Below are positions 1-64,000 of a stretch of DNA of 64,000 nucleotides, one piece after another (position 1 is the first letter of the stretch; each line of letters opens with the position of its first letter). Source of the DNA: Gemmatimonadaceae bacterium (lineage in GTDB: Bacteria; Gemmatimonadota; Gemmatimonadetes; Gemmatimonadales; Gemmatimonadaceae). The notes below the pieces were generated by a model. It was not told the DNA's origin. It saw only the letters and a program-made list of their open reading frames with translations, and made no database searches. Both the position numbers and the translations under genes were made by a program. The stretch is taken from positions 1,765,506 to 1,829,505 of the forward strand of contig JBHYGA010000001.1 of the NCBI GenBank assembly GCA_051859245.1. Direction: 5' to 3'.

Positions 1-648
1 CTGCTTGGCTTGATCGAAGCATTGGCCCGACTTGGCGTGCGCATGATTGCCATGACAGCCGACAAGCACTCGCGCCTTGCACGCCATGCCGATGTCGTGC
101 TGGATCTGGGCGTCAAAGAAGAAGCGTGTCCGCATGACCTTGCGCCAACAACCAGCACCACGGCAACACTCGCACTCGGCGATGCCCTCGCGGTGGCGTT
201 GCTGCAGGAACGCGGGTTCGGGTCCGAAGATTTTGCGCGCTTGCATCCGGGTGGCGCTCTGGGACGCAAACTGCTCACGCGCGTGCGTGATGTCATGGTC
301 ACATCGCCGCTGCCAACCGTTGGTGCGAATGCCACGATGCGTGAGGCCACGGTTTGCCTCGCTGGTCGACGCGGCATCGCGATTGTGGTTAACGAAGCAC
401 GCATGATTGGCGTGATCACGGCTGGCGATCTGGCTCGACTGCTGGAGCGAGAGCCTGACGCGCTGAGCGTGCCTGTCAGCCAGGTCATGACGCGCGAGCC
501 GCGCGCCGCGACAGAGGGAGAGCTCGGCAGTGCGGTCGTGCATCGCATGGAAACACACGGCATCATGGCGATGCCGGTACTAAACGACGAAGGGGTTCTT
601 GTGGGTGTAGTCCATTTGCACGATCTGATGCGCGCCGGAGCAGTGTGA
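1..648 (+). CDS. kdsD: KpsF/GutQ-family arabinose-5-phosphate isomerase, 5'-truncated by the window edge
   Basis: End of SIS domain (EEACPHDLAPTTSTT, LHPGGALG) followed by a CBS pair; sits directly upstream of lptC. Confidence 0.92.
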   Translation: MLGLIEALARLGVRMIAMTADKHSRLARHADVVLDLGVKEEACPHDLAPTTSTTATLALGDALAVALLQERGFGSEDFARLHPGGALGRKLLTRVRDVMVTSPLPTVGANATMREATVCLAGRRGIAIVVNEARMIGVITAGDLARLLEREPDALSVPVSQVMTREPRAATEGELGSAVVHRMETHGIMAMPVLNDEGVLVGVVHLHDLMRAGAV

Positions 649-1208
649 TGACGCGCATTGCACGACTTCTTGTTTTTGCAGGCGCGTTTGGCGTAACGCT
701 CGCCGCATGCGGTGATTCAACCGGGACCACGCCGCAGGCCGGTGATTCCGTGTTGCCCGACTCCGCCGAAGCGATGGGCTGGGGAATTACGGTCATGCTC
801 ACGAACAATGGTGTGGCCAAGGGCGAGTTGCTCGCGGATACGACGCTGTTTTACGACAGCAATAATCGCCTCGAACTGCTTAAGTTCAGCGTCACGTTCT
901 TCAACGCGCTCGGTGAAAAAGACGGGCTGCTTACCGCGAAAGAAGGCACCTACAACAAGCGACTCAACCGCCTCGAGGCGCGCGGCAACGTGGTGGTCGT
1001 GCGCGAAGACGGGAAGCGTCTCGAGACGCCACAGCTCGTGTACGATGAACTGCGGAATCAGATGTTCAGCGACAGCAGTTTCGTGCTCAACGAACCGCCC
1101 AAGCGACAGATCACTGGCATCGGCTTTGAGTCGGACCCGCAGCTCACGAAGTTTCGCGTGATGAAGAACTTCAAGGGTGTGGCGCCGGTCAAAGTGGAGA
1201 CGCCGTGA
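645..1208 (+). CDS. lptC: LPS export periplasmic protein LptC, probable lipoprotein
   Basis: LptC-like beta-jellyroll pattern (LTAKEGTY, ARGNVVV, LETPQLVYD, ITGIGFESD); LAAC lipobox; kdsD-lptC-lptA-lptB-rpoN synteny. Confidence 0.85.
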   Translation: MMTRIARLLVFAGAFGVTLAACGDSTGTTPQAGDSVLPDSAEAMGWGITVMLTNNGVAKGELLADTTLFYDSNNRLELLKFSVTFFNALGEKDGLLTAKEGTYNKRLNRLEARGNVVVVREDGKRLETPQLVYDELRNQMFSDSSFVLNEPPKRQITGIGFESDPQLTKFRVMKNFKGVAPVKVETP

Positions 1209-3037
1209 GCAGACGTGTGCTTTCCGCCCGAGGTGTACTACTCGGCGCGGTGATCACAAGTACCGTGCTGGCCGGCTGCTTTGGTGGTCGTCGTGGTCGT
1301 CCTGCAGAGACGCCCGCAGCAACTCCAGACTCAGCACCCGTCGTGGCCCCACCGGTCACGCGCGATGACTCCCTTCGCGCAGACTCACTGCGTGCGGATT
1401 CCGTGGCGCGTGCGCGTGTGGCCGACAGCATTGCGCGGGCTGACAGTGCACGCGTTGGTCAGCCGCTTCGTGACACGACCGTGGCCGCACAGGATAGTGC
1501 GAAAAAAGTCACGGTGCCTGCCAAGAAGAAGCCGGCTCGCGACTGCGTGCTCGATCTCAATGAGAACCCGCCCGACTCACGAGTGCTCAGCAACCTGCTC
1601 AACGACGGTTCGCGCACCACGTTTATCGGCGGCGGCTTTTTTGCGCGCTGCCAGGGTGAACCGCAAACGATTCGCGCGGACAGCGCCGAGCAATACGAAA
1701 ACGCCGGCGTGCTGATTCTCGTCGGCAACGTGATTTTCGAAGAGCCGGGCAAGATCCGCGTCACGGCGCCAAGCGCCACGTACTTTCAGCAGGAAGAAAA
1801 GATCGTGGGTTATGGCGGCGTGGTGGCCACTGATATTCCCACAGGCTCCACATTCACAGGCCCCACCATCGAGTACTTTCGCGCCGCCTCGTTTCGACCG
1901 GAAGCACGACTCTTCGCGCCGCAGCGGCCCACCATGCGGCTGATCGAAAAAGACTCTACGGGCGCTGAACGTCCGCCCGTAAGCATTACGGCCAATCAGC
2001 TGGAGCAGCGCGGCGATACCACGCTCGCGGGATGGGGCGACGTGGTCATTACGCGACAGGACATTGAAGGCCGCAGCGATAGCGCGTCGTTCAACAAGTT
2101 CACGGAGAACGCTCGCCTGATTCGGAACGCCTCGATCGTATCCTCGGACACCACGCGATCGTTCCGATTGGTCGGCGACTCCATCGACATGTTCAGCAAG
2201 GACCGCGTGCTCGAGCGCGTGATCGCCATGCATCGCGCGCAGGCAACAAGCAATGATGTGTCCATGCGCGCGGAACGCGTCGAAATGCATCTCGATTCGG
2301 CGCGAGTTGATCGAGCGTGGGCGTACGGCACTGGTCGCTCGTACGCGGAAACGTCATCGCAGCAGCTCGAAGCCGACTCAATTGAAATTCTGATGCCGGG
2401 CCAGTTGGTTCGTACGCTGAATGCCACCGGCAAGGCGCTCGCATTCGGCACACCGGACAGCACGCGCATTCGAAACGCCGAGCGTGATGTGCTGTCGGGC
2501 GACACGATCATCGCGTCGTTTGATACCATCACCACACCGCCTGACACGTCGCCCAAGAGCGAAATCAGGGAGGTGATCGCGATCGCCAGTGCAAGTGCAC
2601 GGTACCAGATTCCATCAGGTCGCGGCGCGAGTTGTCCGCCCGGCATCAACTACGTGCGAGGGAAACGCATCGTCGTGGCCTTTGACTCCAGTAGTGTTCG
2701 CACAGTGACCGTGGACTCCGCCGCCTCGGGCGTGTACCTCGAACCCGCGCCGGACTCGCTGGGCGACAGCACGCGCGTCCTCTGCACACCGCCCCCTGAC
2801 AGCGCCGGCGATTCACTCCGCGTGCTGCCCCCCGACTCGACGCGCCCGCCCGTTACGGTGCCCCCTGATTCCGTACGCCCACCCGCGACCGTACCGCCCG
2901 CACGGCCGCGAACGTTCGGCGCACATTTGGTCGCGCCCCCGCTAAATTCCGAATTGATTCATGAACCGCGCAGACTCTACGCGGTCCTTCCTTTGACTCG
3001 CCCACATGACAGAACACACGCCCGCCGAGCACGATGA
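1205..3037 (+). CDS. Long OstA/LptA-like lipoprotein with repeated beta-jellyroll segments
   Basis: LAGC lipobox; OstA-like segments (IRADSAEQY..LVGNV, ITANQL..GDVVI, LEADSIEI, LSGDTI); occupies the lptA position. Confidence 0.72.
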   Translation: MSRRVLSARGVLLGAVITSTVLAGCFGGRRGRPAETPAATPDSAPVVAPPVTRDDSLRADSLRADSVARARVADSIARADSARVGQPLRDTTVAAQDSAKKVTVPAKKKPARDCVLDLNENPPDSRVLSNLLNDGSRTTFIGGGFFARCQGEPQTIRADSAEQYENAGVLILVGNVIFEEPGKIRVTAPSATYFQQEEKIVGYGGVVATDIPTGSTFTGPTIEYFRAASFRPEARLFAPQRPTMRLIEKDSTGAERPPVSITANQLEQRGDTTLAGWGDVVITRQDIEGRSDSASFNKFTENARLIRNASIVSSDTTRSFRLVGDSIDMFSKDRVLERVIAMHRAQATSNDVSMRAERVEMHLDSARVDRAWAYGTGRSYAETSSQQLEADSIEILMPGQLVRTLNATGKALAFGTPDSTRIRNAERDVLSGDTIIASFDTITTPPDTSPKSEIREVIAIASASARYQIPSGRGASCPPGINYVRGKRIVVAFDSSSVRTVTVDSAASGVYLEPAPDSLGDSTRVLCTPPPDSAGDSLRVLPPDSTRPPVTVPPDSVRPPATVPPARPRTFGAHLVAPPLNSELIHEPRRLYAVLPLTRPHDRTHARRAR

Positions 3038-4286
3038 TCAGCTGAGCGCGCCCATGCGCGCCATGCTCGACCAGCTCGCCGCGGGCGACCTGTCGCAGGC
3101 GCTCACTGTTCGCGCCCTGATTATCGCGGCGCTGAAGAACGCGTCCTTCGGTGAGCCATCTGCCCAGATGGAGCACGGCAGTGCGCCGCTGTACGCGGTG
3201 GCCAATGAGTATCGCACGCTCAAACTCAGCGCGCTGGCGGCAGAGGGACGAAATCTTGCCTCAGCCGCTGATCGGTTGAGTGAAGACGAAGTCCGGCATT
3301 CGCTCTCAACGGTTGTTCTTCCGGCGTTGGCGGCTGACGGCATCGTGGTGCTTCCGCTCGACGGAATGACTGCGCCCGACGCCCATGTGCAGCTGGCCCC
3401 GGCGCTCTGGAGCGCAGCTCTGGCATCGCCCGACGCTGTGTTGGCGGCGCTTCCCGATGCCGCTACGCCCGCCGCGCGCGCGCTCGCGACTCCGCATGAC
3501 GCGCCGGTCGTGGGTGGCAGCGAGCTCGCCGCACGTGGTCTTGTGAAGGTGTACCGCGGTCGCACCGTCGTGAACGACGTGGCGCTGCAGCTTCGGCAGG
3601 GCGAGATCGTGGGCTTGCTCGGCCCGAACGGCGCCGGCAAGACCACCACGTTCTACATGATCGTTGGGCTGATCGCGCCGCTGATGGGCCAGATCACCTT
3701 CGACGGGGAAGACATCACGCGCACGCCAATGTACAAGCGGGCGCAGCGAGGCATCGGCTATCTGGCGCAAGAGCCGTCCATCTTTCGCAAACTCACCGTA
3801 GAAGACAACATTCTGGCAATCCTTGAAACGCTCGACCTGTCGAAGAGCGAGCGTCTCGCGCGGCTCGAGACGTTGCTCGATGAGCTCAAGATCAAGCACC
3901 TTCGGCGAAGCAAGGCGTTTCAGTTGTCTGGTGGTGAACGACGTCGCCTCGAGATCACGCGCGCGTTGGTCACCGAGCCGAAGTTCATGATGCTCGACGA
4001 ACCGTTTGCGGGCGTTGATCCGATTGCCGTAGATGACATCCAGAAGATCGTAGCGCAGTTGCGGTACCGGGGGATCGGCGTCCTCATTTCAGATCACAAC
4101 GTCGAGCAGACGCTGGACATCGTGGATCGGGCCTACATCATGTATGATGGTCAGGTGAAAGCCGCGGGTACGGTGCGCGAGCTGGTGTTTGACGACGAAG
4201 TGTCCCGGATGTACCTGGGTCCCACCTTGACCGCGCGCCTTCGCTCGCGGTTTGCCGAGTCGACTGTGGAGGCAACAGCGACATGA
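3006..4286 (+). CDS. lptB: LPS export ABC ATPase LptB with ~170-aa N-terminal extension
   Basis: GPNGAGKTTTFYM Walker A, GIGYLAQEPSIFRKL, LSGGERRRLEI, LDEPFAGVDPIAV; directly upstream of rpoN. Confidence 0.95.
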   Translation: MTEHTPAEHDDQLSAPMRAMLDQLAAGDLSQALTVRALIIAALKNASFGEPSAQMEHGSAPLYAVANEYRTLKLSALAAEGRNLASAADRLSEDEVRHSLSTVVLPALAADGIVVLPLDGMTAPDAHVQLAPALWSAALASPDAVLAALPDAATPAARALATPHDAPVVGGSELAARGLVKVYRGRTVVNDVALQLRQGEIVGLLGPNGAGKTTTFYMIVGLIAPLMGQITFDGEDITRTPMYKRAQRGIGYLAQEPSIFRKLTVEDNILAILETLDLSKSERLARLETLLDELKIKHLRRSKAFQLSGGERRRLEITRALVTEPKFMMLDEPFAGVDPIAVDDIQKIVAQLRYRGIGVLISDHNVEQTLDIVDRAYIMYDGQVKAAGTVRELVFDDEVSRMYLGPTLTARLRSRFAESTVEATAT

Positions 4287-5779
4287 AGACGGGTTTGCAG
4301 CAGAGCACTTCGCTCCGTCAAGAGCTGAAGATCAATCCACGCCTGTATCAGGCGATGGATCTGCTGTACATGCCCCTGCTCGACCTGCAGCAGCACCTCA
4401 AGCAGGAGTTGCTCACCAATCCGTTTCTCGAACTCGTTGAGCCGGACGACGAAGAAGCCGAAGCGGAAGACGACAACGATAGCGAGCAGTCGGAGCCGGA
4501 AAATCTCGTCGAGGCCGAAACCACGGCCGAAGCGGAACCCGAGAAATCGGGCGACGATGATATCGACTGGGAAGGCGTGCTGCTCGACGGGTTCGAAACG
4601 GGTGGACAGCGCGAAGAAGCCGATACCCGTGAGTATTACGAACCGGTCACGGTGGCGGTGCATGATCTCTCCGATCATCTCAAGGAACAGATTGCGCTGC
4701 TTGATCTCACGCCGCGCCAGGAACTGTTGGCAGAAGAGTTTGTCGGCAACATTGACGAATCGGGACATCTGGCGGCTACGCTCGATGAGATTCGTGATGG
4801 CGTGAACGATGTGCTCATTCGCGCGGCCGAGGAGCTGGATGTGCCGCCTGCCACACCGTTCACCGATGAAGAAGTGCTCGCCATGCTGCGCGTGATTCAG
4901 GAACTGGATCCGCCGGGCGTTGGCGCGCGCGATCTGCGCGAATGCCTGCTGTTGCAGCTTGAAGCCGCGGGCGCCAAGGGCTCGCTCGCGTGGCGACTGG
5001 TCGATGAAGCGTTTGAAGAGCTGATTGCGCATCGCTGGAGTGAAGTGTCCAAGCGCTTTGGCATCAACGCGCAGGATGTGCAGAACACTGCGGACGAAGT
5101 GGCGCGCCTCGATCCCAAACCCGGCCTGCGTTTTTCATCGAGCAGCGAAGATTACATTGTGCCCGATCTCGTCATCGACAAGATCGACGGGCAGTACCAC
5201 GTGTTTCTCAACGATGGCAATCTGCCGCGCCTCAAGCTGAGCCGTTCGTATCAGGAGCTCGCGCGCGATCGCAAGCGCTTTGATACCGAGAGCAAGGATT
5301 TCATCGCGTCCAAGCTGAACTCCGCGAACTGGATGATTCAGGCCATTGAACAGCGTCGACAGACGATGCTCAAGGTGATGCACTTTATCGTTGACCGTCA
5401 GCGTGACTTTTTTGAGCGCGGTGTACAGTATCTGCGTCCGCTCACACTGCGCGAAGTCGCCGAAGCCGTTGGCATGCACGAGAGCACGGTCAGTCGCGTG
5501 ACCAACGAAAAGTTTGTGCAGACGCCGCGCGGTGTGCTTCCGCTCAAGTTTTTCTTTTCGTCGGGCCTTTCCACGTCAGACGGTGACGACGTGTCGGCGC
5601 GCGGTATTCGCGATCAGATCGAAAAACTGGTGAGCGGCGAAGATGTGCTGAACCCGCTCACTGACCAGGCCATCGTCGAGATCCTGCTCAAAACGGGCGT
5701 GCAGATCGCACGACGTACCGTGGCAAAGTATCGCGACCAGCTTGGCATTCTACCCGCGCGCATGCGCAAGCGAGTTTGA
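4283..5779 (+). CDS. rpoN: RNA polymerase sigma-54 factor
   Basis: Q/L-rich region I, HTH (MHESTVSRVT), RpoN box ARRTVAKYR. Confidence 0.98.
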   Translation: MKTGLQQSTSLRQELKINPRLYQAMDLLYMPLLDLQQHLKQELLTNPFLELVEPDDEEAEAEDDNDSEQSEPENLVEAETTAEAEPEKSGDDDIDWEGVLLDGFETGGQREEADTREYYEPVTVAVHDLSDHLKEQIALLDLTPRQELLAEEFVGNIDESGHLAATLDEIRDGVNDVLIRAAEELDVPPATPFTDEEVLAMLRVIQELDPPGVGARDLRECLLLQLEAAGAKGSLAWRLVDEAFEELIAHRWSEVSKRFGINAQDVQNTADEVARLDPKPGLRFSSSSEDYIVPDLVIDKIDGQYHVFLNDGNLPRLKLSRSYQELARDRKRFDTESKDFIASKLNSANWMIQAIEQRRQTMLKVMHFIVDRQRDFFERGVQYLRPLTLREVAEAVGMHESTVSRVTNEKFVQTPRGVLPLKFFFSSGLSTSDGDDVSARGIRDQIEKLVSGEDVLNPLTDQAIVEILLKTGVQIARRTVAKYRDQLGILPARMRKRV

Positions 5780-5783
5780 TCGC

Positions 5784-6800
5784 GTGAAGGTTGCCACGCC
5801 AACGTCTGCATTCGCCGACACACGCCCGCGCGTTGCCGCACCGGCAACGCTTGATGTCAGCGTGTTGGTACCCGCGAAAGACGAAGCGCAGAATCTGCCG
5901 TTGTTCATGCAGCAAGCGGCGGAGGTCTTTGCACCGCTCAACACGCGCTTTGAAGTGCTGGTGATCGACGACGGATCAACAGACGGTACGTGGGACGTAT
6001 TGCAAGCGCTGCAGCAGCAGTACTCGTTTCTGCGCGCGGTACGTCATCGTACGCAGCGCGGTATCGCCGAGGCGCTGCGCACCGGCTGGCTGCACGCGCG
6101 TGCCGACGTGCTCGTGTTTTATCCTGCCGATCTCCAGTTCAAGCCAGAGGACATTCCGCGCCTTGTCGCGCCGATTCTTGCCGGTGAGTCGGATATGGTC
6201 ACTGGGTTCAAGCAGGGCGTCTACGAAAAGGCGTTTGTCTCACGCATTTACAACGGCTTGAGCCGACGGCTCTTTCGTGTGTCGGTGCGTGACCTGAACA
6301 ACGTGAAAGCGTATCGGCGCGAGATCATGCAAGCGCTGCCGATGCGCCCGGACTGGCACCGGTACATGATTGTGCTCGCGGCCAATCAGGGCTACACGGT
6401 CAGCGAGATTCCGATTCCGTTGTATCCGCGTCACGCCGGTCGCTCCAAGTTCGGCATCAGTCGCATTCCAATCGGCGTGCTCGACATGCTGGCCGTGTGG
6501 TTCGAGTTGCGCTTTGGACAAAAGCCGTTGCTTGCGTTCGGCATGATGGGCGCCGCACTGTTTGCGCTCGGTGTGCTCACCGGCCTTGTCGCAGTGGGTG
6601 TGCGCGTGTTTTCCGGTGTTGGCTTTCGCCCGCTGCTCACGCTCGTTGATACATGCCTGACTCTCGGCAGCGTGTTCTTCGCCACTGGCTTGCTCGGCGA
6701 ACAGATCGCGCAACAGCGCGCAGAACTGCGTGACATTCGCCGTGCGCTCGATGAAGTGCTGGCCGATCGCGAGGCGTCCCGCGCGCGCGGCGACGTCTGA
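5784..6800 (+). CDS. GT2 polyprenol-phosphate glycosyltransferase (ArnC/GtrB-like) with C-terminal TM helices
   Basis: VSVLVPAKDE, IDDGSTDGT, ADLQ at the DxD position, PRHAGRSKF, two C-terminal hydrophobic helices; GTG start chosen just after the rpoN stop. Confidence 0.85.
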   Translation: MKVATPTSAFADTRPRVAAPATLDVSVLVPAKDEAQNLPLFMQQAAEVFAPLNTRFEVLVIDDGSTDGTWDVLQALQQQYSFLRAVRHRTQRGIAEALRTGWLHARADVLVFYPADLQFKPEDIPRLVAPILAGESDMVTGFKQGVYEKAFVSRIYNGLSRRLFRVSVRDLNNVKAYRREIMQALPMRPDWHRYMIVLAANQGYTVSEIPIPLYPRHAGRSKFGISRIPIGVLDMLAVWFELRFGQKPLLAFGMMGAALFALGVLTGLVAVGVRVFSGVGFRPLLTLVDTCLTLGSVFFATGLLGEQIAQQRAELRDIRRALDEVLADREASRARGDV

Positions 6801-6814
6801 GCAACACACGCGAC

Positions 6815-8008
6815 GTGTCCGCGTCTCCGCGCGTGTTGTTTGTGACGCACAATTTTCCTCGCCACGAAGGCGATGCGGCAGGCTCGTTTGTCTTGCGACT
6901 GGCCCGGGCCTTAACTGATGCGGGCGCGTCGGTGCACGTCCTCGCGCCGGCCGCACCGAAGCTCGCTGCGCGCGACGTCATCGAAGGCATCCCGGTGGAA
7001 CGCGTACGCTACGCCTCCGATGATAAACAAACGCTGGCCTACGAAGGCACGATGGCCGAGTCGGTTCGTGCATCGTGGTCAGGCCGGTTCGCGTTATTGG
7101 GATTGTTGTGGCACGTTCGTCGCGCCGTCACGCGCGCGCTTGCAGAGGCGCGACGACGCGGCGAGCCGTTTGACATTGTGCACGCACACTGGTGGTTTCC
7201 CTCCGCGCTCGCCGTTTGGCAGAGTGGGCTCGGACGAGCAGGTGCACCGCCGCTCGTGATCACGATGCACGGCAGTGACGTTCGGCTTGCGCGATCGGTA
7301 AAACCGTCGCACGCTATCATGCGCGCGGTCCTTGGTAGCGCACGCGCCGTCACGGCCGTTTCATCGTGGCTGGCTCGCGAAGCCATGCACATCGCACCAG
7401 CGGTGAAGGTGGACGTTGCCCCGATGCCGGTCGACATCGCACACTTTACGCCCGGAGTCGTACCGCGCAGCGGCAGGCTCCTGTTTGTGGGCCGTCTCAA
7501 CGCGCAAAAGGGCGCGGCCGATCTGCTGGATGCCCTCGCCCGCACTACACACGACGTACACTGCGACATCGTTGGCGACGGATCGGATCGTGAGGCGCTG
7601 CAACAGCGCGCACGCACACTTGGTGTGGAGGCACGCGTGCATTGGCACGGTGCACTGATGTCGCACGCGCTGCCGGCGTTGTACGCGCGTGCGCTCGCAA
7701 CGATCATGCCCTCGAGAGAGGAAGGCCTTGGCCTTGTGGCCGTGGAGTCACAGCTGTGTGAAACACCAGTGATCGCCTACGACTCGGGCGGGCTGTCTGA
7801 TGTGGTGCAGAGCGAACACGGCGGAACGTTGGTGACGGTTGGTGATACCGCAGCACTCGCACGCGCGATCGATGCACTCGCAGATGATCCGGAGCGCGCG
7901 GCCATAATGGGCCGGGCAGCGCGCGCTCGCGTGCTCGATGTATTCAGCCCATCGCAGGTCGCCGCGCGATATCTCGCGGTGTACGGAACCGCGATCCGAA
8001 CGTCGTGA
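6815..8008 (+). CDS. GT4 (GT-B fold) glycosyltransferase
   Basis: HAHWWFP, TMHGSD, LFVGRLNAQKG, EGLGLVAVE (EX7E) motifs. Confidence 0.9.
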   Translation: MSASPRVLFVTHNFPRHEGDAAGSFVLRLARALTDAGASVHVLAPAAPKLAARDVIEGIPVERVRYASDDKQTLAYEGTMAESVRASWSGRFALLGLLWHVRRAVTRALAEARRRGEPFDIVHAHWWFPSALAVWQSGLGRAGAPPLVITMHGSDVRLARSVKPSHAIMRAVLGSARAVTAVSSWLAREAMHIAPAVKVDVAPMPVDIAHFTPGVVPRSGRLLFVGRLNAQKGAADLLDALARTTHDVHCDIVGDGSDREALQQRARTLGVEARVHWHGALMSHALPALYARALATIMPSREEGLGLVAVESQLCETPVIAYDSGGLSDVVQSEHGGTLVTVGDTAALARAIDALADDPERAAIMGRAARARVLDVFSPSQVAARYLAVYGTAIRTS

Positions 8009-8979
8009 GTGCGCAACAGGTGACGTCGCCACCGGCGAGCGGAAAGCAATGGTGGTGGCGTGCGCTCCAGGTGCTACTGCTCGTCGCACTGTTCGTTTTG
8101 ATTGCGCGCGAACTCTCGGAGCAGCGCGACGCGCTAAGAGCGGCTGCGGCGTCGGTGCAGCTCCAATGGCATCTGATCGCAATTGCGAGTGCGATCGTAC
8201 TCGCCACCTACGCGGCGCTTATTCAGAGTTGGCGCATGCTCATGGCCGGGTGGGGCAGTCACATCGGCTTCCTGAATGCGACACGCATCTGGACTATTGC
8301 CAATCTTGGCAGATACATCCCGGGAAAGATCTGGTCCGTTGGCGCGCTCGTTGTCCTGGCGCAGCGTGAAGGGGTGAACGGCGTGGCCTCGGCCGGCGCC
8401 GCGCTCCTGGGTACGGCCATCAATATTGGTGCGGGTATGGGCGTCGTGTCCCTCGCGGGCGCGGCGGTGCTCAACGTGTTGGGCCCGGGTTATCGCCTGA
8501 CCGCGTGGATTGGCAGCGCACTCTTTGTTGTGGGCGTACTGGCATTGCCATGGATCCTACCGGCGCTCTTGCGATTTCTGGCGGCGCGGCGTGCAGGGCT
8601 GGAGCCACCGGCGCGCGCACTCCCCAACAGCGCCGTGTGGGCCGCCGTATCAATCAACATTGCCTCCTGGCTTGGCTACGGCGCGGCGTTCGCGATTTTC
8701 TGCCACGCTTTGTTGCCCGACATCAGTGGCGCCTTACCGGCTTTTGTCGCAATTTGGACTGCTTCATACCTGGTGGGGTACCTGTTTCTCGTTGCGCCCG
8801 GTGGCATCGGTGCGCGAGAGACGGCGCTTGTTGCTGCCATGGTCGCGCTCGGCGTTGCCACATCAGCGGAGGCCGCGGTACTCGCGGCGGCGTCTCGCAT
8901 TTGGCTGATCGTTCTGGAAGTACTGCCGGGCCTCATAAGTCTTGCTCTCGCTCCTGCATCGCGATCGCGCGCACCGTGA
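8005..8979 (+). CDS. Lysylphosphatidylglycerol-synthase TM-domain / flippase-like membrane protein
   Basis: Multi-TM; NLGRYIPGKIW and APGGIGARE motifs typical of the family. Confidence 0.8.
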   Translation: MSAQQVTSPPASGKQWWWRALQVLLLVALFVLIARELSEQRDALRAAAASVQLQWHLIAIASAIVLATYAALIQSWRMLMAGWGSHIGFLNATRIWTIANLGRYIPGKIWSVGALVVLAQREGVNGVASAGAALLGTAINIGAGMGVVSLAGAAVLNVLGPGYRLTAWIGSALFVVGVLALPWILPALLRFLAARRAGLEPPARALPNSAVWAAVSINIASWLGYGAAFAIFCHALLPDISGALPAFVAIWTASYLVGYLFLVAPGGIGARETALVAAMVALGVATSAEAAVLAAASRIWLIVLEVLPGLISLALAPASRSRAP

Positions 8980-9045
8980 CGGGCTCTTGCCCAACGGGGT
9001 TCGCTCGTGTGTGGACGCGTTCCTCGTTATCCCCTGATTGCTCGC

Positions 9046-11475
9046 ATGGATCGAACTGACTCTACGCTGCCCGACTGGACCCCACGGTTTGCCTGGGGCT
9101 GGGCAGTCCTGACATGCCTGATCTGCACCATGCTGCTCGCCTGGCCCGCCCTGAGCGGCGGCTTCCTGGTGAATCCGCATTCCGATCAATACATCGCGGG
9201 TTATTCGTTCCGTCATTTCGCAGCGCAAATGCTGCAAAGCGGTCAGGGCATACCGCAGTGGAACCCGTACCTGCAAGGCGGCATGCCGTACGTGGCCGCA
9301 ATGCACGGCGACATTTTTTATCCCACGTTTTTGCTGCGCATGTTGTTGCCAACAGACGTGGCGATGACCTGGGGCTTCGTGATTCACACCATGCTGGCCG
9401 GTGTGTTTACCATCGGGTTTCTGCGCGCGGTCGGGATGGGCTTGCTGCCGGCAACCGTCGGCGGGGTGGCCTACATGCTGAGCGGTCAGCTCGCGTCGTT
9501 TCCGAGTCCGGGCCACGACGGCAAGCTCTTTGTGAGCACGCTGCTGCCGCTCACGCTCTGGATGCTGGTGCGAGGCGTGCGTGACGGGAGAAAATGGGCG
9601 TGGGGCGCGCTGGCCATCGTCGTTGGACTGGGTGTGTTGTCGCCGCATCCGCAGTTGCTGCAGTATCTGTTGCTGACCGCAGGCGCGTTCGCGCTGTTCA
9701 TTGCACTCAAGCCGTCGGCTGTGTCTGTGACGGCACCAACAGGCAAGAGCACCGACGCGACGGCAAAAAAGACGCAGCTGCCGCGACTCGGTCTCGCGCT
9801 CGGCGCAGTCGCGATCGGTTTCGCGATCGGCGCGGTCCAGTTTCTTCCGGTGAGCGAATACGTGGACTGGTCGCCGCGTGAAGGTGGCAAGGACTACACG
9901 TACGCGTCGTCGTACTCCATGCCGCTTGAAGAAACGATCAACATGTGGATTCCGCAGTTCTCCGGTATTCTCGACAACTACTGGGGATCAAATGGCATTC
10001 ACTTCCACAGCGAATACCTCGGCGTTGCGGTCATTCTCCTGGCGTTTGCCGGTCTCGCCGGCGGCGTGCACAAACACATGCGGGCGCACGCCTGGTTCTG
10101 GCTCGGCACCGCGATCGTCACGCTCTTCTGGGCGTGGGGCGGCAACACGCCGTTCTACAAACTGGTGTACTGGCTGGTGCCAGGCTCCAAGTATTTCCGC
10201 GCGCCCAGCACAATTCTGTTCGTGGTCACGTTCTCCACAGCCATGCTGGCGGCCTTTGGCGCGGAGCGTCTGCTGGGCGGAAAGCTGAGTAATCGGTTCG
10301 CCATCGGCGCGGCGGCGGCGGGCGTGCTGACGGCTGTGCTCGCGTCGGTCGGCTTTTTCTCAAGCATCGCGCAAGCCGTGATGGTGGATCCGTCGCTGAT
10401 CGTCAAAGTCGACGCAAACGCTTCGGCTCTGGTGGCCGGTGGCTGGCGCGTGGCGGTGGTGGCGTTGCTCGTGGCCGCGATCGCGTTTGCCGCCACGCAA
10501 AAAAAGCTCCCGGCTCGCGCACTGGGAATCGCGCTGATCGCGGTGGTGGCTCTCGACCTGTGGAGTATCGGTCGGCAGTACTGGCTCTTCAGCGAGGGCG
10601 CGGACAAGCTCTTCGCGACAGACGCCGTCGTGGACTATCTCGCCGCGCAGAAAGAACCCGGCCGCGTCATTACTGGCGCGTTCGAGGGCGGGGAGCCGAT
10701 CAATGGTCGGGACCCGTTCTACGGACACTCCGGTCTCATGGCCTACAATATCAGAGCGGTCACAGGCTACCACGGCAACGAGCTTGGTCGCTATCGCCGA
10801 CTGATCGAGTCGACGGAGAGTGGGATGTTTGGCAATCCCAACTTTTGGGCACTAGCCAATGTCCAGTATTTGTACACTAACCTTCCTGAGTTGCCAATCG
10901 AAGGCGCAACCAAGGTGGCCGGGCCGGCAACCAACGCGGCTGGCAACACCGTCTATCTGTACCGAATGCCGGGCGAAAATCCGTACGCGTGGGTTGTCCC
11001 GCTGCGAGTGAAGTCCGACGACGAAAGCGCACTCGCCACCGTGATCGATCCGCGATTCAATCTCGATCGCGCGGTCTTGTTCGCCGCCGACGCGCCGGTC
11101 AACGCACAGGAAGCAAACAAGGTGGCCACGGTGCCTGAACCGCTGGACGTCAAAGCGCGCGTGACGAGTTATGCGCCAGGCGCCGTGGATATCACGCTGG
11201 AAGGCGCGGTACCCGAAGGCGCGACACTGGTGGTTTCCGAGAACTTCTACCCGGGTTGGACCGCCACCGTGGACGGCGCGAACGCACCAATTGGCCGCGC
11301 GAATTACGTGATTACCGGTGTGGAGCTTCCGGCCGGCGCGAAGTCGGTGAGCCTGCGCTTTGACAATCCAAAGAACCACACGGGACGGCTGGTGACCTTG
11401 CTCGCGCTGGGACTGGCGGTGCTCTGGCTGGCGTACGGGGTGGTGGCGGATCGCCGGAGTGTTCCGAGTGCCTGA
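9046..11475 (+). CDS. YfhO-family GT-C-type integral membrane glycosyltransferase
   Basis: PQWNPYLQGGMP...FYP, many TM helices, YFRAPS, C-terminal SENFYPGWTATVDG periplasmic domain and terminal TM; ATG at 9046 preferred. Confidence 0.85.
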   Translation: MDRTDSTLPDWTPRFAWGWAVLTCLICTMLLAWPALSGGFLVNPHSDQYIAGYSFRHFAAQMLQSGQGIPQWNPYLQGGMPYVAAMHGDIFYPTFLLRMLLPTDVAMTWGFVIHTMLAGVFTIGFLRAVGMGLLPATVGGVAYMLSGQLASFPSPGHDGKLFVSTLLPLTLWMLVRGVRDGRKWAWGALAIVVGLGVLSPHPQLLQYLLLTAGAFALFIALKPSAVSVTAPTGKSTDATAKKTQLPRLGLALGAVAIGFAIGAVQFLPVSEYVDWSPREGGKDYTYASSYSMPLEETINMWIPQFSGILDNYWGSNGIHFHSEYLGVAVILLAFAGLAGGVHKHMRAHAWFWLGTAIVTLFWAWGGNTPFYKLVYWLVPGSKYFRAPSTILFVVTFSTAMLAAFGAERLLGGKLSNRFAIGAAAAGVLTAVLASVGFFSSIAQAVMVDPSLIVKVDANASALVAGGWRVAVVALLVAAIAFAATQKKLPARALGIALIAVVALDLWSIGRQYWLFSEGADKLFATDAVVDYLAAQKEPGRVITGAFEGGEPINGRDPFYGHSGLMAYNIRAVTGYHGNELGRYRRLIESTESGMFGNPNFWALANVQYLYTNLPELPIEGATKVAGPATNAAGNTVYLYRMPGENPYAWVVPLRVKSDDESALATVIDPRFNLDRAVLFAADAPVNAQEANKVATVPEPLDVKARVTSYAPGAVDITLEGAVPEGATLVVSENFYPGWTATVDGANAPIGRANYVITGVELPAGAKSVSLRFDNPKNHTGRLVTLLALGLAVLWLAYGVVADRRSVPSA

Positions 11476-12235
11476 TCGCTCTACACCGTGGTCCCCGCAG
11501 GCTCCGATACCTGAAGGCGAACGTGCACTCGTGATCGTGCCCACGTACAACGAGCGCGAAAACATTCTGAAAATCGTGCCACGCATTCTGGCCGAGGATC
11601 CTCGGCTTGAAGTCCTGGTCGTGGACGATAACTCGCCCGACGGCACCGGTCAGCTCGCGGACCAACTTGCCGCGGCCGATCCGCGCGTGAACGTGCTGCA
11701 TCGACCGGGAAAAGCCGGCCTCGGTCGCGCCTATCTGGCGGGCTTCGAATGGGCCTTGCAGCGTGACTATGCGTACATCTTTGAGATGGACGCGGACTTC
11801 TCGCACGATCCGGCGCACCTCACGGAGTTCCTGCACGCGATTCAGGACGCCGATATGGTGCTCGGATCGCGGTATCGTCAGGGCAGGGTAACCGTTGTGA
11901 ACTGGCCGATGACTCGGCTGTTGCTCTCGTACTCGGCCAACATTTACGCGCGCCTGGTGACGGGGCTCCATCTGGGCGATGCCACCGGTGGCTTTAAGTG
12001 CTTCCGGCGCAAAGTGCTCGAAGCAATTCCGCTGGATCAGGTACGATCAAACGGGTACGCTTTTCAGATCGAGATGAGCTACCGCGCCTGGAAGCGCGGA
12101 TTCCGAATTGCTGAGATCCCGATCGTGTTTAATGATCGCACCGAAGGCGAGTCGAAGATGTCCAAACGCATCGTTCGCGAGGCGGTGTGGATGGTGTGGC
12201 GACTTCGCTGGTGGGGCATTACTGGCCGCTATTGA
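11468..12235 (+). CDS. Polyprenol-monophosphomannose (Dol-P-Man) synthase-like GT2
   Basis: IVPTYNERENI, VDDNSPDGTG, EMDADFSH, DATGGFKCF, SNGYAFQIEM, GESKMS match Dpm1/Ppm1. Confidence 0.9.
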   Translation: MPDRSTPWSPQAPIPEGERALVIVPTYNERENILKIVPRILAEDPRLEVLVVDDNSPDGTGQLADQLAAADPRVNVLHRPGKAGLGRAYLAGFEWALQRDYAYIFEMDADFSHDPAHLTEFLHAIQDADMVLGSRYRQGRVTVVNWPMTRLLLSYSANIYARLVTGLHLGDATGGFKCFRRKVLEAIPLDQVRSNGYAFQIEMSYRAWKRGFRIAEIPIVFNDRTEGESKMSKRIVREAVWMVWRLRWWGITGRY

Positions 12236-12247
12236 GCCTGCGGGTCT

Positions 12248-13219
12248 ATGACATCTCCTGAAGCATCTTCCGCGGCGCTTTCCGCACTGGTCGGTGTTCC
12301 GTTCACCAAGATGACCGGTTCGGGCAACGATTTTGTGGTGTTCGACGGACGTGAAGTTTCGTCTGAACTTCTCACGAAACCTGAGGTGATACAGGCTATC
12401 TGTAGCCGCACCAACGGAATAGGCTCTGATGGTATCGTTATTCTCGAACCATCGGATGAGAACTCACCTCTGGACCGGCCGACCTCGGACAAGGTGCCGA
12501 GCGAGGCGAGCTCAGCCGATTTCTCAGGTCGTCCGATCCGGCTAAGGTACTTCAACAGGGATGGTACACTTGGTGAGCTGTGCGGAAACGCCACCTTGTG
12601 CAGTACCAACTTCGCGATTCTCGCAGGCTTGTCGGCTCCGAATCGCGTATTGCTCGATACGGACGCAGGACGTGTGAGCGCGCGGGTTGCCGACGGCACG
12701 CCGGAGATCGACATCGCACCGGTTGATCAGGTGCTGGAGGAGCTGCCGGCGATCGGTCTGGCGCCGGGTGAGCAGCGTGTCGGCTTCGCGCTGGTGGGCG
12801 TTCCGCATGTCGTGATCCTCACGAGCGACCTGGCGAATACTGATGTGTTCAATCGCGGCCGGTCAATTCGGCAGGACGCCGCACTGCAGCCAGCGGGCGC
12901 GAATGCGAACTGGGTCGCCCAGCTTCCGGATGGGCGGTGGGCCTACCGAACCTACGAGCGTGGCGTCGAGGACGAGACACTGGCCTGCGGTACCGGTGCG
13001 ATCGCGGCAGCCATTCTTCTCACGAGCTGGGGGTTGGCCAGCGGTCCTGTGGAGCTGGTCACGCGCTCCGGAAGGCCGGTTCGGGTGCGCTTCGCTGGGC
13101 GTTCACAGGAGTCGGCGGCGTCTCACCCGAAAGAGGGAGACGCGATCCCGTCCTGGCGCGCGTCGCTTCGGGGTGAGGGTCGGGTCGTGTTCCGCGGCCG
13201 AATCGAGGCGCTGGGCTGA
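12248..13219 (+). CDS. dapF: Diaminopimelate epimerase
   Basis: FTKMTGSGNDF, GIGSDG, catalytic CGNA and ACGTG, ERGVEDETL. Confidence 0.95.
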   Translation: MTSPEASSAALSALVGVPFTKMTGSGNDFVVFDGREVSSELLTKPEVIQAICSRTNGIGSDGIVILEPSDENSPLDRPTSDKVPSEASSADFSGRPIRLRYFNRDGTLGELCGNATLCSTNFAILAGLSAPNRVLLDTDAGRVSARVADGTPEIDIAPVDQVLEELPAIGLAPGEQRVGFALVGVPHVVILTSDLANTDVFNRGRSIRQDAALQPAGANANWVAQLPDGRWAYRTYERGVEDETLACGTGAIAAAILLTSWGLASGPVELVTRSGRPVRVRFAGRSQESAASHPKEGDAIPSWRASLRGEGRVVFRGRIEALG

Positions 13220-13404
13220 ACCTGTGCATTTCTCGCGCCATCGTGCGCGGTTTTTCGACCAACTGTCGTGAGTGCCGAAACGTCCGCATTCTGCGCGAAG
13301 GAATGTGGAGAGATCAGCCTAATACGACGAACGTGACGTCACATCTGAGAGAACACGCGAGCTGAGTGGGCTAACGTGTTGTCCAACAAGGCAGTGCGAT
13401 CACA

Positions 13405-13456
13405 TGTGCAAAGCGCAAGTACCGGTGAGCTGGAATGTTGTCCACAGTTATCCACG
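13405..13456. promoter_or_regulatory. Cluster of DnaA-box-like 9-mers
   Basis: CTTTGCACA (-, 13405-13413), TTGTCCACA (+, 13438-13446), TTATCCACG (+, 13448-13456); each has 1 mismatch to TTWTNCACA. Confidence 0.5.
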
Positions 13457-13462
13457 CTACTT

Positions 13463-13490
13463 GGTTTACATAACATATATTATCGGCATT
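13463..13490 (-). other. dif: dif site (XerC/XerD chromosome dimer resolution site)
   Basis: Minus strand AATGCCGATAA-TATATG-TTATGTAAACC: 11-6-11 layout with a XerD arm like the TTATGTAAACT/TTATGTTAAAT consensus; AT-rich island in the gap where gene orientation switches. Confidence 0.88.
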
Positions 13491-13654
13491 CTCTTTGGCC
13501 GATAGCGAACCGTAAGTGTCGTATGATGGGCTGTTGGTGACCCGCTGGTGTCACGTTCCGCCCTCTCGCGTTTGATCACCGCAGATTCAGCTGTAGACGC
13601 TTCCAGGAGCCACCTCCCGACGCGCCCCGACGTTTCGGCGGCTCGGCGCACTCA

Positions 13655-13705
13655 CCAAAACAGAAACCGGGTCGCCTTCGCTCTGCGCGAGTTCGACCCG
13701 GTTTC
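13655..13705 (-). terminator. Probable intrinsic terminator ending the minus-strand gene run
   Basis: 12-bp inverted repeat GAAACCGGGTCG/CGACCCGGTTTC followed on the minus strand by TGTTTT. Confidence 0.6.
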
Positions 13706-13762
13706 AGACTGTGCTACGATCAGGAATTTCGTACCGTTCGGACGCGATGATCAGCCGACGCG

Positions 13763-14443
13763 CTAGTTGGCCGACGCGCTCGCCTTGAGCTCACCAAGGC
13801 GCACCGACGCCTCCTGCGCATACGGCGATCCTTCCTTCGCGACCATCGCCTCGAACAACGCAATCGCCTCCGCGCGCTTGCCGGCACGCATGAGCGCGCG
13901 GCCCTGCGACACCAGGTTGCCATCACGCTCAAGCTCGGTCGCTGCCGATTCGGCAGCCTTGGCGTACGCTTCCGCGGCCTTGTTGAAGTCAGCCAGCCCT
14001 TCGTGGCCGGCGGCGATCAGCTGGTCCATGGCGGCGGCGAACTCCTTTGAGGCGCCGGAGCGCGCCGACTCAAGGCGCTCGATCCCTTCCGCAAACTTGC
14101 CGGCCTCGAAGTAGCTCTGGGCGAGCAACAAGACCGCCTGCTCTCCGGCACTGGTGCCGCCGTAGCGCTTGGCCACATCGTCGAGCGCCTTCTGCGCTTC
14201 GTCCGTTTTGCCGTCGGCCAGCGTACCCTGCGCCGTGTACAAGGCGGTCGACGCATTGGCGTTCTTCTTGGCGTCGGAAGCGCGCACGCCGTAGATGCCG
14301 AGTCCTACCGCGGCAATCACGGCCACGCCGATACCGAGCAGCTTGCCGTTGGACTGCAGCCACATCGTGGCGTTCTCGAGCGGATCGTCAGACGTGATCG
14401 CGGCTGGCGCCGTGGGATTTACTGGACGCAAAGGCTTCGCCAT
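13763..14443 (-). CDS. Membrane-anchored tetratricopeptide-repeat protein (YfgM-like)
   Basis: Single N-terminal TM after W..NGK, then TPR-like helical repeats. Confidence 0.7.
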   Translation of the reverse strand: MAKPLRPVNPTAPAAITSDDPLENATMWLQSNGKLLGIGVAVIAAVGLGIYGVRASDAKKNANASTALYTAQGTLADGKTDEAQKALDDVAKRYGGTSAGEQAVLLLAQSYFEAGKFAEGIERLESARSGASKEFAAAMDQLIAAGHEGLADFNKAAEAYAKAAESAATELERDGNLVSQGRALMRAGKRAEAIALFEAMVAKEGSPYAQEASVRLGELKASASAN

Positions 14444-14534
14444 GAGTGGACAGCGGATAAGCGGTACATGAAGAATTGAGAGGTCTGCGACGTCTCAATT
14501 GCGAAAATCGCTCGGGTAATCACGAAAGATAGCG

Positions 14535-15800
14535 CTAACCGTCTGTGATGCGAAGGGTCGCCCCCTCGCTGCGTGCCACCACGAGTGCGGTGAGCTGGTC
14601 GCCCATCACGTTCGGCACCGTCCGGGCCATGTCGAGAATGCGGTCCACGCCCAGGATCAGTGCTATCCCCTCGCCCGGGACGCCGACCGTCTCCAGGATC
14701 AACACGAGCAGCGGAATGGAGCCTCCCGGTACACCGGCCGCGCCAACCGCGGTGATCACCGACATCACGATGACGATGAGCTGGCTGGTCAGGCTCAGCT
14801 CCACGCCGAAGACCTGCGCCAGGAACAGCACCGTCATGCCCTCGAAGAGCGCGGTGCCATTCATGTTCATGGTGGCACCGAGCGGCAGCACGAACGACGC
14901 GATTTCTTTTGGCACCCCGAACTGTTCTTCGGCCGTGCGAATATTCTCGGGCAGCGACGCGTTCGAACTCGACGTGGAAAACGCCGTCACCATGAGCCCT
15001 CGGCATTTGCCAAAAAACTGCCGATACGGAATACCCACAAAGAACTTCGCAATCGAACCCGTCACGCCAAACAGCTGCAGTGACAAGCCGAGCAAGACCG
15101 TCCCCACATAGAGCGCGAGCGTTTGCAGTACGTCGGCACCAAAGCGCACGGTCACACCGAAGATCAACCCGGCCACGCCGTACGGCGCCAGCTTCATGGC
15201 GTAGCCGATGATTCGCGTGACCACATCAACAAGCCCTTCAAGCACCGCGATGATTGGTCGCGATCGCTCCTGACTGATCTGCGTGAGCGCCACGCCGAAC
15301 ACGAGCGAGAAGAAGATCAGGCCGAGCATATCGCCGCGCGCGGCCGAGTCGACAGGATTGCGCGGCACAATATTGACGAATGTTTGAACGCCAAACTCGG
15401 CGCCCCCGCCCACTCGGGTCTCTGCTTCGCCGGAATATTGCGCGAGCAACTGCGTGCGGACTTCAGGCGAAAGCGATTTTCCGGGCCCGATGACATTGAC
15501 CAACGTCAGCCCAATCAGCGCGGCAAAGGCGGTGGTCAGAAAGAAGAAGCCCATCGCTTTACCGCCAATGCGACCGATTCGACTCAGGTCGCCGAGCGAT
15601 GCCACACCGAGGGTGACGGAACCGAAGATGAGCGGGACGACGATCATAAAGAGCATGCGCAGAAACACCTGCCCTACCGGCGTCGCGACGTTCTCGACAA
15701 TCCAGAGCAACTGCGGCGCGTCAGCGAAGAAGGTCTTGGACGCAATGCCGGCGGCGGCCCCGAGCGCGAGGCCGAGCATGATCTTGTTATGTAATTTCAC
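14535..15800 (-). CDS. Dicarboxylate/amino acid:cation symporter (GltP/DAACS family)
   Basis: FLRMLFMIVVPLIF, AFSTSSSNASLP, LPLGATMNMNGTAL, GVDRILDMART. Confidence 0.93.
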   Translation of the reverse strand: MKLHNKIMLGLALGAAAGIASKTFFADAPQLLWIVENVATPVGQVFLRMLFMIVVPLIFGSVTLGVASLGDLSRIGRIGGKAMGFFFLTTAFAALIGLTLVNVIGPGKSLSPEVRTQLLAQYSGEAETRVGGGAEFGVQTFVNIVPRNPVDSAARGDMLGLIFFSLVFGVALTQISQERSRPIIAVLEGLVDVVTRIIGYAMKLAPYGVAGLIFGVTVRFGADVLQTLALYVGTVLLGLSLQLFGVTGSIAKFFVGIPYRQFFGKCRGLMVTAFSTSSSNASLPENIRTAEEQFGVPKEIASFVLPLGATMNMNGTALFEGMTVLFLAQVFGVELSLTSQLIVIVMSVITAVGAAGVPGGSIPLLVLILETVGVPGEGIALILGVDRILDMARTVPNVMGDQLTALVVARSEGATLRITDG

Positions 15801-15996
15801 TTCGTACGGGCGTCGGATGAATGCAGGACGTGCGGCCGAGTGCAGCGTCTAACCTATAATCGGGTACGGCTCGCACCAAGCATTTGCTGCACATCCAATG
15901 CGCATGCCCTCAACATCTCGCCCGAACGACGCATCCTGATAGTCTTCGCGGCGCGTCTTACGTGACGCCGCGCTGACGCACGCGCGTAACACAAAG

Positions 15997-16070
15997 TGCC
16001 CCCGAGAGGAATCGAACCTCCGGCCAACGGTTTAGGAAACCGCTGCTCTATCCAACTGAGCTACGGGGGC
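15997..16070 (-). tRNA. tRNA-Arg (anticodon CCT), CCA not encoded
   Basis: GCCCCCG acceptor stem, TAGCTCAGTTGGATAGAGC D-arm, GCGGT-TTCCTAA-ACCGT anticodon arm, GGAGGTTCGATTCCTCT T-arm. Confidence 0.96.
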
Positions 16071-16121
16071 GTGCACCAACGGATACGGCAACGAACGAAC
16101 TCAAAAAATAGCGTCGTCGCC

Positions 16122-16670
16122 CTACTCCACCAACCACACCGCGTCCATGCGCCGCTCACCAAGCGCATCGCGTCCCTGCAAAAATCCGAGTTCCATCAGC
16201 ACGGACACACCGACCACCACCCCGCCCTGTCGCTCAACCAGCCGACACGCGGCGGCGGCAGTCCCGCCCGTCGCCAACACATCGTCAACCACAAGCACTC
16301 GGCTGCCCGGCGTGATCGCATCGATGTGAATCTCAAGCGCATCGTCACCGTATTCCAGCGCGTAGCTCTCGCGTGAAGTACGCCAGGGCAGCTTGCCTGG
16401 CTTGCGTACCGGAACGAACGCGGCGCCCAGCCCAAGCGCCATCGGCACACCGAAAAAGAAACCACGGCTCTCCACAGCCACGACATGCGTCACACCGTGA
16501 TTCGCATACGGGGCTTGCATGGCGTCGATCACATCGCGCAACAGCGCAGCGTCGGCAAGCAGTGGCGTGATGTCCTTGAACTGAATACCAGGCTTGGGGA
16601 AATCCTGCACATCACGAATGGCCAGCTGCACGCGCGCAACGAGCGCCGAAGACGCGGAAGGGTTTGACAT
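16122..16670 (-). CDS. apt: Adenine phosphoribosyltransferase
   Basis: DFPKPGIQFKDITPLL, VRKPGKLP, YALEYG, VVDDVLATGGT. Confidence 0.97.
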   Translation of the reverse strand: MSNPSASSALVARVQLAIRDVQDFPKPGIQFKDITPLLADAALLRDVIDAMQAPYANHGVTHVVAVESRGFFFGVPMALGLGAAFVPVRKPGKLPWRTSRESYALEYGDDALEIHIDAITPGSRVLVVDDVLATGGTAAAACRLVERQGGVVVGVSVLMELGFLQGRDALGERRMDAVWLVE

Positions 16671-16967
16671 TTATCTGAGAATCGTGAATGACTCGGGCAG
16701 TGGCGTGCTGGGCGGGATCGTTTCTTCGATGCGCTCGACGGCGGCACCCGGCGGTCCGTCGTAGAGCAGCGCCCGCAGCTTGGCAATGGTGGTCTCCGCA
16801 CCACTGGCGTGCACTTCCACCGAACCGTCTTCACGATTGCGAACGGTACCGCGCACGCCGAGACGTCGCGCCTGATCGCGCACAAACCAACGGAAGCCAA
16901 CACCTTGCACGCGACCATACACCACACACGACAAGCGACCGCGATGCGACAGCGAACGGTCGCTCAC
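16671..16967 (-). CDS. acyP: Acylphosphatase
   Basis: GRVQGVGFR, GTVRNREDGSVEV, GPPGAAV; start uncertain (GTG 16967 chosen). Confidence 0.92.
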   Translation of the reverse strand: MSDRSLSHRGRLSCVVYGRVQGVGFRWFVRDQARRLGVRGTVRNREDGSVEVHASGAETTIAKLRALLYDGPPGAAVERIEETIPPSTPLPESFTILR

Positions 16968-17050
16968 GAGCGTTCCACACGGGACGTTCGCGTTAGATTC
17001 GCGCGATGTAAGGTGTTGCTGCGGCACATCCCTGCATTTTAGCGTGCCGC

Positions 17051-17944
17051 TTACGGTCGCGCACCCAAGAGAGATGCAAGCGCCGCCGCCAGCGCCGCGG
17101 CATCGCCACGATCAGCAACAAACCCTGGGACCTGCAGCTCTCCGCTGCGCAGTCGCCGTGCGATGGACTCAAGCGACGCCGCGGCGGCCTGCTGATCACC
17201 AGTCGGCAGCGGCGGCGGCGACATTGGAGCGGGCGGCTCACCAAAGGCGCGGGCCCACTCGGTCTCAGCGGCCATATCGCGAGCGCCCGAGTTTGGCAGC
17301 GCCGGCATGATGTCCATCCACGCGTCGTCATCCTGCCACGGCGTATGCGACACGGTCGGCACGGGGGGCATGGGCGTGGGCGCACTGACGGGCTCTTTGG
17401 ACGCCGCCGCGAGCTCCTCGGCGAGCCGCGCGATATGCTCGCTGACATCGGCGATAGCCCACGCATCGTCTGCCGCAGGCTGTTCTGGCGTCGCAGGCTC
17501 CTCCTGCCCCTCGCCCTCCGTGGCCAGGTGCTCCGGCGCGAGGTACTCCGCTGCGGCATCCTCCATCACCGACGCCTCGAACGACGCCTCAAACGACGGC
17601 TCGAACGACGCCTCTTCGACTGCAGTGGCCTCGATCATTGGCGCGAAGGACGCCTCTTCGAGGGCCGCAGCCTCGATCATGGGCTCGTACGACACCGACT
17701 CGGCCCCCGCGTACGAATCGTCGGCAAACGCTTCAATCCACGGCAGCTCAGCGTCGTCAGGCGCACTCGGCTGCGCGATCTCGAGCGCCTCGGCGGGACC
17801 ACGCACGTGTTCGGCAGTGCGCCAGCTCGGCGGCACGAATGGTGTGCTCAGCGCAGCCGACGCGACTCGCGGTAGCTCCGCCGGAGACGCTACCGGTGCA
17901 GCGTATGGTGGCAACAATGACGACCGCTCAGGATTGGAAGACAT
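17051..17944 (-). CDS. Acidic Pro/Ala/Glu-rich hypothetical protein with internal repeats
   Basis: Codon usage like neighbouring genes; low-complexity core; helical C-terminus (AAASLESIARRLRSGEL); ATG 17944 avoids overlap with pcm. Confidence 0.65.
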   Translation of the reverse strand: MSSNPERSSLLPPYAAPVASPAELPRVASAALSTPFVPPSWRTAEHVRGPAEALEIAQPSAPDDAELPWIEAFADDSYAGAESVSYEPMIEAAALEEASFAPMIEATAVEEASFEPSFEASFEASVMEDAAAEYLAPEHLATEGEGQEEPATPEQPAADDAWAIADVSEHIARLAEELAAASKEPVSAPTPMPPVPTVSHTPWQDDDAWMDIMPALPNSGARDMAAETEWARAFGEPPAPMSPPPLPTGDQQAAAASLESIARRLRSGELQVPGFVADRGDAAALAAALASLLGARP

Positions 17945-18020
17945 TTCACACTCGGGCTGACGATCGACGTGGGCCATTCGCTGCTCGCACCGCGCGAGCG
18001 AGAGAACAACAACCGGTGCT

Positions 18021-18680
18021 TCAGCCAGGTGGCCAGCCACCGGCTCCAATCAAGGGGACGAATCGGACCGGGGTGATGTCACGGCGTTCTAGCTGGCCGC
18101 CCCGTTTTGTGAAGACCGCAAGTACCTGCTCGTCCCGATCGCCAATGGGCAGGAGGAGCCGCCCGCCCTCGGCCAGTTGCGCTTCGAGCGCCGGCGGAAC
18201 GTGAGGCGCCCCGGCGCCCACCACGATCCCGTCGAACGGCGCATAGTTGCTCCACCCAAGCGTTCCGTCGCCCAGCAAGAGGCTGACGTTGCGCACACCA
18301 AGTTCGCCGAGCAGGGCACGAGCACGTTCGAGCAGCGTACTCACACGCTCAATCGAAAACACCTGCGCCGCCAGCTCGGCCAGCAGCGCGGTCTGGTACG
18401 CCGACCCGGTACCAATCTCGAGCACTCGCTCCGAGCCGGTGAGTTGCAGGAGCTCAAGTGCCCGCGCATGCACATACGGCTGCGATATGGTCTGACCTGC
18501 GCCAATCGGCAATGCGGCGTCTTCGTAGGCACGATGCCGCGTGGACTCCGGCACGAACTTGTGGCGCGGCACCATGTCGATGGCCCGCAGCACGGCCAGG
18601 TCCTTGATGCCCTTGTCCTGGAGCGTTTCGATCAGGCGCCTGCGCGCGCCGCTAAAGCCCGGCTCTACAGCTCGCGCCAC
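18021..18680 (-). CDS. pcm: Protein-L-isoaspartate O-methyltransferase
   Basis: GQTISQPY, LEIGTGSAYQ, VRFVPL; follows surE. Confidence 0.97.
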   Translation of the reverse strand: MARAVEPGFSGARRRLIETLQDKGIKDLAVLRAIDMVPRHKFVPESTRHRAYEDAALPIGAGQTISQPYVHARALELLQLTGSERVLEIGTGSAYQTALLAELAAQVFSIERVSTLLERARALLGELGVRNVSLLLGDGTLGWSNYAPFDGIVVGAGAPHVPPALEAQLAEGGRLLLPIGDRDEQVLAVFTKRGGQLERRDITPVRFVPLIGAGGWPPG

Positions 18681-19423
18681 CAGTCCGCCGACGCATCGAG
18701 CTGATCGCGATGCGTGAGATCGAGATGCAACGGTGTGATCGACACATAACCATCAGCAACCGTGGCAAAGTCTGAGTCCGCCGGCCCGCTCCACTCCACC
18801 GAGCCGCCACCGATCCAGAAGATCTCGCGCCCCCACGGGTCCTTCATGCGCGTGATTGAATCGGAGAAGACGCGACGACCGAGGCGTGTGAGTTTCACGC
18901 CCTTGATCTGTGATGCTTCGAGCGCCGGCATGTTCACGTTGAGAATTGTGTCACGCGGAAATGCCGGGAGTGATGTGAGATGCGCGATGATCTCGCGCAG
19001 CAATCCCACATGCGAGTCGAGCAACGCATCGGCACGCAGCACAGTGCCGGCAAAAGACACGGCGATTGACGGAATGCCAAGCGCGAGTCCTTCCATCGCG
19101 GCCGCGACGGTGCCCGAGTAGAGCACGTCTTCGCCCATGTTGGCGCCATGGTTGATGCCACTGATGACAAAATCCGGGCGCTCGGTCATGAGCGCGCCCA
19201 CACCAATGAGCACGGAATCAGTGGGCGTGCCATCGACCTGCCAGCGACGTTCGCCAAGTCGTACCGGGCGCAACGGATGATGCAGCGTGAGCGAATGACT
19301 GGTCGCGCTCTGTTCACGATCCGGCGCCACCACGTACAACTCACCGAGTGTTTCGCACGCACGTTCAAGCACGCCGAGACCGCGTGCGAGAATACCGTCA
19401 TCGTTACTGAGCAGAATACGCAT
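18665..19423 (-). CDS. surE: 5'/3'-nucleotidase SurE
   Basis: ILLSNDDG, GTPTD, SGINHGANMGEDVLYSGTVAAAMEG. Confidence 0.98.
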   Translation of the reverse strand: MRILLSNDDGILARGLGVLERACETLGELYVVAPDREQSATSHSLTLHHPLRPVRLGERRWQVDGTPTDSVLIGVGALMTERPDFVISGINHGANMGEDVLYSGTVAAAMEGLALGIPSIAVSFAGTVLRADALLDSHVGLLREIIAHLTSLPAFPRDTILNVNMPALEASQIKGVKLTRLGRRVFSDSITRMKDPWGREIFWIGGGSVEWSGPADSDFATVADGYVSITPLHLDLTHRDQLDASADWWREL

Positions 19424-19424
19424 G

Positions 19425-19826
19425 TCAGACGCTGGAGTTCGGATTGGAGGCCGGCTGTGTCACAGTACTTCGCAGCGGCGCATCGAGCAATGATTGCAGC
19501 GACAGCAACTCGCGTTCCAACGCCTCGACGCTTTCGAGTTCGAGCGCCGCGCGTGCCGACGCCTTGAGCTGCCCGCCGCGTCGATGTTCATCGAGCTTTT
19601 GTCGTGCCCCATCGATGGTGTATTTCTCCACGTACAGCAACTGCTTGACCAACAGGATCAACTCAACTTCGCGTCGCGCGTACACGCGATTGCCTGAGCG
19701 ATTCTTCGCGGGACTGAGCACCTTGAACTGGCTCTCCCAATAGCGGAGCACGTGTGGCTTGAGCTCCGTGAGATTGCACACTTCACCAATGGAGTAGAAC
19801 TCCTGAACGGGCTCGCCCTTAAGCAT
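19425..19826 (-). CDS. MerR-family transcriptional regulator
   Basis: YSIGEV..LKPHVLRYWESQF..P.KNRSGNRVY HTH. Confidence 0.9.
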   Translation of the reverse strand: MLKGEPVQEFYSIGEVCNLTELKPHVLRYWESQFKVLSPAKNRSGNRVYARREVELILLVKQLLYVEKYTIDGARQKLDEHRRGGQLKASARAALELESVEALERELLSLQSLLDAPLRSTVTQPASNPNSSV

Positions 19827-20848
19827 CAGGAGCCGTCCCGTTCAGCGCGTAGCTCACGCTGCATCAGTTCGGCGATCGCTTCAACCGGCGGCTGACCATC
19901 AAACAGAATGCGATGCGTGGCCTCGACGATTGGCATTTCCACACCGGCACGCTCGGCGAGTGCACGTGCGCTCTGCGCGTTCAGCACGCCCTCTGCAACC
20001 GTGTCTTTGCCCGCCAGTGCCTGCTCCAGCGTGAGCCCCTGCCCGATCGCGACACCAACCGCACGATTGCGACTCAGCGATCCGGTGCACGTGAGCACGA
20101 GATCGCCGAGGCCAGCAAGTCCGGCAAACGTTTCCGAGTGAGCGCCGAGCGCCACACCCAAGCGTGTCATTTCCGCCAGGCCGCGCGTGATCAATGCCGC
20201 GCGTGGATTGAATCCCATGCCAAGCCCTTCAAGAATTCCGGTGGCCACCGCCATGACATTCTTGAGTGCTCCGCCAAGTTCCACGCCGATCACATCATCG
20301 GTGGTGTACACGCGAAACGCAGGCGCACTGGACGCCAACTGCAATAGTGCAGCTGCTGACGGTGTGCGGCTCGCGGCAACAACCGCGGTCGGTTGCCGCT
20401 GCGCGACTTCGGCGGCGAAGCTCGGACCGCTGAACGCAACGGTGGCGTGTGTGGGCAACTCCTGCTCGACCACATCGGTCATAAGCGCAAGCGTATCGCG
20501 TTCGATACCCTTGGTTGCGACCGCAAGCACAGCCGACGCCTCCACATGCGCCGCACCGGCGCGCACCACAGCGCGCAGCACGTGCGATGGCGCCGCGTAC
20601 ACCACAAGAACGGCATGATCGAGTGCATGCGCCATGTCGCCCGTGGCGACCAGATTGGGCGCCAGCGGAATACCGTCCAGAAAGTGCGTGTTGATGTGCT
20701 GCGTGTTGATAGACTCAATCACATCATCTTCGCGAGCCCACAGGCGCACGGCGTGTCCGTTTCGCGCGAGACGATCGGCAATCGCCGTGCCCCACGCACC
20801 CGCGCCGATGACCGCGCATCGCATACGCGCTGACGCAACCGGCTGCAT
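19826..20848 (-). CDS. gpsA: NAD(P)H-dependent glycerol-3-phosphate dehydrogenase
   Basis: GAGAWGTA, TKGIE, SGPSFA, GGALKNV, GLGDLVLTC...SRN. Confidence 0.97.
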   Translation of the reverse strand: MQPVASARMRCAVIGAGAWGTAIADRLARNGHAVRLWAREDDVIESINTQHINTHFLDGIPLAPNLVATGDMAHALDHAVLVVYAAPSHVLRAVVRAGAAHVEASAVLAVATKGIERDTLALMTDVVEQELPTHATVAFSGPSFAAEVAQRQPTAVVAASRTPSAAALLQLASSAPAFRVYTTDDVIGVELGGALKNVMAVATGILEGLGMGFNPRAALITRGLAEMTRLGVALGAHSETFAGLAGLGDLVLTCTGSLSRNRAVGVAIGQGLTLEQALAGKDTVAEGVLNAQSARALAERAGVEMPIVEATHRILFDGQPPVEAIAELMQRELRAERDGS

Positions 20849-21504
20849 CAGCGCACACCCTCAGCCGCGGAGTCTGCAGGTGCGACCGATTTGTCGCCGA
20901 GCTTGCGCTCGGTGCCGAGTCGCAGACGCGTGATGTTTTCACGATGCGTGTAGAACACGAACGCTGTAACGGCGGCGGCGACCGCAAACAGTGGTGTGGT
21001 GACACCGTTCATCACGCCAACGCTCGCTGCGAGGACAACAGCACCAACGAGTGACGCCAACGAGATGTAGCGAGAGGCCCACGCCGTGACAAAGAACCCG
21101 ATCATCGCGAGCAATGCGGGAATGGGCACGAGCGCCAGAAATACACCACTGGCCGTGGCCACCCCTTTGCCACCGCCTTTGCCGCGCAGAAATACGGGAC
21201 GGACGTGCCCAATGATTGCCGCGAGTCCAAACGCCATGCCCCAATGCGGATGCGTAGTCCCGCCAAACAGCGTTGGTAGCAAACGGGGCAGCAGCGCAAC
21301 CGGCAGCGCGCCCTTGAGCGTATCAACGAAGTACACCAGCAGACCCGCCTTCCAGCCGAGTGTGCGGAGCGCGTTTGTTGCACCAAGATTTCCTGATCCT
21401 ACCGTGCGCAAATCAACACCATGCGCTCGCCCCACCAGATAGGCGGTGGGGATTGATCCCATCATCCAGGCCAGCAGCAGGCCCACAACGAACGCTGCAC
21501 TCAT
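20848..21504 (-). CDS. plsY: Glycerol-3-phosphate acyltransferase PlsY
   Basis: GSGNLGATNALR, KGGGKGVAT, HRENITRL..GTE. Confidence 0.96.
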   Translation of the reverse strand: MSAAFVVGLLLAWMMGSIPTAYLVGRAHGVDLRTVGSGNLGATNALRTLGWKAGLLVYFVDTLKGALPVALLPRLLPTLFGGTTHPHWGMAFGLAAIIGHVRPVFLRGKGGGKGVATASGVFLALVPIPALLAMIGFFVTAWASRYISLASLVGAVVLAASVGVMNGVTTPLFAVAAAVTAFVFYTHRENITRLRLGTERKLGDKSVAPADSAAEGVR

Positions 21505-21543
21505 ACCGGAGTCATCATCGCAAGGTTCAGGGTGTCACGCAGG

Positions 21544-22860
21544 TTATTGCGCGGCGTTCTTGCGACGCAGCACAATACGCAGCGGACTGCCGGTAAACGG
21601 AAACGTCTCGCGGAATCCGTTGTGCAAAAAGCGGATGTAGTGCTCCACCACCAGATCGGGATGATTGCCGAACACCGCGATGGTAGGCGGCGCAATTTCA
21701 ACTTGCGTGGCGTAGTTGAGCTTGACTTCGAGACCAGCCTGCTGCGGCGGCTGACGACGCGCCAGCAACTCGCCAAGGCGATCGTTCACATCGCTCGTGG
21801 AAATGCGTGTCTTGCGCGCGGCATCCACCTCGAGCACGAGATCAAGGATCTTGTTCACGCGCTGTCCGGTGAGCGCTGAGGTGAACAGGAATGGCACGTG
21901 CGCGAGGAACGGCGCCTTCTCCACAATATCCTTTCGGAATTTGTCGGCGCTCTTGTCACCCTTCTCAGGATACAAGTCCCACTTGTTCACCACGAGAATC
22001 AGACCACGGCCCGCTTCCCATGCGATCGTGGCGACTTTGAGATCCTGATTGTGAATACCGTCAACAGCGTCCACGAGCAACACGCAGATGTCCGCGCGGT
22101 CAATCGCCTTGCGCGTACGCAAGGTGGCGTAGAACTCAATGCCCTCGTCAACCTTGCTCTGCCGGCGCAAACCCGCCGTGTCCACAAAGATCAGATCACG
22201 CTCGTGGTACCGCAGCGGCGTGTCGATGGAATCGCGCGTCGTGCCCGCTTCGTCTGCCACCACCAGTCGATCTTCTTTCAAGATGCGATTGATGAACGAC
22301 GACTTGCCTACATTCGGACGGCCGATCACGGCCACACGCGTGGCATCCGGCACTTCTTCCGGCGCTTCGGGAATGCGCTTGATCACTTCATCGAGCAGAT
22401 CGCCCGTACTGATGCCATTCTTGGCCGACACCGGAATCGGATCACCGGCACCGAGTTCGTAGAACTCGTACCAGTTGGCATTCTTGGCGTCGTCGACCTT
22501 GTTCACCACAAGCACCCACGGCTTGCTGGCGTCGCGCAGCAGATCGAGCACGCGCCGATCACTCGGATGCAGGCCCGCCTTCGCGTCGACCACCAGCATG
22601 AGCAGATCGGCTTCATCAATGGCCATCAGCACTTGCTTGCGGATTTCGAGATCCATGGGCATGTGCGGATCGTCAGCGAGACCGCCGGTATCCACGATCC
22701 AGAAATGCTTGCCGGCCCAATCGGTTTGCGCAAAGTGACGGTCGCGCGTGGTGCCCGCTTCATCACTGACAATGGCGCTGGTTCCGCCGACGATGCGGTT
22801 GAAGAGCGCGGATTTACCAACGTTCGGGCGCCCAACGAGCGCGACGACGGGAAGACTCAT
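21544..22860 (-). CDS. der: Ribosome biogenesis GTPase Der (EngA)
   Basis: Two G domains (GRPNVGKS twice, GTTRD, DTGG/DTAG, NKxD) plus KH-like tail. Confidence 0.98.
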   Translation of the reverse strand: MSLPVVALVGRPNVGKSALFNRIVGGTSAIVSDEAGTTRDRHFAQTDWAGKHFWIVDTGGLADDPHMPMDLEIRKQVLMAIDEADLLMLVVDAKAGLHPSDRRVLDLLRDASKPWVLVVNKVDDAKNANWYEFYELGAGDPIPVSAKNGISTGDLLDEVIKRIPEAPEEVPDATRVAVIGRPNVGKSSFINRILKEDRLVVADEAGTTRDSIDTPLRYHERDLIFVDTAGLRRQSKVDEGIEFYATLRTRKAIDRADICVLLVDAVDGIHNQDLKVATIAWEAGRGLILVVNKWDLYPEKGDKSADKFRKDIVEKAPFLAHVPFLFTSALTGQRVNKILDLVLEVDAARKTRISTSDVNDRLGELLARRQPPQQAGLEVKLNYATQVEIAPPTIAVFGNHPDLVVEHYIRFLHNGFRETFPFTGSPLRIVLRRKNAAQ

Positions 22861-24152
22861 GCTGCAGGACTCCAGGCACAGCTGCCTTCCGGCACCAGCG
22901 CATCTATAAAATCGTAAGAAGGAAATACAGGCATCGACAAACTTTCACGCACAGTCACAAACGGCTCGTCATCAAGAAAGAGGCCGTCGTCGTTAATGCA
23001 CTCGGCCGGAATAAGAGCGAGGTCGAGGTCATGTCGACCTTCGAGCGCGCGGCGAATGTCTGCCCCAACCAACAACCCTGCGGTCGTGGTGGTCGGGCCA
23101 AACAAGGAGTTCTCTACCGGGATGAGCACAAACGATGCGCCGGTCTGCAGGGTGAGCTTGTCGAGCAGCTCGGGCATGAGCGGCGCCATGGAGACGCCGG
23201 TGACCACGCCAATGCGTCGACCATCGAGGCGCGGCAGCTGCGAGAGGCCGCGCTCCACACGCTGTCGAAGTGACGCGACCGCGCCCACACCGTTCTCGAT
23301 CTGCTGAAACTCTCCGTAGAACTCGGGACTCGGCAGTTCGCGCCCGGCCAACAGATACAACTCGTCAGATCCGTACACCCAGCGTTCGCCGCGCTCGCGC
23401 AGCGCTTTTTCAGCCCAGCGATCAACGTGGTCCAGCAACTCGCTCGACGCCGCCGGGTCCATCGACTGGCCGGTATACAAGTGCGAGAACTGCGTGACGC
23501 CCACCGGCACGATCGCCACCGACATCATGGCGTCGCCGAGTTCGTACAGATCATGCAGCGACTCTTCGAGCACGGCGCCATCATTCAGGCCAGGCACGAT
23601 GACCATCTGCCCGTGAAAGCTGATGCCGCCCTCGGCCAGACGGGTGAGCTGCTCCACAATGTTCGGGACGCGCGGGTTGTTCAGCAGGACCTTGCGCGCT
23701 TCCCAGGGTGTGGCGTGCACCGACACGTACAGCGGCGACAGCCGGTACTCGAGAATGCGCTGAATGTCTTTCTCTTTGACGTTGCTCAGCGTGGCGAAGT
23801 TGCCGTACGCGAACGAGAGTCGGTAGTCATCGTCGCGAATGTAGAGCGGCTTGCGCAGCCCCTTGGGCAGCCCTTCGATAAAGCAGAACTCGCAGCGATT
23901 GGCGCATCGACGCACCGTGGGCGGCGCGAGCACCACACCCATCACGTCGTCGGCGTCGCGCTCAATGTCGTACTCGATTTCTGTGCCGTCGGGCAAACGC
24001 GCCGAAATGACAAACGCGTCGTCGGCCGTGAGAAACTCCCAGTCGAGGAAGTCTTCCAACGGGCGACCGTTGACGGCCAGTAGTTCGGTCCCGGGCTCGA
24101 TGCCAATGGCGTCGGCGATGCTTTCGGGTTGGACAGCGGTGACACGAACCAT
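22857..24152 (-). CDS. PDZ + radical-SAM-like Fe-S protein with DUF512 domain
   Basis: N-terminal PDZ-like segment, CANRCEFC (CxxxCxxC), DDDYRLSF..GNFATL, ENGVG; ATG 24152 preferred. Confidence 0.85.
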   Translation of the reverse strand: MVRVTAVQPESIADAIGIEPGTELLAVNGRPLEDFLDWEFLTADDAFVISARLPDGTEIEYDIERDADDVMGVVLAPPTVRRCANRCEFCFIEGLPKGLRKPLYIRDDDYRLSFAYGNFATLSNVKEKDIQRILEYRLSPLYVSVHATPWEARKVLLNNPRVPNIVEQLTRLAEGGISFHGQMVIVPGLNDGAVLEESLHDLYELGDAMMSVAIVPVGVTQFSHLYTGQSMDPAASSELLDHVDRWAEKALRERGERWVYGSDELYLLAGRELPSPEFYGEFQQIENGVGAVASLRQRVERGLSQLPRLDGRRIGVVTGVSMAPLMPELLDKLTLQTGASFVLIPVENSLFGPTTTTAGLLVGADIRRALEGRHDLDLALIPAECINDDGLFLDDEPFVTVRESLSMPVFPSYDFIDALVPEGSCAWSPAA

Positions 24153-24177
24153 TCGAACAAGACGCCGCGCAGACGAT

Positions 24178-24222
24178 GACAGAACAGAACGGGGGCCGAG
24201 ACCGCATCGCGGTCCGCCCCCG
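24178..24222 (-). terminator. GC-rich hairpin downstream of the M16 peptidase gene, possible terminator
   Basis: CGGGGG...CCCCCG stem with inner GACCGC/GCGGTC, then TTCTGTTCTGT on the minus strand. Confidence 0.4.
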
Positions 24223-24367
24223 GTCGAGATGGGTGCGCTCACGCCACACCCTATCTGAGAAAGTTTACGAGGTCATGCCCCCGAAGTCAAGCAATAACAT
24301 GGACTTCGGGCAGCTCCTCGCACGTACATTCGAAGCCGTCGCGTGGCCGCCCGCCGTCCCTGCTCCA

Positions 24368-27280
24368 CTACTTCACACGCTGCCCGTCCCGATCCAGAAC
24401 GATCGGCTCTCCGAGGCCGAGCGCGCGCAATCTCGGCAGCTGCGTCCGCGCGTCGCCAACCACCAGCCAGATCATGCGCGACGGGTCCAGGTATCGCTGC
24501 GCCAACGCCTGAATGCGCGGCACGTCCATGTCGCGCACAATCTTCTCCCGCTGCAGCACGTAATCCGCCGAGAATCCGAACGCGCTCATATCGCTGAGTA
24601 GTCCCAACTTGGCGCCGGCTGTTTCGAATGCGCCCGCGTTGGAGCGCAACAGAAAACTCTTCGTTTCCTCAAGGTCTGCCGCGTCAAAGTCGGGGCCGTG
24701 CCGCTCCACGATTTGTTTGATCGCCTGCAACGCCTCAAGGGTGACGTTGGCGCGCACCGACGAGCCAATCTGGAACGGACCCGGAATATCTGTGCCTTGG
24801 AACGAGGAGTTGACGCCGTACGTGTATCCGCGCTGCTCACGCAACACCTGAGTGAGCTCCGACGCAAAGCCGCCACCACCTAACCGGAAGTTCATGACCA
24901 CTGCCGGATAGTACTCTTCGTTGGTGACCGCGAGCGCGGGATAGCCAATGCGCAGCACGGACTGACTCGCGTTGGGCACGTCCACAAAGTAGAGCCCAGC
25001 CCTATCCGGGCTCCACGTAGGCGCCGCCGGCATCGCGGGAGCGGTACCGCTCCAGGTGGCGGCGATTCCGGCCAGCGACGATTCCACCTGGTCCTGCGAC
25101 ACCGCACCCGAGACATGAAACGCCGCGCTCGAGGGCTTGAGCGCCGATTGGTGGTAGGCGCGCAGGTCGGCCAGCGTGATGGATTCGACGCTGCTCAGCG
25201 TGCCCAGCGGATTCTGCGCGAGGATATGTCCCTCGTACAGCTGACGGCGAAACACGTTACCGGCGATGGCCACCGGATTGGCCGCGAGCTGGCGCAGTTG
25301 ATTGGCGACGCGCTGCTGCGACAACACGAACTCCGCCGAATCGAATCGCGGCTCGAGCAAGATCTCCCGCACCAGCGACATGGTAGAATCGTAGTTCCTC
25401 GCCAACGTGCTTCCACGAACCGAGAAACGCTGACCATCAGAAGACACATTGATGGAGGCGCCGAGCATGTCGATCGCTTTCTCCAGCTCGGCTGGCGTAC
25501 GCTTGGCCGTACCCGCCGTCATGCTTTCCGCCAACAGGTTCGCAACGCCTACACGGTCAGGCGACTCGACCAACTGTCCGCCGCGAATCGACAACTCGAA
25601 CTGTACGAGCGGCACTTCGCGATCTTCAATACCAAACACCGGCAAACCGTTGGCGAGCTCGGTGCGCCACACGTTGGGTGCCTTGAGCGACGGCGACGTG
25701 CCGAACGGCGGCTCCACAGCACGATCAAAGCTCGAGGTGGTCCGTTCCGTACCGCGAACGATCTCTCCGATCTCCGCCTCTGCGCCAATCACAATCGGCT
25801 CTTCCACCACGGCCGCGCGTGTTGATCCATCCAACGCGAGCTGTGGCTGTCCTTTGGGCACAAAGCTCGTGATCACATGATGCTTGCCCTTGATGTACTG
25901 CTCGTACACGCGCTTCACGTCGGCTTCAGACACGGCTAGTGTGCGACGCAGATCTTCCTGCGCAAAGCCTGGATCCTTGGCAAAAATGTTGTACTGCGCG
26001 AGCTGGAACGCTTTTCCGATCACCGACGAGAGTGATGCGTAAAACGCGCGCTCGTAGCCAGCTTTGACGCGCTGCAGTTCCGACGCCACCACACCTTCTT
26101 GCTCAAAGCGGGCAAAGGCCATGTTGACCGCCGACGAGACGCTATCAAGATCGGTCTCCGCGAACGCACGCACGCTCAGGTCCCAGCGTCCGGCCAGCTC
26201 AGCGTTGAACTGGCCCGCGTTCACGGACGGCGCAACCTTTGCTTCTTCGACCAGCACTTTGTAAAACGGCGACGATTTCCCGTCGGTGAGCAATTGTGCA
26301 AGTACATCGAGCGCGTATTGGTCCGGGTGATACACGGGCACGGTTGGCCACGCGAGCGTGAGCATGGGAACGCGTGCCAGATTGTCTTCGTGCATCAAAC
26401 GCGGTGTTGCCGCGAGTGCCACCGCTGGAGGCGTGGGCGACGCCGGCATATCGCTTCTCGGTATTTCCCCGAAGTACTTCTCAATCCACGCCTTGGTCTC
26501 GGCCACGTTGATGTCGCCGGACACCACCAGCGTGGCGTTGTTCGGGCCGTACCAACGGCTATGAAAATCTTTCACATCGGCCAGTGTGGCGCTCTCCAGA
26601 TCAGCGAGCGATCCAATCACCTGCCACTTGTACGGATGTCCCTCTGGATAGAGGGCATTGTCGATGACGTAATCATTGTGCCCGTACGGCTGATTATCCA
26701 CGCTCTGCCGCTTTTCGTTCTTGACAACCTGCTTCTCTTTCGCGACGACCGACTCGGTCACCGTGTTGATAAAAAAGCCAAGTTTGTCGGCTTCGGCCCA
26801 CAGCGCTTTTTGCAACCCGTCCACCGGTACGGTTTCGAAGTAGTTTGTGCGATCGTTGCTGGTCGAGCCGTTGGTGGAGCTGCCCACGCGCGTCATCAAC
26901 TTGTCGAGGCCGCCCGGTCCAAGATTTTCGGAATCCAGAAAGAACAAGTGCTCGAACAGATGGGCGAATCCCGTTTTGCCAGCGACTTCGCGCGCCGAGC
27001 CCACGTGAAAGGTCATGGCCACCGCGGCGATCGGATCAGAGCGATCAACATGCAGAATGACATCGAGTCCGTTGGCAAGTTCGTAGCGCTCGAACTCCAC
27101 GGAAACGGTTGGGGTGCTGGCGCCGCCGGTGCTCGAGGACGAACCAATCGCGCCGTCCTTTGAGCACGCAGTCAAGAGTGCGGTGAGTACCGCGAAACGC
27201 GCCGCGCGCTGCACACCCGCGCGAACGCTGACACGCCACGAACGCGGTTCGAACGCGCGACGACCGATCACCTGCTGCAT
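24368..27280 (-). CDS. M16 family zinc peptidase (PqqL-like), lipoprotein
   Basis: HLFEH (HxxEH) zinc motif, duplicated M16 halves, LREQRGYTYG, LTAC lipobox; AGGAG SD before ATG 27280. Confidence 0.92.
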   Translation of the reverse strand: MQQVIGRRAFEPRSWRVSVRAGVQRAARFAVLTALLTACSKDGAIGSSSSTGGASTPTVSVEFERYELANGLDVILHVDRSDPIAAVAMTFHVGSAREVAGKTGFAHLFEHLFFLDSENLGPGGLDKLMTRVGSSTNGSTSNDRTNYFETVPVDGLQKALWAEADKLGFFINTVTESVVAKEKQVVKNEKRQSVDNQPYGHNDYVIDNALYPEGHPYKWQVIGSLADLESATLADVKDFHSRWYGPNNATLVVSGDINVAETKAWIEKYFGEIPRSDMPASPTPPAVALAATPRLMHEDNLARVPMLTLAWPTVPVYHPDQYALDVLAQLLTDGKSSPFYKVLVEEAKVAPSVNAGQFNAELAGRWDLSVRAFAETDLDSVSSAVNMAFARFEQEGVVASELQRVKAGYERAFYASLSSVIGKAFQLAQYNIFAKDPGFAQEDLRRTLAVSEADVKRVYEQYIKGKHHVITSFVPKGQPQLALDGSTRAAVVEEPIVIGAEAEIGEIVRGTERTTSSFDRAVEPPFGTSPSLKAPNVWRTELANGLPVFGIEDREVPLVQFELSIRGGQLVESPDRVGVANLLAESMTAGTAKRTPAELEKAIDMLGASINVSSDGQRFSVRGSTLARNYDSTMSLVREILLEPRFDSAEFVLSQQRVANQLRQLAANPVAIAGNVFRRQLYEGHILAQNPLGTLSSVESITLADLRAYHQSALKPSSAAFHVSGAVSQDQVESSLAGIAATWSGTAPAMPAAPTWSPDRAGLYFVDVPNASQSVLRIGYPALAVTNEEYYPAVVMNFRLGGGGFASELTQVLREQRGYTYGVNSSFQGTDIPGPFQIGSSVRANVTLEALQAIKQIVERHGPDFDAADLEETKSFLLRSNAGAFETAGAKLGLLSDMSAFGFSADYVLQREKIVRDMDVPRIQALAQRYLDPSRMIWLVVGDARTQLPRLRALGLGEPIVLDRDGQRVK

Positions 27281-27305
27281 GCTGGCTCCTGAATGGTTTG
27301 GAAAG

Positions 27306-28445
27306 TCACGCGCGGTACGATGCACCAACACCAGTATTGAACACCACTACATCGGCATCACGCGAGACTTTGCCCGCGTTGACCAGATCACGCAGCACAG
27401 CCACGGCGCACCCACCCTCGGGCGCGGCATCAATGCCCGTGTGTTCTGCAAGTTGACGAGTCGCGACACGCATCGTGTCGTCACTCACGCTTGCGGCGTG
27501 TCCCTGCGTTTCGCGCAAAATGCGGAGGAGAATGCGATCACCCAACGGCGTTGGGACACGAAGCCCGCTGGCGTACGTTTCCGGGTCAATCCATGGGTCG
27601 GCATGATCAGCGCCTGCGGCAAACGCGCGCGCGATCGGAGCGCAACCAGCCGATTGGGCCACCACGTACTGCGGCTGTTTCGCGTGCTCAGGGAGCCAGC
27701 CACTGCCCTTGAGTTCGTTGATCGCCTTCCAGATCCCAACAGTGCCTTCTCCACCGCCAGTTGGATAGACCACGACGTCAGGCAGCGACCAATCGCACTG
27801 CTCGGCGAGTTCGTAGCCCATGGTTTTCATGCCTTCGACGCGATACGGCTCGCGCAGCGTCGCAACTGGCCACCAGCCCGATTCCGCAGCGTAGGCAGCG
27901 GCCATTTTGCCGGCGTCTCCGATGTGTCCATCAATGCGCACCAGTTGCGCGCCCATCGCGTCGATTGTGTCGAGAATTGGACGCGGTGTGGTCTTGGGCG
28001 CAAACACGCGGACCGGGATTCCGGCAGCTGCCGCGTACGCAGCCAGTGCTGCGCCGGCATTGCCCGCGGTCGGTACCACGAGCCCGGGCACCTTGTCTCC
28101 CTTGGCGCGCGTTACGGTCGCACTCATTCCGCGCGCTTTGAATGAACCGGTCGGGTTCTGTGATTCATCCTTGATGCGAAGCCGACGAACCCCGATGCTC
28201 TGGGCGAGCGCGGGCGCGTCGATCAGTGGGGTAAGCCCCTCACCAAGAGTGACAGGAGCTTCACCGACATGCAGCGGAAGCCACGCCGCATAGCGCCACA
28301 TATCCCAGCGCGCTGGAAACGTGTGATCGCGCGGCACTGGCGTGTAGGATGCAAAGAGCGGCTGACCACACGCCGGGCACGTGGTCGCACCCGCAAGCGA
28401 TTCACGCGGTGTGTGGCACGCGGAGCAGGAAAGAGTCCAGGTCAC
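27306..28445 (-). CDS. thrC: Threonine synthase (PLP fold II)
   Basis: LGEGLTPL, KDESQNPTGSFKARG, EGMKTMGYE, N-terminal CxxC/CxxC. Confidence 0.8.
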   Translation of the reverse strand: MTWTLSCSACHTPRESLAGATTCPACGQPLFASYTPVPRDHTFPARWDMWRYAAWLPLHVGEAPVTLGEGLTPLIDAPALAQSIGVRRLRIKDESQNPTGSFKARGMSATVTRAKGDKVPGLVVPTAGNAGAALAAYAAAAGIPVRVFAPKTTPRPILDTIDAMGAQLVRIDGHIGDAGKMAAAYAAESGWWPVATLREPYRVEGMKTMGYELAEQCDWSLPDVVVYPTGGGEGTVGIWKAINELKGSGWLPEHAKQPQYVVAQSAGCAPIARAFAAGADHADPWIDPETYASGLRVPTPLGDRILLRILRETQGHAASVSDDTMRVATRQLAEHTGIDAAPEGGCAVAVLRDLVNAGKVSRDADVVVFNTGVGASYRA

Positions 28446-30385
28446 GATTCGTTGGGTGGGGAGAAATCGGGGGAAGGATCAGGTGGGAGATCAGCGCGAA
28501 GATCAGCTGGCACATCAACAGGGACATCAGCAGGGACATCAGCACGGACATCAGCGGTGAGATCGGGTGCGAGTACACCGAGCGCGATGTGCACCTTTCG
28601 CGCGATGGCCTCACCGAATCCCGGCACTTCCGCAATGTCTTGGAGCGACGCATCGCGCACGCCCTGCACACTGCCAAAGCGGTGCAACAGTGCACGGCGG
28701 CGATTGGGACCAACACCGGGAATCTGCAGCAGCTCTGATGTGATCGTACGCGCCGCACGCTTGCTGCGCTGAAACGTGATCGCAAAACGGTGCGCTTCAT
28801 CGCGGGCCTGCTGCAGCATGCGGAGCGCTGGCGAACGGCGAGGCAAGCGGATCCCGTCGCTTCGCCCCGGCAGAAAAATCTCCTCGTCACGTTTGGCGAG
28901 GCTGACGATCGGCTGTTGCGATAAACCAAGTTCTTCGAGTGCGACGACGGCGGAACTCAGCTGTCCCTTGCCACCATCGATCACGACGAGATCCGGCAGC
29001 GGCTTGCCTTCATCCACTCGGCGCCGCAGAAAGCGCTGTACCACTTCGTGCATGGACTTGAAGTCGTCAATGCCGATTGTGTCCTTGATCATGAACTTAC
29101 GGTACTCACTGCGCTTGGGTCGGCCGTTCTCAAACCAGACGCACGAGGCCACCGTATCGGTGCCCTGCGCGTGCGAGATGTCAAAGCACGCGAGTGAGCG
29201 CGGAAGTTTGGGCAGTCCAAGCTCGCGCTGGAGTTCGTACACGGGATCACTGGCCCGCTCGTCGGCTTCCAGCGCGGCGAGCTTGAACTCTTCGAGCAGG
29301 TGGCGCGCGTTTTGATCGGCCAGATCGACGAGCGCACGACGTGGACCGCGCTGCGGCACTCGTACCGTCGTACCGTCGAGCGCGCTCTCCACCATGTCCT
29401 GCTCGGGCAGCGCAAACGGCAGCAGCAACGTCCGCGAGCGGCCCGGCGCCGTGCGATACCACTGCAGAATGAACGCCGACAAGACCAATCCGTCGTCGAT
29501 GTCTTCCGCATGCTCGAGCAAGCGCTGCTCGCGTGCGAGAAGTTTACCATCGCGAATGCGCAGCACCACGGCGCAGGCGTCTTCACCATCGCGCGCGTAG
29601 CCGACGACATCACGGTCACCACCCTCGACATCAACCACGACTGTCGGTTCTTCCATGCGTTCCAGCTTGAGCAACGCATCACGGAGCTCTGCCGCCGTTT
29701 CGAAATCCAGCTTTTCTGACGCCTCAAGCATGCGCTCACGAACACGTGCAACAACATCGTTGGTACGACCATCGAGGAACGCCACTACGTCATCAATCAT
29801 CGCGCGGTACGACGCCGCTTCTTGCCAGCCCATGCACGGCGCGTGGCAGCGCTTGATGAAGTAGTCGAGACACGGACGCTCAGGCGTTTCACGCGGCAAG
29901 TCGTAGTGACAGGATCGCACCGTAAACAAACGCTTGACCACATTGAGCGCGCGCCGCATCGCACTGACGTCGGTGTACGGTCCGAAGTATCGCGCGCCGT
30001 CATCAAGCAGCCGCCGCGTGACCATGACGCGCGGAAACGGCTCGGCCACCGTCACCTTGATGTAGGGATACGATTTGTCATCGCGCAGGGCCACGTTGAA
30101 ACGCGGTCGGTATTCCTTGATCAGATTCGCTTCAAGGATCAACGCGTGCGCCTCGGTTGGCACCACGAGCGTTTCCACATCGGCGACGCGACGGACCATG
30201 GCCACAATGCGCGGGCTCACCAGATCCTGCGCGAAGTAGCTGCGCACGCGCGAGCGAAGCCGCTTGGCCTTGCCCACGTAGAGAATCGTTCCCGTGGCGT
30301 CTTTCCAGAGGTACACACCCGGTGACTCTGGCAAGTGCGGCACCTTGGCCGCGACGGCCTCGGGCATGCGTTCGGTCGTGCTCAT
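28442..30385 (-). CDS. uvrC: Excinuclease ABC subunit C
   Basis: GIY-YIG domain, UVR domain, FDISH, DGGKGQL, RDEAHRFA, HhH. Confidence 0.98.
   Translation of the reverse strand: MSTTERMPEAVAAKVPHLPESPGVYLWKDATGTILYVGKAKRLRSRVRSYFAQDLVSPRIVAMVRRVADVETLVVPTEAHALILEANLIKEYRPRFNVALRDDKSYPYIKVTVAEPFPRVMVTRRLLDDGARYFGPYTDVSAMRRALNVVKRLFTVRSCHYDLPRETPERPCLDYFIKRCHAPCMGWQEAASYRAMIDDVVAFLDGRTNDVVARVRERMLEASEKLDFETAAELRDALLKLERMEEPTVVVDVEGGDRDVVGYARDGEDACAVVLRIRDGKLLAREQRLLEHAEDIDDGLVLSAFILQWYRTAPGRSRTLLLPFALPEQDMVESALDGTTVRVPQRGPRRALVDLADQNARHLLEEFKLAALEADERASDPVYELQRELGLPKLPRSLACFDISHAQGTDTVASCVWFENGRPKRSEYRKFMIKDTIGIDDFKSMHEVVQRFLRRRVDEGKPLPDLVVIDGGKGQLSSAVVALEELGLSQQPIVSLAKRDEEIFLPGRSDGIRLPRRSPALRMLQQARDEAHRFAITFQRSKRAARTITSELLQIPGVGPNRRRALLHRFGSVQGVRDASLQDIAEVPGFGEAIARKVHIALGVLAPDLTADVRADVPADVPVDVPADLRADLPPDPSPDFSPPNES
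28466..28573 (-). repeat. Degenerate 12-bp tandem repeat (9 periods) in the uvrC 3' tail
   Basis: ATC recurs every 12 nt from 28466 to 28562 (core GGGACATCAGCA); encodes PDLTADVRADVPADVPVDVPADLRADLPPDPSPDF. Confidence 0.85.
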
Positions 30386-30397
30386 CTCAGGACATGC

Positions 30398-32020
30398 TCA
30401 TGGTTCTGCGCGTCGCCGCGGCGAGAGCCGCAGCCATCGGGCCGCTTCGGCTGACCCGAGCCACCAGGAGGACACAAGATAAATCACTGAGAACACACCA
30501 AGTACGATTGACGCTTGAATCCAGCGATGCAACGCTGGCAGACTTTCGCGCAGCATCCACGCAAGAACCGCTGCGACACTCGTTACAAGAAAAACGCGCA
30601 GCACGGCCGATCGCGTTTCACGGCTCAGCAATGCCCCAAATGCGGAACGGATGCGAGCGGTCAGCAGGGCAAAGTTGACCCACGAGCCAAACGCCGCGCC
30701 TAACGCAATGCCGGCCACAGCGAAGGTGTTCTGGCGAAAGTTATACGCGAGCGCCGCGGCGGTCACGATGGAGACTGCCACGCTGAGCATGGAAAAACGC
30801 AGCGGGGTGCGATAGTCCTGCATGGCATGAAACACAGTGGCCATCAGGCGATTCGAAGAAAACCCAACCAGGCCAACGGCGTAGGCCGCGAGCGTTGCGT
30901 GCACTAACTGTTGCTGCGCGGAGCCGAACTCTCCCGACACCAGCAGCACACCGATCACCAGATCGCCAAACACGATGAAGACCACGGCGCTTGGCACCAC
31001 GTAGAACAGAATGCGTGCAAGTCCATTCTGTACGCGGGACAGCACGGCCGCACGCTGATCGGCGCTCAGATGCAGGAGCGCACCGTCACGCCCCGCACGC
31101 GGTGATGCGTCCGCCACACGAGACAGCTCCGGCAGAGACGACGCCGATACCGAAATACCAAAGAGTGCCACCGGCAGCGACATGATCATGTTGGCGAAAC
31201 TGAGCGCCGATACGGAACCAGTGGCCAGAAACGAGGCCAGAAATCCGTCTGCAAATCCAGAGAGCTGAACAACACCGAGCGCGCCCACAACCGGCGTGAG
31301 ATTACGCAACACCGCGCGCACCGAGTCGTTCTGCAATTGTAGTGTCGGCTTGATCGGCCCCGCGAGTCGCCACACTTCCGGGAGTTGTACCGCGACTTGC
31401 AACAGCGCCCCCACCAGCGTTGCCCACGCCAACCACCATGCCAATTGCGTCATGGACGCGGCACGCGATCCCCAGCCGGCAAGCAGTACGATCTGCGCCA
31501 CGTTCCACATCGCGGCGCTGGCGTATGACATGAAGAACCGACGGTGCGAGTTCTGGATTCCCAGACACCAACCCGAAATCACCATCAGCGCAGCCATCGG
31601 AAACAGCACACGGATCAATCGTGTGGTGAGCTCCGCTTTCTCGCCGGTGAAGCCGGCCGCCAACACCGCGGTGAGCCACGGCGCACTCGCGATGCCAATG
31701 AGCGTGAGCACCGAGACGGCAACGAGTAGCACGCCAAGCAAGGCATTCGCAAGCACGCGTGCGCCACGTTCGTCGGCGCGCGAGAGCAGCCCGCTATACA
31801 CGGGAAGAAACGCCGCCGAGAGGGTGCCCTCGCCAAGCAAATTTCTCAACGCGTTCGGTACACGCAGCGCGGTTTGAAACGCATCCTGTTCGTCACTCGC
31901 GCCGAGATACCGCGCCAGAAACCAGGTGCGTACAAATCCGCTTAACCGGCTCACCAGAATGCCGGCCCCTACCAGGCCGGCCGCCCTGCCCGCCTCAACG
32001 TCGCGCGAAGGAGCGGTCAC
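30398..32020 (-). CDS. murJ: Lipid II flippase MurJ (MviN)
   Basis: SRLSGFVR, RVPNALRNLLGEGTLSAAFLP, LPVALFGISV. Confidence 0.95.
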   Translation of the reverse strand: MTAPSRDVEAGRAAGLVGAGILVSRLSGFVRTWFLARYLGASDEQDAFQTALRVPNALRNLLGEGTLSAAFLPVYSGLLSRADERGARVLANALLGVLLVAVSVLTLIGIASAPWLTAVLAAGFTGEKAELTTRLIRVLFPMAALMVISGWCLGIQNSHRRFFMSYASAAMWNVAQIVLLAGWGSRAASMTQLAWWLAWATLVGALLQVAVQLPEVWRLAGPIKPTLQLQNDSVRAVLRNLTPVVGALGVVQLSGFADGFLASFLATGSVSALSFANMIMSLPVALFGISVSASSLPELSRVADASPRAGRDGALLHLSADQRAAVLSRVQNGLARILFYVVPSAVVFIVFGDLVIGVLLVSGEFGSAQQQLVHATLAAYAVGLVGFSSNRLMATVFHAMQDYRTPLRFSMLSVAVSIVTAAALAYNFRQNTFAVAGIALGAAFGSWVNFALLTARIRSAFGALLSRETRSAVLRVFLVTSVAAVLAWMLRESLPALHRWIQASIVLGVFSVIYLVSSWWLGSAEAARWLRLSPRRRAEP

Positions 32021-33612
32021 AGCGCGGTCGGCGCGCCTCCGTTCACCAGCACGTTGGCATGCTCCGCCGCTTTGGCTCGCATCTGACCGAGCACCTGCAA
32101 ACCGTAGCGCGCGAGCACCGGCACCAACGACAGCACGCGTTCAGGCGACGATCCGTTGGGCACAATCGCAGCGCGCGCGATGGCGATGTCGCGTGTGGTG
32201 TCATTCGTGCGACGCTTCACCGCGGCCAGCAACCGCCGTTCCACACGCGTCAATCGATGCGACACATCACGCGCCAGTCCTTCAACCACGCTGTCCGGCA
32301 CGAGCGCATTATCAGCCGCGACCGCACTGGACAGCGCAGCTATCTGCGCGTCGATGGTGACCCGCAGCCGCTCCACGGCGTCGGCCACATCGCGATCCAT
32401 CGCGGCTCGCGCCAGTCGTGCTTCCAGCTCGTACGGCGCACGCAGTTCGTCTTCCGTTGCGCCCAGCCGTTCAAGCACGCGATCCACGTGTGGTTCGCGC
32501 CACGTGGCACTCCAGCGCGGTACGGCCACCGGACGCGCCAGCTGCGCCGCATCGGCCACCGCCGACACCTGCGCGAAATACGCCAACTCACCAGGGCCGG
32601 CTACATACGCCACCGTTGGCATGATCGCGCGCTCAAGTACAGGTCGCAGCAGCACATTCGCGCCGAGTGCGCCGGTCGGTGCTGCGGCCGCGCGCTCACC
32701 TGCGGCGGCGAGCGGAATACGACTACGCACACCATCCGTTGTTTCGAACACCAGCGACAAATCGGCGACCGCTTCAACCTGCGGGAGAAAACCGGCCGCT
32801 TGAATGTCGGCACCACGTTCTGCCAGCGCGCGATCAATTGCACCGGCGTGCGTGAGCGCCAGTTGCAACACGCCATGCGCTGTCGCACGCAACTGCGCAT
32901 GCGACGCATCGAGCACGACGATTCCAAGTGGTTCCAGGACAGAGCGCAGCCATGTGACATACGCCGAACCAACGGTTGCACCGTCAGTGTAGGCGGCATC
33001 AATCAAGTCGAGCACCATCGGATCCGCCACGGAACCACACGCGGCACGCAACGCCGCGCGTTGATTCGCCAGATCGCCAAGCGGTACGTCGGCCATGGCC
33101 ACACCTTCCGTGGCGGGTCCGGCCATCATGAGTTGGTCGAGACCGTCGCGCCCCACGACATGGGTGACGGCCGCCTCCTTCCAATCGGCGTCATCGGTGG
33201 CGGCCCAGAACACGGGCGCCACGGGAATTCGCAGTTGCGTTGACAGCTCATCGGCGAGTGCCAACGCCGACAACGCTTTCGTGAGTGTGTACGCGGGGCC
33301 GCCGAACAACCCAGGCTGCTGCCCCGTGGTCACGACCACGCCATCGCGTGCCGCATCTGCCAAGCGCTGTCTTGCGCGCGTGTGCGTGATTGGTCCAAAC
33401 GCGCCATGCAGCGCATCCAACCAGTCCGTGCGTGTGGCGAATGACTCACGCACGCGGTCAGCATGCGCGCGCCATTCCGCGGGCGACGCTGGGGCTCGCG
33501 TCTGCCACTCGGCGGGCACCGCCGACTGTTGGATGGCACGCGAGAGCGCCGAGCCGCCGAGCGCGGCGTTGTGAATGCGAAGAGTATCCGTTGCTGTCAC
33601 GATGGCCGACAT
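32017..33612 (-). CDS. bshC: Bacillithiol biosynthesis cysteine-adding enzyme BshC
   Basis: VVTTGQQPGLFGGPAYT..KAL, PVFWAATDDAD, NVLLRP, YVAGPGELAYFAQ, PNGSSPERV; ATG 33612 directly after rlmH. Confidence 0.9.
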   Translation of the reverse strand: MSAIVTATDTLRIHNAALGGSALSRAIQQSAVPAEWQTRAPASPAEWRAHADRVRESFATRTDWLDALHGAFGPITHTRARQRLADAARDGVVVTTGQQPGLFGGPAYTLTKALSALALADELSTQLRIPVAPVFWAATDDADWKEAAVTHVVGRDGLDQLMMAGPATEGVAMADVPLGDLANQRAALRAACGSVADPMVLDLIDAAYTDGATVGSAYVTWLRSVLEPLGIVVLDASHAQLRATAHGVLQLALTHAGAIDRALAERGADIQAAGFLPQVEAVADLSLVFETTDGVRSRIPLAAAGERAAAAPTGALGANVLLRPVLERAIMPTVAYVAGPGELAYFAQVSAVADAAQLARPVAVPRWSATWREPHVDRVLERLGATEDELRAPYELEARLARAAMDRDVADAVERLRVTIDAQIAALSSAVAADNALVPDSVVEGLARDVSHRLTRVERRLLAAVKRRTNDTTRDIAIARAAIVPNGSSPERVLSLVPVLARYGLQVLGQMRAKAAEHANVLVNGGAPTAL

Positions 33613-33613
33613 G

Positions 33614-34078
33614 TCACTTGTGATACGGTTCACCACGCGCGATCGTCCCCGCGCGGTAGAGCTGTTCGGCCAGCACCAACCTGGCCAGTTCATGCGGAAG
33701 CGTCCACGGAGCAAGACTCAGTCGGCGCGAGGCGCGCGACAGCACGGCATCGCCGAGACCGTGCGCGCCCCCGATGACAAACGTGGTGTCCGTCGCCGTA
33801 TCGCGCGCCGAACTCAGTAGCGTGGCGAACTGCGTGGAGTCGAGCGCATCACCGCCGGGATCACAGGCAATAATGCGTGCACCGCTTGTCACGCGCGCCA
33901 ACAGACGGTCTGCTTCCGCCGACTTCACCTGCTCCGCCGTGCGCGAACGTGATGATTCTTCGCGCACTTCATGCACATCCAGCGGCCAATAGCGCGCCGC
34001 ACGTGTTTCGTACTCGGCAATCGCGTCGGCGAGGCCGCCCGCCTTCGGACGGCCCACCACGAGGACTGCGACACGCAC
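33614..34078 (-). CDS. rlmH: 23S rRNA m3Psi1915 methyltransferase
   Basis: [33 protein letters not shown]. Confidence 0.97.
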
Positions 34079-34096
34079 GGCGCGCGGGTCCGTTAC

Positions 34097-35404
34097 TCAG
34101 GCGTAAATACCGCGCAAACGATGCACCGTTGCGACTCGACTGATCGAGAGCATGTACGCCGCCGTGCGCATGTTGACGTTGTGCTGCGTTGCCAGCTGCA
34201 GCACATCGCGGAAGCTTCGCGTCATAATGTCCGCGAGTCGCTCGTTCACGATGTCTTCCGACCAGAAGTAGCCCATGCGATCCTGCACCCACTCGAAGTA
34301 CGACACGGTCACGCCACCGGCGTTGGCCAGGATGTCAGGAATGACAAAGACACCCTTTGCATCGAGAATCGGGTCGGCAGCTGCGGTTGTCGGACCGTTG
34401 GCTCCTTCGCACATCACCTTGGCGCGAATCTTCGGCGCCACCTTGGTGGTGATGACATTCTCCATGGCGGCCGGCACGAGAATGTCCACGTCGAGCGTGA
34501 GCAGCGTCTCGTTGTCAATCGGATCACCGCCGGGAAATCCTTCGAGCGAGCGATGTTCGCTCACCCACGCGATTGCCGCGTCAACATCAATGCCTTTCGC
34601 GTTGTGCATGCCGGTAAAGCGATCACCAATGGCGACAACTTTGCACCCTTCGCGCGTAAGCAACCGCGCCGCGACAGAACCCACGTTGCCAAAGCCCTGC
34701 ACCGCAACCGTTGCCCCCTGCATGGGCAAACCCAGGTGCTCCATGGCTTCGCGAATCACGAGCATGCATCCGCGACCGGTTGCTTCGCGACGTCCATACG
34801 AGCCGCCCATTTCGATCGGCTTGCCCGTGACCACCGCATTCTCGGTGCGACCAACGCGCATGGAATACGTGTCCATCACCCACGCCATGACGCGCTCATT
34901 CGTATTCACATCGGGCGCGGGCACGTCGGTATCGGGACCGAGCAACTGCATGATGCCGCTCGTGTAGCGACGCGTCAGCCGCTCGAGTTCACCAATGCTC
35001 ATTTTGTGCGGATCACAGATCACGCCGCCTTTCGCACCACCAAAGGGCAAGTTCACAACGGCGCACTTCCACGTCATCCACGCCGCGAGGGCTTTGACCT
35101 CTTCGAGCGTGACGTTCATGTCAAAGCGAATACCACCCTTGGACGGTCCGCGCGATGAGTTGTAGACCACGCGATAACCGGTGAACACTTCCACATCACC
35201 GCTGTCGAGCTGCACCGGAACCGACACGATGAGCTGCTTTTCGGGGTGACGGAGAATTCGATAGATGCCAGGCTCAAGATCGAGCAGTTCAGCGGCGCGA
35301 TCGAAGCGCGACATCATCGCTTCGAACGGATTGTCTTCATTCAGGAACCGATCTTTGTCCGGATGGACGATGGAATCGGTTGGGAGTCGGAGGTCGATGG
35401 CCAT
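34097..35404 (-). CDS. gdhA: Glu/Leu/Phe/Val dehydrogenase (probable glutamate dehydrogenase)
   Basis: [51 protein letters not shown] 35404 preferred. Confidence 0.9.
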
Positions 35405-35424
35405 GCGGCAGAGGAGTGGCCGGC

Positions 35425-36507
35425 TTAGCCGGCATTGGGGCGTGAGGCCGCATGCGGAAGGAGACGCGCTGCCAAGACCCGATCCAAGGCACTGTGCAAC
35501 ACGTCCAAACCGAGGCGTACCTCGATGGTCTGCGAAACATACCACAGGGGCGGAGCGGCGCGAGGCCAGAGTGGCGCGAGCTTGACGGCATCCTTGAGCG
35601 TGCAGACGATCTGTGCGCTGGCGTCCACGTCTCCGATGATCTGCCGAACATCATCGGGCAAAAACTCGTGATGGTCCGGATAGCGCCGGCCGGTCACGTG
35701 CGCCCCGGCCGATGCAATGCTCGCTTCGAACGACGCGGGATCAGCGATGGCGCTCACCGCGGTCACGGCTCGCCCATGAAGCGACGAGAGCGGCTGTTCG
35801 GCCCCGACCAGTGCTGTTATCCGTTCACCGGCCGCGACGGCGCGCAGCGCCCCCGCCACAAGCCGCACCACCGCGACCGGCACGCGCGGCGCCGCTGCCG
35901 CTATCGCCCTGTGAACGGCCTCAAGCTGCGACTCCCCGTGCGCTCCCTTCACCGTGATGACAACCGCCGACGCGCGTTGCAGCGCGGCGAGCGGCTCACG
36001 CCATGGCCCGCTGGGCAGGAGCGGCGTCGTCCCCGTCCAGGCGTCGGCCGACAGCAGCACGAGATCCGCCACTCGCGCCGCCCGTCGATGCTGAAACGCG
36101 TCATCGAGCACGACGCAATCGGCGCCGGCCTTCGAGGCCGCCGCGATGCCTCGCACGCGATCCGCGTCGGCAACCACAGCAATGCCCGGATTGAGCAAAC
36201 CGTGTACACGCCACTCGTCATCCCCGTATCCGCGCATCACGAGCGACGGATTGCCACCACGCGCGCGCAGCTCGGCGGCGCACCACGCGGCCACGGGTGT
36301 TTTGCCCGTGCCACCCACCGTCAGGTTGCCCACACTGATCGCAGGCAACGCCACCGGCATGATACCGTCACCACGATCATATCGGCGATTGCGCGCGGAA
36401 ACCACGAGCCCGAACGCTGCCGACAGCGGAGACAGCGCAGCGCGCACGAATCCCGCAGGAGCGCTCGGTGCGTACCAGGCCCACGTGGCCGCGCCGGCGA
36501 GTGTCAT
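35425..36507 (-). CDS. lpxK: Tetraacyldisaccharide 4'-kinase
   Basis: [41 protein letters not shown]. Confidence 0.95.
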
Positions 36508-37190
36508 GATGCCGCGCTGTTCGTGTGCTCGCGACCCTCATGAAGCGCAATGCAGCGCGACATCGCGTCTTCCATGTGCGCTTCAAACACCGCCGCCAGC
36601 GCCGCCGCGTCGCGACCAGACTCCGCCTCGACCGATTGCGAGGGACCGCACACCACCGTGATGCGCGCAAACGGCTTGGGGATTTCGAACTGATCCCAAC
36701 TCTTCAGCCGCCACAACCGATCGGTGTGACATACCAGGGGCACGAACGGTGCGCCGGTGCGCTGCGCGATGAGCAAAATGCCGGGTGCCATTGTGCGACG
36801 TGGCCCGCGAGGACCGTCGGGTGTTATTACGACATCGCCGTTGCTTTTCACCACTTTCACCAATTCGAGCAACGCTCGCGTGCCACCTCGTGTTGACGAA
36901 CCACGCGTCGTCATCAGGCCGAATGCATCGAGCACGCGCGCAATCAGCTCGCCATCACGGTGTTCCGAAACGAGTGCGGTGACCGGTTCGTAGCGCAACA
37001 CCCGCAGCGCTTCGAGCAGCTGGCCGTGCCACACACTGTACACCACGGGTGGTTCACCGCGATCGCGTCGTACGCGCGGCGCAACGTAACCATGCGTCTG
37101 CACTCGCCAAGTGGCCGACAACAGGCGAATGACCCACGTGCCAAGCCGAACAAGCACACGCGAGCGCCAGTTCAGCGGCGTGGCGGTCAT
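36504..37190 (-). CDS. DUF374 lysophospholipid acyltransferase family protein (LpxJ-like)
   Basis: WHG, SEHRDGE, RGSSTRGG, TPDGPRGP, SWD.F.IPKPF; between lpxB and lpxK. Confidence 0.82.
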   Translation of the reverse strand: MTATPLNWRSRVLVRLGTWVIRLLSATWRVQTHGYVAPRVRRDRGEPPVVYSVWHGQLLEALRVLRYEPVTALVSEHRDGELIARVLDAFGLMTTRGSSTRGGTRALLELVKVVKSNGDVVITPDGPRGPRRTMAPGILLIAQRTGAPFVPLVCHTDRLWRLKSWDQFEIPKPFARITVVCGPSQSVEAESGRDAAALAAVFEAHMEDAMSRCIALHEGREHTNSAAS

Positions 37191-38299
37191 TTTGCCAAGC
37201 TCAACGCAAATGCGGCCGCGCGCTCAGACGCACCGGGGGACCCAAGCTTTTCGCGCACATCAGCGAGCCCTTGCAGGGCCGCGCGTCTCTCTGTGCTCGA
37301 CGTATCGAGCAACGGTTCCAGCGCGTCGGCCATGTGCGCAGGCACAATTGCATCCTGCACAAACTCGCGCGACACGGCGCGGCCGGCCACCACATTCACC
37401 AAACCGATGTTGGGAATCTTCACCACACGGCGAGCAATCGCGTAACTGATCGCACTGGTGCGATACGCAATGATGTGAGGGAGCCCCGCCACCGCCGCTT
37501 CAAGCGTGGTGGTGCCGCTTTTGAGCAGACCCGCCGTGGCAGCGCGCAGCACCGCGAACGACTGACCGCGCACCACCGGAAACGGACAGCGCGCCGCATC
37601 GATGGTGATGCCGGGCGCGCCGCTCACGATGACCTGCAGGGAGGGATGTCGTTGCTGCAGCGCTTTGGCTGTGGCAACGAAGGGATCCAGATGTCGCGCG
37701 AGCTCGCTACCGCGACTGCCCGGAAACACGGCCAACACCGGCGCATTCGGATCGAGCCCCAACTGCGCCCGTGCATCCGCCGGCTCGGGCAATTCCGAGG
37801 CGCGATCGAGCAACGGGTGCCCCACAAACGTGGCGTCCACGCCGTGCTGACGAAGCAGCGCTTCTTCAAACGGGAGAATCACCGCCGCTTTGCTGACCCA
37901 TTTGGCAAGTTTGGGCAATCGATCGGCACCCCACGCCCACACTTGCGGGGTGATGTAGTACAACACCGGCACGCCAGCGAGATGCGCCGCCTCGGCGACA
38001 CGCATGTTGAAGCCAGGATAGTCCATGAGTACGACCAGACCCACGTTCCCGGAGCGGAGCCGCGCCTTGAGCGTACGCAACAACGCGAAATGTTTCGGGA
38101 TGTGCCGCACCACCTCGGTGAAGCCGATGGCGGCGAGATTCTCACTGTGCTCCAACAACTGCACGCCGGCCGCGCGCATCCGCTCACCACCCACACCAAC
38201 GAGTGGCCGCTCCGGTTGCGCCGTGCGCAGCGCACTGGCCACCTTCGCCGCGTGTAAATCGCCGGACGGCTCGCCGACGACAAACAGAATTTCACGCAC
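37187..38299 (-). CDS. lpxB: Lipid-A-disaccharide synthase
   Basis: GEPSGDLH, DYPGFN, PQVWAW, FVGHPL, PGSR, SGTTTLE; GTG start at 38299. Confidence 0.97.
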   Translation of the reverse strand: MREILFVVGEPSGDLHAAKVASALRTAQPERPLVGVGGERMRAAGVQLLEHSENLAAIGFTEVVRHIPKHFALLRTLKARLRSGNVGLVVLMDYPGFNMRVAEAAHLAGVPVLYYITPQVWAWGADRLPKLAKWVSKAAVILPFEEALLRQHGVDATFVGHPLLDRASELPEPADARAQLGLDPNAPVLAVFPGSRGSELARHLDPFVATAKALQQRHPSLQVIVSGAPGITIDAARCPFPVVRGQSFAVLRAATAGLLKSGTTTLEAAVAGLPHIIAYRTSAISYAIARRVVKIPNIGLVNVVAGRAVSREFVQDAIVPAHMADALEPLLDTSSTERRAALQGLADVREKLGSPGASERAAAFALSLAK

Positions 38300-39308
38300 C
38301 AGCGCGTTCCCGATCTGCGGAGAGTACGTGCGGTGCCTGCATGCTCGGCAGCGTGCGTTCAATCTCGCGCATGATACGCAAGGCCACCGACAACGCCTCG
38401 CGCCCCTCTTCGCCGGACACGGCCACCGGAGCACGTCCTTCAATCGCTTCGATGAACTGTGAGAGCTCCATCCACAGCGGCTCGGCGTCGGGCGCCGTCA
38501 GCGCGATGCGCTCCACGAACTCTTCAAGAGCACGCGGTTGCGCGGCCAGTGTCGCGGGATCCAGATCGCGGCGCATGCGAAAGAACTCGCCGCTGCCAGC
38601 CGCGAGATCGAGCGAGAGATATCCGCTCCGCTGAAAAAGGCGCAGCTTGCGTACGCGTTCGCGCGACACGCGACTCGCCGTGACATTCGCCACGGCCCCG
38701 TTCGCGAACACCAGTCGCGCGTTTGCAATGTCCAGCTGCGGCGTGAGCACCGGGATGCCGGTAGCCTGCACATCGGTCACGCGTTCGCCAACGAGCGTGC
38801 GCACGAGATCGATGTCGTGGATCATCAGGTCGAGCACCACCGCCACATCTGACCCGCGCGGATTGAATGGTGCCAGTCGGTCGCTTTCAATGAACCGCGG
38901 CGATTCCACGTACGGCAATGCCGCGCGCACCGCACGATTGAAGCGTTCCACATGTCCGACCTGTACCAGTCGTCCGGCCGTCTGCGCCATCGACAACAGT
39001 TCGTCAGCTTCGTCGAGCGTGACGGTGAACGGCTTCTCCACAAACACGTGACAGCCGCTCGCAATCGCGGCCGAGGCCACCGCAAAGTGCGCAGTGGTGG
39101 GTACCACAATGGATACCGCGTCAGCGGCCACGAGCAGCGAGTCAAGCGTAGGGTGCGCCATGACACCCAACTGGTCGGCAATCGCGGCCGCGCGCGCCGA
39201 ATCGGCATCGTACAGACCGACAAATCGTTCGCCGGCAAGATCGCGCAGAATTCGTACGTGATGCTGACCCAGCGCTCCCGCACCAATCACACCAATGCGA
39301 GTGGTCAT
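38292..39308 (-). CDS. Gfo/Idh/MocA oxidoreductase, GnnA-like (possible UDP-GlcNAc 3-dehydrogenase)
   Basis: GAGALG, EKP, GHVERFN, DLMIHD, ASRVS; between lpxA and lpxB. Confidence 0.8.
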   Translation of the reverse strand: MTTRIGVIGAGALGQHHVRILRDLAGERFVGLYDADSARAAAIADQLGVMAHPTLDSLLVAADAVSIVVPTTAHFAVASAAIASGCHVFVEKPFTVTLDEADELLSMAQTAGRLVQVGHVERFNRAVRAALPYVESPRFIESDRLAPFNPRGSDVAVVLDLMIHDIDLVRTLVGERVTDVQATGIPVLTPQLDIANARLVFANGAVANVTASRVSRERVRKLRLFQRSGYLSLDLAAGSGEFFRMRRDLDPATLAAQPRALEEFVERIALTAPDAEPLWMELSQFIEAIEGRAPVAVSGEEGREALSVALRIMREIERTLPSMQAPHVLSADRERAGA

Positions 39309-40084
39309 CAGAAACCCACGCCGCGTTCGCTGTGCTCAATAAAGTCGAGGAAGCGCGTGACTTCGGGCAGCGCCTCGCATTCGGCGCGCGCGCGCACGAG
39401 TCCTTGCGACACGTTGTGCTCTGAACGGAACAGCAATCGGTACGCGCGCTTGAGCTCCTTGACCACCGGCTCGGCAAAACCGCTACGCTGCAATCCCACG
39501 CTGTTCAAGCCAAACAGTTTGACGGGATTCCCAACCGCCTTCACATACGGCGGGACATCCTGTGCCACGCGCGAGCAGCCGCCAACGAAGGCGTGCGCGC
39601 CGATGCGCACAAACTGATGCGCCGCGCACAAACCTGAAATGGTCGCGCGATCTTCAACCACCACATGCCCCGCCAACTGCGTGCCGTTTGAGATCATCAC
39701 GCCGTCGCCAAGCTGACAATCGTGCGCAAGGTGCACGTAGCTCATCACAAAACAGCCACGTCCAACTTTGGTCACCCAGGAATGCGACGTTGCACGATTG
39801 ATCGTGACGTACTCACGAATTGCGGTATCATCACCAATCTCGACGCGCGTATCTTCACCGCGGTACTTGAGGTCTTGCGGATCGCCGCCCAGCACCGAAC
39901 CAATGCCAACTTTCACGCGCTGACCAAGGGTCACATCGCGCTCCAGTGTCGCACGCGGCGCAATCACGGAACCATCACCAACGACGCATCGCGGACCAAC
40001 GATCGCCCACGCGCCAATCTCCACATCGGCGCCAAGCTCCGCCGACGGGTCAACAAGAGCGCTCGCGTGAATGCGAGCCGTCAT
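39308..40084 (-). CDS. lpxA: Acyl-ACP:UDP-GlcNAc acyltransferase
   Basis: Hexapeptide repeats, PQDLKY, HLAHDC, HQFVRIG, QDVPPY. Confidence 0.97.
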   Translation of the reverse strand: MTARIHASALVDPSAELGADVEIGAWAIVGPRCVVGDGSVIAPRATLERDVTLGQRVKVGIGSVLGGDPQDLKYRGEDTRVEIGDDTAIREYVTINRATSHSWVTKVGRGCFVMSYVHLAHDCQLGDGVMISNGTQLAGHVVVEDRATISGLCAAHQFVRIGAHAFVGGCSRVAQDVPPYVKAVGNPVKLFGLNSVGLQRSGFAEPVVKELKRAYRLLFRSEHNVSQGLVRARAECEALPEVTRFLDFIEHSERGVGF

Positions 40085-41451
40085 CGATCGCGAATCATCG
40101 CAGCCATATCGGCTTGCGCGACGACCTCTCCGTCTACGTATCCCACACCGCGCATCTTGCAGATACTCCCACGCAGCTGCAGCACCTCAAGCTCGAACCG
40201 GATCTGATCGCCTGGCTTGACCGGTCTGCGGAACTTGATGTTATCAAGCGACATGAAGTACACCACCTTGCTGCCCGGGTCTTCAATCGTGCGCATGAGC
40301 AGCATGCCACCAACCTGCGCCATGGCCTCCACAATCAGCACGCCCGGCATGATCGGATGTCCGGGGAAGTGACCCTGAAAGAACGGCTCATTGATCGTGA
40401 CGTTCTTGAGGCCCACGATGCGCTTCCCCTCTTCGATCTCAAGAATGCGATCGACCAGCAGAAACGGATAGCGGTGCGGCAGCACCTGCATGATGTCTTC
40501 GACGGTATACACGGCGGACTCCCGCACAGCGGTGCGAACGAGCTCCCGAACAAACGCGACCGTACCGCGATGACTCGGGCGATGAGCAATGATTTTTGCG
40601 CGCACGCGCGCGCCGGCCAACACCAGATCGCCAACGCAGTCGAGCGCCTTGTGGCGCACAAACTCGTCGGCCCATCGCAGCGGACCACTGCGCAGTCCGT
40701 CTGCATCCAACACCACGGCATTTTCAAGCGACGCACCCTGAATCAGTCCCGCGGCACGCAACGCTTCCACTTCATGCATGAAGCCAAACGTGCGGGCGTG
40801 CGCCAGCTCGCGCGCAAAGAGCGCGGGCGTCACATGATAGACGCCTTCCTGCTCACCGATCAACGGGTGCGGAAAGGCAATCCGAACATCAAGCGACAGA
40901 TCCATGCACGGCTCCGCCTCATACACGGATTCACCGTCGACCACGCGCAGTGGTCGGCGCAAAACCAGCCAATCCGGTCGGCCACCATTGGCCACCACGC
41001 CAGCTTCAGCAAGGGCCGCCAAAAAAGGCGCCGCGCTGCCATCCATGATCGGCGGCTCGGACGCGTCCATCACGATTTCCAGATCGTCAATGCAGAGCGC
41101 ACCAACGGCCGCGAGCACATGCTCGACCGTGTGCAGTGCCGACACGCCGGTGCCGAGTTGCGTTCGGCGCTCGGCTTCTACGGCAACGCGCACCAGCGCC
41201 GGGATCGGCGCCGCGTCGGGCTGATCGGAGCGCACGAACACCACGCCAGTGCCCGTGGCCGCCGGACGAAACTCAAGCCGACACGGCTGACCGAGATGCA
41301 AGCCGATGCCCGACACCGCAATCGCGCGGGCAATCGTGCGGCGCTGACCCGTAATCGGAAGCGGAGGCAGCGGTACGGTCCACAGGTCGGTGAGGTCGTC
41401 TGCGACGGACGCTGGCGACGTACGGCCAACCGGCGAGAGCGTTGCGGTCAT
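40081..41451 (-). CDS. lpxC: Bifunctional LpxC deacetylase / FabZ dehydratase fusion
   Basis: TVEH, ARTFGF, HKALD.VGDL (LpxC) then [31 protein letters not shown] (FabZ) in one ORF. Confidence 0.96.
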
Positions 41452-42626
41452 GTGTTCGGAGATTCGTGAGTGCGCGCGGGATCGGTACTGACGCTTGAAT
41501 CTGCGTGAGTCGCCGCTGTTTTGCGCGGTGCCACGACATCAGAGACGCCGGAATCTGGTGTGGGAGCCACACGCGCGACCAACTGCTCGATCGGGCGCAG
41601 CACCGCCGCCAGCCGATGCAGCGCCGCCGACGCACGCATTTGCTCCCGATGCGGACGCGCCGGATACCCGGACCACGTTTCGCCGCGTGGCACGTTGCCT
41701 ACGACGCCCGCCTGCGCGGCCAGCGTACTCCCGGCGCCAATCGTGAGGTGACCGCCAATGCCAACCTGTCCACCCAACTGCACGCCGTCTTCAATTCGCG
41801 TAGAACCGGCGATGCCAACCTGACTGGCGATCATGCACCCGCGACCGATACGCACATTGTGCGCAACCTGCACCAGGCTATCAATCTTGGTGCCATCGCC
41901 AACGATTGTATCGTCGATGCTGCCGCGATCCACGCAGCTGTTCGCGCCGATTTCGACATCATTGCCGATCACGCACCGTCCAACGTGCGGAATGCGATGT
42001 GCGGCGCCGTTGCGCGGCACCCAGCCGAACCCTTCACGACCAACGCGCGCGCCGGCGTGCAGTACGACTCGCTCGCCAAGCTCGCAGTACGGATAACACA
42101 CCGCGTGCGAATGCAGGCGCGAATCGGCGCCAATCACAGAGCCTTGCTCCACGACCACATGCGCACCGAGCCACACACGATCACCAAGCACGACGCCCGA
42201 GCCGACAATCGCGTACGCATCGATGGTCACATCGGCACCGAGCACGGCGTCAGGTGCCACAATCGCCGTGGGATGCACACCAGCAGGCCGACGTGATGTG
42301 CGATGAAAAAGCGGTAACACCAGCAGCAACGCTTCCATCGGCTTGGCCACCACGATGCGCGCCGACGGATTGCCCGGGAGCGACGCAAACTCCGCCGACA
42401 ACAACACGACACCCGCGCGCGTATCGCGATACCACGCGCCGTACCGCGCGTGCGAGAGCATGCTCATCTGATCGCCGGCTGCGCGATCGAGCGCGGCCAC
42501 GCCACGCACGACCGTGTTGCCGTCTCCGATCAGCTCGCCACCCACAAGGGCCGCAATAGCCGAGGCGGTGACGGGCTCCTGCCCGTCACCGCCGTCACGT
42601 CCAGCTGAAGACGCGATCAAACTCAC
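41448..42626 (-). CDS. lpxD: UDP-3-O-acyl-glucosamine N-acyltransferase
   Basis: EGFG, EIGANSCVDRG, KIDSLVQVAHNV, GYPARP. Confidence 0.96.
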   Translation of the reverse strand: MSLIASSAGRDGGDGQEPVTASAIAALVGGELIGDGNTVVRGVAALDRAAGDQMSMLSHARYGAWYRDTRAGVVLLSAEFASLPGNPSARIVVAKPMEALLLVLPLFHRTSRRPAGVHPTAIVAPDAVLGADVTIDAYAIVGSGVVLGDRVWLGAHVVVEQGSVIGADSRLHSHAVCYPYCELGERVVLHAGARVGREGFGWVPRNGAAHRIPHVGRCVIGNDVEIGANSCVDRGSIDDTIVGDGTKIDSLVQVAHNVRIGRGCMIASQVGIAGSTRIEDGVQLGGQVGIGGHLTIGAGSTLAAQAGVVGNVPRGETWSGYPARPHREQMRASAALHRLAAVLRPIEQLVARVAPTPDSGVSDVVAPRKTAATHADSSVSTDPARTHESPNT

Positions 42627-43231
42627 CGCGTAGGCGGCGTCCGAACCGGCGGCCGAGCCTGAACTCCGGCCGGACGCGTTGTCGGGCCGGCCGGCGTCGG
42701 CGCAGCCTTCGGCATCGTGCGCAGTTTCGCGACGACTCGTTCCGTGATATCGAGATTCTTGTCGGCCGCTACGATGAACGATGAGTTGGCCACGTCAAAA
42801 ATGAACGAGTATCCGCCCTCAATGCGCATGTCATCGAGCGCCTTGCGCACATTGTCCATGATCGGCTGCATCAGCTCGAACTGACGTGCTTCCGCCTGCT
42901 CATTGAGCTTCTGCGCACGCTCTTCAAAGCTGGTTTTCTGCTCGGTGAGCGTTTTGAGACGCGCTTCGCGCGCCGTGGGGCTCAGCGCCGCCGCCTCTTT
43001 CGTGTAGGCCGCTTCGAGCAGTCCAAGTGAATCACCAAGCTGCTGCACCTGACCGCGCAGTGATTCCACTTCCTTCTGGAACTGCGCCTGTGCTTCTGTG
43101 GCGCCCGGTGCCGACTGCAGAATGAGCTGAGTATTGACGAAGGCGAACTTCTGCGCACCCGCCTGGGCGTGCGCCGAGGCCGGCACGAGAATCGCGAGCG
43201 CAAGCGCGCTACGGAACATCATGGAACGCAT
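42623..43231 (-). CDS. skp: OmpH/Skp periplasmic chaperone
   Basis: Signal peptide, KFAFVN, coiled coil, DITERV; bamA-skp-lpxD synteny. Confidence 0.9.
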   Translation of the reverse strand: MRSMMFRSALALAILVPASAHAQAGAQKFAFVNTQLILQSAPGATEAQAQFQKEVESLRGQVQQLGDSLGLLEAAYTKEAAALSPTAREARLKTLTEQKTSFEERAQKLNEQAEARQFELMQPIMDNVRKALDDMRIEGGYSFIFDVANSSFIVAADKNLDITERVVAKLRTMPKAAPTPAGPTTRPAGVQARPPVRTPPTR

Positions 43232-43243
43232 CTGGTTGCCTGC

Positions 43244-45727
43244 CTAGAAAAGCTGTCCGAGCCGGAAATGAAACTGCCACCGCGGGTCCGGCCGCACGCG
43301 GAGGGTAGACGGATCGACCGCGACGCGATCGAATCCGTACGCCAAATCGAGCCCGAGCGGCCCGAGGGGTGTCACGGTTGATACACCAACGCCCGCCGAA
43401 CGGAACAGGCGCGTTGGGTTGAACTGTCGTGCAGACGCCCAGTTGTTACCGGCGTCGAAGAACGTATTGATGTACAACATCTGGCTCACACGCAAACCCA
43501 GTTCGCCCGACATTGTGAAGAACGCATTACCAAACGACTCAGGCTCCGACGAGAACTGACCGGTATTCGGATTGAAGCCGCGCGGCGTAATGGAGAACTC
43601 GGGATAACCACGCAACACCTGTCCGAACTGCACACCACCAACCGCAAACTGCTGCTGGAAGAAGAACGGTCCGGAGTTACCGAACAAGGTACCCGCCTTG
43701 GCCGACAGACCCAACAGGATCGGCAGCGGCTGCGAGCCCGGTGACTTGCCGCCGATTTGCGCGAGCTGCGTGTACGACTTCATCTCGCCAGTGTAGCGCT
43801 GGAAGTTCACCGTGCCACCAAGCGGTCCACCGCTGAAGTCTGCGGTGAGCGACCGAAGCGAACCGGTGAACGGGAACGGCATACCCAGGCGATTGTCAAA
43901 CGTGTAGTCAAAGCCAAGGCTGGACCGGAAACAGTCACGCGAGCACTGCCCGGCAATCTGTCCCTGCGTAAACGTGGCCGACTCCGCGCCGTACGTGACG
44001 GAGAGCGCCGAGTTGTACGACCACGGCACCGGGAAGCCCAAACGGAACTGTGCACCGGTCCGAATGTTCTGTCCAAGATTGCCAACCACGAAGCGCGACT
44101 GCGTGCGATACGCACTGACCGTGCCTGACGTTCGTGTGCGACGCAGCGCCGGATCCTGATACGTGAGCGTGAAGTCGTTGAAGAAGCGACCGTACTGCCA
44201 GTTCAAGGACCCGCGCTTGCATTGGCCGAACAGATTGGGCTGCTCAAGATTGATGAAGCCACCAAAGCCCACGCCGCCCTGGCCCATGGAGGCACCAAAG
44301 CCCACGCTGCCGGTGCGCTTTTCCTTCACCGTAAAGATCAGATCAACATCGCCGGCGTCGTTCACCGTCTTCGTGGACGGCGTGGCCATGGGCGACTCGA
44401 AGAACCCAAGATTCTGAATCTGCTGATAGCTGTTGATCAGCGCCGTCTGATTGAACACACCACCCGGAACAAGCACAATCGCGCGACGAATACAATCTTC
44501 CGACGTGTAGTCGTTGCCCACGATTTCAATGCGGTTCACAATCGCGGGTGTGCGTTCATCGACTTCCCACCGCAGATTCACCACGGGGATGGAATCTTCG
44601 GTCACACTACGTTCGATCACGGGATAGACGTTCGCGTAGATGTAGCCACGATCCGCGTACATGCTGCGCGCTTCCTGTGTGGCCTTCTCAAACTTCTCCG
44701 CGTCGAACACACCTTCTTCAGCGCGCTTTTCGCGTCGCACCAGAGAAAACAGCCGTTGACGCAGCGATCGGCCCGCACCGCTCGCGCGGTACATACCATC
44801 CAGCACGTCGGTTGGCACGACGCGGTTGCCCGTGATACCAAAGTCGCCAATGCGATACTGCGGGCCTTCATCGATCGTGATGCGCAGCTTGCCTTTGCCG
44901 AGCTCCGGATCCACGAGCAACGTATCGTCGAGCACGCGCGCGTCGATGTACCCCAGTCGTGCGTAGAGTGACGGAATGCGTTCGCCAAGATCTCCGGCGT
45001 ACTTTTCTTCGTCAAACTCACCCTTTCGGAAGAAGAAAAACCCTTCCGGTTTGGTCTGCATGACCGAGGCGACTTCCTTGGGCTTCACGCCTTCGGTGCC
45101 GCTGAACTCGAGACCCGAGATCGCGAGTCGACGTCCTTCGTCAATCCGGAACGTGATGCCGAGCCGACCGTCGGTCATCTCGGTGGTATCGGGCGTAATC
45201 GTGGCCAGATAGTATCCGGCCGATTTGTACATGGAATCAATGCGAGCACGCGAGGTCGCGATCTCGGCGGGATCCACGGGGCGACCGATCAGCAGCGAGA
45301 CCTTATCGCGCACACTGCGCGCAGAGAGCGCCTTCACGCCTGTGACGTTGACATCACCAAGCAGCGCGCGCTCACTCAGGTTGTACACGATCAGCGCTTT
45401 GCCCGGCACCGCCTCGAGGTCGCAGGAGATGCCCACGTCGTGAAACTGACCGAGCGCGAAGATGTTCTTGATCGCGGTCTGCAGCACCTGAAAGTTGAGG
45501 CGCTCGCCAACGCGCAGTCCGCCCTCGCCGCGCACGACGGCCTCGCCAACACGATTGAGCCCGCGCACCGCGATCGAATCGGGTGTCGCGCAGCGTCCAG
45601 CGAGCTGTTGCTCGGGGTCCTGCGCGGCCAGCCCTTTGGGCAGAACCGCAGCACAGGCGAGCACTGTCAACGCATGCAATACGCACCGGTGAACCGGGCG
45701 CCACGACCTAAGCAGCACAGGAGGCAC
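43244..45727 (-). CDS. bamA: Outer membrane protein assembly factor BamA
   Basis: POTRA repeats, VKEKRTG, LRGY motif, TPLGPLGLD, C-terminal Phe. Confidence 0.95.
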   Translation of the reverse strand: MPPVLLRSWRPVHRCVLHALTVLACAAVLPKGLAAQDPEQQLAGRCATPDSIAVRGLNRVGEAVVRGEGGLRVGERLNFQVLQTAIKNIFALGQFHDVGISCDLEAVPGKALIVYNLSERALLGDVNVTGVKALSARSVRDKVSLLIGRPVDPAEIATSRARIDSMYKSAGYYLATITPDTTEMTDGRLGITFRIDEGRRLAISGLEFSGTEGVKPKEVASVMQTKPEGFFFFRKGEFDEEKYAGDLGERIPSLYARLGYIDARVLDDTLLVDPELGKGKLRITIDEGPQYRIGDFGITGNRVVPTDVLDGMYRASGAGRSLRQRLFSLVRREKRAEEGVFDAEKFEKATQEARSMYADRGYIYANVYPVIERSVTEDSIPVVNLRWEVDERTPAIVNRIEIVGNDYTSEDCIRRAIVLVPGGVFNQTALINSYQQIQNLGFFESPMATPSTKTVNDAGDVDLIFTVKEKRTGSVGFGASMGQGGVGFGGFINLEQPNLFGQCKRGSLNWQYGRFFNDFTLTYQDPALRRTRTSGTVSAYRTQSRFVVGNLGQNIRTGAQFRLGFPVPWSYNSALSVTYGAESATFTQGQIAGQCSRDCFRSSLGFDYTFDNRLGMPFPFTGSLRSLTADFSGGPLGGTVNFQRYTGEMKSYTQLAQIGGKSPGSQPLPILLGLSAKAGTLFGNSGPFFFQQQFAVGGVQFGQVLRGYPEFSITPRGFNPNTGQFSSEPESFGNAFFTMSGELGLRVSQMLYINTFFDAGNNWASARQFNPTRLFRSAGVGVSTVTPLGPLGLDLAYGFDRVAVDPSTLRVRPDPRWQFHFRLGQLF

Positions 45728-45831
45728 AGTTAGTGGGAAAGAGGGTCCGACGGTTTGACACCGGGAGTCACGGGATGGTGCCCGCCGAATCGGTCCCTCA
45801 CGCGTTCAGCCTCACAATATAACGAAGCACA

Positions 45832-45872
45832 ACGCCGGCCGGACCCTCAAGGGATCCGGCCGGCGTCTTTTT
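45832..45872. terminator. Strong hairpin between clpC and bamA
   Basis: ACGCCGGCCGGA/TCCGGCCGGCGT inverted repeat; T5 tract on the + side, weaker TGTGCTT on the - side. Confidence 0.6.
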
Positions 45873-45883
45873 GCGCAGTCCGA

Positions 45884-48397
45884 CTACGGCTGCGGTGTGG
45901 GCGTGGGCGACGAAACGCGGAACTCCAGCTTGTCCTTCTCCGTGCCGGTGTCCACGAGGATCTCATCTCCCTTTGAGAACTCCCGCATGAGAATCTTCTC
46001 GGAGAGCGGATCCTCGATGTACCGCTGAATCGCCCGCTTGAGCGGTCGGGCGCCAAAATGCTCGTCCGTGCCGTGGTTCACCAGGAAGTCGGTGGCCGCC
46101 TCAGTGAGCGTGATCTTGATTTCTTCTTCATCCAGGCGCTTCTGCACCTCGCGGAACAGAATGCTGACAATCTTGGCGATGTGTTCTTTCACCAGCGGGT
46201 GGAAGACGATCACATCATCGAGACGATTGAGGAACTCCGGATTAAACACCCGGGCCATCTCCTCTTTCACCTTGTCCGAAATGCGCTCGAAATCCGCCTG
46301 CGCATCGGCCGCACCAAAGCCCAGTGACCGATTCCGCGTGATGTCTTTGGCGCCCACGTTGGACGTCATGATCACCACCGTGTTCTTGAAGTCGATCACG
46401 CGACCGTAGTTGTCGGTGAGATGTCCTTCATCCAGCACTTGCAGCAGGATGTTGAACACATCCGGATGCGCCTTTTCGATTTCGTCGAGCAACACCACGC
46501 TGTACGGCTTGCGACGAATCGCCTTGGTGAGCGTACCCGAATCTTCGTAGCCCACGTAGCCCGGTGGCGCGCCAATGAGACGCGACACGGAGAACTTCTC
46601 CATGTACTCGCTCATGTCCACGCGAATGAGCGCCGTGGGATCAGCAAAGAGGAATCGCGCCAGCGCCCGGGCGAGCTCAGTCTTGCCGACGCCCGTGGGC
46701 CCCGAGAAGATGAACGAACCGATCGGACGACGCGGATCCTTGAGCCCCGCACGACTGCGACGGATCGACCGCGCCAGCGCCTTGATGGCCTCGTCCTGGC
46801 CCACCACGGTGCCATGCAGCTCTTCTTCCATGCGCAGCAGACGCGAGGTCTCCGCTTCCTGCAAACGCGTGACGGGAATGCCCGTCCAGCGGCTCACGAT
46901 GAACGCGATTTCTTCTTCACCCAACTCAGGGCGATGCGACTGACGACGCAGCTCCCACTCTTCCTGCTTCTTGCGAATCTCACCCTGCAGTTCGCGTTCC
47001 GTATCGCGCAGCGCCGCCGCACGCTCGAAGTTCTGATCACGCACGGCCGCATCCTTCTCCGTGTTGATCCCTTCGAGCTGCTCCTTGAGTGCTGACACTT
47101 CCGGTGGCGGCGCCTGAGCCGCCAGTCGCGCGCGTGCACCAGCTTCATCGATCACGTCGATCGCTTTGTCCGGCAGGAAACGATCGGTGATGTAACGCTC
47201 CGACAGCTTCGCGGCCGCAACGAGTGTGGCATCGGGGATGTTCACACGGTGGTGATCTTCGTACTTCTTGCGCAGTCCTTGCAGGATCTGCACCGTCTCG
47301 TCGATTGAAGGCGGCTCAACCACAACCGTCTGAAAGCGACGCTCCAGCGCGCCGTCCTTTTCGATGTACTTGCGATATTCGTTGAGCGTAGACGCACCAA
47401 CGCACTGCAGTTCGCCGCGCGCGAGCGCCGGCTTGAGCATGTTGCTCGCGTCAATCGCGCCTTCAGCCGCACCCGCACCAACCAACGTGTGCAACTCGTC
47501 AATGAACAAGATGATCTGCTTGTTCTGCGCGATTTCATTCATCACGGCCTTCAGGCGCTCTTCGAACTGACCGCGATACTTGGTGCCCGCAATAACGGCC
47601 GCCATGTCGAGCGACAGCACGCGATGATCACGCAGCGGCTCCGGACAGTCGCCGGTGGCGATGATCTGCGCGAGTCCTTCCACGATGGCCGTTTTGCCGA
47701 CACCGGGCTCACCAATGAGCACGGGATTGTTCTTCTTGCGGCGCGACAACACCTCGACCACGCGCTCGATTTCCTTGGCGCGGCCAATCGTGGGGTCGAG
47801 CTGACCTTCCATCGCCAGGGCCGTGAGGTCTCGGCAGAAATGGTCAAGCGCCGGCGTCTTGGACTTTTTGTCGCCCTTGGCGGGCGCCGATGAGGGCGGA
47901 ATCGCACCGGACTTTTCGCCCGCCGACGCGCCTGCGGTGCCACCCTGCGGCATCTCGGTGCCGAGCAAGCGCAACGTTTCCGTACGCGCGGCATCGAGAT
48001 TCACGCCCGCATCCGTGAGCACTTGCGCCGCAATCCCCTTCTCTTCGCGTAGCAATCCGAGCAGCAGATGCTCAGTGCCAACGTACGAGTGATTGAGGTC
48101 GCGCGCTTCAGCCATCGCAAGCTCAAGGACCTTCTTGGCGCGCGAGGTATACGGCAAATCCGGGCCGGTGGCCGTGGCCGCCTTGCCCTTCTTCACGGTG
48201 TCCTCAATGCGCTGCTGAACCTCGTCGAGATCGACATTCAGGTTCTGCAACACGGCAGCCGCGACGCCTTCGCCTTCGCGAATGAGGCCGAGCAGGATGT
48301 GCTCCGTTCCGACGTACTCGTGATGCAGACGCGCTGCTTCTTCGCGAGCCATCGCGAGCACTTTTCGTACGCGCTCAGTGAAGTTATAACCGTTCAT
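45884..48397 (-). CDS. clpC: ATP-dependent Clp protease ATPase ClpC
   Basis: Two Clp_N repeats, two AAA+ modules ([16 protein letters not shown]), UVR-type middle domain, LGF ClpP-docking loop. Confidence 0.96.
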
Positions 48398-48424
48398 CGT
48401 TTCCTCAGCCCAGGGCCGGAGCGG

Positions 48425-49519
48425 TCACTCGACGCCACTCCCCTCCGTCGCGAGCACCTGCCGCACATATCGTGCACGGGCCAGGTTGCTCTCGCTATCT
48501 GTCAGCGCGCGCCCTTCGAGATGAGCAAGATGCGCTGACTGCGCAAAGATCAGGAGCTTGTTGAGCGTGTATACACTGAGCCCGGGGATCAGTTTCAGAC
48601 CGACTCCCAGGCGAACACCACTGAGGAAATTCATAGCTTCATCGAACGACAAACTGCGTGCAAACCGCAACGTGCCATACGCGCGCCACAACTTGTCCTC
48701 AATAATATACCCGGCATCACGCACCAATACACGCCGAGCCTCCTCTTCTCGCTCGATCACGTGGCGAACCACGCGCACCAGCAAGTCCTGCAGTTCTTCT
48801 TCCGACCGGCCAAGCGTGGTCTGATTGGACAGCTGAAAGAAGTTCCCCACTACTTCACTACCCTCTCCGTACAACCCGCGGTACGTCAATCCCATCTGCT
48901 GCAAACCGGCCAGCACTTTCCCAATTTCCTTGGTCAGCACCAAACCAGGCAAGTGAATCAACACCGACGCGCGCAATCCCGTGCCCACATTCGTAGGACA
49001 CGCGGTGAGGTATCCGAATTCCTTGTGAAACGCAAACGGCACACGCGCACCAAGCTCCTGATCCATCCGGGATGCCATGGCAAACGCCGCCGGCACATCG
49101 AACCCGCTGCGCATGGCCTGCAAGCGCAGATGGTCCTCCTCATTCACAAGGACGCCTACCTGCTCGCCGAGAAACACGGCGGCCCCGGTGCGCAGCGGGT
49201 GCTGCGCGTCAAGACCGGCCAGCTCCTTGGAGACGAGGTGCCGCTCGTGGAGCAACTGACGGTCCAGCGGGCCCGATTCATCGAGGCGTAGCAGCACACT
49301 TCCGTCGAGAATCGGGACATGCGCGAGCGCTTCCCGAACCTGCGCCAGCATGCGCAAACGCTCGCCGTCCCGGGCTCGGGCCGTAAACGCGTAGCCGACG
49401 ACGTTGCGCGCGAGGCGAAGCCGTGTGGAAATGACGATATCGGCGTTCGGACCGGACGCATCCAGCCAACGCACGCCGCCATCGGGCAGTAGCGACAGAT
49501 CCAGCGGTGGGCGGCGCAT
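48425..49519 (-). CDS. mcsB: Protein arginine kinase McsB
   Basis: STRLRLARN, NEEDH, GYLTACPTNVGTGLRASV, RGLYGEGS, SNQTTLG. Confidence 0.95.
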   Translation of the reverse strand: MRRPPLDLSLLPDGGVRWLDASGPNADIVISTRLRLARNVVGYAFTARARDGERLRMLAQVREALAHVPILDGSVLLRLDESGPLDRQLLHERHLVSKELAGLDAQHPLRTGAAVFLGEQVGVLVNEEDHLRLQAMRSGFDVPAAFAMASRMDQELGARVPFAFHKEFGYLTACPTNVGTGLRASVLIHLPGLVLTKEIGKVLAGLQQMGLTYRGLYGEGSEVVGNFFQLSNQTTLGRSEEELQDLLVRVVRHVIEREEEARRVLVRDAGYIIEDKLWRAYGTLRFARSLSFDEAMNFLSGVRLGVGLKLIPGLSVYTLNKLLIFAQSAHLAHLEGRALTDSESNLARARYVRQVLATEGSGVE

Positions 49520-50007
49520 TATTCCATCACCCGCAACTTGTCCCGCAGCTCGGCGGCCAGTTCAAACTGCTCGGCATCCACCGCGCGCTGCAACTTGTCG
49601 CGCAACTCTGTTCGCACATCCACCTCGGCGAGAGTTTCCGGACGCGGCGCATCATAACGTCGACCCACGTGCTTGCTGCTTCCGTGCAACCGACGCAACA
49701 GCTCGCGCAGGCTCGATTCCATGGAGTCGTAGCAATGCGCGCAACCCAAACGCCCCGTCGCGCGGAAATCGCGCGCGGTGGCGCCACAAAACGCACACAC
49801 CGCCGCATCGGTAGCTGCAGCCGGCGAGGCCTGACTCTGCACCGCCTGCAAAATCTCGCCAAGCGGATGTTGCGGGAGGGCAATGGTGGTTTCAACGCCC
49901 TTTTCGGCGGCGCACTTTTCGCAGAGATGCAACTGCGTCACCGCGTTGTCGACGATGCGCGTGAGGTGCACAACGGCGTCTCGTTCCTTGCAGTGATCGC
50001 ACAACAT
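49519..50007 (-). CDS. mcsA: McsA activator (CxxC motifs plus UVR domain)
   Basis: Four CxxC motifs, GRLGC..CY, EQFELAAELRD. Confidence 0.95.
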   Translation of the reverse strand: MLCDHCKERDAVVHLTRIVDNAVTQLHLCEKCAAEKGVETTIALPQHPLGEILQAVQSQASPAAATDAAVCAFCGATARDFRATGRLGCAHCYDSMESSLRELLRRLHGSSKHVGRRYDAPRPETLAEVDVRTELRDKLQRAVDAEQFELAAELRDKLRVME

Positions 50008-50810
50008 CAGACGACTCGCTCCACCATGGAACTGTTGACCAAACGACCTGCCTCGAACGTCATTGTCCGATCCGCCTTGGCAGCCAGGGACAGGTTGTGT
50101 GTGACGACAACGAGCCCCAGCCCCATTTCCCGCGCCAGCGATCCGAACAGCTCGTGCAATCGCTCGGCGTTTCCCTGATCCAGATTGCCACTTGGTTCGT
50201 CGGCAAGCAATACCGCCGGGCCGGCCGCCAGCGCTCGCGCCACCGCCGCCCGTTGCTGCTCGCCACCGGAAAGTTCCGAGGGCCGATGGTGCCGGCGCGA
50301 CGACATGCCCACGCGCTCCAACAACGATTCGGCGCGTTCCTTGGCCACGGAAGCCGGTTTCCCGGCGATGCGCAGCGGAAACATGACATTCTCCAGCGCC
50401 GAAAACTCGCGCAGGAGGTGATGGAATTGAAACACGAAACCCACCGTTCGGTTCCTGAGCGCCGCGAGTGCGTCATCACTCAACCGCGCCACCGATGTCC
50501 CGGCGAGCAACACTTCGCCGGAGGTGGGACGTTCCAACGCGCCGAGCACATGGAGAAACGTGCTCTTGCCGGAGCCGCTGGCCCCTACAATCGCCACCAT
50601 TTCACCACGATGTACGGCCAGGTCGGCGCCGCTGAGCACATGTACGACACCACCGTCACCGCCGGGAAATGACTTGGTGACCGCGCGTGCTTCAATCACG
50701 ACATCGCGCGATTCCGCATCACGCGAATCCCCTTCACGCGATTCCGCATCACGTGATGCCACGTGGCTCACGTTCGCGTCGACAGTTTCCGGGCGCGGTT
50801 CGTTCATCAA
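50007..50810 (-). CDS. lolD: Lipoprotein-releasing ABC ATPase LolD
   Basis: GASGSGKST, GFVFQFHHLL.EFSALENV, LSGGEQQR; follows lolC/E. Confidence 0.9.
   Translation of the reverse strand: MMNEPRPETVDANVSHVASRDAESREGDSRDAESRDVVIEARAVTKSFPGGDGGVVHVLSGADLAVHRGEMVAIVGASGSGKSTFLHVLGALERPTSGEVLLAGTSVARLSDDALAALRNRTVGFVFQFHHLLREFSALENVMFPLRIAGKPASVAKERAESLLERVGMSSRRHHRPSELSGGEQQRAAVARALAAGPAVLLADEPSGNLDQGNAERLHELFGSLAREMGLGLVVVTHNLSLAAKADRTMTFEAGRLVNSSMVERVV
50696..50757 (-). repeat. 15-bp tandem repeat (4 units) in the lolD 5' end
   Basis: Encodes SRDAE-SREGD-SRDAE-SRDVV; CGCGATTCCGCATCACG occurs twice. Confidence 0.8.
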
Positions 50811-52078
50811 TCGTGCCGGATGGCGTCGACCGGATACAGGCGCGCTGCCTGTCCCGCCGGGTAGATCGTGGCCAACGACGCAACCGCAACACTCGCCAGC
50901 ACGGTGAGCACCACATCCATCGGCTCCGTAAAGAGCGGCAAGTAGTCGATGAAATACACCGCCGGATTCAGCGGAATCGGGAACACGTGCTCGAGCACGA
51001 ACACGATGACCAGCCCGAGCAACACACCCGCGCCCGTGCCAACGATTCCAATCACCATGCCCTGAAGCAGAAAAATCCGGCGAATTGAACGCGCCGGCAG
51101 TCCCATCGCACGCAGAATGCCAATCTCACGCGTTTTGTCGGACACAACCATCGTGAGTGTCGACACAATATTGAACGCCGCGATCATGATGATGAGCATC
51201 AGAATGACGCCCATGCCAAGCTTCTCAAGGTTCAGCGCCTGAAACAGCGCTTCGTTCTGCTTTTGCCAGTCGACCGAATGCACGTTAGCATTGAGCGCGG
51301 CGACCAGCGAGTCACCAACCTCGGGCGCGATCATACGATCGGTCGCGCGGATTTCGAGTCCGGTGACATCGTTGCCAAGCGCCGCGAATCGTTGCGCGGC
51401 CTCGAGTCCGACGTATACATACACGTTGTCGTACTCGTACATGCCGGTTTCAAAAATCCCCGTGACCACGAAGGTGTCCACGCGTGCACTCACCGGCATA
51501 CCGGTGGACGCGCTGTATTCCACACTGTTGAAGCCGAGCATGGTAATGGTATCACCGGGCCAGGCGTTCAACTTCGCGGCCAGTGTCTTGCCAACCACAG
51601 CGCCGTTTGCCTGCCCGTTCTTCGTGAACGTGAACGAACCGAGAATTGCCTTCTCACGAATCGTGGTGACCGCCAGACTGTCACGCGGTGTTTCTTCCAG
51701 ACCGACCAGCTGCGCGCCCGTTTGAAAACTGCTGCCGCTCGCAATCAACCCTTCACTCTGAACAAACGGGGCAACTGCGACAACGCCAGGCACGGTTCTC
51801 GCTTTCACGAGCAACGCATCCCAATCGCTCAACCGCAGCTCGTCGCCGAAGGGCAGAATGCGCACATCGGGTGAGCCAATGAGAATCTTCTCACGCAGAT
51901 CCCGCTGCAGCCCATTCATGACGCCCATGATGACAATGAGCGCCGCTACGCCCACCAGCACGCCGCCAATGGCGATCACGCTGATGAGCGAGAGCAATCT
52001 CGATCCGCGACGACTGCGCAAGTAACGCCACGCAATCGCGAGTTCGAGCCGACCGAGCGACGGCGCCGCTGAACTCAC
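50807..52078 (-). CDS. lolC: Lipoprotein-releasing ABC permease LolC/E
   Basis: IAWRYLRSRR, VMNGLQ, AAFNIVSTL.M.V.DK.REIGILRAMG, IYPA..AA.L.P. Confidence 0.88.
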   Translation of the reverse strand: MSSAAPSLGRLELAIAWRYLRSRRGSRLLSLISVIAIGGVLVGVAALIVIMGVMNGLQRDLREKILIGSPDVRILPFGDELRLSDWDALLVKARTVPGVVAVAPFVQSEGLIASGSSFQTGAQLVGLEETPRDSLAVTTIREKAILGSFTFTKNGQANGAVVGKTLAAKLNAWPGDTITMLGFNSVEYSASTGMPVSARVDTFVVTGIFETGMYEYDNVYVYVGLEAAQRFAALGNDVTGLEIRATDRMIAPEVGDSLVAALNANVHSVDWQKQNEALFQALNLEKLGMGVILMLIIMIAAFNIVSTLTMVVSDKTREIGILRAMGLPARSIRRIFLLQGMVIGIVGTGAGVLLGLVIVFVLEHVFPIPLNPAVYFIDYLPLFTEPMDVVLTVLASVAVASLATIYPAGQAARLYPVDAIRHD

Positions 52079-52121
52079 GCGCCGCGACCGAAGGTGATCA
52101 ACGGGATCACGCGTGGCGGTG

Positions 52122-53651
52122 TCATTCGGGACGCATCGTGGGAAACAATATCACGTCGCGAATGTTGGCAGTGTCGGTGAGGTACATGAGCAGGCGATCA
52201 ATGCCAATGCCCACGCCACCGGTTGGTGGCATGCCGTACTCCATGGCGCGCAGATAATCCTCATCCACCATGGTGGCTTCGTCATCACCTGCCGCGCGCA
52301 AACGCGCCTGCGCTTCGAACCGCTCACGCTGGTCAATCGGATCGTTCAACTCGGAAAATGCATTGGCCAGCTCCTTGCCGCGCGCAAACAATTCGAAACG
52401 CTCCGTGAGTTCCGGATTGCCGCGCTTGGGCTTCGCGAGTGGCGAAAGCGCCTTGGGATAATCCACCACAAACGTGGGCGTATCGATCTTGGACTCCACC
52501 AGTGCCTGAAACAGTTCGTCGAGCAATTTCGGACGACTCAGCGTGCCGGGACGTTCGACACCCACGCGCGCCGCTACCTCTTTCAACCCTGCGTCATCGA
52601 GTGCCGTCACATCGACACCAGCGCCCTTGTTGAGGGAGCCAACCCACTCGATGCGCGGAAACGGCGTAGTGAGCACCGGCACCTTCTCACCAATCACCGG
52701 TACCGTGCGCAGCACATCCGCCGCGGCCACCAGCAACGACTCCACGCGCGTCATCATGCCCTGATAATCTGCGTACGCTTCGTAAAACTCGAGCATCGTA
52801 AACTCCGGATTGTGTGTCCGGTCAATGCCCTCGTTGCGGAAGTCGTGGCCAATTTCGTACACGCGCTCAAAGCCGCCCACAATCAGGCGCTTGAGATACA
52901 GTTCGTCCGCAATGCGCAGATAGAGCGGCATGTCGAGCGCGTTGTGATGCGTGATAAACGGACGCGCTGCGGCGCCACCGTACAGTGGCTGCAACACCGG
53001 CGTTTCCACTTCGAGATAGCCGAGGTCGTCGAGATGACGACGAATCGTACGCGTGAGCAGCGAGCGCGCCGTGAACAACGCGCGCACCTCTGGATGCACC
53101 GCCAGATCCGCATAGCGCTGACGCGCGCGCATTTCCGTGTCGCTGAACGCGGAGTAGCGCACCACCTGCCCGTCGACCACGGCCTCTTTGCCAAACGGCA
53201 GCGGACGCAGCGCCTTGGCCAGCAGCGTGAGCTCGGTGACACGCACCGTGACTTCGCCAGTGCGTGTTCGCATCAGCGGACCGCTCACACCGATCACGTC
53301 CGACACGTGCAACTCGCCAGCCGTGGCCCACACCTCTTCGCCCAACTCGTCGCGGCGCATGTAGAGCTGCAAGCGACCATCCTGGTCCACCAGATTCGCG
53401 AACGCCGTCTTGCCCTGCGAGCGCCACGACGCAACACGACCCGCGAGTCGCACGATCGGCCCTTCTTCGCTTTCGCCAAGCAGCGCGCGCGCTTCGGCGG
53501 TGGAGTGCGTGCGATCAAAGCTGTACGCGAACGGCTCGACACCACGCTCGCGCAATCGCGTGAGTGCGGCAATGCGATCCCGCATTACGAAGCCGAGATC
53601 TTCGCCCTCGCTGCCCGCGTCGTTTGGCGTGTCGTTGGCGGCATCACTCAC
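52122..53651 (-). CDS. lysS: Lysine--tRNA ligase (class II)
   Basis: OB anticodon domain, YLRIADELYLKRL, FRNEG, HNPEF, GMPPTGG.GIGIDRL. Confidence 0.98.
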   Translation of the reverse strand: MSDAANDTPNDAGSEGEDLGFVMRDRIAALTRLRERGVEPFAYSFDRTHSTAEARALLGESEEGPIVRLAGRVASWRSQGKTAFANLVDQDGRLQLYMRRDELGEEVWATAGELHVSDVIGVSGPLMRTRTGEVTVRVTELTLLAKALRPLPFGKEAVVDGQVVRYSAFSDTEMRARQRYADLAVHPEVRALFTARSLLTRTIRRHLDDLGYLEVETPVLQPLYGGAAARPFITHHNALDMPLYLRIADELYLKRLIVGGFERVYEIGHDFRNEGIDRTHNPEFTMLEFYEAYADYQGMMTRVESLLVAAADVLRTVPVIGEKVPVLTTPFPRIEWVGSLNKGAGVDVTALDDAGLKEVAARVGVERPGTLSRPKLLDELFQALVESKIDTPTFVVDYPKALSPLAKPKRGNPELTERFELFARGKELANAFSELNDPIDQRERFEAQARLRAAGDDEATMVDEDYLRAMEYGMPPTGGVGIGIDRLLMYLTDTANIRDVILFPTMRPE

Positions 53652-54770
53652 GGGGCACTTCCTGTCGAAATGTCGCCCGACTGCTTGAGGTACGCTTCGA
53701 TAAAGGGATCGATACCACCAAGCATGACTTTCTCCACGTCGGCAATCTTGAGTTCGGTTCGGTGATCGTTCACCATGGTGTACGGCTGGAATACATACGA
53801 GCGAATCTGGCTGCCAAACGAGACGTCCATTTTGTTTGCGTCAATCGCCGCCTTCGCGGCCATCTGCTTATCAAGCTCCAGCTGGTAGAGTTTGTTCTTC
53901 AGCTGCTTCATGGCGTGCCCACGATTCTTGAGCTGCGAACGCTCCGCCTGCGACGACGTGACGAGGCCGGTGGGAATGTGCGTGAGACGCACGGCGCTCG
54001 ACGTCTTGTTGACGTGCTGTCCACCGGCGCCAGACGCGCGAAACACATCCATTTTGATGTCTTCTTCGCGGATCTCGATGTTGATTTCATCGTTCACCAT
54101 GGCGTACACAAACACCGACGCAAACGATGTGTGTCGACGCGCCTGCGAATCGAACGGCGAAATGCGCACGAGTCGATGCACGCCCGATTCCGCCTTGAGA
54201 AATCCGTACGCGTACTGCCCCTTGATCTCGAGTACCGCGCCTTTGATGCCCGCTTCTTCACCCTCGGACACGTCCATGAGATCGACGGTGTAACCGCGCT
54301 TCTCCGCCCATCGCGTGTACATGCGCATCAGCATCTGCGCCCAATCCTGCGCCTCGGTACCACCGGCGCCGGCCGAGATTTCCACCTGCGCGTCGCGCAC
54401 GTCGTCAGGATGGCGGAGCAGCGAGCGCAACCCGAAGGCTTCCAGCTCGGTCTGCATACCCACGACGTCGGCATCGAGGTCGGCGTTCATTGCCGCGTCG
54501 GGCTCAACCTCAAGCAGTTCGTGAAGCTCCTGCGCCGCCTTCACGCGCGACACCAACGCGTCGAACGGATCAACCCACGCCTTGAGCGTCTTGACCTCTT
54601 TCACCACTTCCTGCGCGCGCTCCTGCGAGTTCCAGAACGAGCCCTCGGCCATTTCGTTCTCGAGGGCCATCAACGTCAGGCGTTTGGTCTCCAGGTCAAA
54701 GGAACCTCCGCATGTCATCCAGCTTCGTGGCGGCCTGTTCAAGGATCGCCCCGCGATTTCCGTCCAGCAT
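53648..54770 (-). CDS. prfB: Peptide chain release factor 2 with programmed +1 frameshift
   Basis: GGAGG SD, ATG 54770, 24 codons ending CGG AGG TTC CTT TGA C; +1 frame continues DLETKR and contains SPF and GGQ motifs. Confidence 0.97.
54695..54710 (-). promoter_or_regulatory. prfB frameshift cassette (internal SD + CTT TGA C)
   Basis: GGAGG 3 nt upstream of CTT (54701-54699), TGA 54698-54696. Confidence 0.95.
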
Positions 54771-54925
54771 TCTGCCTCCACGAACGACACGAGCCGACGC
54801 CCCGGAACAGGGCGCGGCTCGCAAGAAAACTTCACGTTGCCGTTGGGAAAGATACTCGGCGCACACGCCACGCTCCAGTCAACCTCGCGAGGATCCACTC
54901 CCTCACGCTGCGGAGATTAAGGACG

Positions 54926-55657
54926 CTAGAAAATGCGCTGTCCGCTGGCCAGGATGTCGTTGAGCGCTTCCTGAAAGTGTGGCGTCGACTCGGCCAGCTC
55001 TTTCCCCACCTGGTCCACATACTCTTCATAGCTCTTCTTGATTTCTTCACGAAAGAGCTGTCGGAGCGTGCCCTGCGCCAGGCCTTCATCACGCTTTTTC
55101 GGGTGATACGCGACGAGGTCTGACACCAATGCCCGGGCCAGTCGCTTGGCGCGCTGTCCCGGATCGGCGTTCAGGAACGGATTAATCGCCCGACGCGGCG
55201 TTGGTGCCGCCGGCGCGACCTCGGCGCTCGCTTGCGGCGCCGGCCGAGGTACCATCCCGGGCGCGGCTGACGGCGTCGCGTTTCGCGGCGAAACGGCGCC
55301 CAGGATACCGCCTGGTGTGGGCCGTACGGCCGCGAGAGGCGTGGACGCAGGGCTGATCATTGGTCCGGGGCCACTGGCGACCAGCGGGCGCGCTGTGGCG
55401 TTCCCGGCGATTGCTCCAGCCGAGAAGGCCGGTGTGGCCGAGGCCGTCACCGATGACGGTGCGGATCCACCGTAACTGGCCGTGGCCATTGCCGACACGG
55501 GCGTTCGGGCCGGTGTGCGCAGGGCACCCGTGCCGCCCGATACCACGATAATTCCACCGCACACGGAGCAGCGCGCCCGCACGCCCGTTGCCGGCACCTT
55601 GGCGGGATCCACGCGAAAGACCGAGCGGCAGTCTGGACAGCTCACCGTCATCGTCAC
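54926..55657 (-). CDS. Zinc-ribbon (MJ0042-type finger) protein with Pro/Ala linker and helical C-terminal domain
   Basis: CPDC..FRV...K......RARCSVC; C-terminal AKRLARALVSDL..Y domain. Confidence 0.8.
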   Translation of the reverse strand: MTMTVSCPDCRSVFRVDPAKVPATGVRARCSVCGGIIVVSGGTGALRTPARTPVSAMATASYGGSAPSSVTASATPAFSAGAIAGNATARPLVASGPGPMISPASTPLAAVRPTPGGILGAVSPRNATPSAAPGMVPRPAPQASAEVAPAAPTPRRAINPFLNADPGQRAKRLARALVSDLVAYHPKKRDEGLAQGTLRQLFREEIKKSYEEYVDQVGKELAESTPHFQEALNDILASGQRIF

Positions 55658-56697
55658 GTCCCCGTGCGGAGCGGAATCACCTTGGCGCCGTGATTTGGCG
55701 TCAGGCTCGCCGACGCTGTTGGCGTGGCACTCGTGCGCGCGACCTCTGACTGCTCGGCCTCGTCATCTCGACGGCGGTCCAGCGTCCAAACCGATCCCGG
55801 CAGGGTTTTGGCGTAGCTCTTCATTTCCGTGGCGAGTTCGCTGACCTCGACCGCCCGCGCAAAACGGCGGCGTTGGTTGGTGACAACACCCACCGACAGT
55901 GACATGAGCGGCACGCGGTGGAGATGGTTGCGACGATCTTTTCCGAGGAAATACCCGGCCCGACGATCGGCCTCTGAATACTGCAGCGGCGCCAACTCGT
56001 CGAACACGCGGATCACCTCATCGCACACCCTGGGCATGGCGGCGATTGGAACAATGTACAGGAAATCATCGCCGCCGATATGCCCCACAAACCCGTCCGT
56101 GCCGCACAAACCCTTCACCACGTCGTGCAAGAGCCGCGCGAGCAGCCGAATGACCTGATCGCCGTGGTAGAAGCCGTAGCGATCATTGAACTCCTTGAAG
56201 TGGTCAAGATCGGCGTAACACGCGGCAAAGACTTCATTCGCCGCGAGACGTCGTCCGAGCTCTGCTTCAATCTCGCGGGTACCCGGCAAGCGCGTTGACG
56301 GATGCACATCGGTGTCGCGATCGGAACGCCGCAGCAGTGTGAGCAGTCGCGCGGTTGCCTCGCGCGGGTTCAGATCGGTTTGCAGGACTTCGTCGGCACC
56401 CGCATCAAACGCGAGTGCGAAATCGACCGCGTCGCCCACGACCACGATTGGTACGATCGCCGTCCAGGCGTCTCGCTTGAGGCGCCGGCAGAGCGCCAGC
56501 GCTGGCGCTGTTGGACGCGCGTCAATCACAATCGCACGAGGCCGTGCGCGCAGCGCCCATTTGACGACCGCATCTCCATCGTGTGAGTGCAGCACCGTGT
56601 CACCAACATCCGAACACCACGCCGAAAGCCACGCCGGCAGCGGAGCCCCGGCGGTGACCACAATAATCGTGTCTTCGGTAATGCGTGGCTCGGTCAT
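55654..56697 (-). CDS. Receiver-like domain + GGDEF diguanylate cyclase
   Basis: DLDHFKEFND.YG...GD, GHIGGDDF, SLSVG; degenerate REC (LCRRLK, GADEV); ATG 56697 preferred. Confidence 0.88.
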   Translation of the reverse strand: MTEPRITEDTIIVVTAGAPLPAWLSAWCSDVGDTVLHSHDGDAVVKWALRARPRAIVIDARPTAPALALCRRLKRDAWTAIVPIVVVGDAVDFALAFDAGADEVLQTDLNPREATARLLTLLRRSDRDTDVHPSTRLPGTREIEAELGRRLAANEVFAACYADLDHFKEFNDRYGFYHGDQVIRLLARLLHDVVKGLCGTDGFVGHIGGDDFLYIVPIAAMPRVCDEVIRVFDELAPLQYSEADRRAGYFLGKDRRNHLHRVPLMSLSVGVVTNQRRRFARAVEVSELATEMKSYAKTLPGSVWTLDRRRDDEAEQSEVARTSATPTASASLTPNHGAKVIPLRTGT

Positions 56698-56973
56698 CCG
56701 TGCAGTGCGCGCGTGTCGGAGTCGAAGGCATCGGCCGTTGATGGCCGGCACAAATGTGCCTCTCGGAGGGCGCGTGCAGCGTTGTGCGCGACACGCATAC
56801 CCTCACGATATCCTCTCGCTAGACGATTAGTGGGCGGCGTTCGGCACGATGTAACGTAGATCACCAGAACTGTGATAGCGGTGCCGGTGGTGAACCGCCG
56901 CTACGCGTGGCGCGACGTAGCGCGACCGATTCTCCCTCGCGCGCGCCGCGCGACCGCACCGGACGTCGGTCGA

Positions 56974-57924
56974 TTAGTCGCGACGCGATGGCAGCGGAAT
57001 CGAACCGCTGATCCCGACGCGCTGCTCGCCCGCCGTGCCTTGCCCGCCGTAGACGCGCAGCCGAACGCTGACGTAGGCATCGACCAGACTGAGCGCATGG
57101 TTCGCCAGCAACAGTCCGATAAACTGCGACGTGCGTCGCGACGCATCGTTGCTGCGCGCAATCGTTTGGCGATACAAGTCCTGCTCGAGCTGCGCGTCGC
57201 GCCAACTCCAGAGAAACGCTTCACCAGCGGCGCGATTTCTGTAGAATGCGAGCGCACGCTGATACTCGGGTGATGACACATCAGGCGCGTTGTCGGGATC
57301 GCGCCAATACGTTTCGCGCGCTAACTGCCAGACAAACCCATTGAAGGTGGCCGGATCGGTCTCCGGCGAAAATCCGTTGGCTGGCGTGCGATTGTACGCG
57401 CCACTTTCAAGCACCGTTTGCATGCGTTCGTAATACGACCACGGCCCGACCGGGCGTTCACCCGTCACGCCAGCTCGCGCAACCGTTCGTGCGATCTCGC
57501 GGTACGCATCGCGTTCACGCGACGCGTCGCGACTGGAACGAACCGCCTGCAGAATCAGATATCCTTCGGCGGCGATGTACGCGACGGCGCGTTGTTGCCT
57601 GAGCCACCCCTGCCCGGCCCCTGGCACCACAGCCGACAGGAGCGGCGCGTACCACGGCGACGCATTGGGCAGTGCCACACGCGGCTGTGTCGTGGAGAAG
57701 GTGACGTCATCCAGCGCGACGACCCGCGGGGATGGAGCACCCGGAGCGCTGCGGAGAGAGTCAACACGCGCGAGCCACTGTGCGTCCGCCAACGCGGACG
57801 CGCCTGGTCGCACGACAAGCGTTCGTCGATCAATCGGCTGCGCGCCGAGCGTGGCCGACACCAAAGTCAGTGCCGACGACACACACACCACACGTAACGC
57901 GGAGCGCGCGATGGCTCGCATCAA
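56974..57924 (-). CDS. Exported or membrane hypothetical protein (DUF5683-like motif)
   Basis: Signal peptide; LLSAVVPGAGQ and S.VDAYVS motifs; 4-bp overlap with the upstream gene. Confidence 0.6.
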   Translation of the reverse strand: MMRAIARSALRVVCVSSALTLVSATLGAQPIDRRTLVVRPGASALADAQWLARVDSLRSAPGAPSPRVVALDDVTFSTTQPRVALPNASPWYAPLLSAVVPGAGQGWLRQQRAVAYIAAEGYLILQAVRSSRDASRERDAYREIARTVARAGVTGERPVGPWSYYERMQTVLESGAYNRTPANGFSPETDPATFNGFVWQLARETYWRDPDNAPDVSSPEYQRALAFYRNRAAGEAFLWSWRDAQLEQDLYRQTIARSNDASRRTSQFIGLLLANHALSLVDAYVSVRLRVYGGQGTAGEQRVGISGSIPLPSRRD

Positions 57925-58904
57925 AAGAGAAAGCGAAGCGTGACGTACGTTGGCGCCTGCCCCGCCTGGGCTGATAGCCCATCAAAGCGGCGCGCAATAT
58001 CGAGCACCATGCCTTCCGACAGAAACACACCCAACCCGAGTGCCGGACCGCCGCGCTCTCCTTCAACCAACGTGTAGCCGCCGCGGAGTGAATACTTGGA
58101 TTGATACGTGACCACGGTACCAACTCGCAAACTCAACGACTCATATGCGAGACTGCCAAGTGCATCGGCCATCACGTCGATTGCGAAGCCCGCAGAATCG
58201 AGCGATGCACTCGGAACACGAGCGCTTGCGCCGACCTGCCACGTGCGCGGCAGCGGATCCGCCTGCTCGGCGTCTTTCACCTGAAACGACGGTCCAAGCT
58301 GGCGCAGCGCCGCACCGATTGTGATGGGTGTGGTCGTGGGCAGCACGTACTGTGCACCGACATCCAGCGCGCTGCTCGATCCAACGAACTGTGGCGTTTC
58401 ACCACATAAACCGGTGCACGTAAACGCAAGGCGTGCGAACTTGTAGTTCAAACCAACGCGCAACCGCTCGCCTACCGCGGTCGCGTAGGAGGCCATAAAG
58501 ATGCTGCTGCGCACGCTGATCGTGCCGAGCTCTGCACCGGTGTTCGGATCCGTGAGTCCCTGATCGCCATAGTCCAGGATATTCGCGGTCAACGCAATGG
58601 CACCGAGAACGCGCGACGGACGCGCGTATCCGATCGCAGCGCTCGTTCCTTCAAACGACTGCGAGCCGCTCAGTGAGAGCTCGGATTTCTTCATGGCGGC
58701 GAGTGACGCCGGGTTCCACCAGACGCCATCGGCACCGAGCGTATCAGCGACCGCGGCCTCACCGGTGCCGACGCTACGCGCGCCGATCGGCAACAGCAGG
58801 AAGCCCGCCCCCTGCGCGATCACTCGTCCACCCGGCAGAACCGGAGCGAGAGACAGGGCAAGCAGGAGCAGCGGAAACAGCGAGCGGAAGGTCGCGTTGT
58901 TCAC
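57921..58904 (-). CDS. PorV/PorQ-like outer-membrane beta-barrel
   Basis: FLLLPIGARSVGTGEA..A......WWNPASLA N-terminus, amphipathic strands, DPLP, C-terminal Phe. Confidence 0.72.
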   Translation of the reverse strand: MNNATFRSLFPLLLLALSLAPVLPGGRVIAQGAGFLLLPIGARSVGTGEAAVADTLGADGVWWNPASLAAMKKSELSLSGSQSFEGTSAAIGYARPSRVLGAIALTANILDYGDQGLTDPNTGAELGTISVRSSIFMASYATAVGERLRVGLNYKFARLAFTCTGLCGETPQFVGSSSALDVGAQYVLPTTTPITIGAALRQLGPSFQVKDAEQADPLPRTWQVGASARVPSASLDSAGFAIDVMADALGSLAYESLSLRVGTVVTYQSKYSLRGGYTLVEGERGGPALGLGVFLSEGMVLDIARRFDGLSAQAGQAPTYVTLRFLF

Positions 58905-59845
58905 GCGGGGCGCTGGGGTGCAGGATCACCGTATCCGAGCCGCGCGACTGCGCCGCGCTTTTTGCGCCAGTTTGGTAGCACTTTCACCCACAGATCGAGG
59001 TACACGGGCCCACCAACGAACTGCTCGATCTTTATGCGAGCAGCGCGTCCGAGTTTTTTGATTTGTTGTCCGCCGGCACCGATCACAATGGCCTTTTGGC
59101 TATCCCGTTCAACGTAAAGAACCGCCCGAATATACAGTGGTGTTGAGCCCTCGCGGTACTCATCAATCGCACAGGCGAGTGCATGTGGAAGCTCATCACC
59201 GAGCTGCTCCATTGCCGTTTCGCGCACGAACTCAGCGCAGAAGAACCGCATGGGGAGCGTACTGATTTCATCAGCCGGATAGAGATACGGGCTTTCCGGC
59301 AGCGCGGAAGTGATGGCGCTCACCAGCGGTTCGATTCCGTCACCAGTGAGCGCCGACATCGTGATCACGGAAGGCGACTGCGCGGCCAGTGCCGCCACGA
59401 CTTCGGCTGGCATCTGATCACTCTTATTGAGCACCGTGATCACTGGCGAACGCGGCGCGTGTTCGAGTGACGCCGCCTCCTGGAATGTGGGCCACGGCGG
59501 CAGCAGCGCGGGCTCGGTGGCCACACCGATTGCCCAATCGCGAATGGCGTGCGGTTTGAGGGCGGCGGCGTCAACGAGGTACACGATCACATCAGCGTCA
59601 CGCACCGCGGCGAGCGCCGCGCCGCGCATAGCCTGATGCAGGAGATCCTTGGGATCGAGCAGGCCGGGCGTGTCGAGCACGATCATTTGCGTGTCGTTTT
59701 CCGAACGGATTCCGACTACACGATGCCTGGTGGACTGCGCTTTCGGGCTCGTGATGGCGAGTTTTTCGCCAACGAGTCGATTGAGTAGTGTGGATTTACC
59801 GGCGTTAGGCTTACCGGCGACGGTGACAATGCCGGCGCGAGACAT
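58901..59845 (-). CDS. era: GTPase Era
   Basis: GKPNAGKSTLLN, DTPG, NKSD, VERDSQKAIVIG.GG KH motif, LWVKV; ATG 59845. Confidence 0.97.
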   Translation of the reverse strand: MSRAGIVTVAGKPNAGKSTLLNRLVGEKLAITSPKAQSTRHRVVGIRSENDTQMIVLDTPGLLDPKDLLHQAMRGAALAAVRDADVIVYLVDAAALKPHAIRDWAIGVATEPALLPPWPTFQEAASLEHAPRSPVITVLNKSDQMPAEVVAALAAQSPSVITMSALTGDGIEPLVSAITSALPESPYLYPADEISTLPMRFFCAEFVRETAMEQLGDELPHALACAIDEYREGSTPLYIRAVLYVERDSQKAIVIGAGGQQIKKLGRAARIKIEQFVGGPVYLDLWVKVLPNWRKKRGAVARLGYGDPAPQRPA

Positions 59846-59967
59846 GGCAGGGAGAATGTGTGGTGATAGCTCGGAACGCAACGGCGAACTTTCGGTGTTT
59901 GCGTGGGGAGTAATGAGCTGCAGAGGATAGTACTCCGTAGCGGGTGCGTGGTGACGATTTTTCGGGA

Positions 59968-60012
59968 TAAAACACGAAACCCCCGCCACACGTGAGTGTG
60001 ACGGGGGCTTCG
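59968..60012 (-). terminator. rRNA operon intrinsic terminator
   Basis: Minus strand CGAAGCCCCCGTCACAC-TCAC-GTGTGGCGGGGGTTTCG then TGTTTT, right after 5S. Confidence 0.8.
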
Positions 60013-60018
60013 AAAGGG

Positions 60019-60136
60019 TGCCGGCAACGGCCTACTCTCCCGCGATCTCTCGACCGGAGTACCATTGGCGCTGTCAGGCTTAACGACCGTGTTCGGTATG
60101 GGAACGGGTGTGGCCCTGACGCTCTAGTTGCCAGCG
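60019..60136 (-). rRNA. rrf: 5S rRNA
   Basis: CCCGTTCCCATACCGAACAC and GGGAGAGTAGG conserved motifs; complementary ends; boundaries approximate. Confidence 0.96.
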
Positions 60137-60273
60137 ATTTTCAAAAAGTGGTTTGTTGTTTTAACAACAGACTTGGGAAGTGATAGTGGTGGTGCTGCAG
60201 CTCCAAGCCGCGCACCAAGTATAGCTATGTGCTTTGCATGTGTTTGATCTCAACCCATGGAAAACCATGGGGG

Positions 60274-63220
<2,947 letters not shown>

Positions 63221-63411
63221 TTTCCCAAATGGTCAAGCAAAGCACGCGCTATACTTCGAACGAGTGATGCGTCGTTACAGAAAACACCCAGCCGAAGCTC
63301 GGTGTTATCGGTGTTACTACGCTCCACTTATTTGTTCGTCTGCCGATCATCAACCACCACACCGAAGTGCAATGACAGATGTCGACACCCACGATCACTT
63401 CCCACGTCTAT

Positions 63412-63423
63412 TGTCAAACAGCA
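63412..63423 (-). promoter_or_regulatory. boxA-like antitermination element in the 16S-23S spacer
   Basis: TGCTGTTTGACA versus consensus TGCTCTTTAACA. Confidence 0.6.
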
Positions 63424-63516
63424 ACAATCAAAATCGAGATCGGATGTACGGAGCGGGCGACTAAATCCGAGAACTTTCGGTCCGAACCCCGAAGGGCCGA
63501 CCTACTCGTTACTCCG

Positions 63517-64000
<484 letters not shown>

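Follow-up and report, generated by a model that had tools for sequence, protein, structure and literature searches.

A D-[S/T]-[A/I/L/V/M/T] motif enriched in exported proteins of a Gemmatimonadaceae bacterium, and most extreme in an LptA-like lipoprotein, suggests sequon-directed O-glycosylation outside Bacteroidota

The window, meaning the whole stretch of 64,000 nt analysed here, comes from the genome of a Gemmatimonadaceae bacterium (GCA_051859245.1, contig JBHYGA010000001.1, positions 1,765,506-1,829,505 of the forward strand). It carries a gene for an LptA-like lipoprotein among genes of lipopolysaccharide (LPS) transport and, directly after rpoN, an operon that includes a YfhO-family gene located 6 kb downstream of the LptA-like gene. 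The genes considered are as follows:

645..1208, + strand: lptC-like lipoprotein gene, 187 aa (Pfam LptC, E 1.7e-8), with the motifs DST, DSV, DSA and DTT
1205..3037, + strand: gene of the LptA-like lipoprotein, 610 aa, 26 D-[S/T]-[A/I/L/V/M/T] motifs (translation, Pfam LptD_N, Foldseek)
3006..4286, + strand: lptB, encoding an ABC ATPase extended at its N-terminus by about 185 aa (Pfam ABC_tran, residues 189-335), no motifs
4283..5779, + strand: rpoN (sigma-54), cytoplasmic, an ORF named from sequence reading and E. coli gene order, no motifs
5742..6800, + strand: GT2 of the ArnC/GtrB/PgfS type, putative polyprenyl-phosphate sugar synthase (Pfam Glycos_transf_2, E 1.8e-24)
6815..8008, + strand: GT4 glycosyltransferase (Pfam Glycos_transf_1, E 4e-37; Glyco_transf_4, E 3.7e-18)
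8005..8979, + strand: membrane protein with an LPG_synthase_TM domain (PF03706, 45.2 bits vs a cut-off of 33.4), putatively flippase-like
9007..11475, + strand: YfhO-family GT-C membrane protein, 822 aa, candidate O-glycosyltransferase (hhalign, ESM-Atlas clusters)
11459..12235, + strand: GT2 of the Dpm1/PpgS/AglJ type, putative polyprenyl-phosphate hexose synthase (Pfam Glycos_transf_2, E 1e-34)

An earlier note on this DNA had counted 26 of these motifs in the LptA-like protein and stated that about two thirds of its Asp residues are followed by Ser or Thr. On recounting the translation of 1205-3037 the first number is exact, with motifs at residues 42, 55, 60, 65, 74, 80, 90, 97, 159, 250, 271, 292, 315, 325, 364, 391, 418, 433, 440, 504, 517, 521, 532, 536, 544 and 555, and the second corresponds to 29 of 42 Asp residues (23 before Ser, 6 before Thr). 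The counts that it gave for other proteins were also reproduced, namely four motifs in the translation of LptC, where three lie in the tether just past the lipobox Cys, five in BamA (43244-45727; POTRA and Omp85 domains) against 1.9 expected, and none in LptB or RpoN, for which 1.6 and 1.7 are expected, respectively. Shuffling the whole LptA-like protein 20,000 times produced a mean of 2.9 motifs (sd 1.6, maximum 10), so that the observed number is in about ninefold excess over expectation. Shuffles within 10-residue blocks, which preserve local composition, gave 4.0 motifs on average (sd 1.8, maximum 12 in 5000 shuffles), and the remaining five orders of the three residue classes of the motif occur one to eight times each vs 26 for the D-S-X order. 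No DNA tandem repeat was found beneath the motif arrays, the sole repeat being a 9-bp unit present twice at 1284-1301, in the signal peptide. Among the 3698 proteins called in the genome, the LptA-like protein ranks first by motif excess (Poisson p 7e-17).

A signal-peptide heuristic and a structure model divide this protein into four parts:

1205..1279, + strand: signal peptide with lipobox LAGC (Cys25), heuristic lipoprotein call with cleavage at residue 24; helix at 3-25 in the model
1280..1540, + strand: N-terminal linker, residues 26-112, disordered, eight motifs; low-confidence helix at 58-83
1541..2740, + strand: core, residues 113-512, an extended Lpt beta-jellyroll with 29 strands and 12 motifs, of which 11 lie within 113-500
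2741..3034, + strand: disordered C-terminal tail, residues 513-610, six motifs (517-555), mostly in P-P-D-S context

A matching lipobox call was obtained for eight of 11 orthologues from the same genus. Model confidence is low at both ends, with pLDDT below 50 at residues 26-58 and 85-99 of the linker and at 532-610 of the tail. In the core, where strands span residues 126-512, block means exceed 90 over most of the length and 80 nearly throughout, and about half of the core motifs fall within predicted strands. Pfam LptD_N (PF03968, LptA/OstA) matches residues 155-317 with 26.3 bits against a cut-off of 20.4, and Foldseek relates the model with probability 1.0 to LptD, LptA (2r19), LptH (4uu4; TM 0.68 per target) and LptC (3my2; TM 0.64). 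We call the protein LptA-like and not LptA proper because it is a 610-aa lipoprotein and its score against the NCBIfam LptA equivalog TIGR03002, 21.4, lies below the cut-off of 71.7. As modelled, the product of 1205-3037 is thus a lipoprotein in which an Lpt beta-jellyroll is placed between a disordered linker and a disordered tail. It resembles E. coli LptA in being encoded between lptC and lptB, in its LptD_N/OstA match and in its beta-jellyroll fold, but E. coli LptA has 185 aa and no motif, whereas the protein described here has a lipobox, a jellyroll of about 390 residues and disordered ends. The strand count of its core is roughly twice that of the E. coli jellyroll.

The earlier note had proposed comparing the frequency of the tripeptide between signal-peptide-bearing and cytoplasmic proteins of the whole genome with composition control, and this comparison revealed enrichment in the exported set. 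Gene and signal-peptide calls were home-made. With a lenient signal-peptide rule, which tags 47% of proteins and misfiles CarB, observed/expected was 2398/1466 = 1.64 for secreted and 1272/1310 = 0.97 for cytoplasmic proteins. With a strict rule, under which 404 proteins are secreted and the "cytoplasmic" bin stands at 1.14, 968 motifs were observed where about 523-525 were expected (+/- 21.7, 200 shuffles), a ratio of 1.85 (z 20.4; bootstrap CI 1.68-2.03) that was still 1.53 without the 40 richest proteins; 310 of the 404 carry at least one motif. Block shuffles of 10 residues left the expectation for this set at 544 +/- 22.

The enrichment follows definite residue rules. Within the strict set DS-X reaches 2.43 and DT-X 1.29. 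A Glu-first control (E[ST]X) gave 0.86-0.92 in secreted and 1.05 in cytoplasmic proteins, the reversed motif 0.97-1.00 and 1.09, and D[ST] followed by any other third residue 0.71 and 0.73. After DS, the third residues favoured in secreted proteins are L (2.09), M (1.85), T (1.56), I (1.41), A (1.40) and V (1.39); D, E, F, G, H, K, N, P, Q, R and Y are disfavoured at 0.39-0.66 (G 0.62, P 0.52), as is C at 0.31. Topology follows the same division, as in 153 single-pass membrane proteins the outside portions contain 141 motifs against 83.2 expected (1.70) and the inside portions 91 against 84.0 (1.08), while all 14 motifs of a membrane kinase lie past its membrane helix and all nine of LptF/G in the periplasmic loop. 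The cytoplasmic class contributes none of the 37 proteins that reach p<1e-3 for motif excess, and the top 20 by excess include three TamB/AsmA paralogues, LptF/G, a TonB protein, the membrane kinase and periplasmic enzymes. Selection acts on the tripeptide in the extracytoplasmic proteome of this genome, with the LptA-like protein as the extreme case.

Orthologues of the LptA-like protein recovered across Gemmatimonadota are motif-rich in all 29 cases, with 6-31 motifs where 0.6-3.9 are expected. The linker array is specific to the genus, and within the genus its Asp is kept at 0.76, its Ser/Thr at 0.77 and the class of its third residue at 0.86, against an identity of 0.31 for other linker residues. 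In the core the motif Asp and Ser/Thr are kept at 0.98, compared with 0.70 and 0.69 for Asp and Ser/Thr outside motifs, and between residues 501 and 560 the corresponding values are 0.77-0.82 for motif residues and 0.49 for others. Five core motifs (159, 292, 391, 418 and 433) occupy the same alignment column throughout the phylum. They coincide with a D-x-hydrophobic structural pattern of the Lpt family in which only the Ser/Thr is lineage-specific; at the column of residue 292, E. coli LptD reads D-E-V. The E. coli proteins LptA, LptC and LptD have zero, two and one motifs, respectively.

These five positions, which fall at strand starts, give some substance to a reading without any dedicated function, in which the motif excess follows from the way beta-rich exported proteins and the Lpt jellyroll are built, together with linkers rich in Asp, Ser and Ala. 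The placement of about half of the core motifs inside strands is consistent with it, as is the fact that motif density is highest in lipoprotein tethers (11.5-12 per 1000 aa). The block-shuffle expectations of 4.0 and 544 are, however, far below the 26 and 968 observed, the reversed motif is flat in secreted proteins, and motif residues of the disordered linker are retained well above their neighbours. The earlier note had itself named a mere turn or helix-cap role of DS as an alternative, and this was not upheld either, given that E. coli, Rhizobium and two Gemmatimonadota genomes of 67-68% GC (G077 and G083, 0.85-0.88) display no excess and that E. coli LptA lacks the motif. The structural reading is thus largely refuted by the controls, and we regard it as very improbable.

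The same pipeline was applied to other genomes. Among relatives, an excess was found in G016 (1.96/2.94), G064 (1.98/2.26), G031 (1.83/2.25) and G035 (2.22), and no secretome-wide enrichment in G077 (0.85/1.18), G083 (0.88/0.87, over 240 kb), G080 (1.02/1.18) or G034 (1.18/1.11). Negative controls gave 1.05/0.95 for E. coli, 0.27 for Rhizobium and 0.37 for Ralstonia. The Bacteroidota positive controls were weak, at 1.28/1.95 for Phocaeicola on 98 kb and 1.18/0.90 for Prevotella on 200 kb, which makes observed/expected a blunt detector. The earlier note had assigned the system to "this lineage"; enrichment across the secretome is seen for Gemmatimonadales and some other families, but not for G077, G083 and G034 despite the motif-rich LptA-like proteins recovered there. 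A search for an LptA-like match in G080 found none. The pattern in the LptA-like protein can therefore stand alone. TamB orthologues from lineages without general enrichment are not enriched (8 vs 5.9 and 10 vs 6.0).

Sequon-directed bacterial O-glycosylation has been called unique to Bacteroidota, with the motif enriched "mainly" there, and its rules are that Ser is at least as frequent as Thr, Glu is not accepted, the third residue is hydrophobic or Thr, and Gly and Pro are disfavoured (2025 review). Given the motif excess in the LptA-like protein and across exported proteins, glycosylation of this type probably exists outside Bacteroidota. The analogous system that the earlier note had postulated is supported, at the level of sequence, by secretome enrichment after composition control and by residue rules that match those of Bacteroidota. 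We contend, with a probability of roughly 0.65, that the D-[S/T]-[A/I/L/V/M/T] tripeptides are O-glycosylation sites and that the LptA-like protein is the most heavily decorated of their carriers. What the data establish is selection on the outside of the membrane and not its chemistry; the motif could accordingly have been selected in exported proteins for another role, such as phospho or acyl modification or a chaperone, protease or sorting signal, and an LptA-like pattern that persists without secretome enrichment would fit a protein-specific signal too. We consider such a role quite unlikely, as the residue rules and the extracytoplasmic restriction match the known sequon system point for point and a complete operon for lipid-linked sugar transfer is found 6 kb away. 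To our knowledge, no other modification has a D-[S/T]-hydrophobic motif.

In this operon, the first GT2 matches NCBIfam models of the ArnC type (E 8.6e-27, residues 38-331) and PgfS (E 9e-16), and the second matches AglJ (E 6.5e-18), PpgS (E 2e-17) and dolichyl-phosphate hexose transferase (E 1e-12); the latter gene shares its first 17 nt with the end of the YfhO-family gene. The YfhO-family protein has at least 10 hydrophobic segments, a soluble stretch at residues 519-790 and a last membrane helix. Pfam YfhO (PF09586) aligns only with its C-terminal 60 residues, at 21.9 bits under a cut-off of 28.5, and an annotated YfhO of Phocaeicola, whose gene adjoins an mtnN-like gene as described in a preprint (10.64898/2026.07.27.740950), likewise has a C-terminal-only match (29.4 bits). 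Comparison of a Gemmatimonadota YfhO profile with this Phocaeicola protein by hhalign gave probability 100 and E 2e-41 over 716 columns (query 34-796, target 14-820). All 30 nearest ESM-Atlas clusters carry PF09586, and tblastn matches are annotated as "YfhO family protein". Residue D60, invariant in 16 of 16 orthologues, aligns with an Asp of the Phocaeicola protein and may correspond to the acidic residue that forms the catalytic motif of GT-C enzymes in their first extracytoplasmic loop. Sequence and profile searches of the PDB with the window protein were empty and returned no PMT-family match. In Bacteroidota the transferase has eluded identification for over 15 years, and the only proposal, made in silico, is that Bacteroidales YfhO, which matches yeast PMT in HHpred, is the missing oligosaccharyltransferase (2026 preprint 10.64898/2026.07.27.740950).

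We tentatively assign the transferase step to the YfhO-family GT-C (9007-11475), assisted by the two putative polyprenyl-phosphate sugar synthases, the GT4 and the flippase-like protein, and hold this assignment to be slightly less than an even bet. The tripeptides may instead be glycosylated by a Wzy_C/PglL-type or other enzyme, with the YfhO operon decorating LPS or another envelope glycopolymer, a scenario that differs from the preferred one at the transferase step only. Two Wzy_C-domain proteins (77.8 and 46.9 bits) are encoded in the genome, one of them adjoining Bac_transf and GT2 genes. Every one of 61 Gemmatimonadota genomes contains the YfhO-family gene, irrespective of secretome enrichment; since these include the non-enriched G077, G083, G080 and G034, its presence does not predict enrichment. 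The sub-threshold Pfam score leaves further room for another enzyme. YfhO homologues glycosylate teichoic acids in Bacillus and Listeria (PMC12041528), and the operon is syntenic with LPS-transport genes, so decoration of LPS could be its role. We nevertheless find this scenario unlikely. OTase-dependent O-glycosylation outside Bacteroidota is sequon-free (2025 review), hence a PglL-type enzyme would need a new specificity; YfhO, the only family compared, is the sole GT-C family shown to be common with Bacteroidales at full length; and streptococcal YfhO-family enzymes are protein O-glycosyltransferases (PMC12041528).

If the YfhO-family protein is indeed the transferase, a GT2 would load a sugar onto undecaprenyl phosphate, the lipid-linked sugar would be flipped, and YfhO would move it to the Ser or Thr of the sequon. 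Under the main reading, whichever enzyme is at work, Ser or Thr would be modified at the periplasmic side of the inner membrane, either while the protein is exported or afterwards. The LptA-like bridge would in that case carry up to about 26 glycans, in clusters on its two floppy ends and with about a dozen on the jellyroll, and by analogy with glycosylated disordered regions of streptococci these would probably shield the linkers from proteolysis in the periplasm and hold them in an extended, hydrated state. As the LptA-like protein is motif-rich phylum-wide while secretome enrichment is lineage-restricted, the system may have started with few targets, including the Lpt bridge, and become general later in Gemmatimonadales. 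A broader scenario seems doubtful to us, in which the YfhO GT-C is a sequon-reading O-glycosyltransferase common to Bacteroidota and Gemmatimonadota, an ancestral FCB trait that at first served a few envelope proteins, among which the Lpt bridge would be the oldest client, and was generalised independently to the whole secretome in Bacteroidota and Gemmatimonadales. On this scenario, sugar coats on the lipid-transport bridges, namely the LptA-like protein, LptF/G and the three TamB paralogues, would be a built-in part of outer-membrane biogenesis.

Should the main reading be correct, the bridges that transport LPS and phospholipids in these bacteria are predicted to be glycoproteins. The recurrence of these motif rules in a second phylum offers an independent comparative handle on the missing transferase, in that a YfhO homologue stands here in an operon with putative synthases of lipid-linked sugars, next to the protein with the highest motif density in the genome, and sequon-bearing exported proteins are suggested as targets of this phylum-wide operon. 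The phylum also includes non-pathogenic, culturable test organisms, such as Gemmatimonas.

Several known systems invite comparison. In the CsbB-GtcA-YfhO systems of Bacillus and Listeria, a GT2 loads the lipid carrier, a flippase turns it and YfhO performs the transfer outside. The window operon would follow the same three-component logic of GT2, flippase and YfhO GT-C, but the acceptor in those systems is a glycopolymer and not a protein, and in the window operon an LPG_synthase_TM protein is present and GtcA was not identified. In eukaryotes and actinobacteria, Dpm1/Ppm1 and PMT together carry out protein O-mannosylation. In the window operon a Dpm1-like GT2 gene begins within the 3' end of the GT-C gene, and the proposed reaction would likewise pass a single sugar from a polyprenyl-monophosphate carrier to Ser/Thr of proteins undergoing translocation; PMTs differ in having no Asp-first sequon, and the PDB sequence and profile searches gave no PMT-family match for the window protein.

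In streptococci, experiments have established that a GtrB/PgfS GT2 paired with a YfhO-family GT-C (PgtC2, PgfM1) O-glycosylates disordered regions outside the cytoplasm (Nat Commun 2025, PMC12041528). The shared features are a GT2 that makes an undecaprenyl-phosphate sugar, a YfhO-family GT-C and disordered, outside-facing targets in membrane-associated proteins, including a PknB-type kinase, and the glycans guard linkers against proteolysis (PMC12041528). The streptococcal targets are poly-Ser/Thr tracts without a sequon in a monoderm (PMC12041528), whereas the window system involves a strict Asp-first tripeptide in a diderm and extends to folded domains.

The closest parallel is the Bacteroidota system itself. 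The present case concerns another phylum, is proposed from sequence and is patchy in its secretome-wide enrichment within that phylum; its yfhO lies after lptB-rpoN in an operon with two putative polyprenyl-phosphate sugar synthases, and the GT4 and GT2 genes that flank yfhO in Phocaeicola are not specifically related to those of the window. Both have the same D-(S/T)-(A/I/L/V/M/T) motif confined to non-cytoplasmic, outside-facing sequence, prefer Ser over Thr, use Asp and not Glu, and disfavour Gly, Pro and charged third residues. In both, many envelope-biogenesis proteins carry the motif, and BAM subunits of Bacteroides are glycosylated at D-T/S-hydrophobic sites on folded domains (PMC12578637). 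The Gemmatimonadaceae window, finally, encodes a full-length homologue of the YfhO protein proposed for Bacteroidota.

The genome around the window amounts to 4.70 Mb with 62% GC, the nearest named relatives of the window being Gemmatimonadaceae and Gemmatimonas MAGs, and the genes at the left end of the window are arranged as follows.

Left end of window: kdsD-like gene, truncated
645-1208: lptC
1205-3037, + strand: LptA-like ORF, 610 aa, with lipobox (Cys25)
3006-4286: lptB
4283-5779: rpoN
Directly after rpoN: five closely packed glycosylation genes

The 610-aa protein gives a Pfam LptD_N/OstA match above threshold. In its AlphaFold model (mean pLDDT 76.8), residues ~113-512 fold into a single unbroken 29-stranded beta-jellyroll, most of which has a block-mean pLDDT >90, and residues 26-112 and 513-610 are disordered save for a low-confidence helix at 58-83. 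Foldseek groups the jellyroll core with LptD, LptA, LptH and LptC at probability 1.0. The protein is LptA-like rather than canonical LptA, because it scores far under the cut-off of the NCBIfam LptA model. E. coli LptD, used as a BLAST query against the called protein set of the genome, gave no match. The neighboring LptB carries an N-terminal extension of ~185 aa without a Pfam match, its ABC domain spanning residues 189-335; frames at the lptB position, identified in relatives from gene order alone, are long in Gemmatimonadales, at 406 aa in G016 (same family) and 388 aa in G064 (same order), and short in two genomes from other orders of the class, G077 (241 aa) and G083 (286 aa).

An earlier note had counted 26 tripeptides of the form D-[ST]-[AILVMT], the sequon of Bacteroidota general protein O-glycosylation, in the LptA-like protein, with about two thirds of all Asp followed by Ser or Thr, and the recount bears this out (26 tripeptides; Ser or Thr after 29 of 42 Asp). 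Whole-protein shuffles yield 2.9 +/- 1.6 motifs (maximum 10, n=20,000), shuffles within 10-residue blocks 4.0 +/- 1.8 (maximum 12, n=5000), and the other five orders of the motif's residue classes occur 1-8 times each. Of the 26 motifs, the N-linker holds eight, residues 113-500 another 11, and the stretch past residue 500 the remaining seven. Tandem duplication of DNA was rejected as the origin of the motif arrays, no tandem repeat having been found under them.

Orthologues of the LptA-like protein were recovered at 29 of 30 loci, all of them motif-rich, with none from the Gemmatimonadota genome G032. Those of the same genus hold 23-31 motifs (~3 expected) and those of other Gemmatimonadales 9-13 (1.2-2.5 expected), and more distant members of the phylum give 28 against 3.5 expected (G077), 23 against 3.6 (G083), 6 against 0.6 (G034) and 8 against 1.3 (G039). 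In G077 (L136:9995-11890) and G083 (L137:10100-12388) the motifs fill extended linkers, Ala-rich or acidic, that lie within the jellyroll as well as after it. These linkers consist nearly entirely of D-T/S-A/V/L/T units at intervals of 5-10 residues, and this unit is their sole recurring feature. At core positions 159, 292, 391, 418 and 433 the motif occupies the same alignment column phylum-wide. The arrays at the two termini are specific to the genus, yet conserved inside it: motif residues are retained at 0.76-0.86 in the N-linker against 0.31 for their surroundings and at 0.77-0.82 in the tail against 0.49, and in the core the motif D and S/T reach 0.98, compared with 0.70 for D and 0.69 for S/T outside motifs. 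The E. coli counts are 0 in LptA, 2 in LptC and 1 in LptD. Since E. coli LptD has D-E-V at the D292 column, Asp and the hydrophobic residue are structural for the family there and only the Ser is lineage-specific.

The expectation that the sequon is enriched in exported over cytoplasmic proteins under composition-shuffled controls was examined genome-wide and upheld, with an observed/expected ratio (O/E) of 1.64-1.85 for secreted versus 0.97 for cytoplasmic proteins (lenient rule), expected counts being derived from each protein's own composition. Genes were called by a crude codon-usage based caller, and signal peptides, lipoboxes and membrane helices by a crude heuristic classifier, both written for this analysis; the lenient rule tags 47% of proteins as signal-peptide-bearing and misfiles CarB, and such errors should dilute any signal.

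Table. Motif counts by protein class in the genome holding the window (DS-X and DT-X, motif with Ser or Thr at position 2).
Class; observed/expected; O/E
Lenient secreted (n=1211); 2398/1466; 1.64
Lenient cytoplasmic (n=1408); 1272/1310; 0.97
Membrane classes; not listed; 1.13-1.36
Strict secreted (n=404); 968/523; 1.85
Strict secreted, DS-X only; 623/256; 2.43
Strict secreted, DT-X only; 345/267; 1.29

Against 200 real shuffles the strict secreted set is expected to hold 525 +/- 21.7 motifs (z 20.4), and block shuffles give 544 +/- 22; the bootstrap interval of its ratio is 1.68-2.03, and the ratio is still 1.53 without the 40 richest proteins. Control motifs are flat in the secreted class (E[ST]X 0.86-0.92, N[ST]X 0.88, reversed motif 0.97-1.00, D[ST] followed by other residues 0.70-0.71). 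The strict "cytoplasmic" bin has an O/E of 1.14, which we ascribe to exported proteins that the strict rule overlooks, although a slight overall bias could also produce it. In secreted proteins, the position following D-S favors L (2.09), M (1.85), T (1.56), I (1.41), A (1.40) and V (1.39) and disfavors D, E, F, G, H, K, N, P, Q, R, Y and C. Flanking preferences are mild only: P or A tends to precede the motif, R tends to follow it, and acidic residues are disfavored.

The motif also follows membrane sidedness. The cytoplasmic class makes up 38% of all proteins, and it contains none of the 37 with Poisson p<1e-3. In 153 single-pass membrane proteins oriented via the positive-inside rule, outside segments hold 141 motifs against 83.2 expected (1.70) and inside segments 91 against 84.0 (1.08). 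The LptA-like protein ranks first for motif excess, and a Pfam scan of ranks 2-21 identifies three TamB/AsmA paralogues, LptF/G, a TonB protein, several periplasmic enzymes, a Ser/Thr kinase with an outside domain and six proteins without a Pfam match. All 14 motifs of the kinase lie past its membrane helix, all nine of LptF/G lie within the periplasmic loop, and motif density in mature lipoproteins is highest across the first 60 residues. The TamB/AsmA paralogues (1519-1543 aa; G000:C1:1306809-1311365, G000:C7:75471-80048 and G000:C8:16204-20832, G000 being the genome holding the window) contain 26, 24 and 23 motifs versus 6.9-8.0 expected and take genome ranks 3, 4 and 9. LptF/G (590 aa, loop of ~350 aa; G000:C1:720347-722116) has a divergent opposite-strand neighbor (722367-728798) encoding a 2144-aa secreted protein with 19 motifs and without a Pfam match; the LptF/G enrichment is absent from five other genomes.

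Other genomes were scored with the same pipeline, the gene caller being reseeded by GC3 for relatives of 68% GC (198-238 genes per 400 kb in the first pass), with the same results.

Table. O/E of the secreted class in other genomes (lenient / strict where both are given).
Sample; relation; O/E
E. coli K-12, 250 kb; negative control; 1.05 / 0.95
Rhizobium leguminosarum, 200 kb; negative control; 0.27 (4/15)
Ralstonia, 50 kb; negative control; 0.37 (2/5)
Phocaeicola massiliensis, 98 kb; known glycosylator; 1.28 / 1.95 (DS-X 2.82 strict)
Prevotella sp., 200 kb; known glycosylator; 1.18 / 0.90 (membrane class 1.45)
G016; same family; 1.96 / 2.94
G064; same order; 1.98 / 2.26
G049; same class, other order; 1.92 (contigs include own LptA-like gene)
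G068; same class, other order; 1.63 (contigs include own LptA-like gene)
G077; same class, other order; 0.85 / 1.18
G080; same class, other order; 1.02 / 1.18
G083, 240 kb; same class, other order; 0.88 / 0.87
G031; another class; 1.83 / 2.25
G034; another class; 1.18 / 1.11
G035; another class; 2.22 / 2.83 (strict set 4 proteins, 20/7; 112 of 132 kb scored)

Judging from the weak values of the known glycosylators Phocaeicola and Prevotella, O/E underestimates a real system when samples are small; the signal in Gemmatimonadales equals or exceeds that in the Bacteroidota samples used here. TamB orthologues are split as the secretomes are, with 19-24 motifs versus 5.7-7.0 expected in G016 and G064, 8 versus 5.9 in G077 and 10 versus 6.0 in G083. 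The G080 secretome is without enrichment otherwise, despite a 3736-aa lipobox protein (G080:C1, within 1000001-1400000) with 46 motifs versus 19.3 expected (p 2e-7). We regard it as established that the tripeptide is under selection in the outside-facing proteome of this genome and of Gemmatimonadales.

Candidate machinery is encoded by the five genes following rpoN, in this order.

First: GT2 of ArnC/GtrB/PgfS type
Second: GT4
Third: LPG_synthase_TM membrane protein
Fourth, 9007-11475, + strand: YfhO-family membrane protein, 822 aa
Fifth: GT2 of Dpm1/PpgS/AglJ type, with a 17-nt overlap with the fourth gene

The Pfam YfhO score of the 822-aa protein is under threshold, PDB sequence and profile searches with it gave nothing meaningful, and PF09586 is found on 30 of its 30 nearest ESM-Atlas clusters. 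A tblastn search against 72,556 plasmid-collection records matched six, five of them from Bacteroidota; four bear the annotation "YfhO family protein", and the other two have none at the match. Several "plasmid" records in that collection, among them NC_022111.1, NZ_CP140867.1 and NZ_CP115947.1, are megabase-scale replicons (1.3-2.3 Mb) with bamA-like sequence, usable as genome samples; these three have 0-1 features annotated. A profile built from 16 Gemmatimonadota orthologues matches Phocaeicola massiliensis YfhO (830 aa) across 716 columns (probability 100, E 2e-41). In the Phocaeicola region L167:40853-46256 (OY725987.1), the yfhO gene has an mtnN-like PNP_UDP_1 gene on one side and a convergent GT4-GT2 pair on the other, and the mtnN-like neighbor makes it fit the description of the predicted oligosaccharyltransferase in the 2026 preprint. 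A GT4-GT2-YfhO module common with Bacteroidales was ruled out, the flanking genes showing no more than generic family similarity to those of the operon (E 8e-4 and 6e-9, short stretches).

We hold it slightly less likely than not that the YfhO-family protein is the glycosylating enzyme, the main alternative being that its operon decorates LPS. All 61 Gemmatimonadota genomes searched (including one unpublished genome, G076) carry the gene, enriched or not; this rules out its presence as a marker of enrichment and speaks against a simple link. Two Wzy_C proteins in the genome are other possible transferases. The operon middle also varies between lineages: G016 has the five-gene module as in window 5742-12235, G083 (L137) has a GT2, a UDP-GlcNAc 2-epimerase, a GT4 and an opposite-strand methyltransferase between rpoN and YfhO, and G077 (L136) has a protein of unknown function and a methyltransferase. 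This middle looks like the swappable part, and operon content gave no clear rule for enrichment across these three genomes.

Literature searches returned no paper describing such glycosylation for Gemmatimonadota, and a text search of the 2025 review of Bacteroidota O-glycosylation found no "Gemmatimon*". The present analysis adds the genome-wide, topology and conservation tests, the other-genome controls, the phylum-wide distribution of enrichment and the direct profile match to Bacteroidales YfhO. With a probability of roughly two in three, the tripeptide serves as an O-glycosylation sequon; we draw this reading from its point-for-point match with the one sequon-driven O-glycosylation system known in bacteria, and from the neighboring operon. 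The 2025 review describes the oligosaccharyltransferase, core flippase and ligase of the Bacteroidota system as undiscovered, and the preprint proposes YfhO as the missing oligosaccharyltransferase from in silico prediction only (10.64898/2026.07.27.740950). Streptococcal YfhO-family enzymes are experimentally shown protein O-glycosyltransferases; together with GtrB/PgfS GT2s they modify disordered regions that face the outside, shielding them from proteolysis (PMC12041528).
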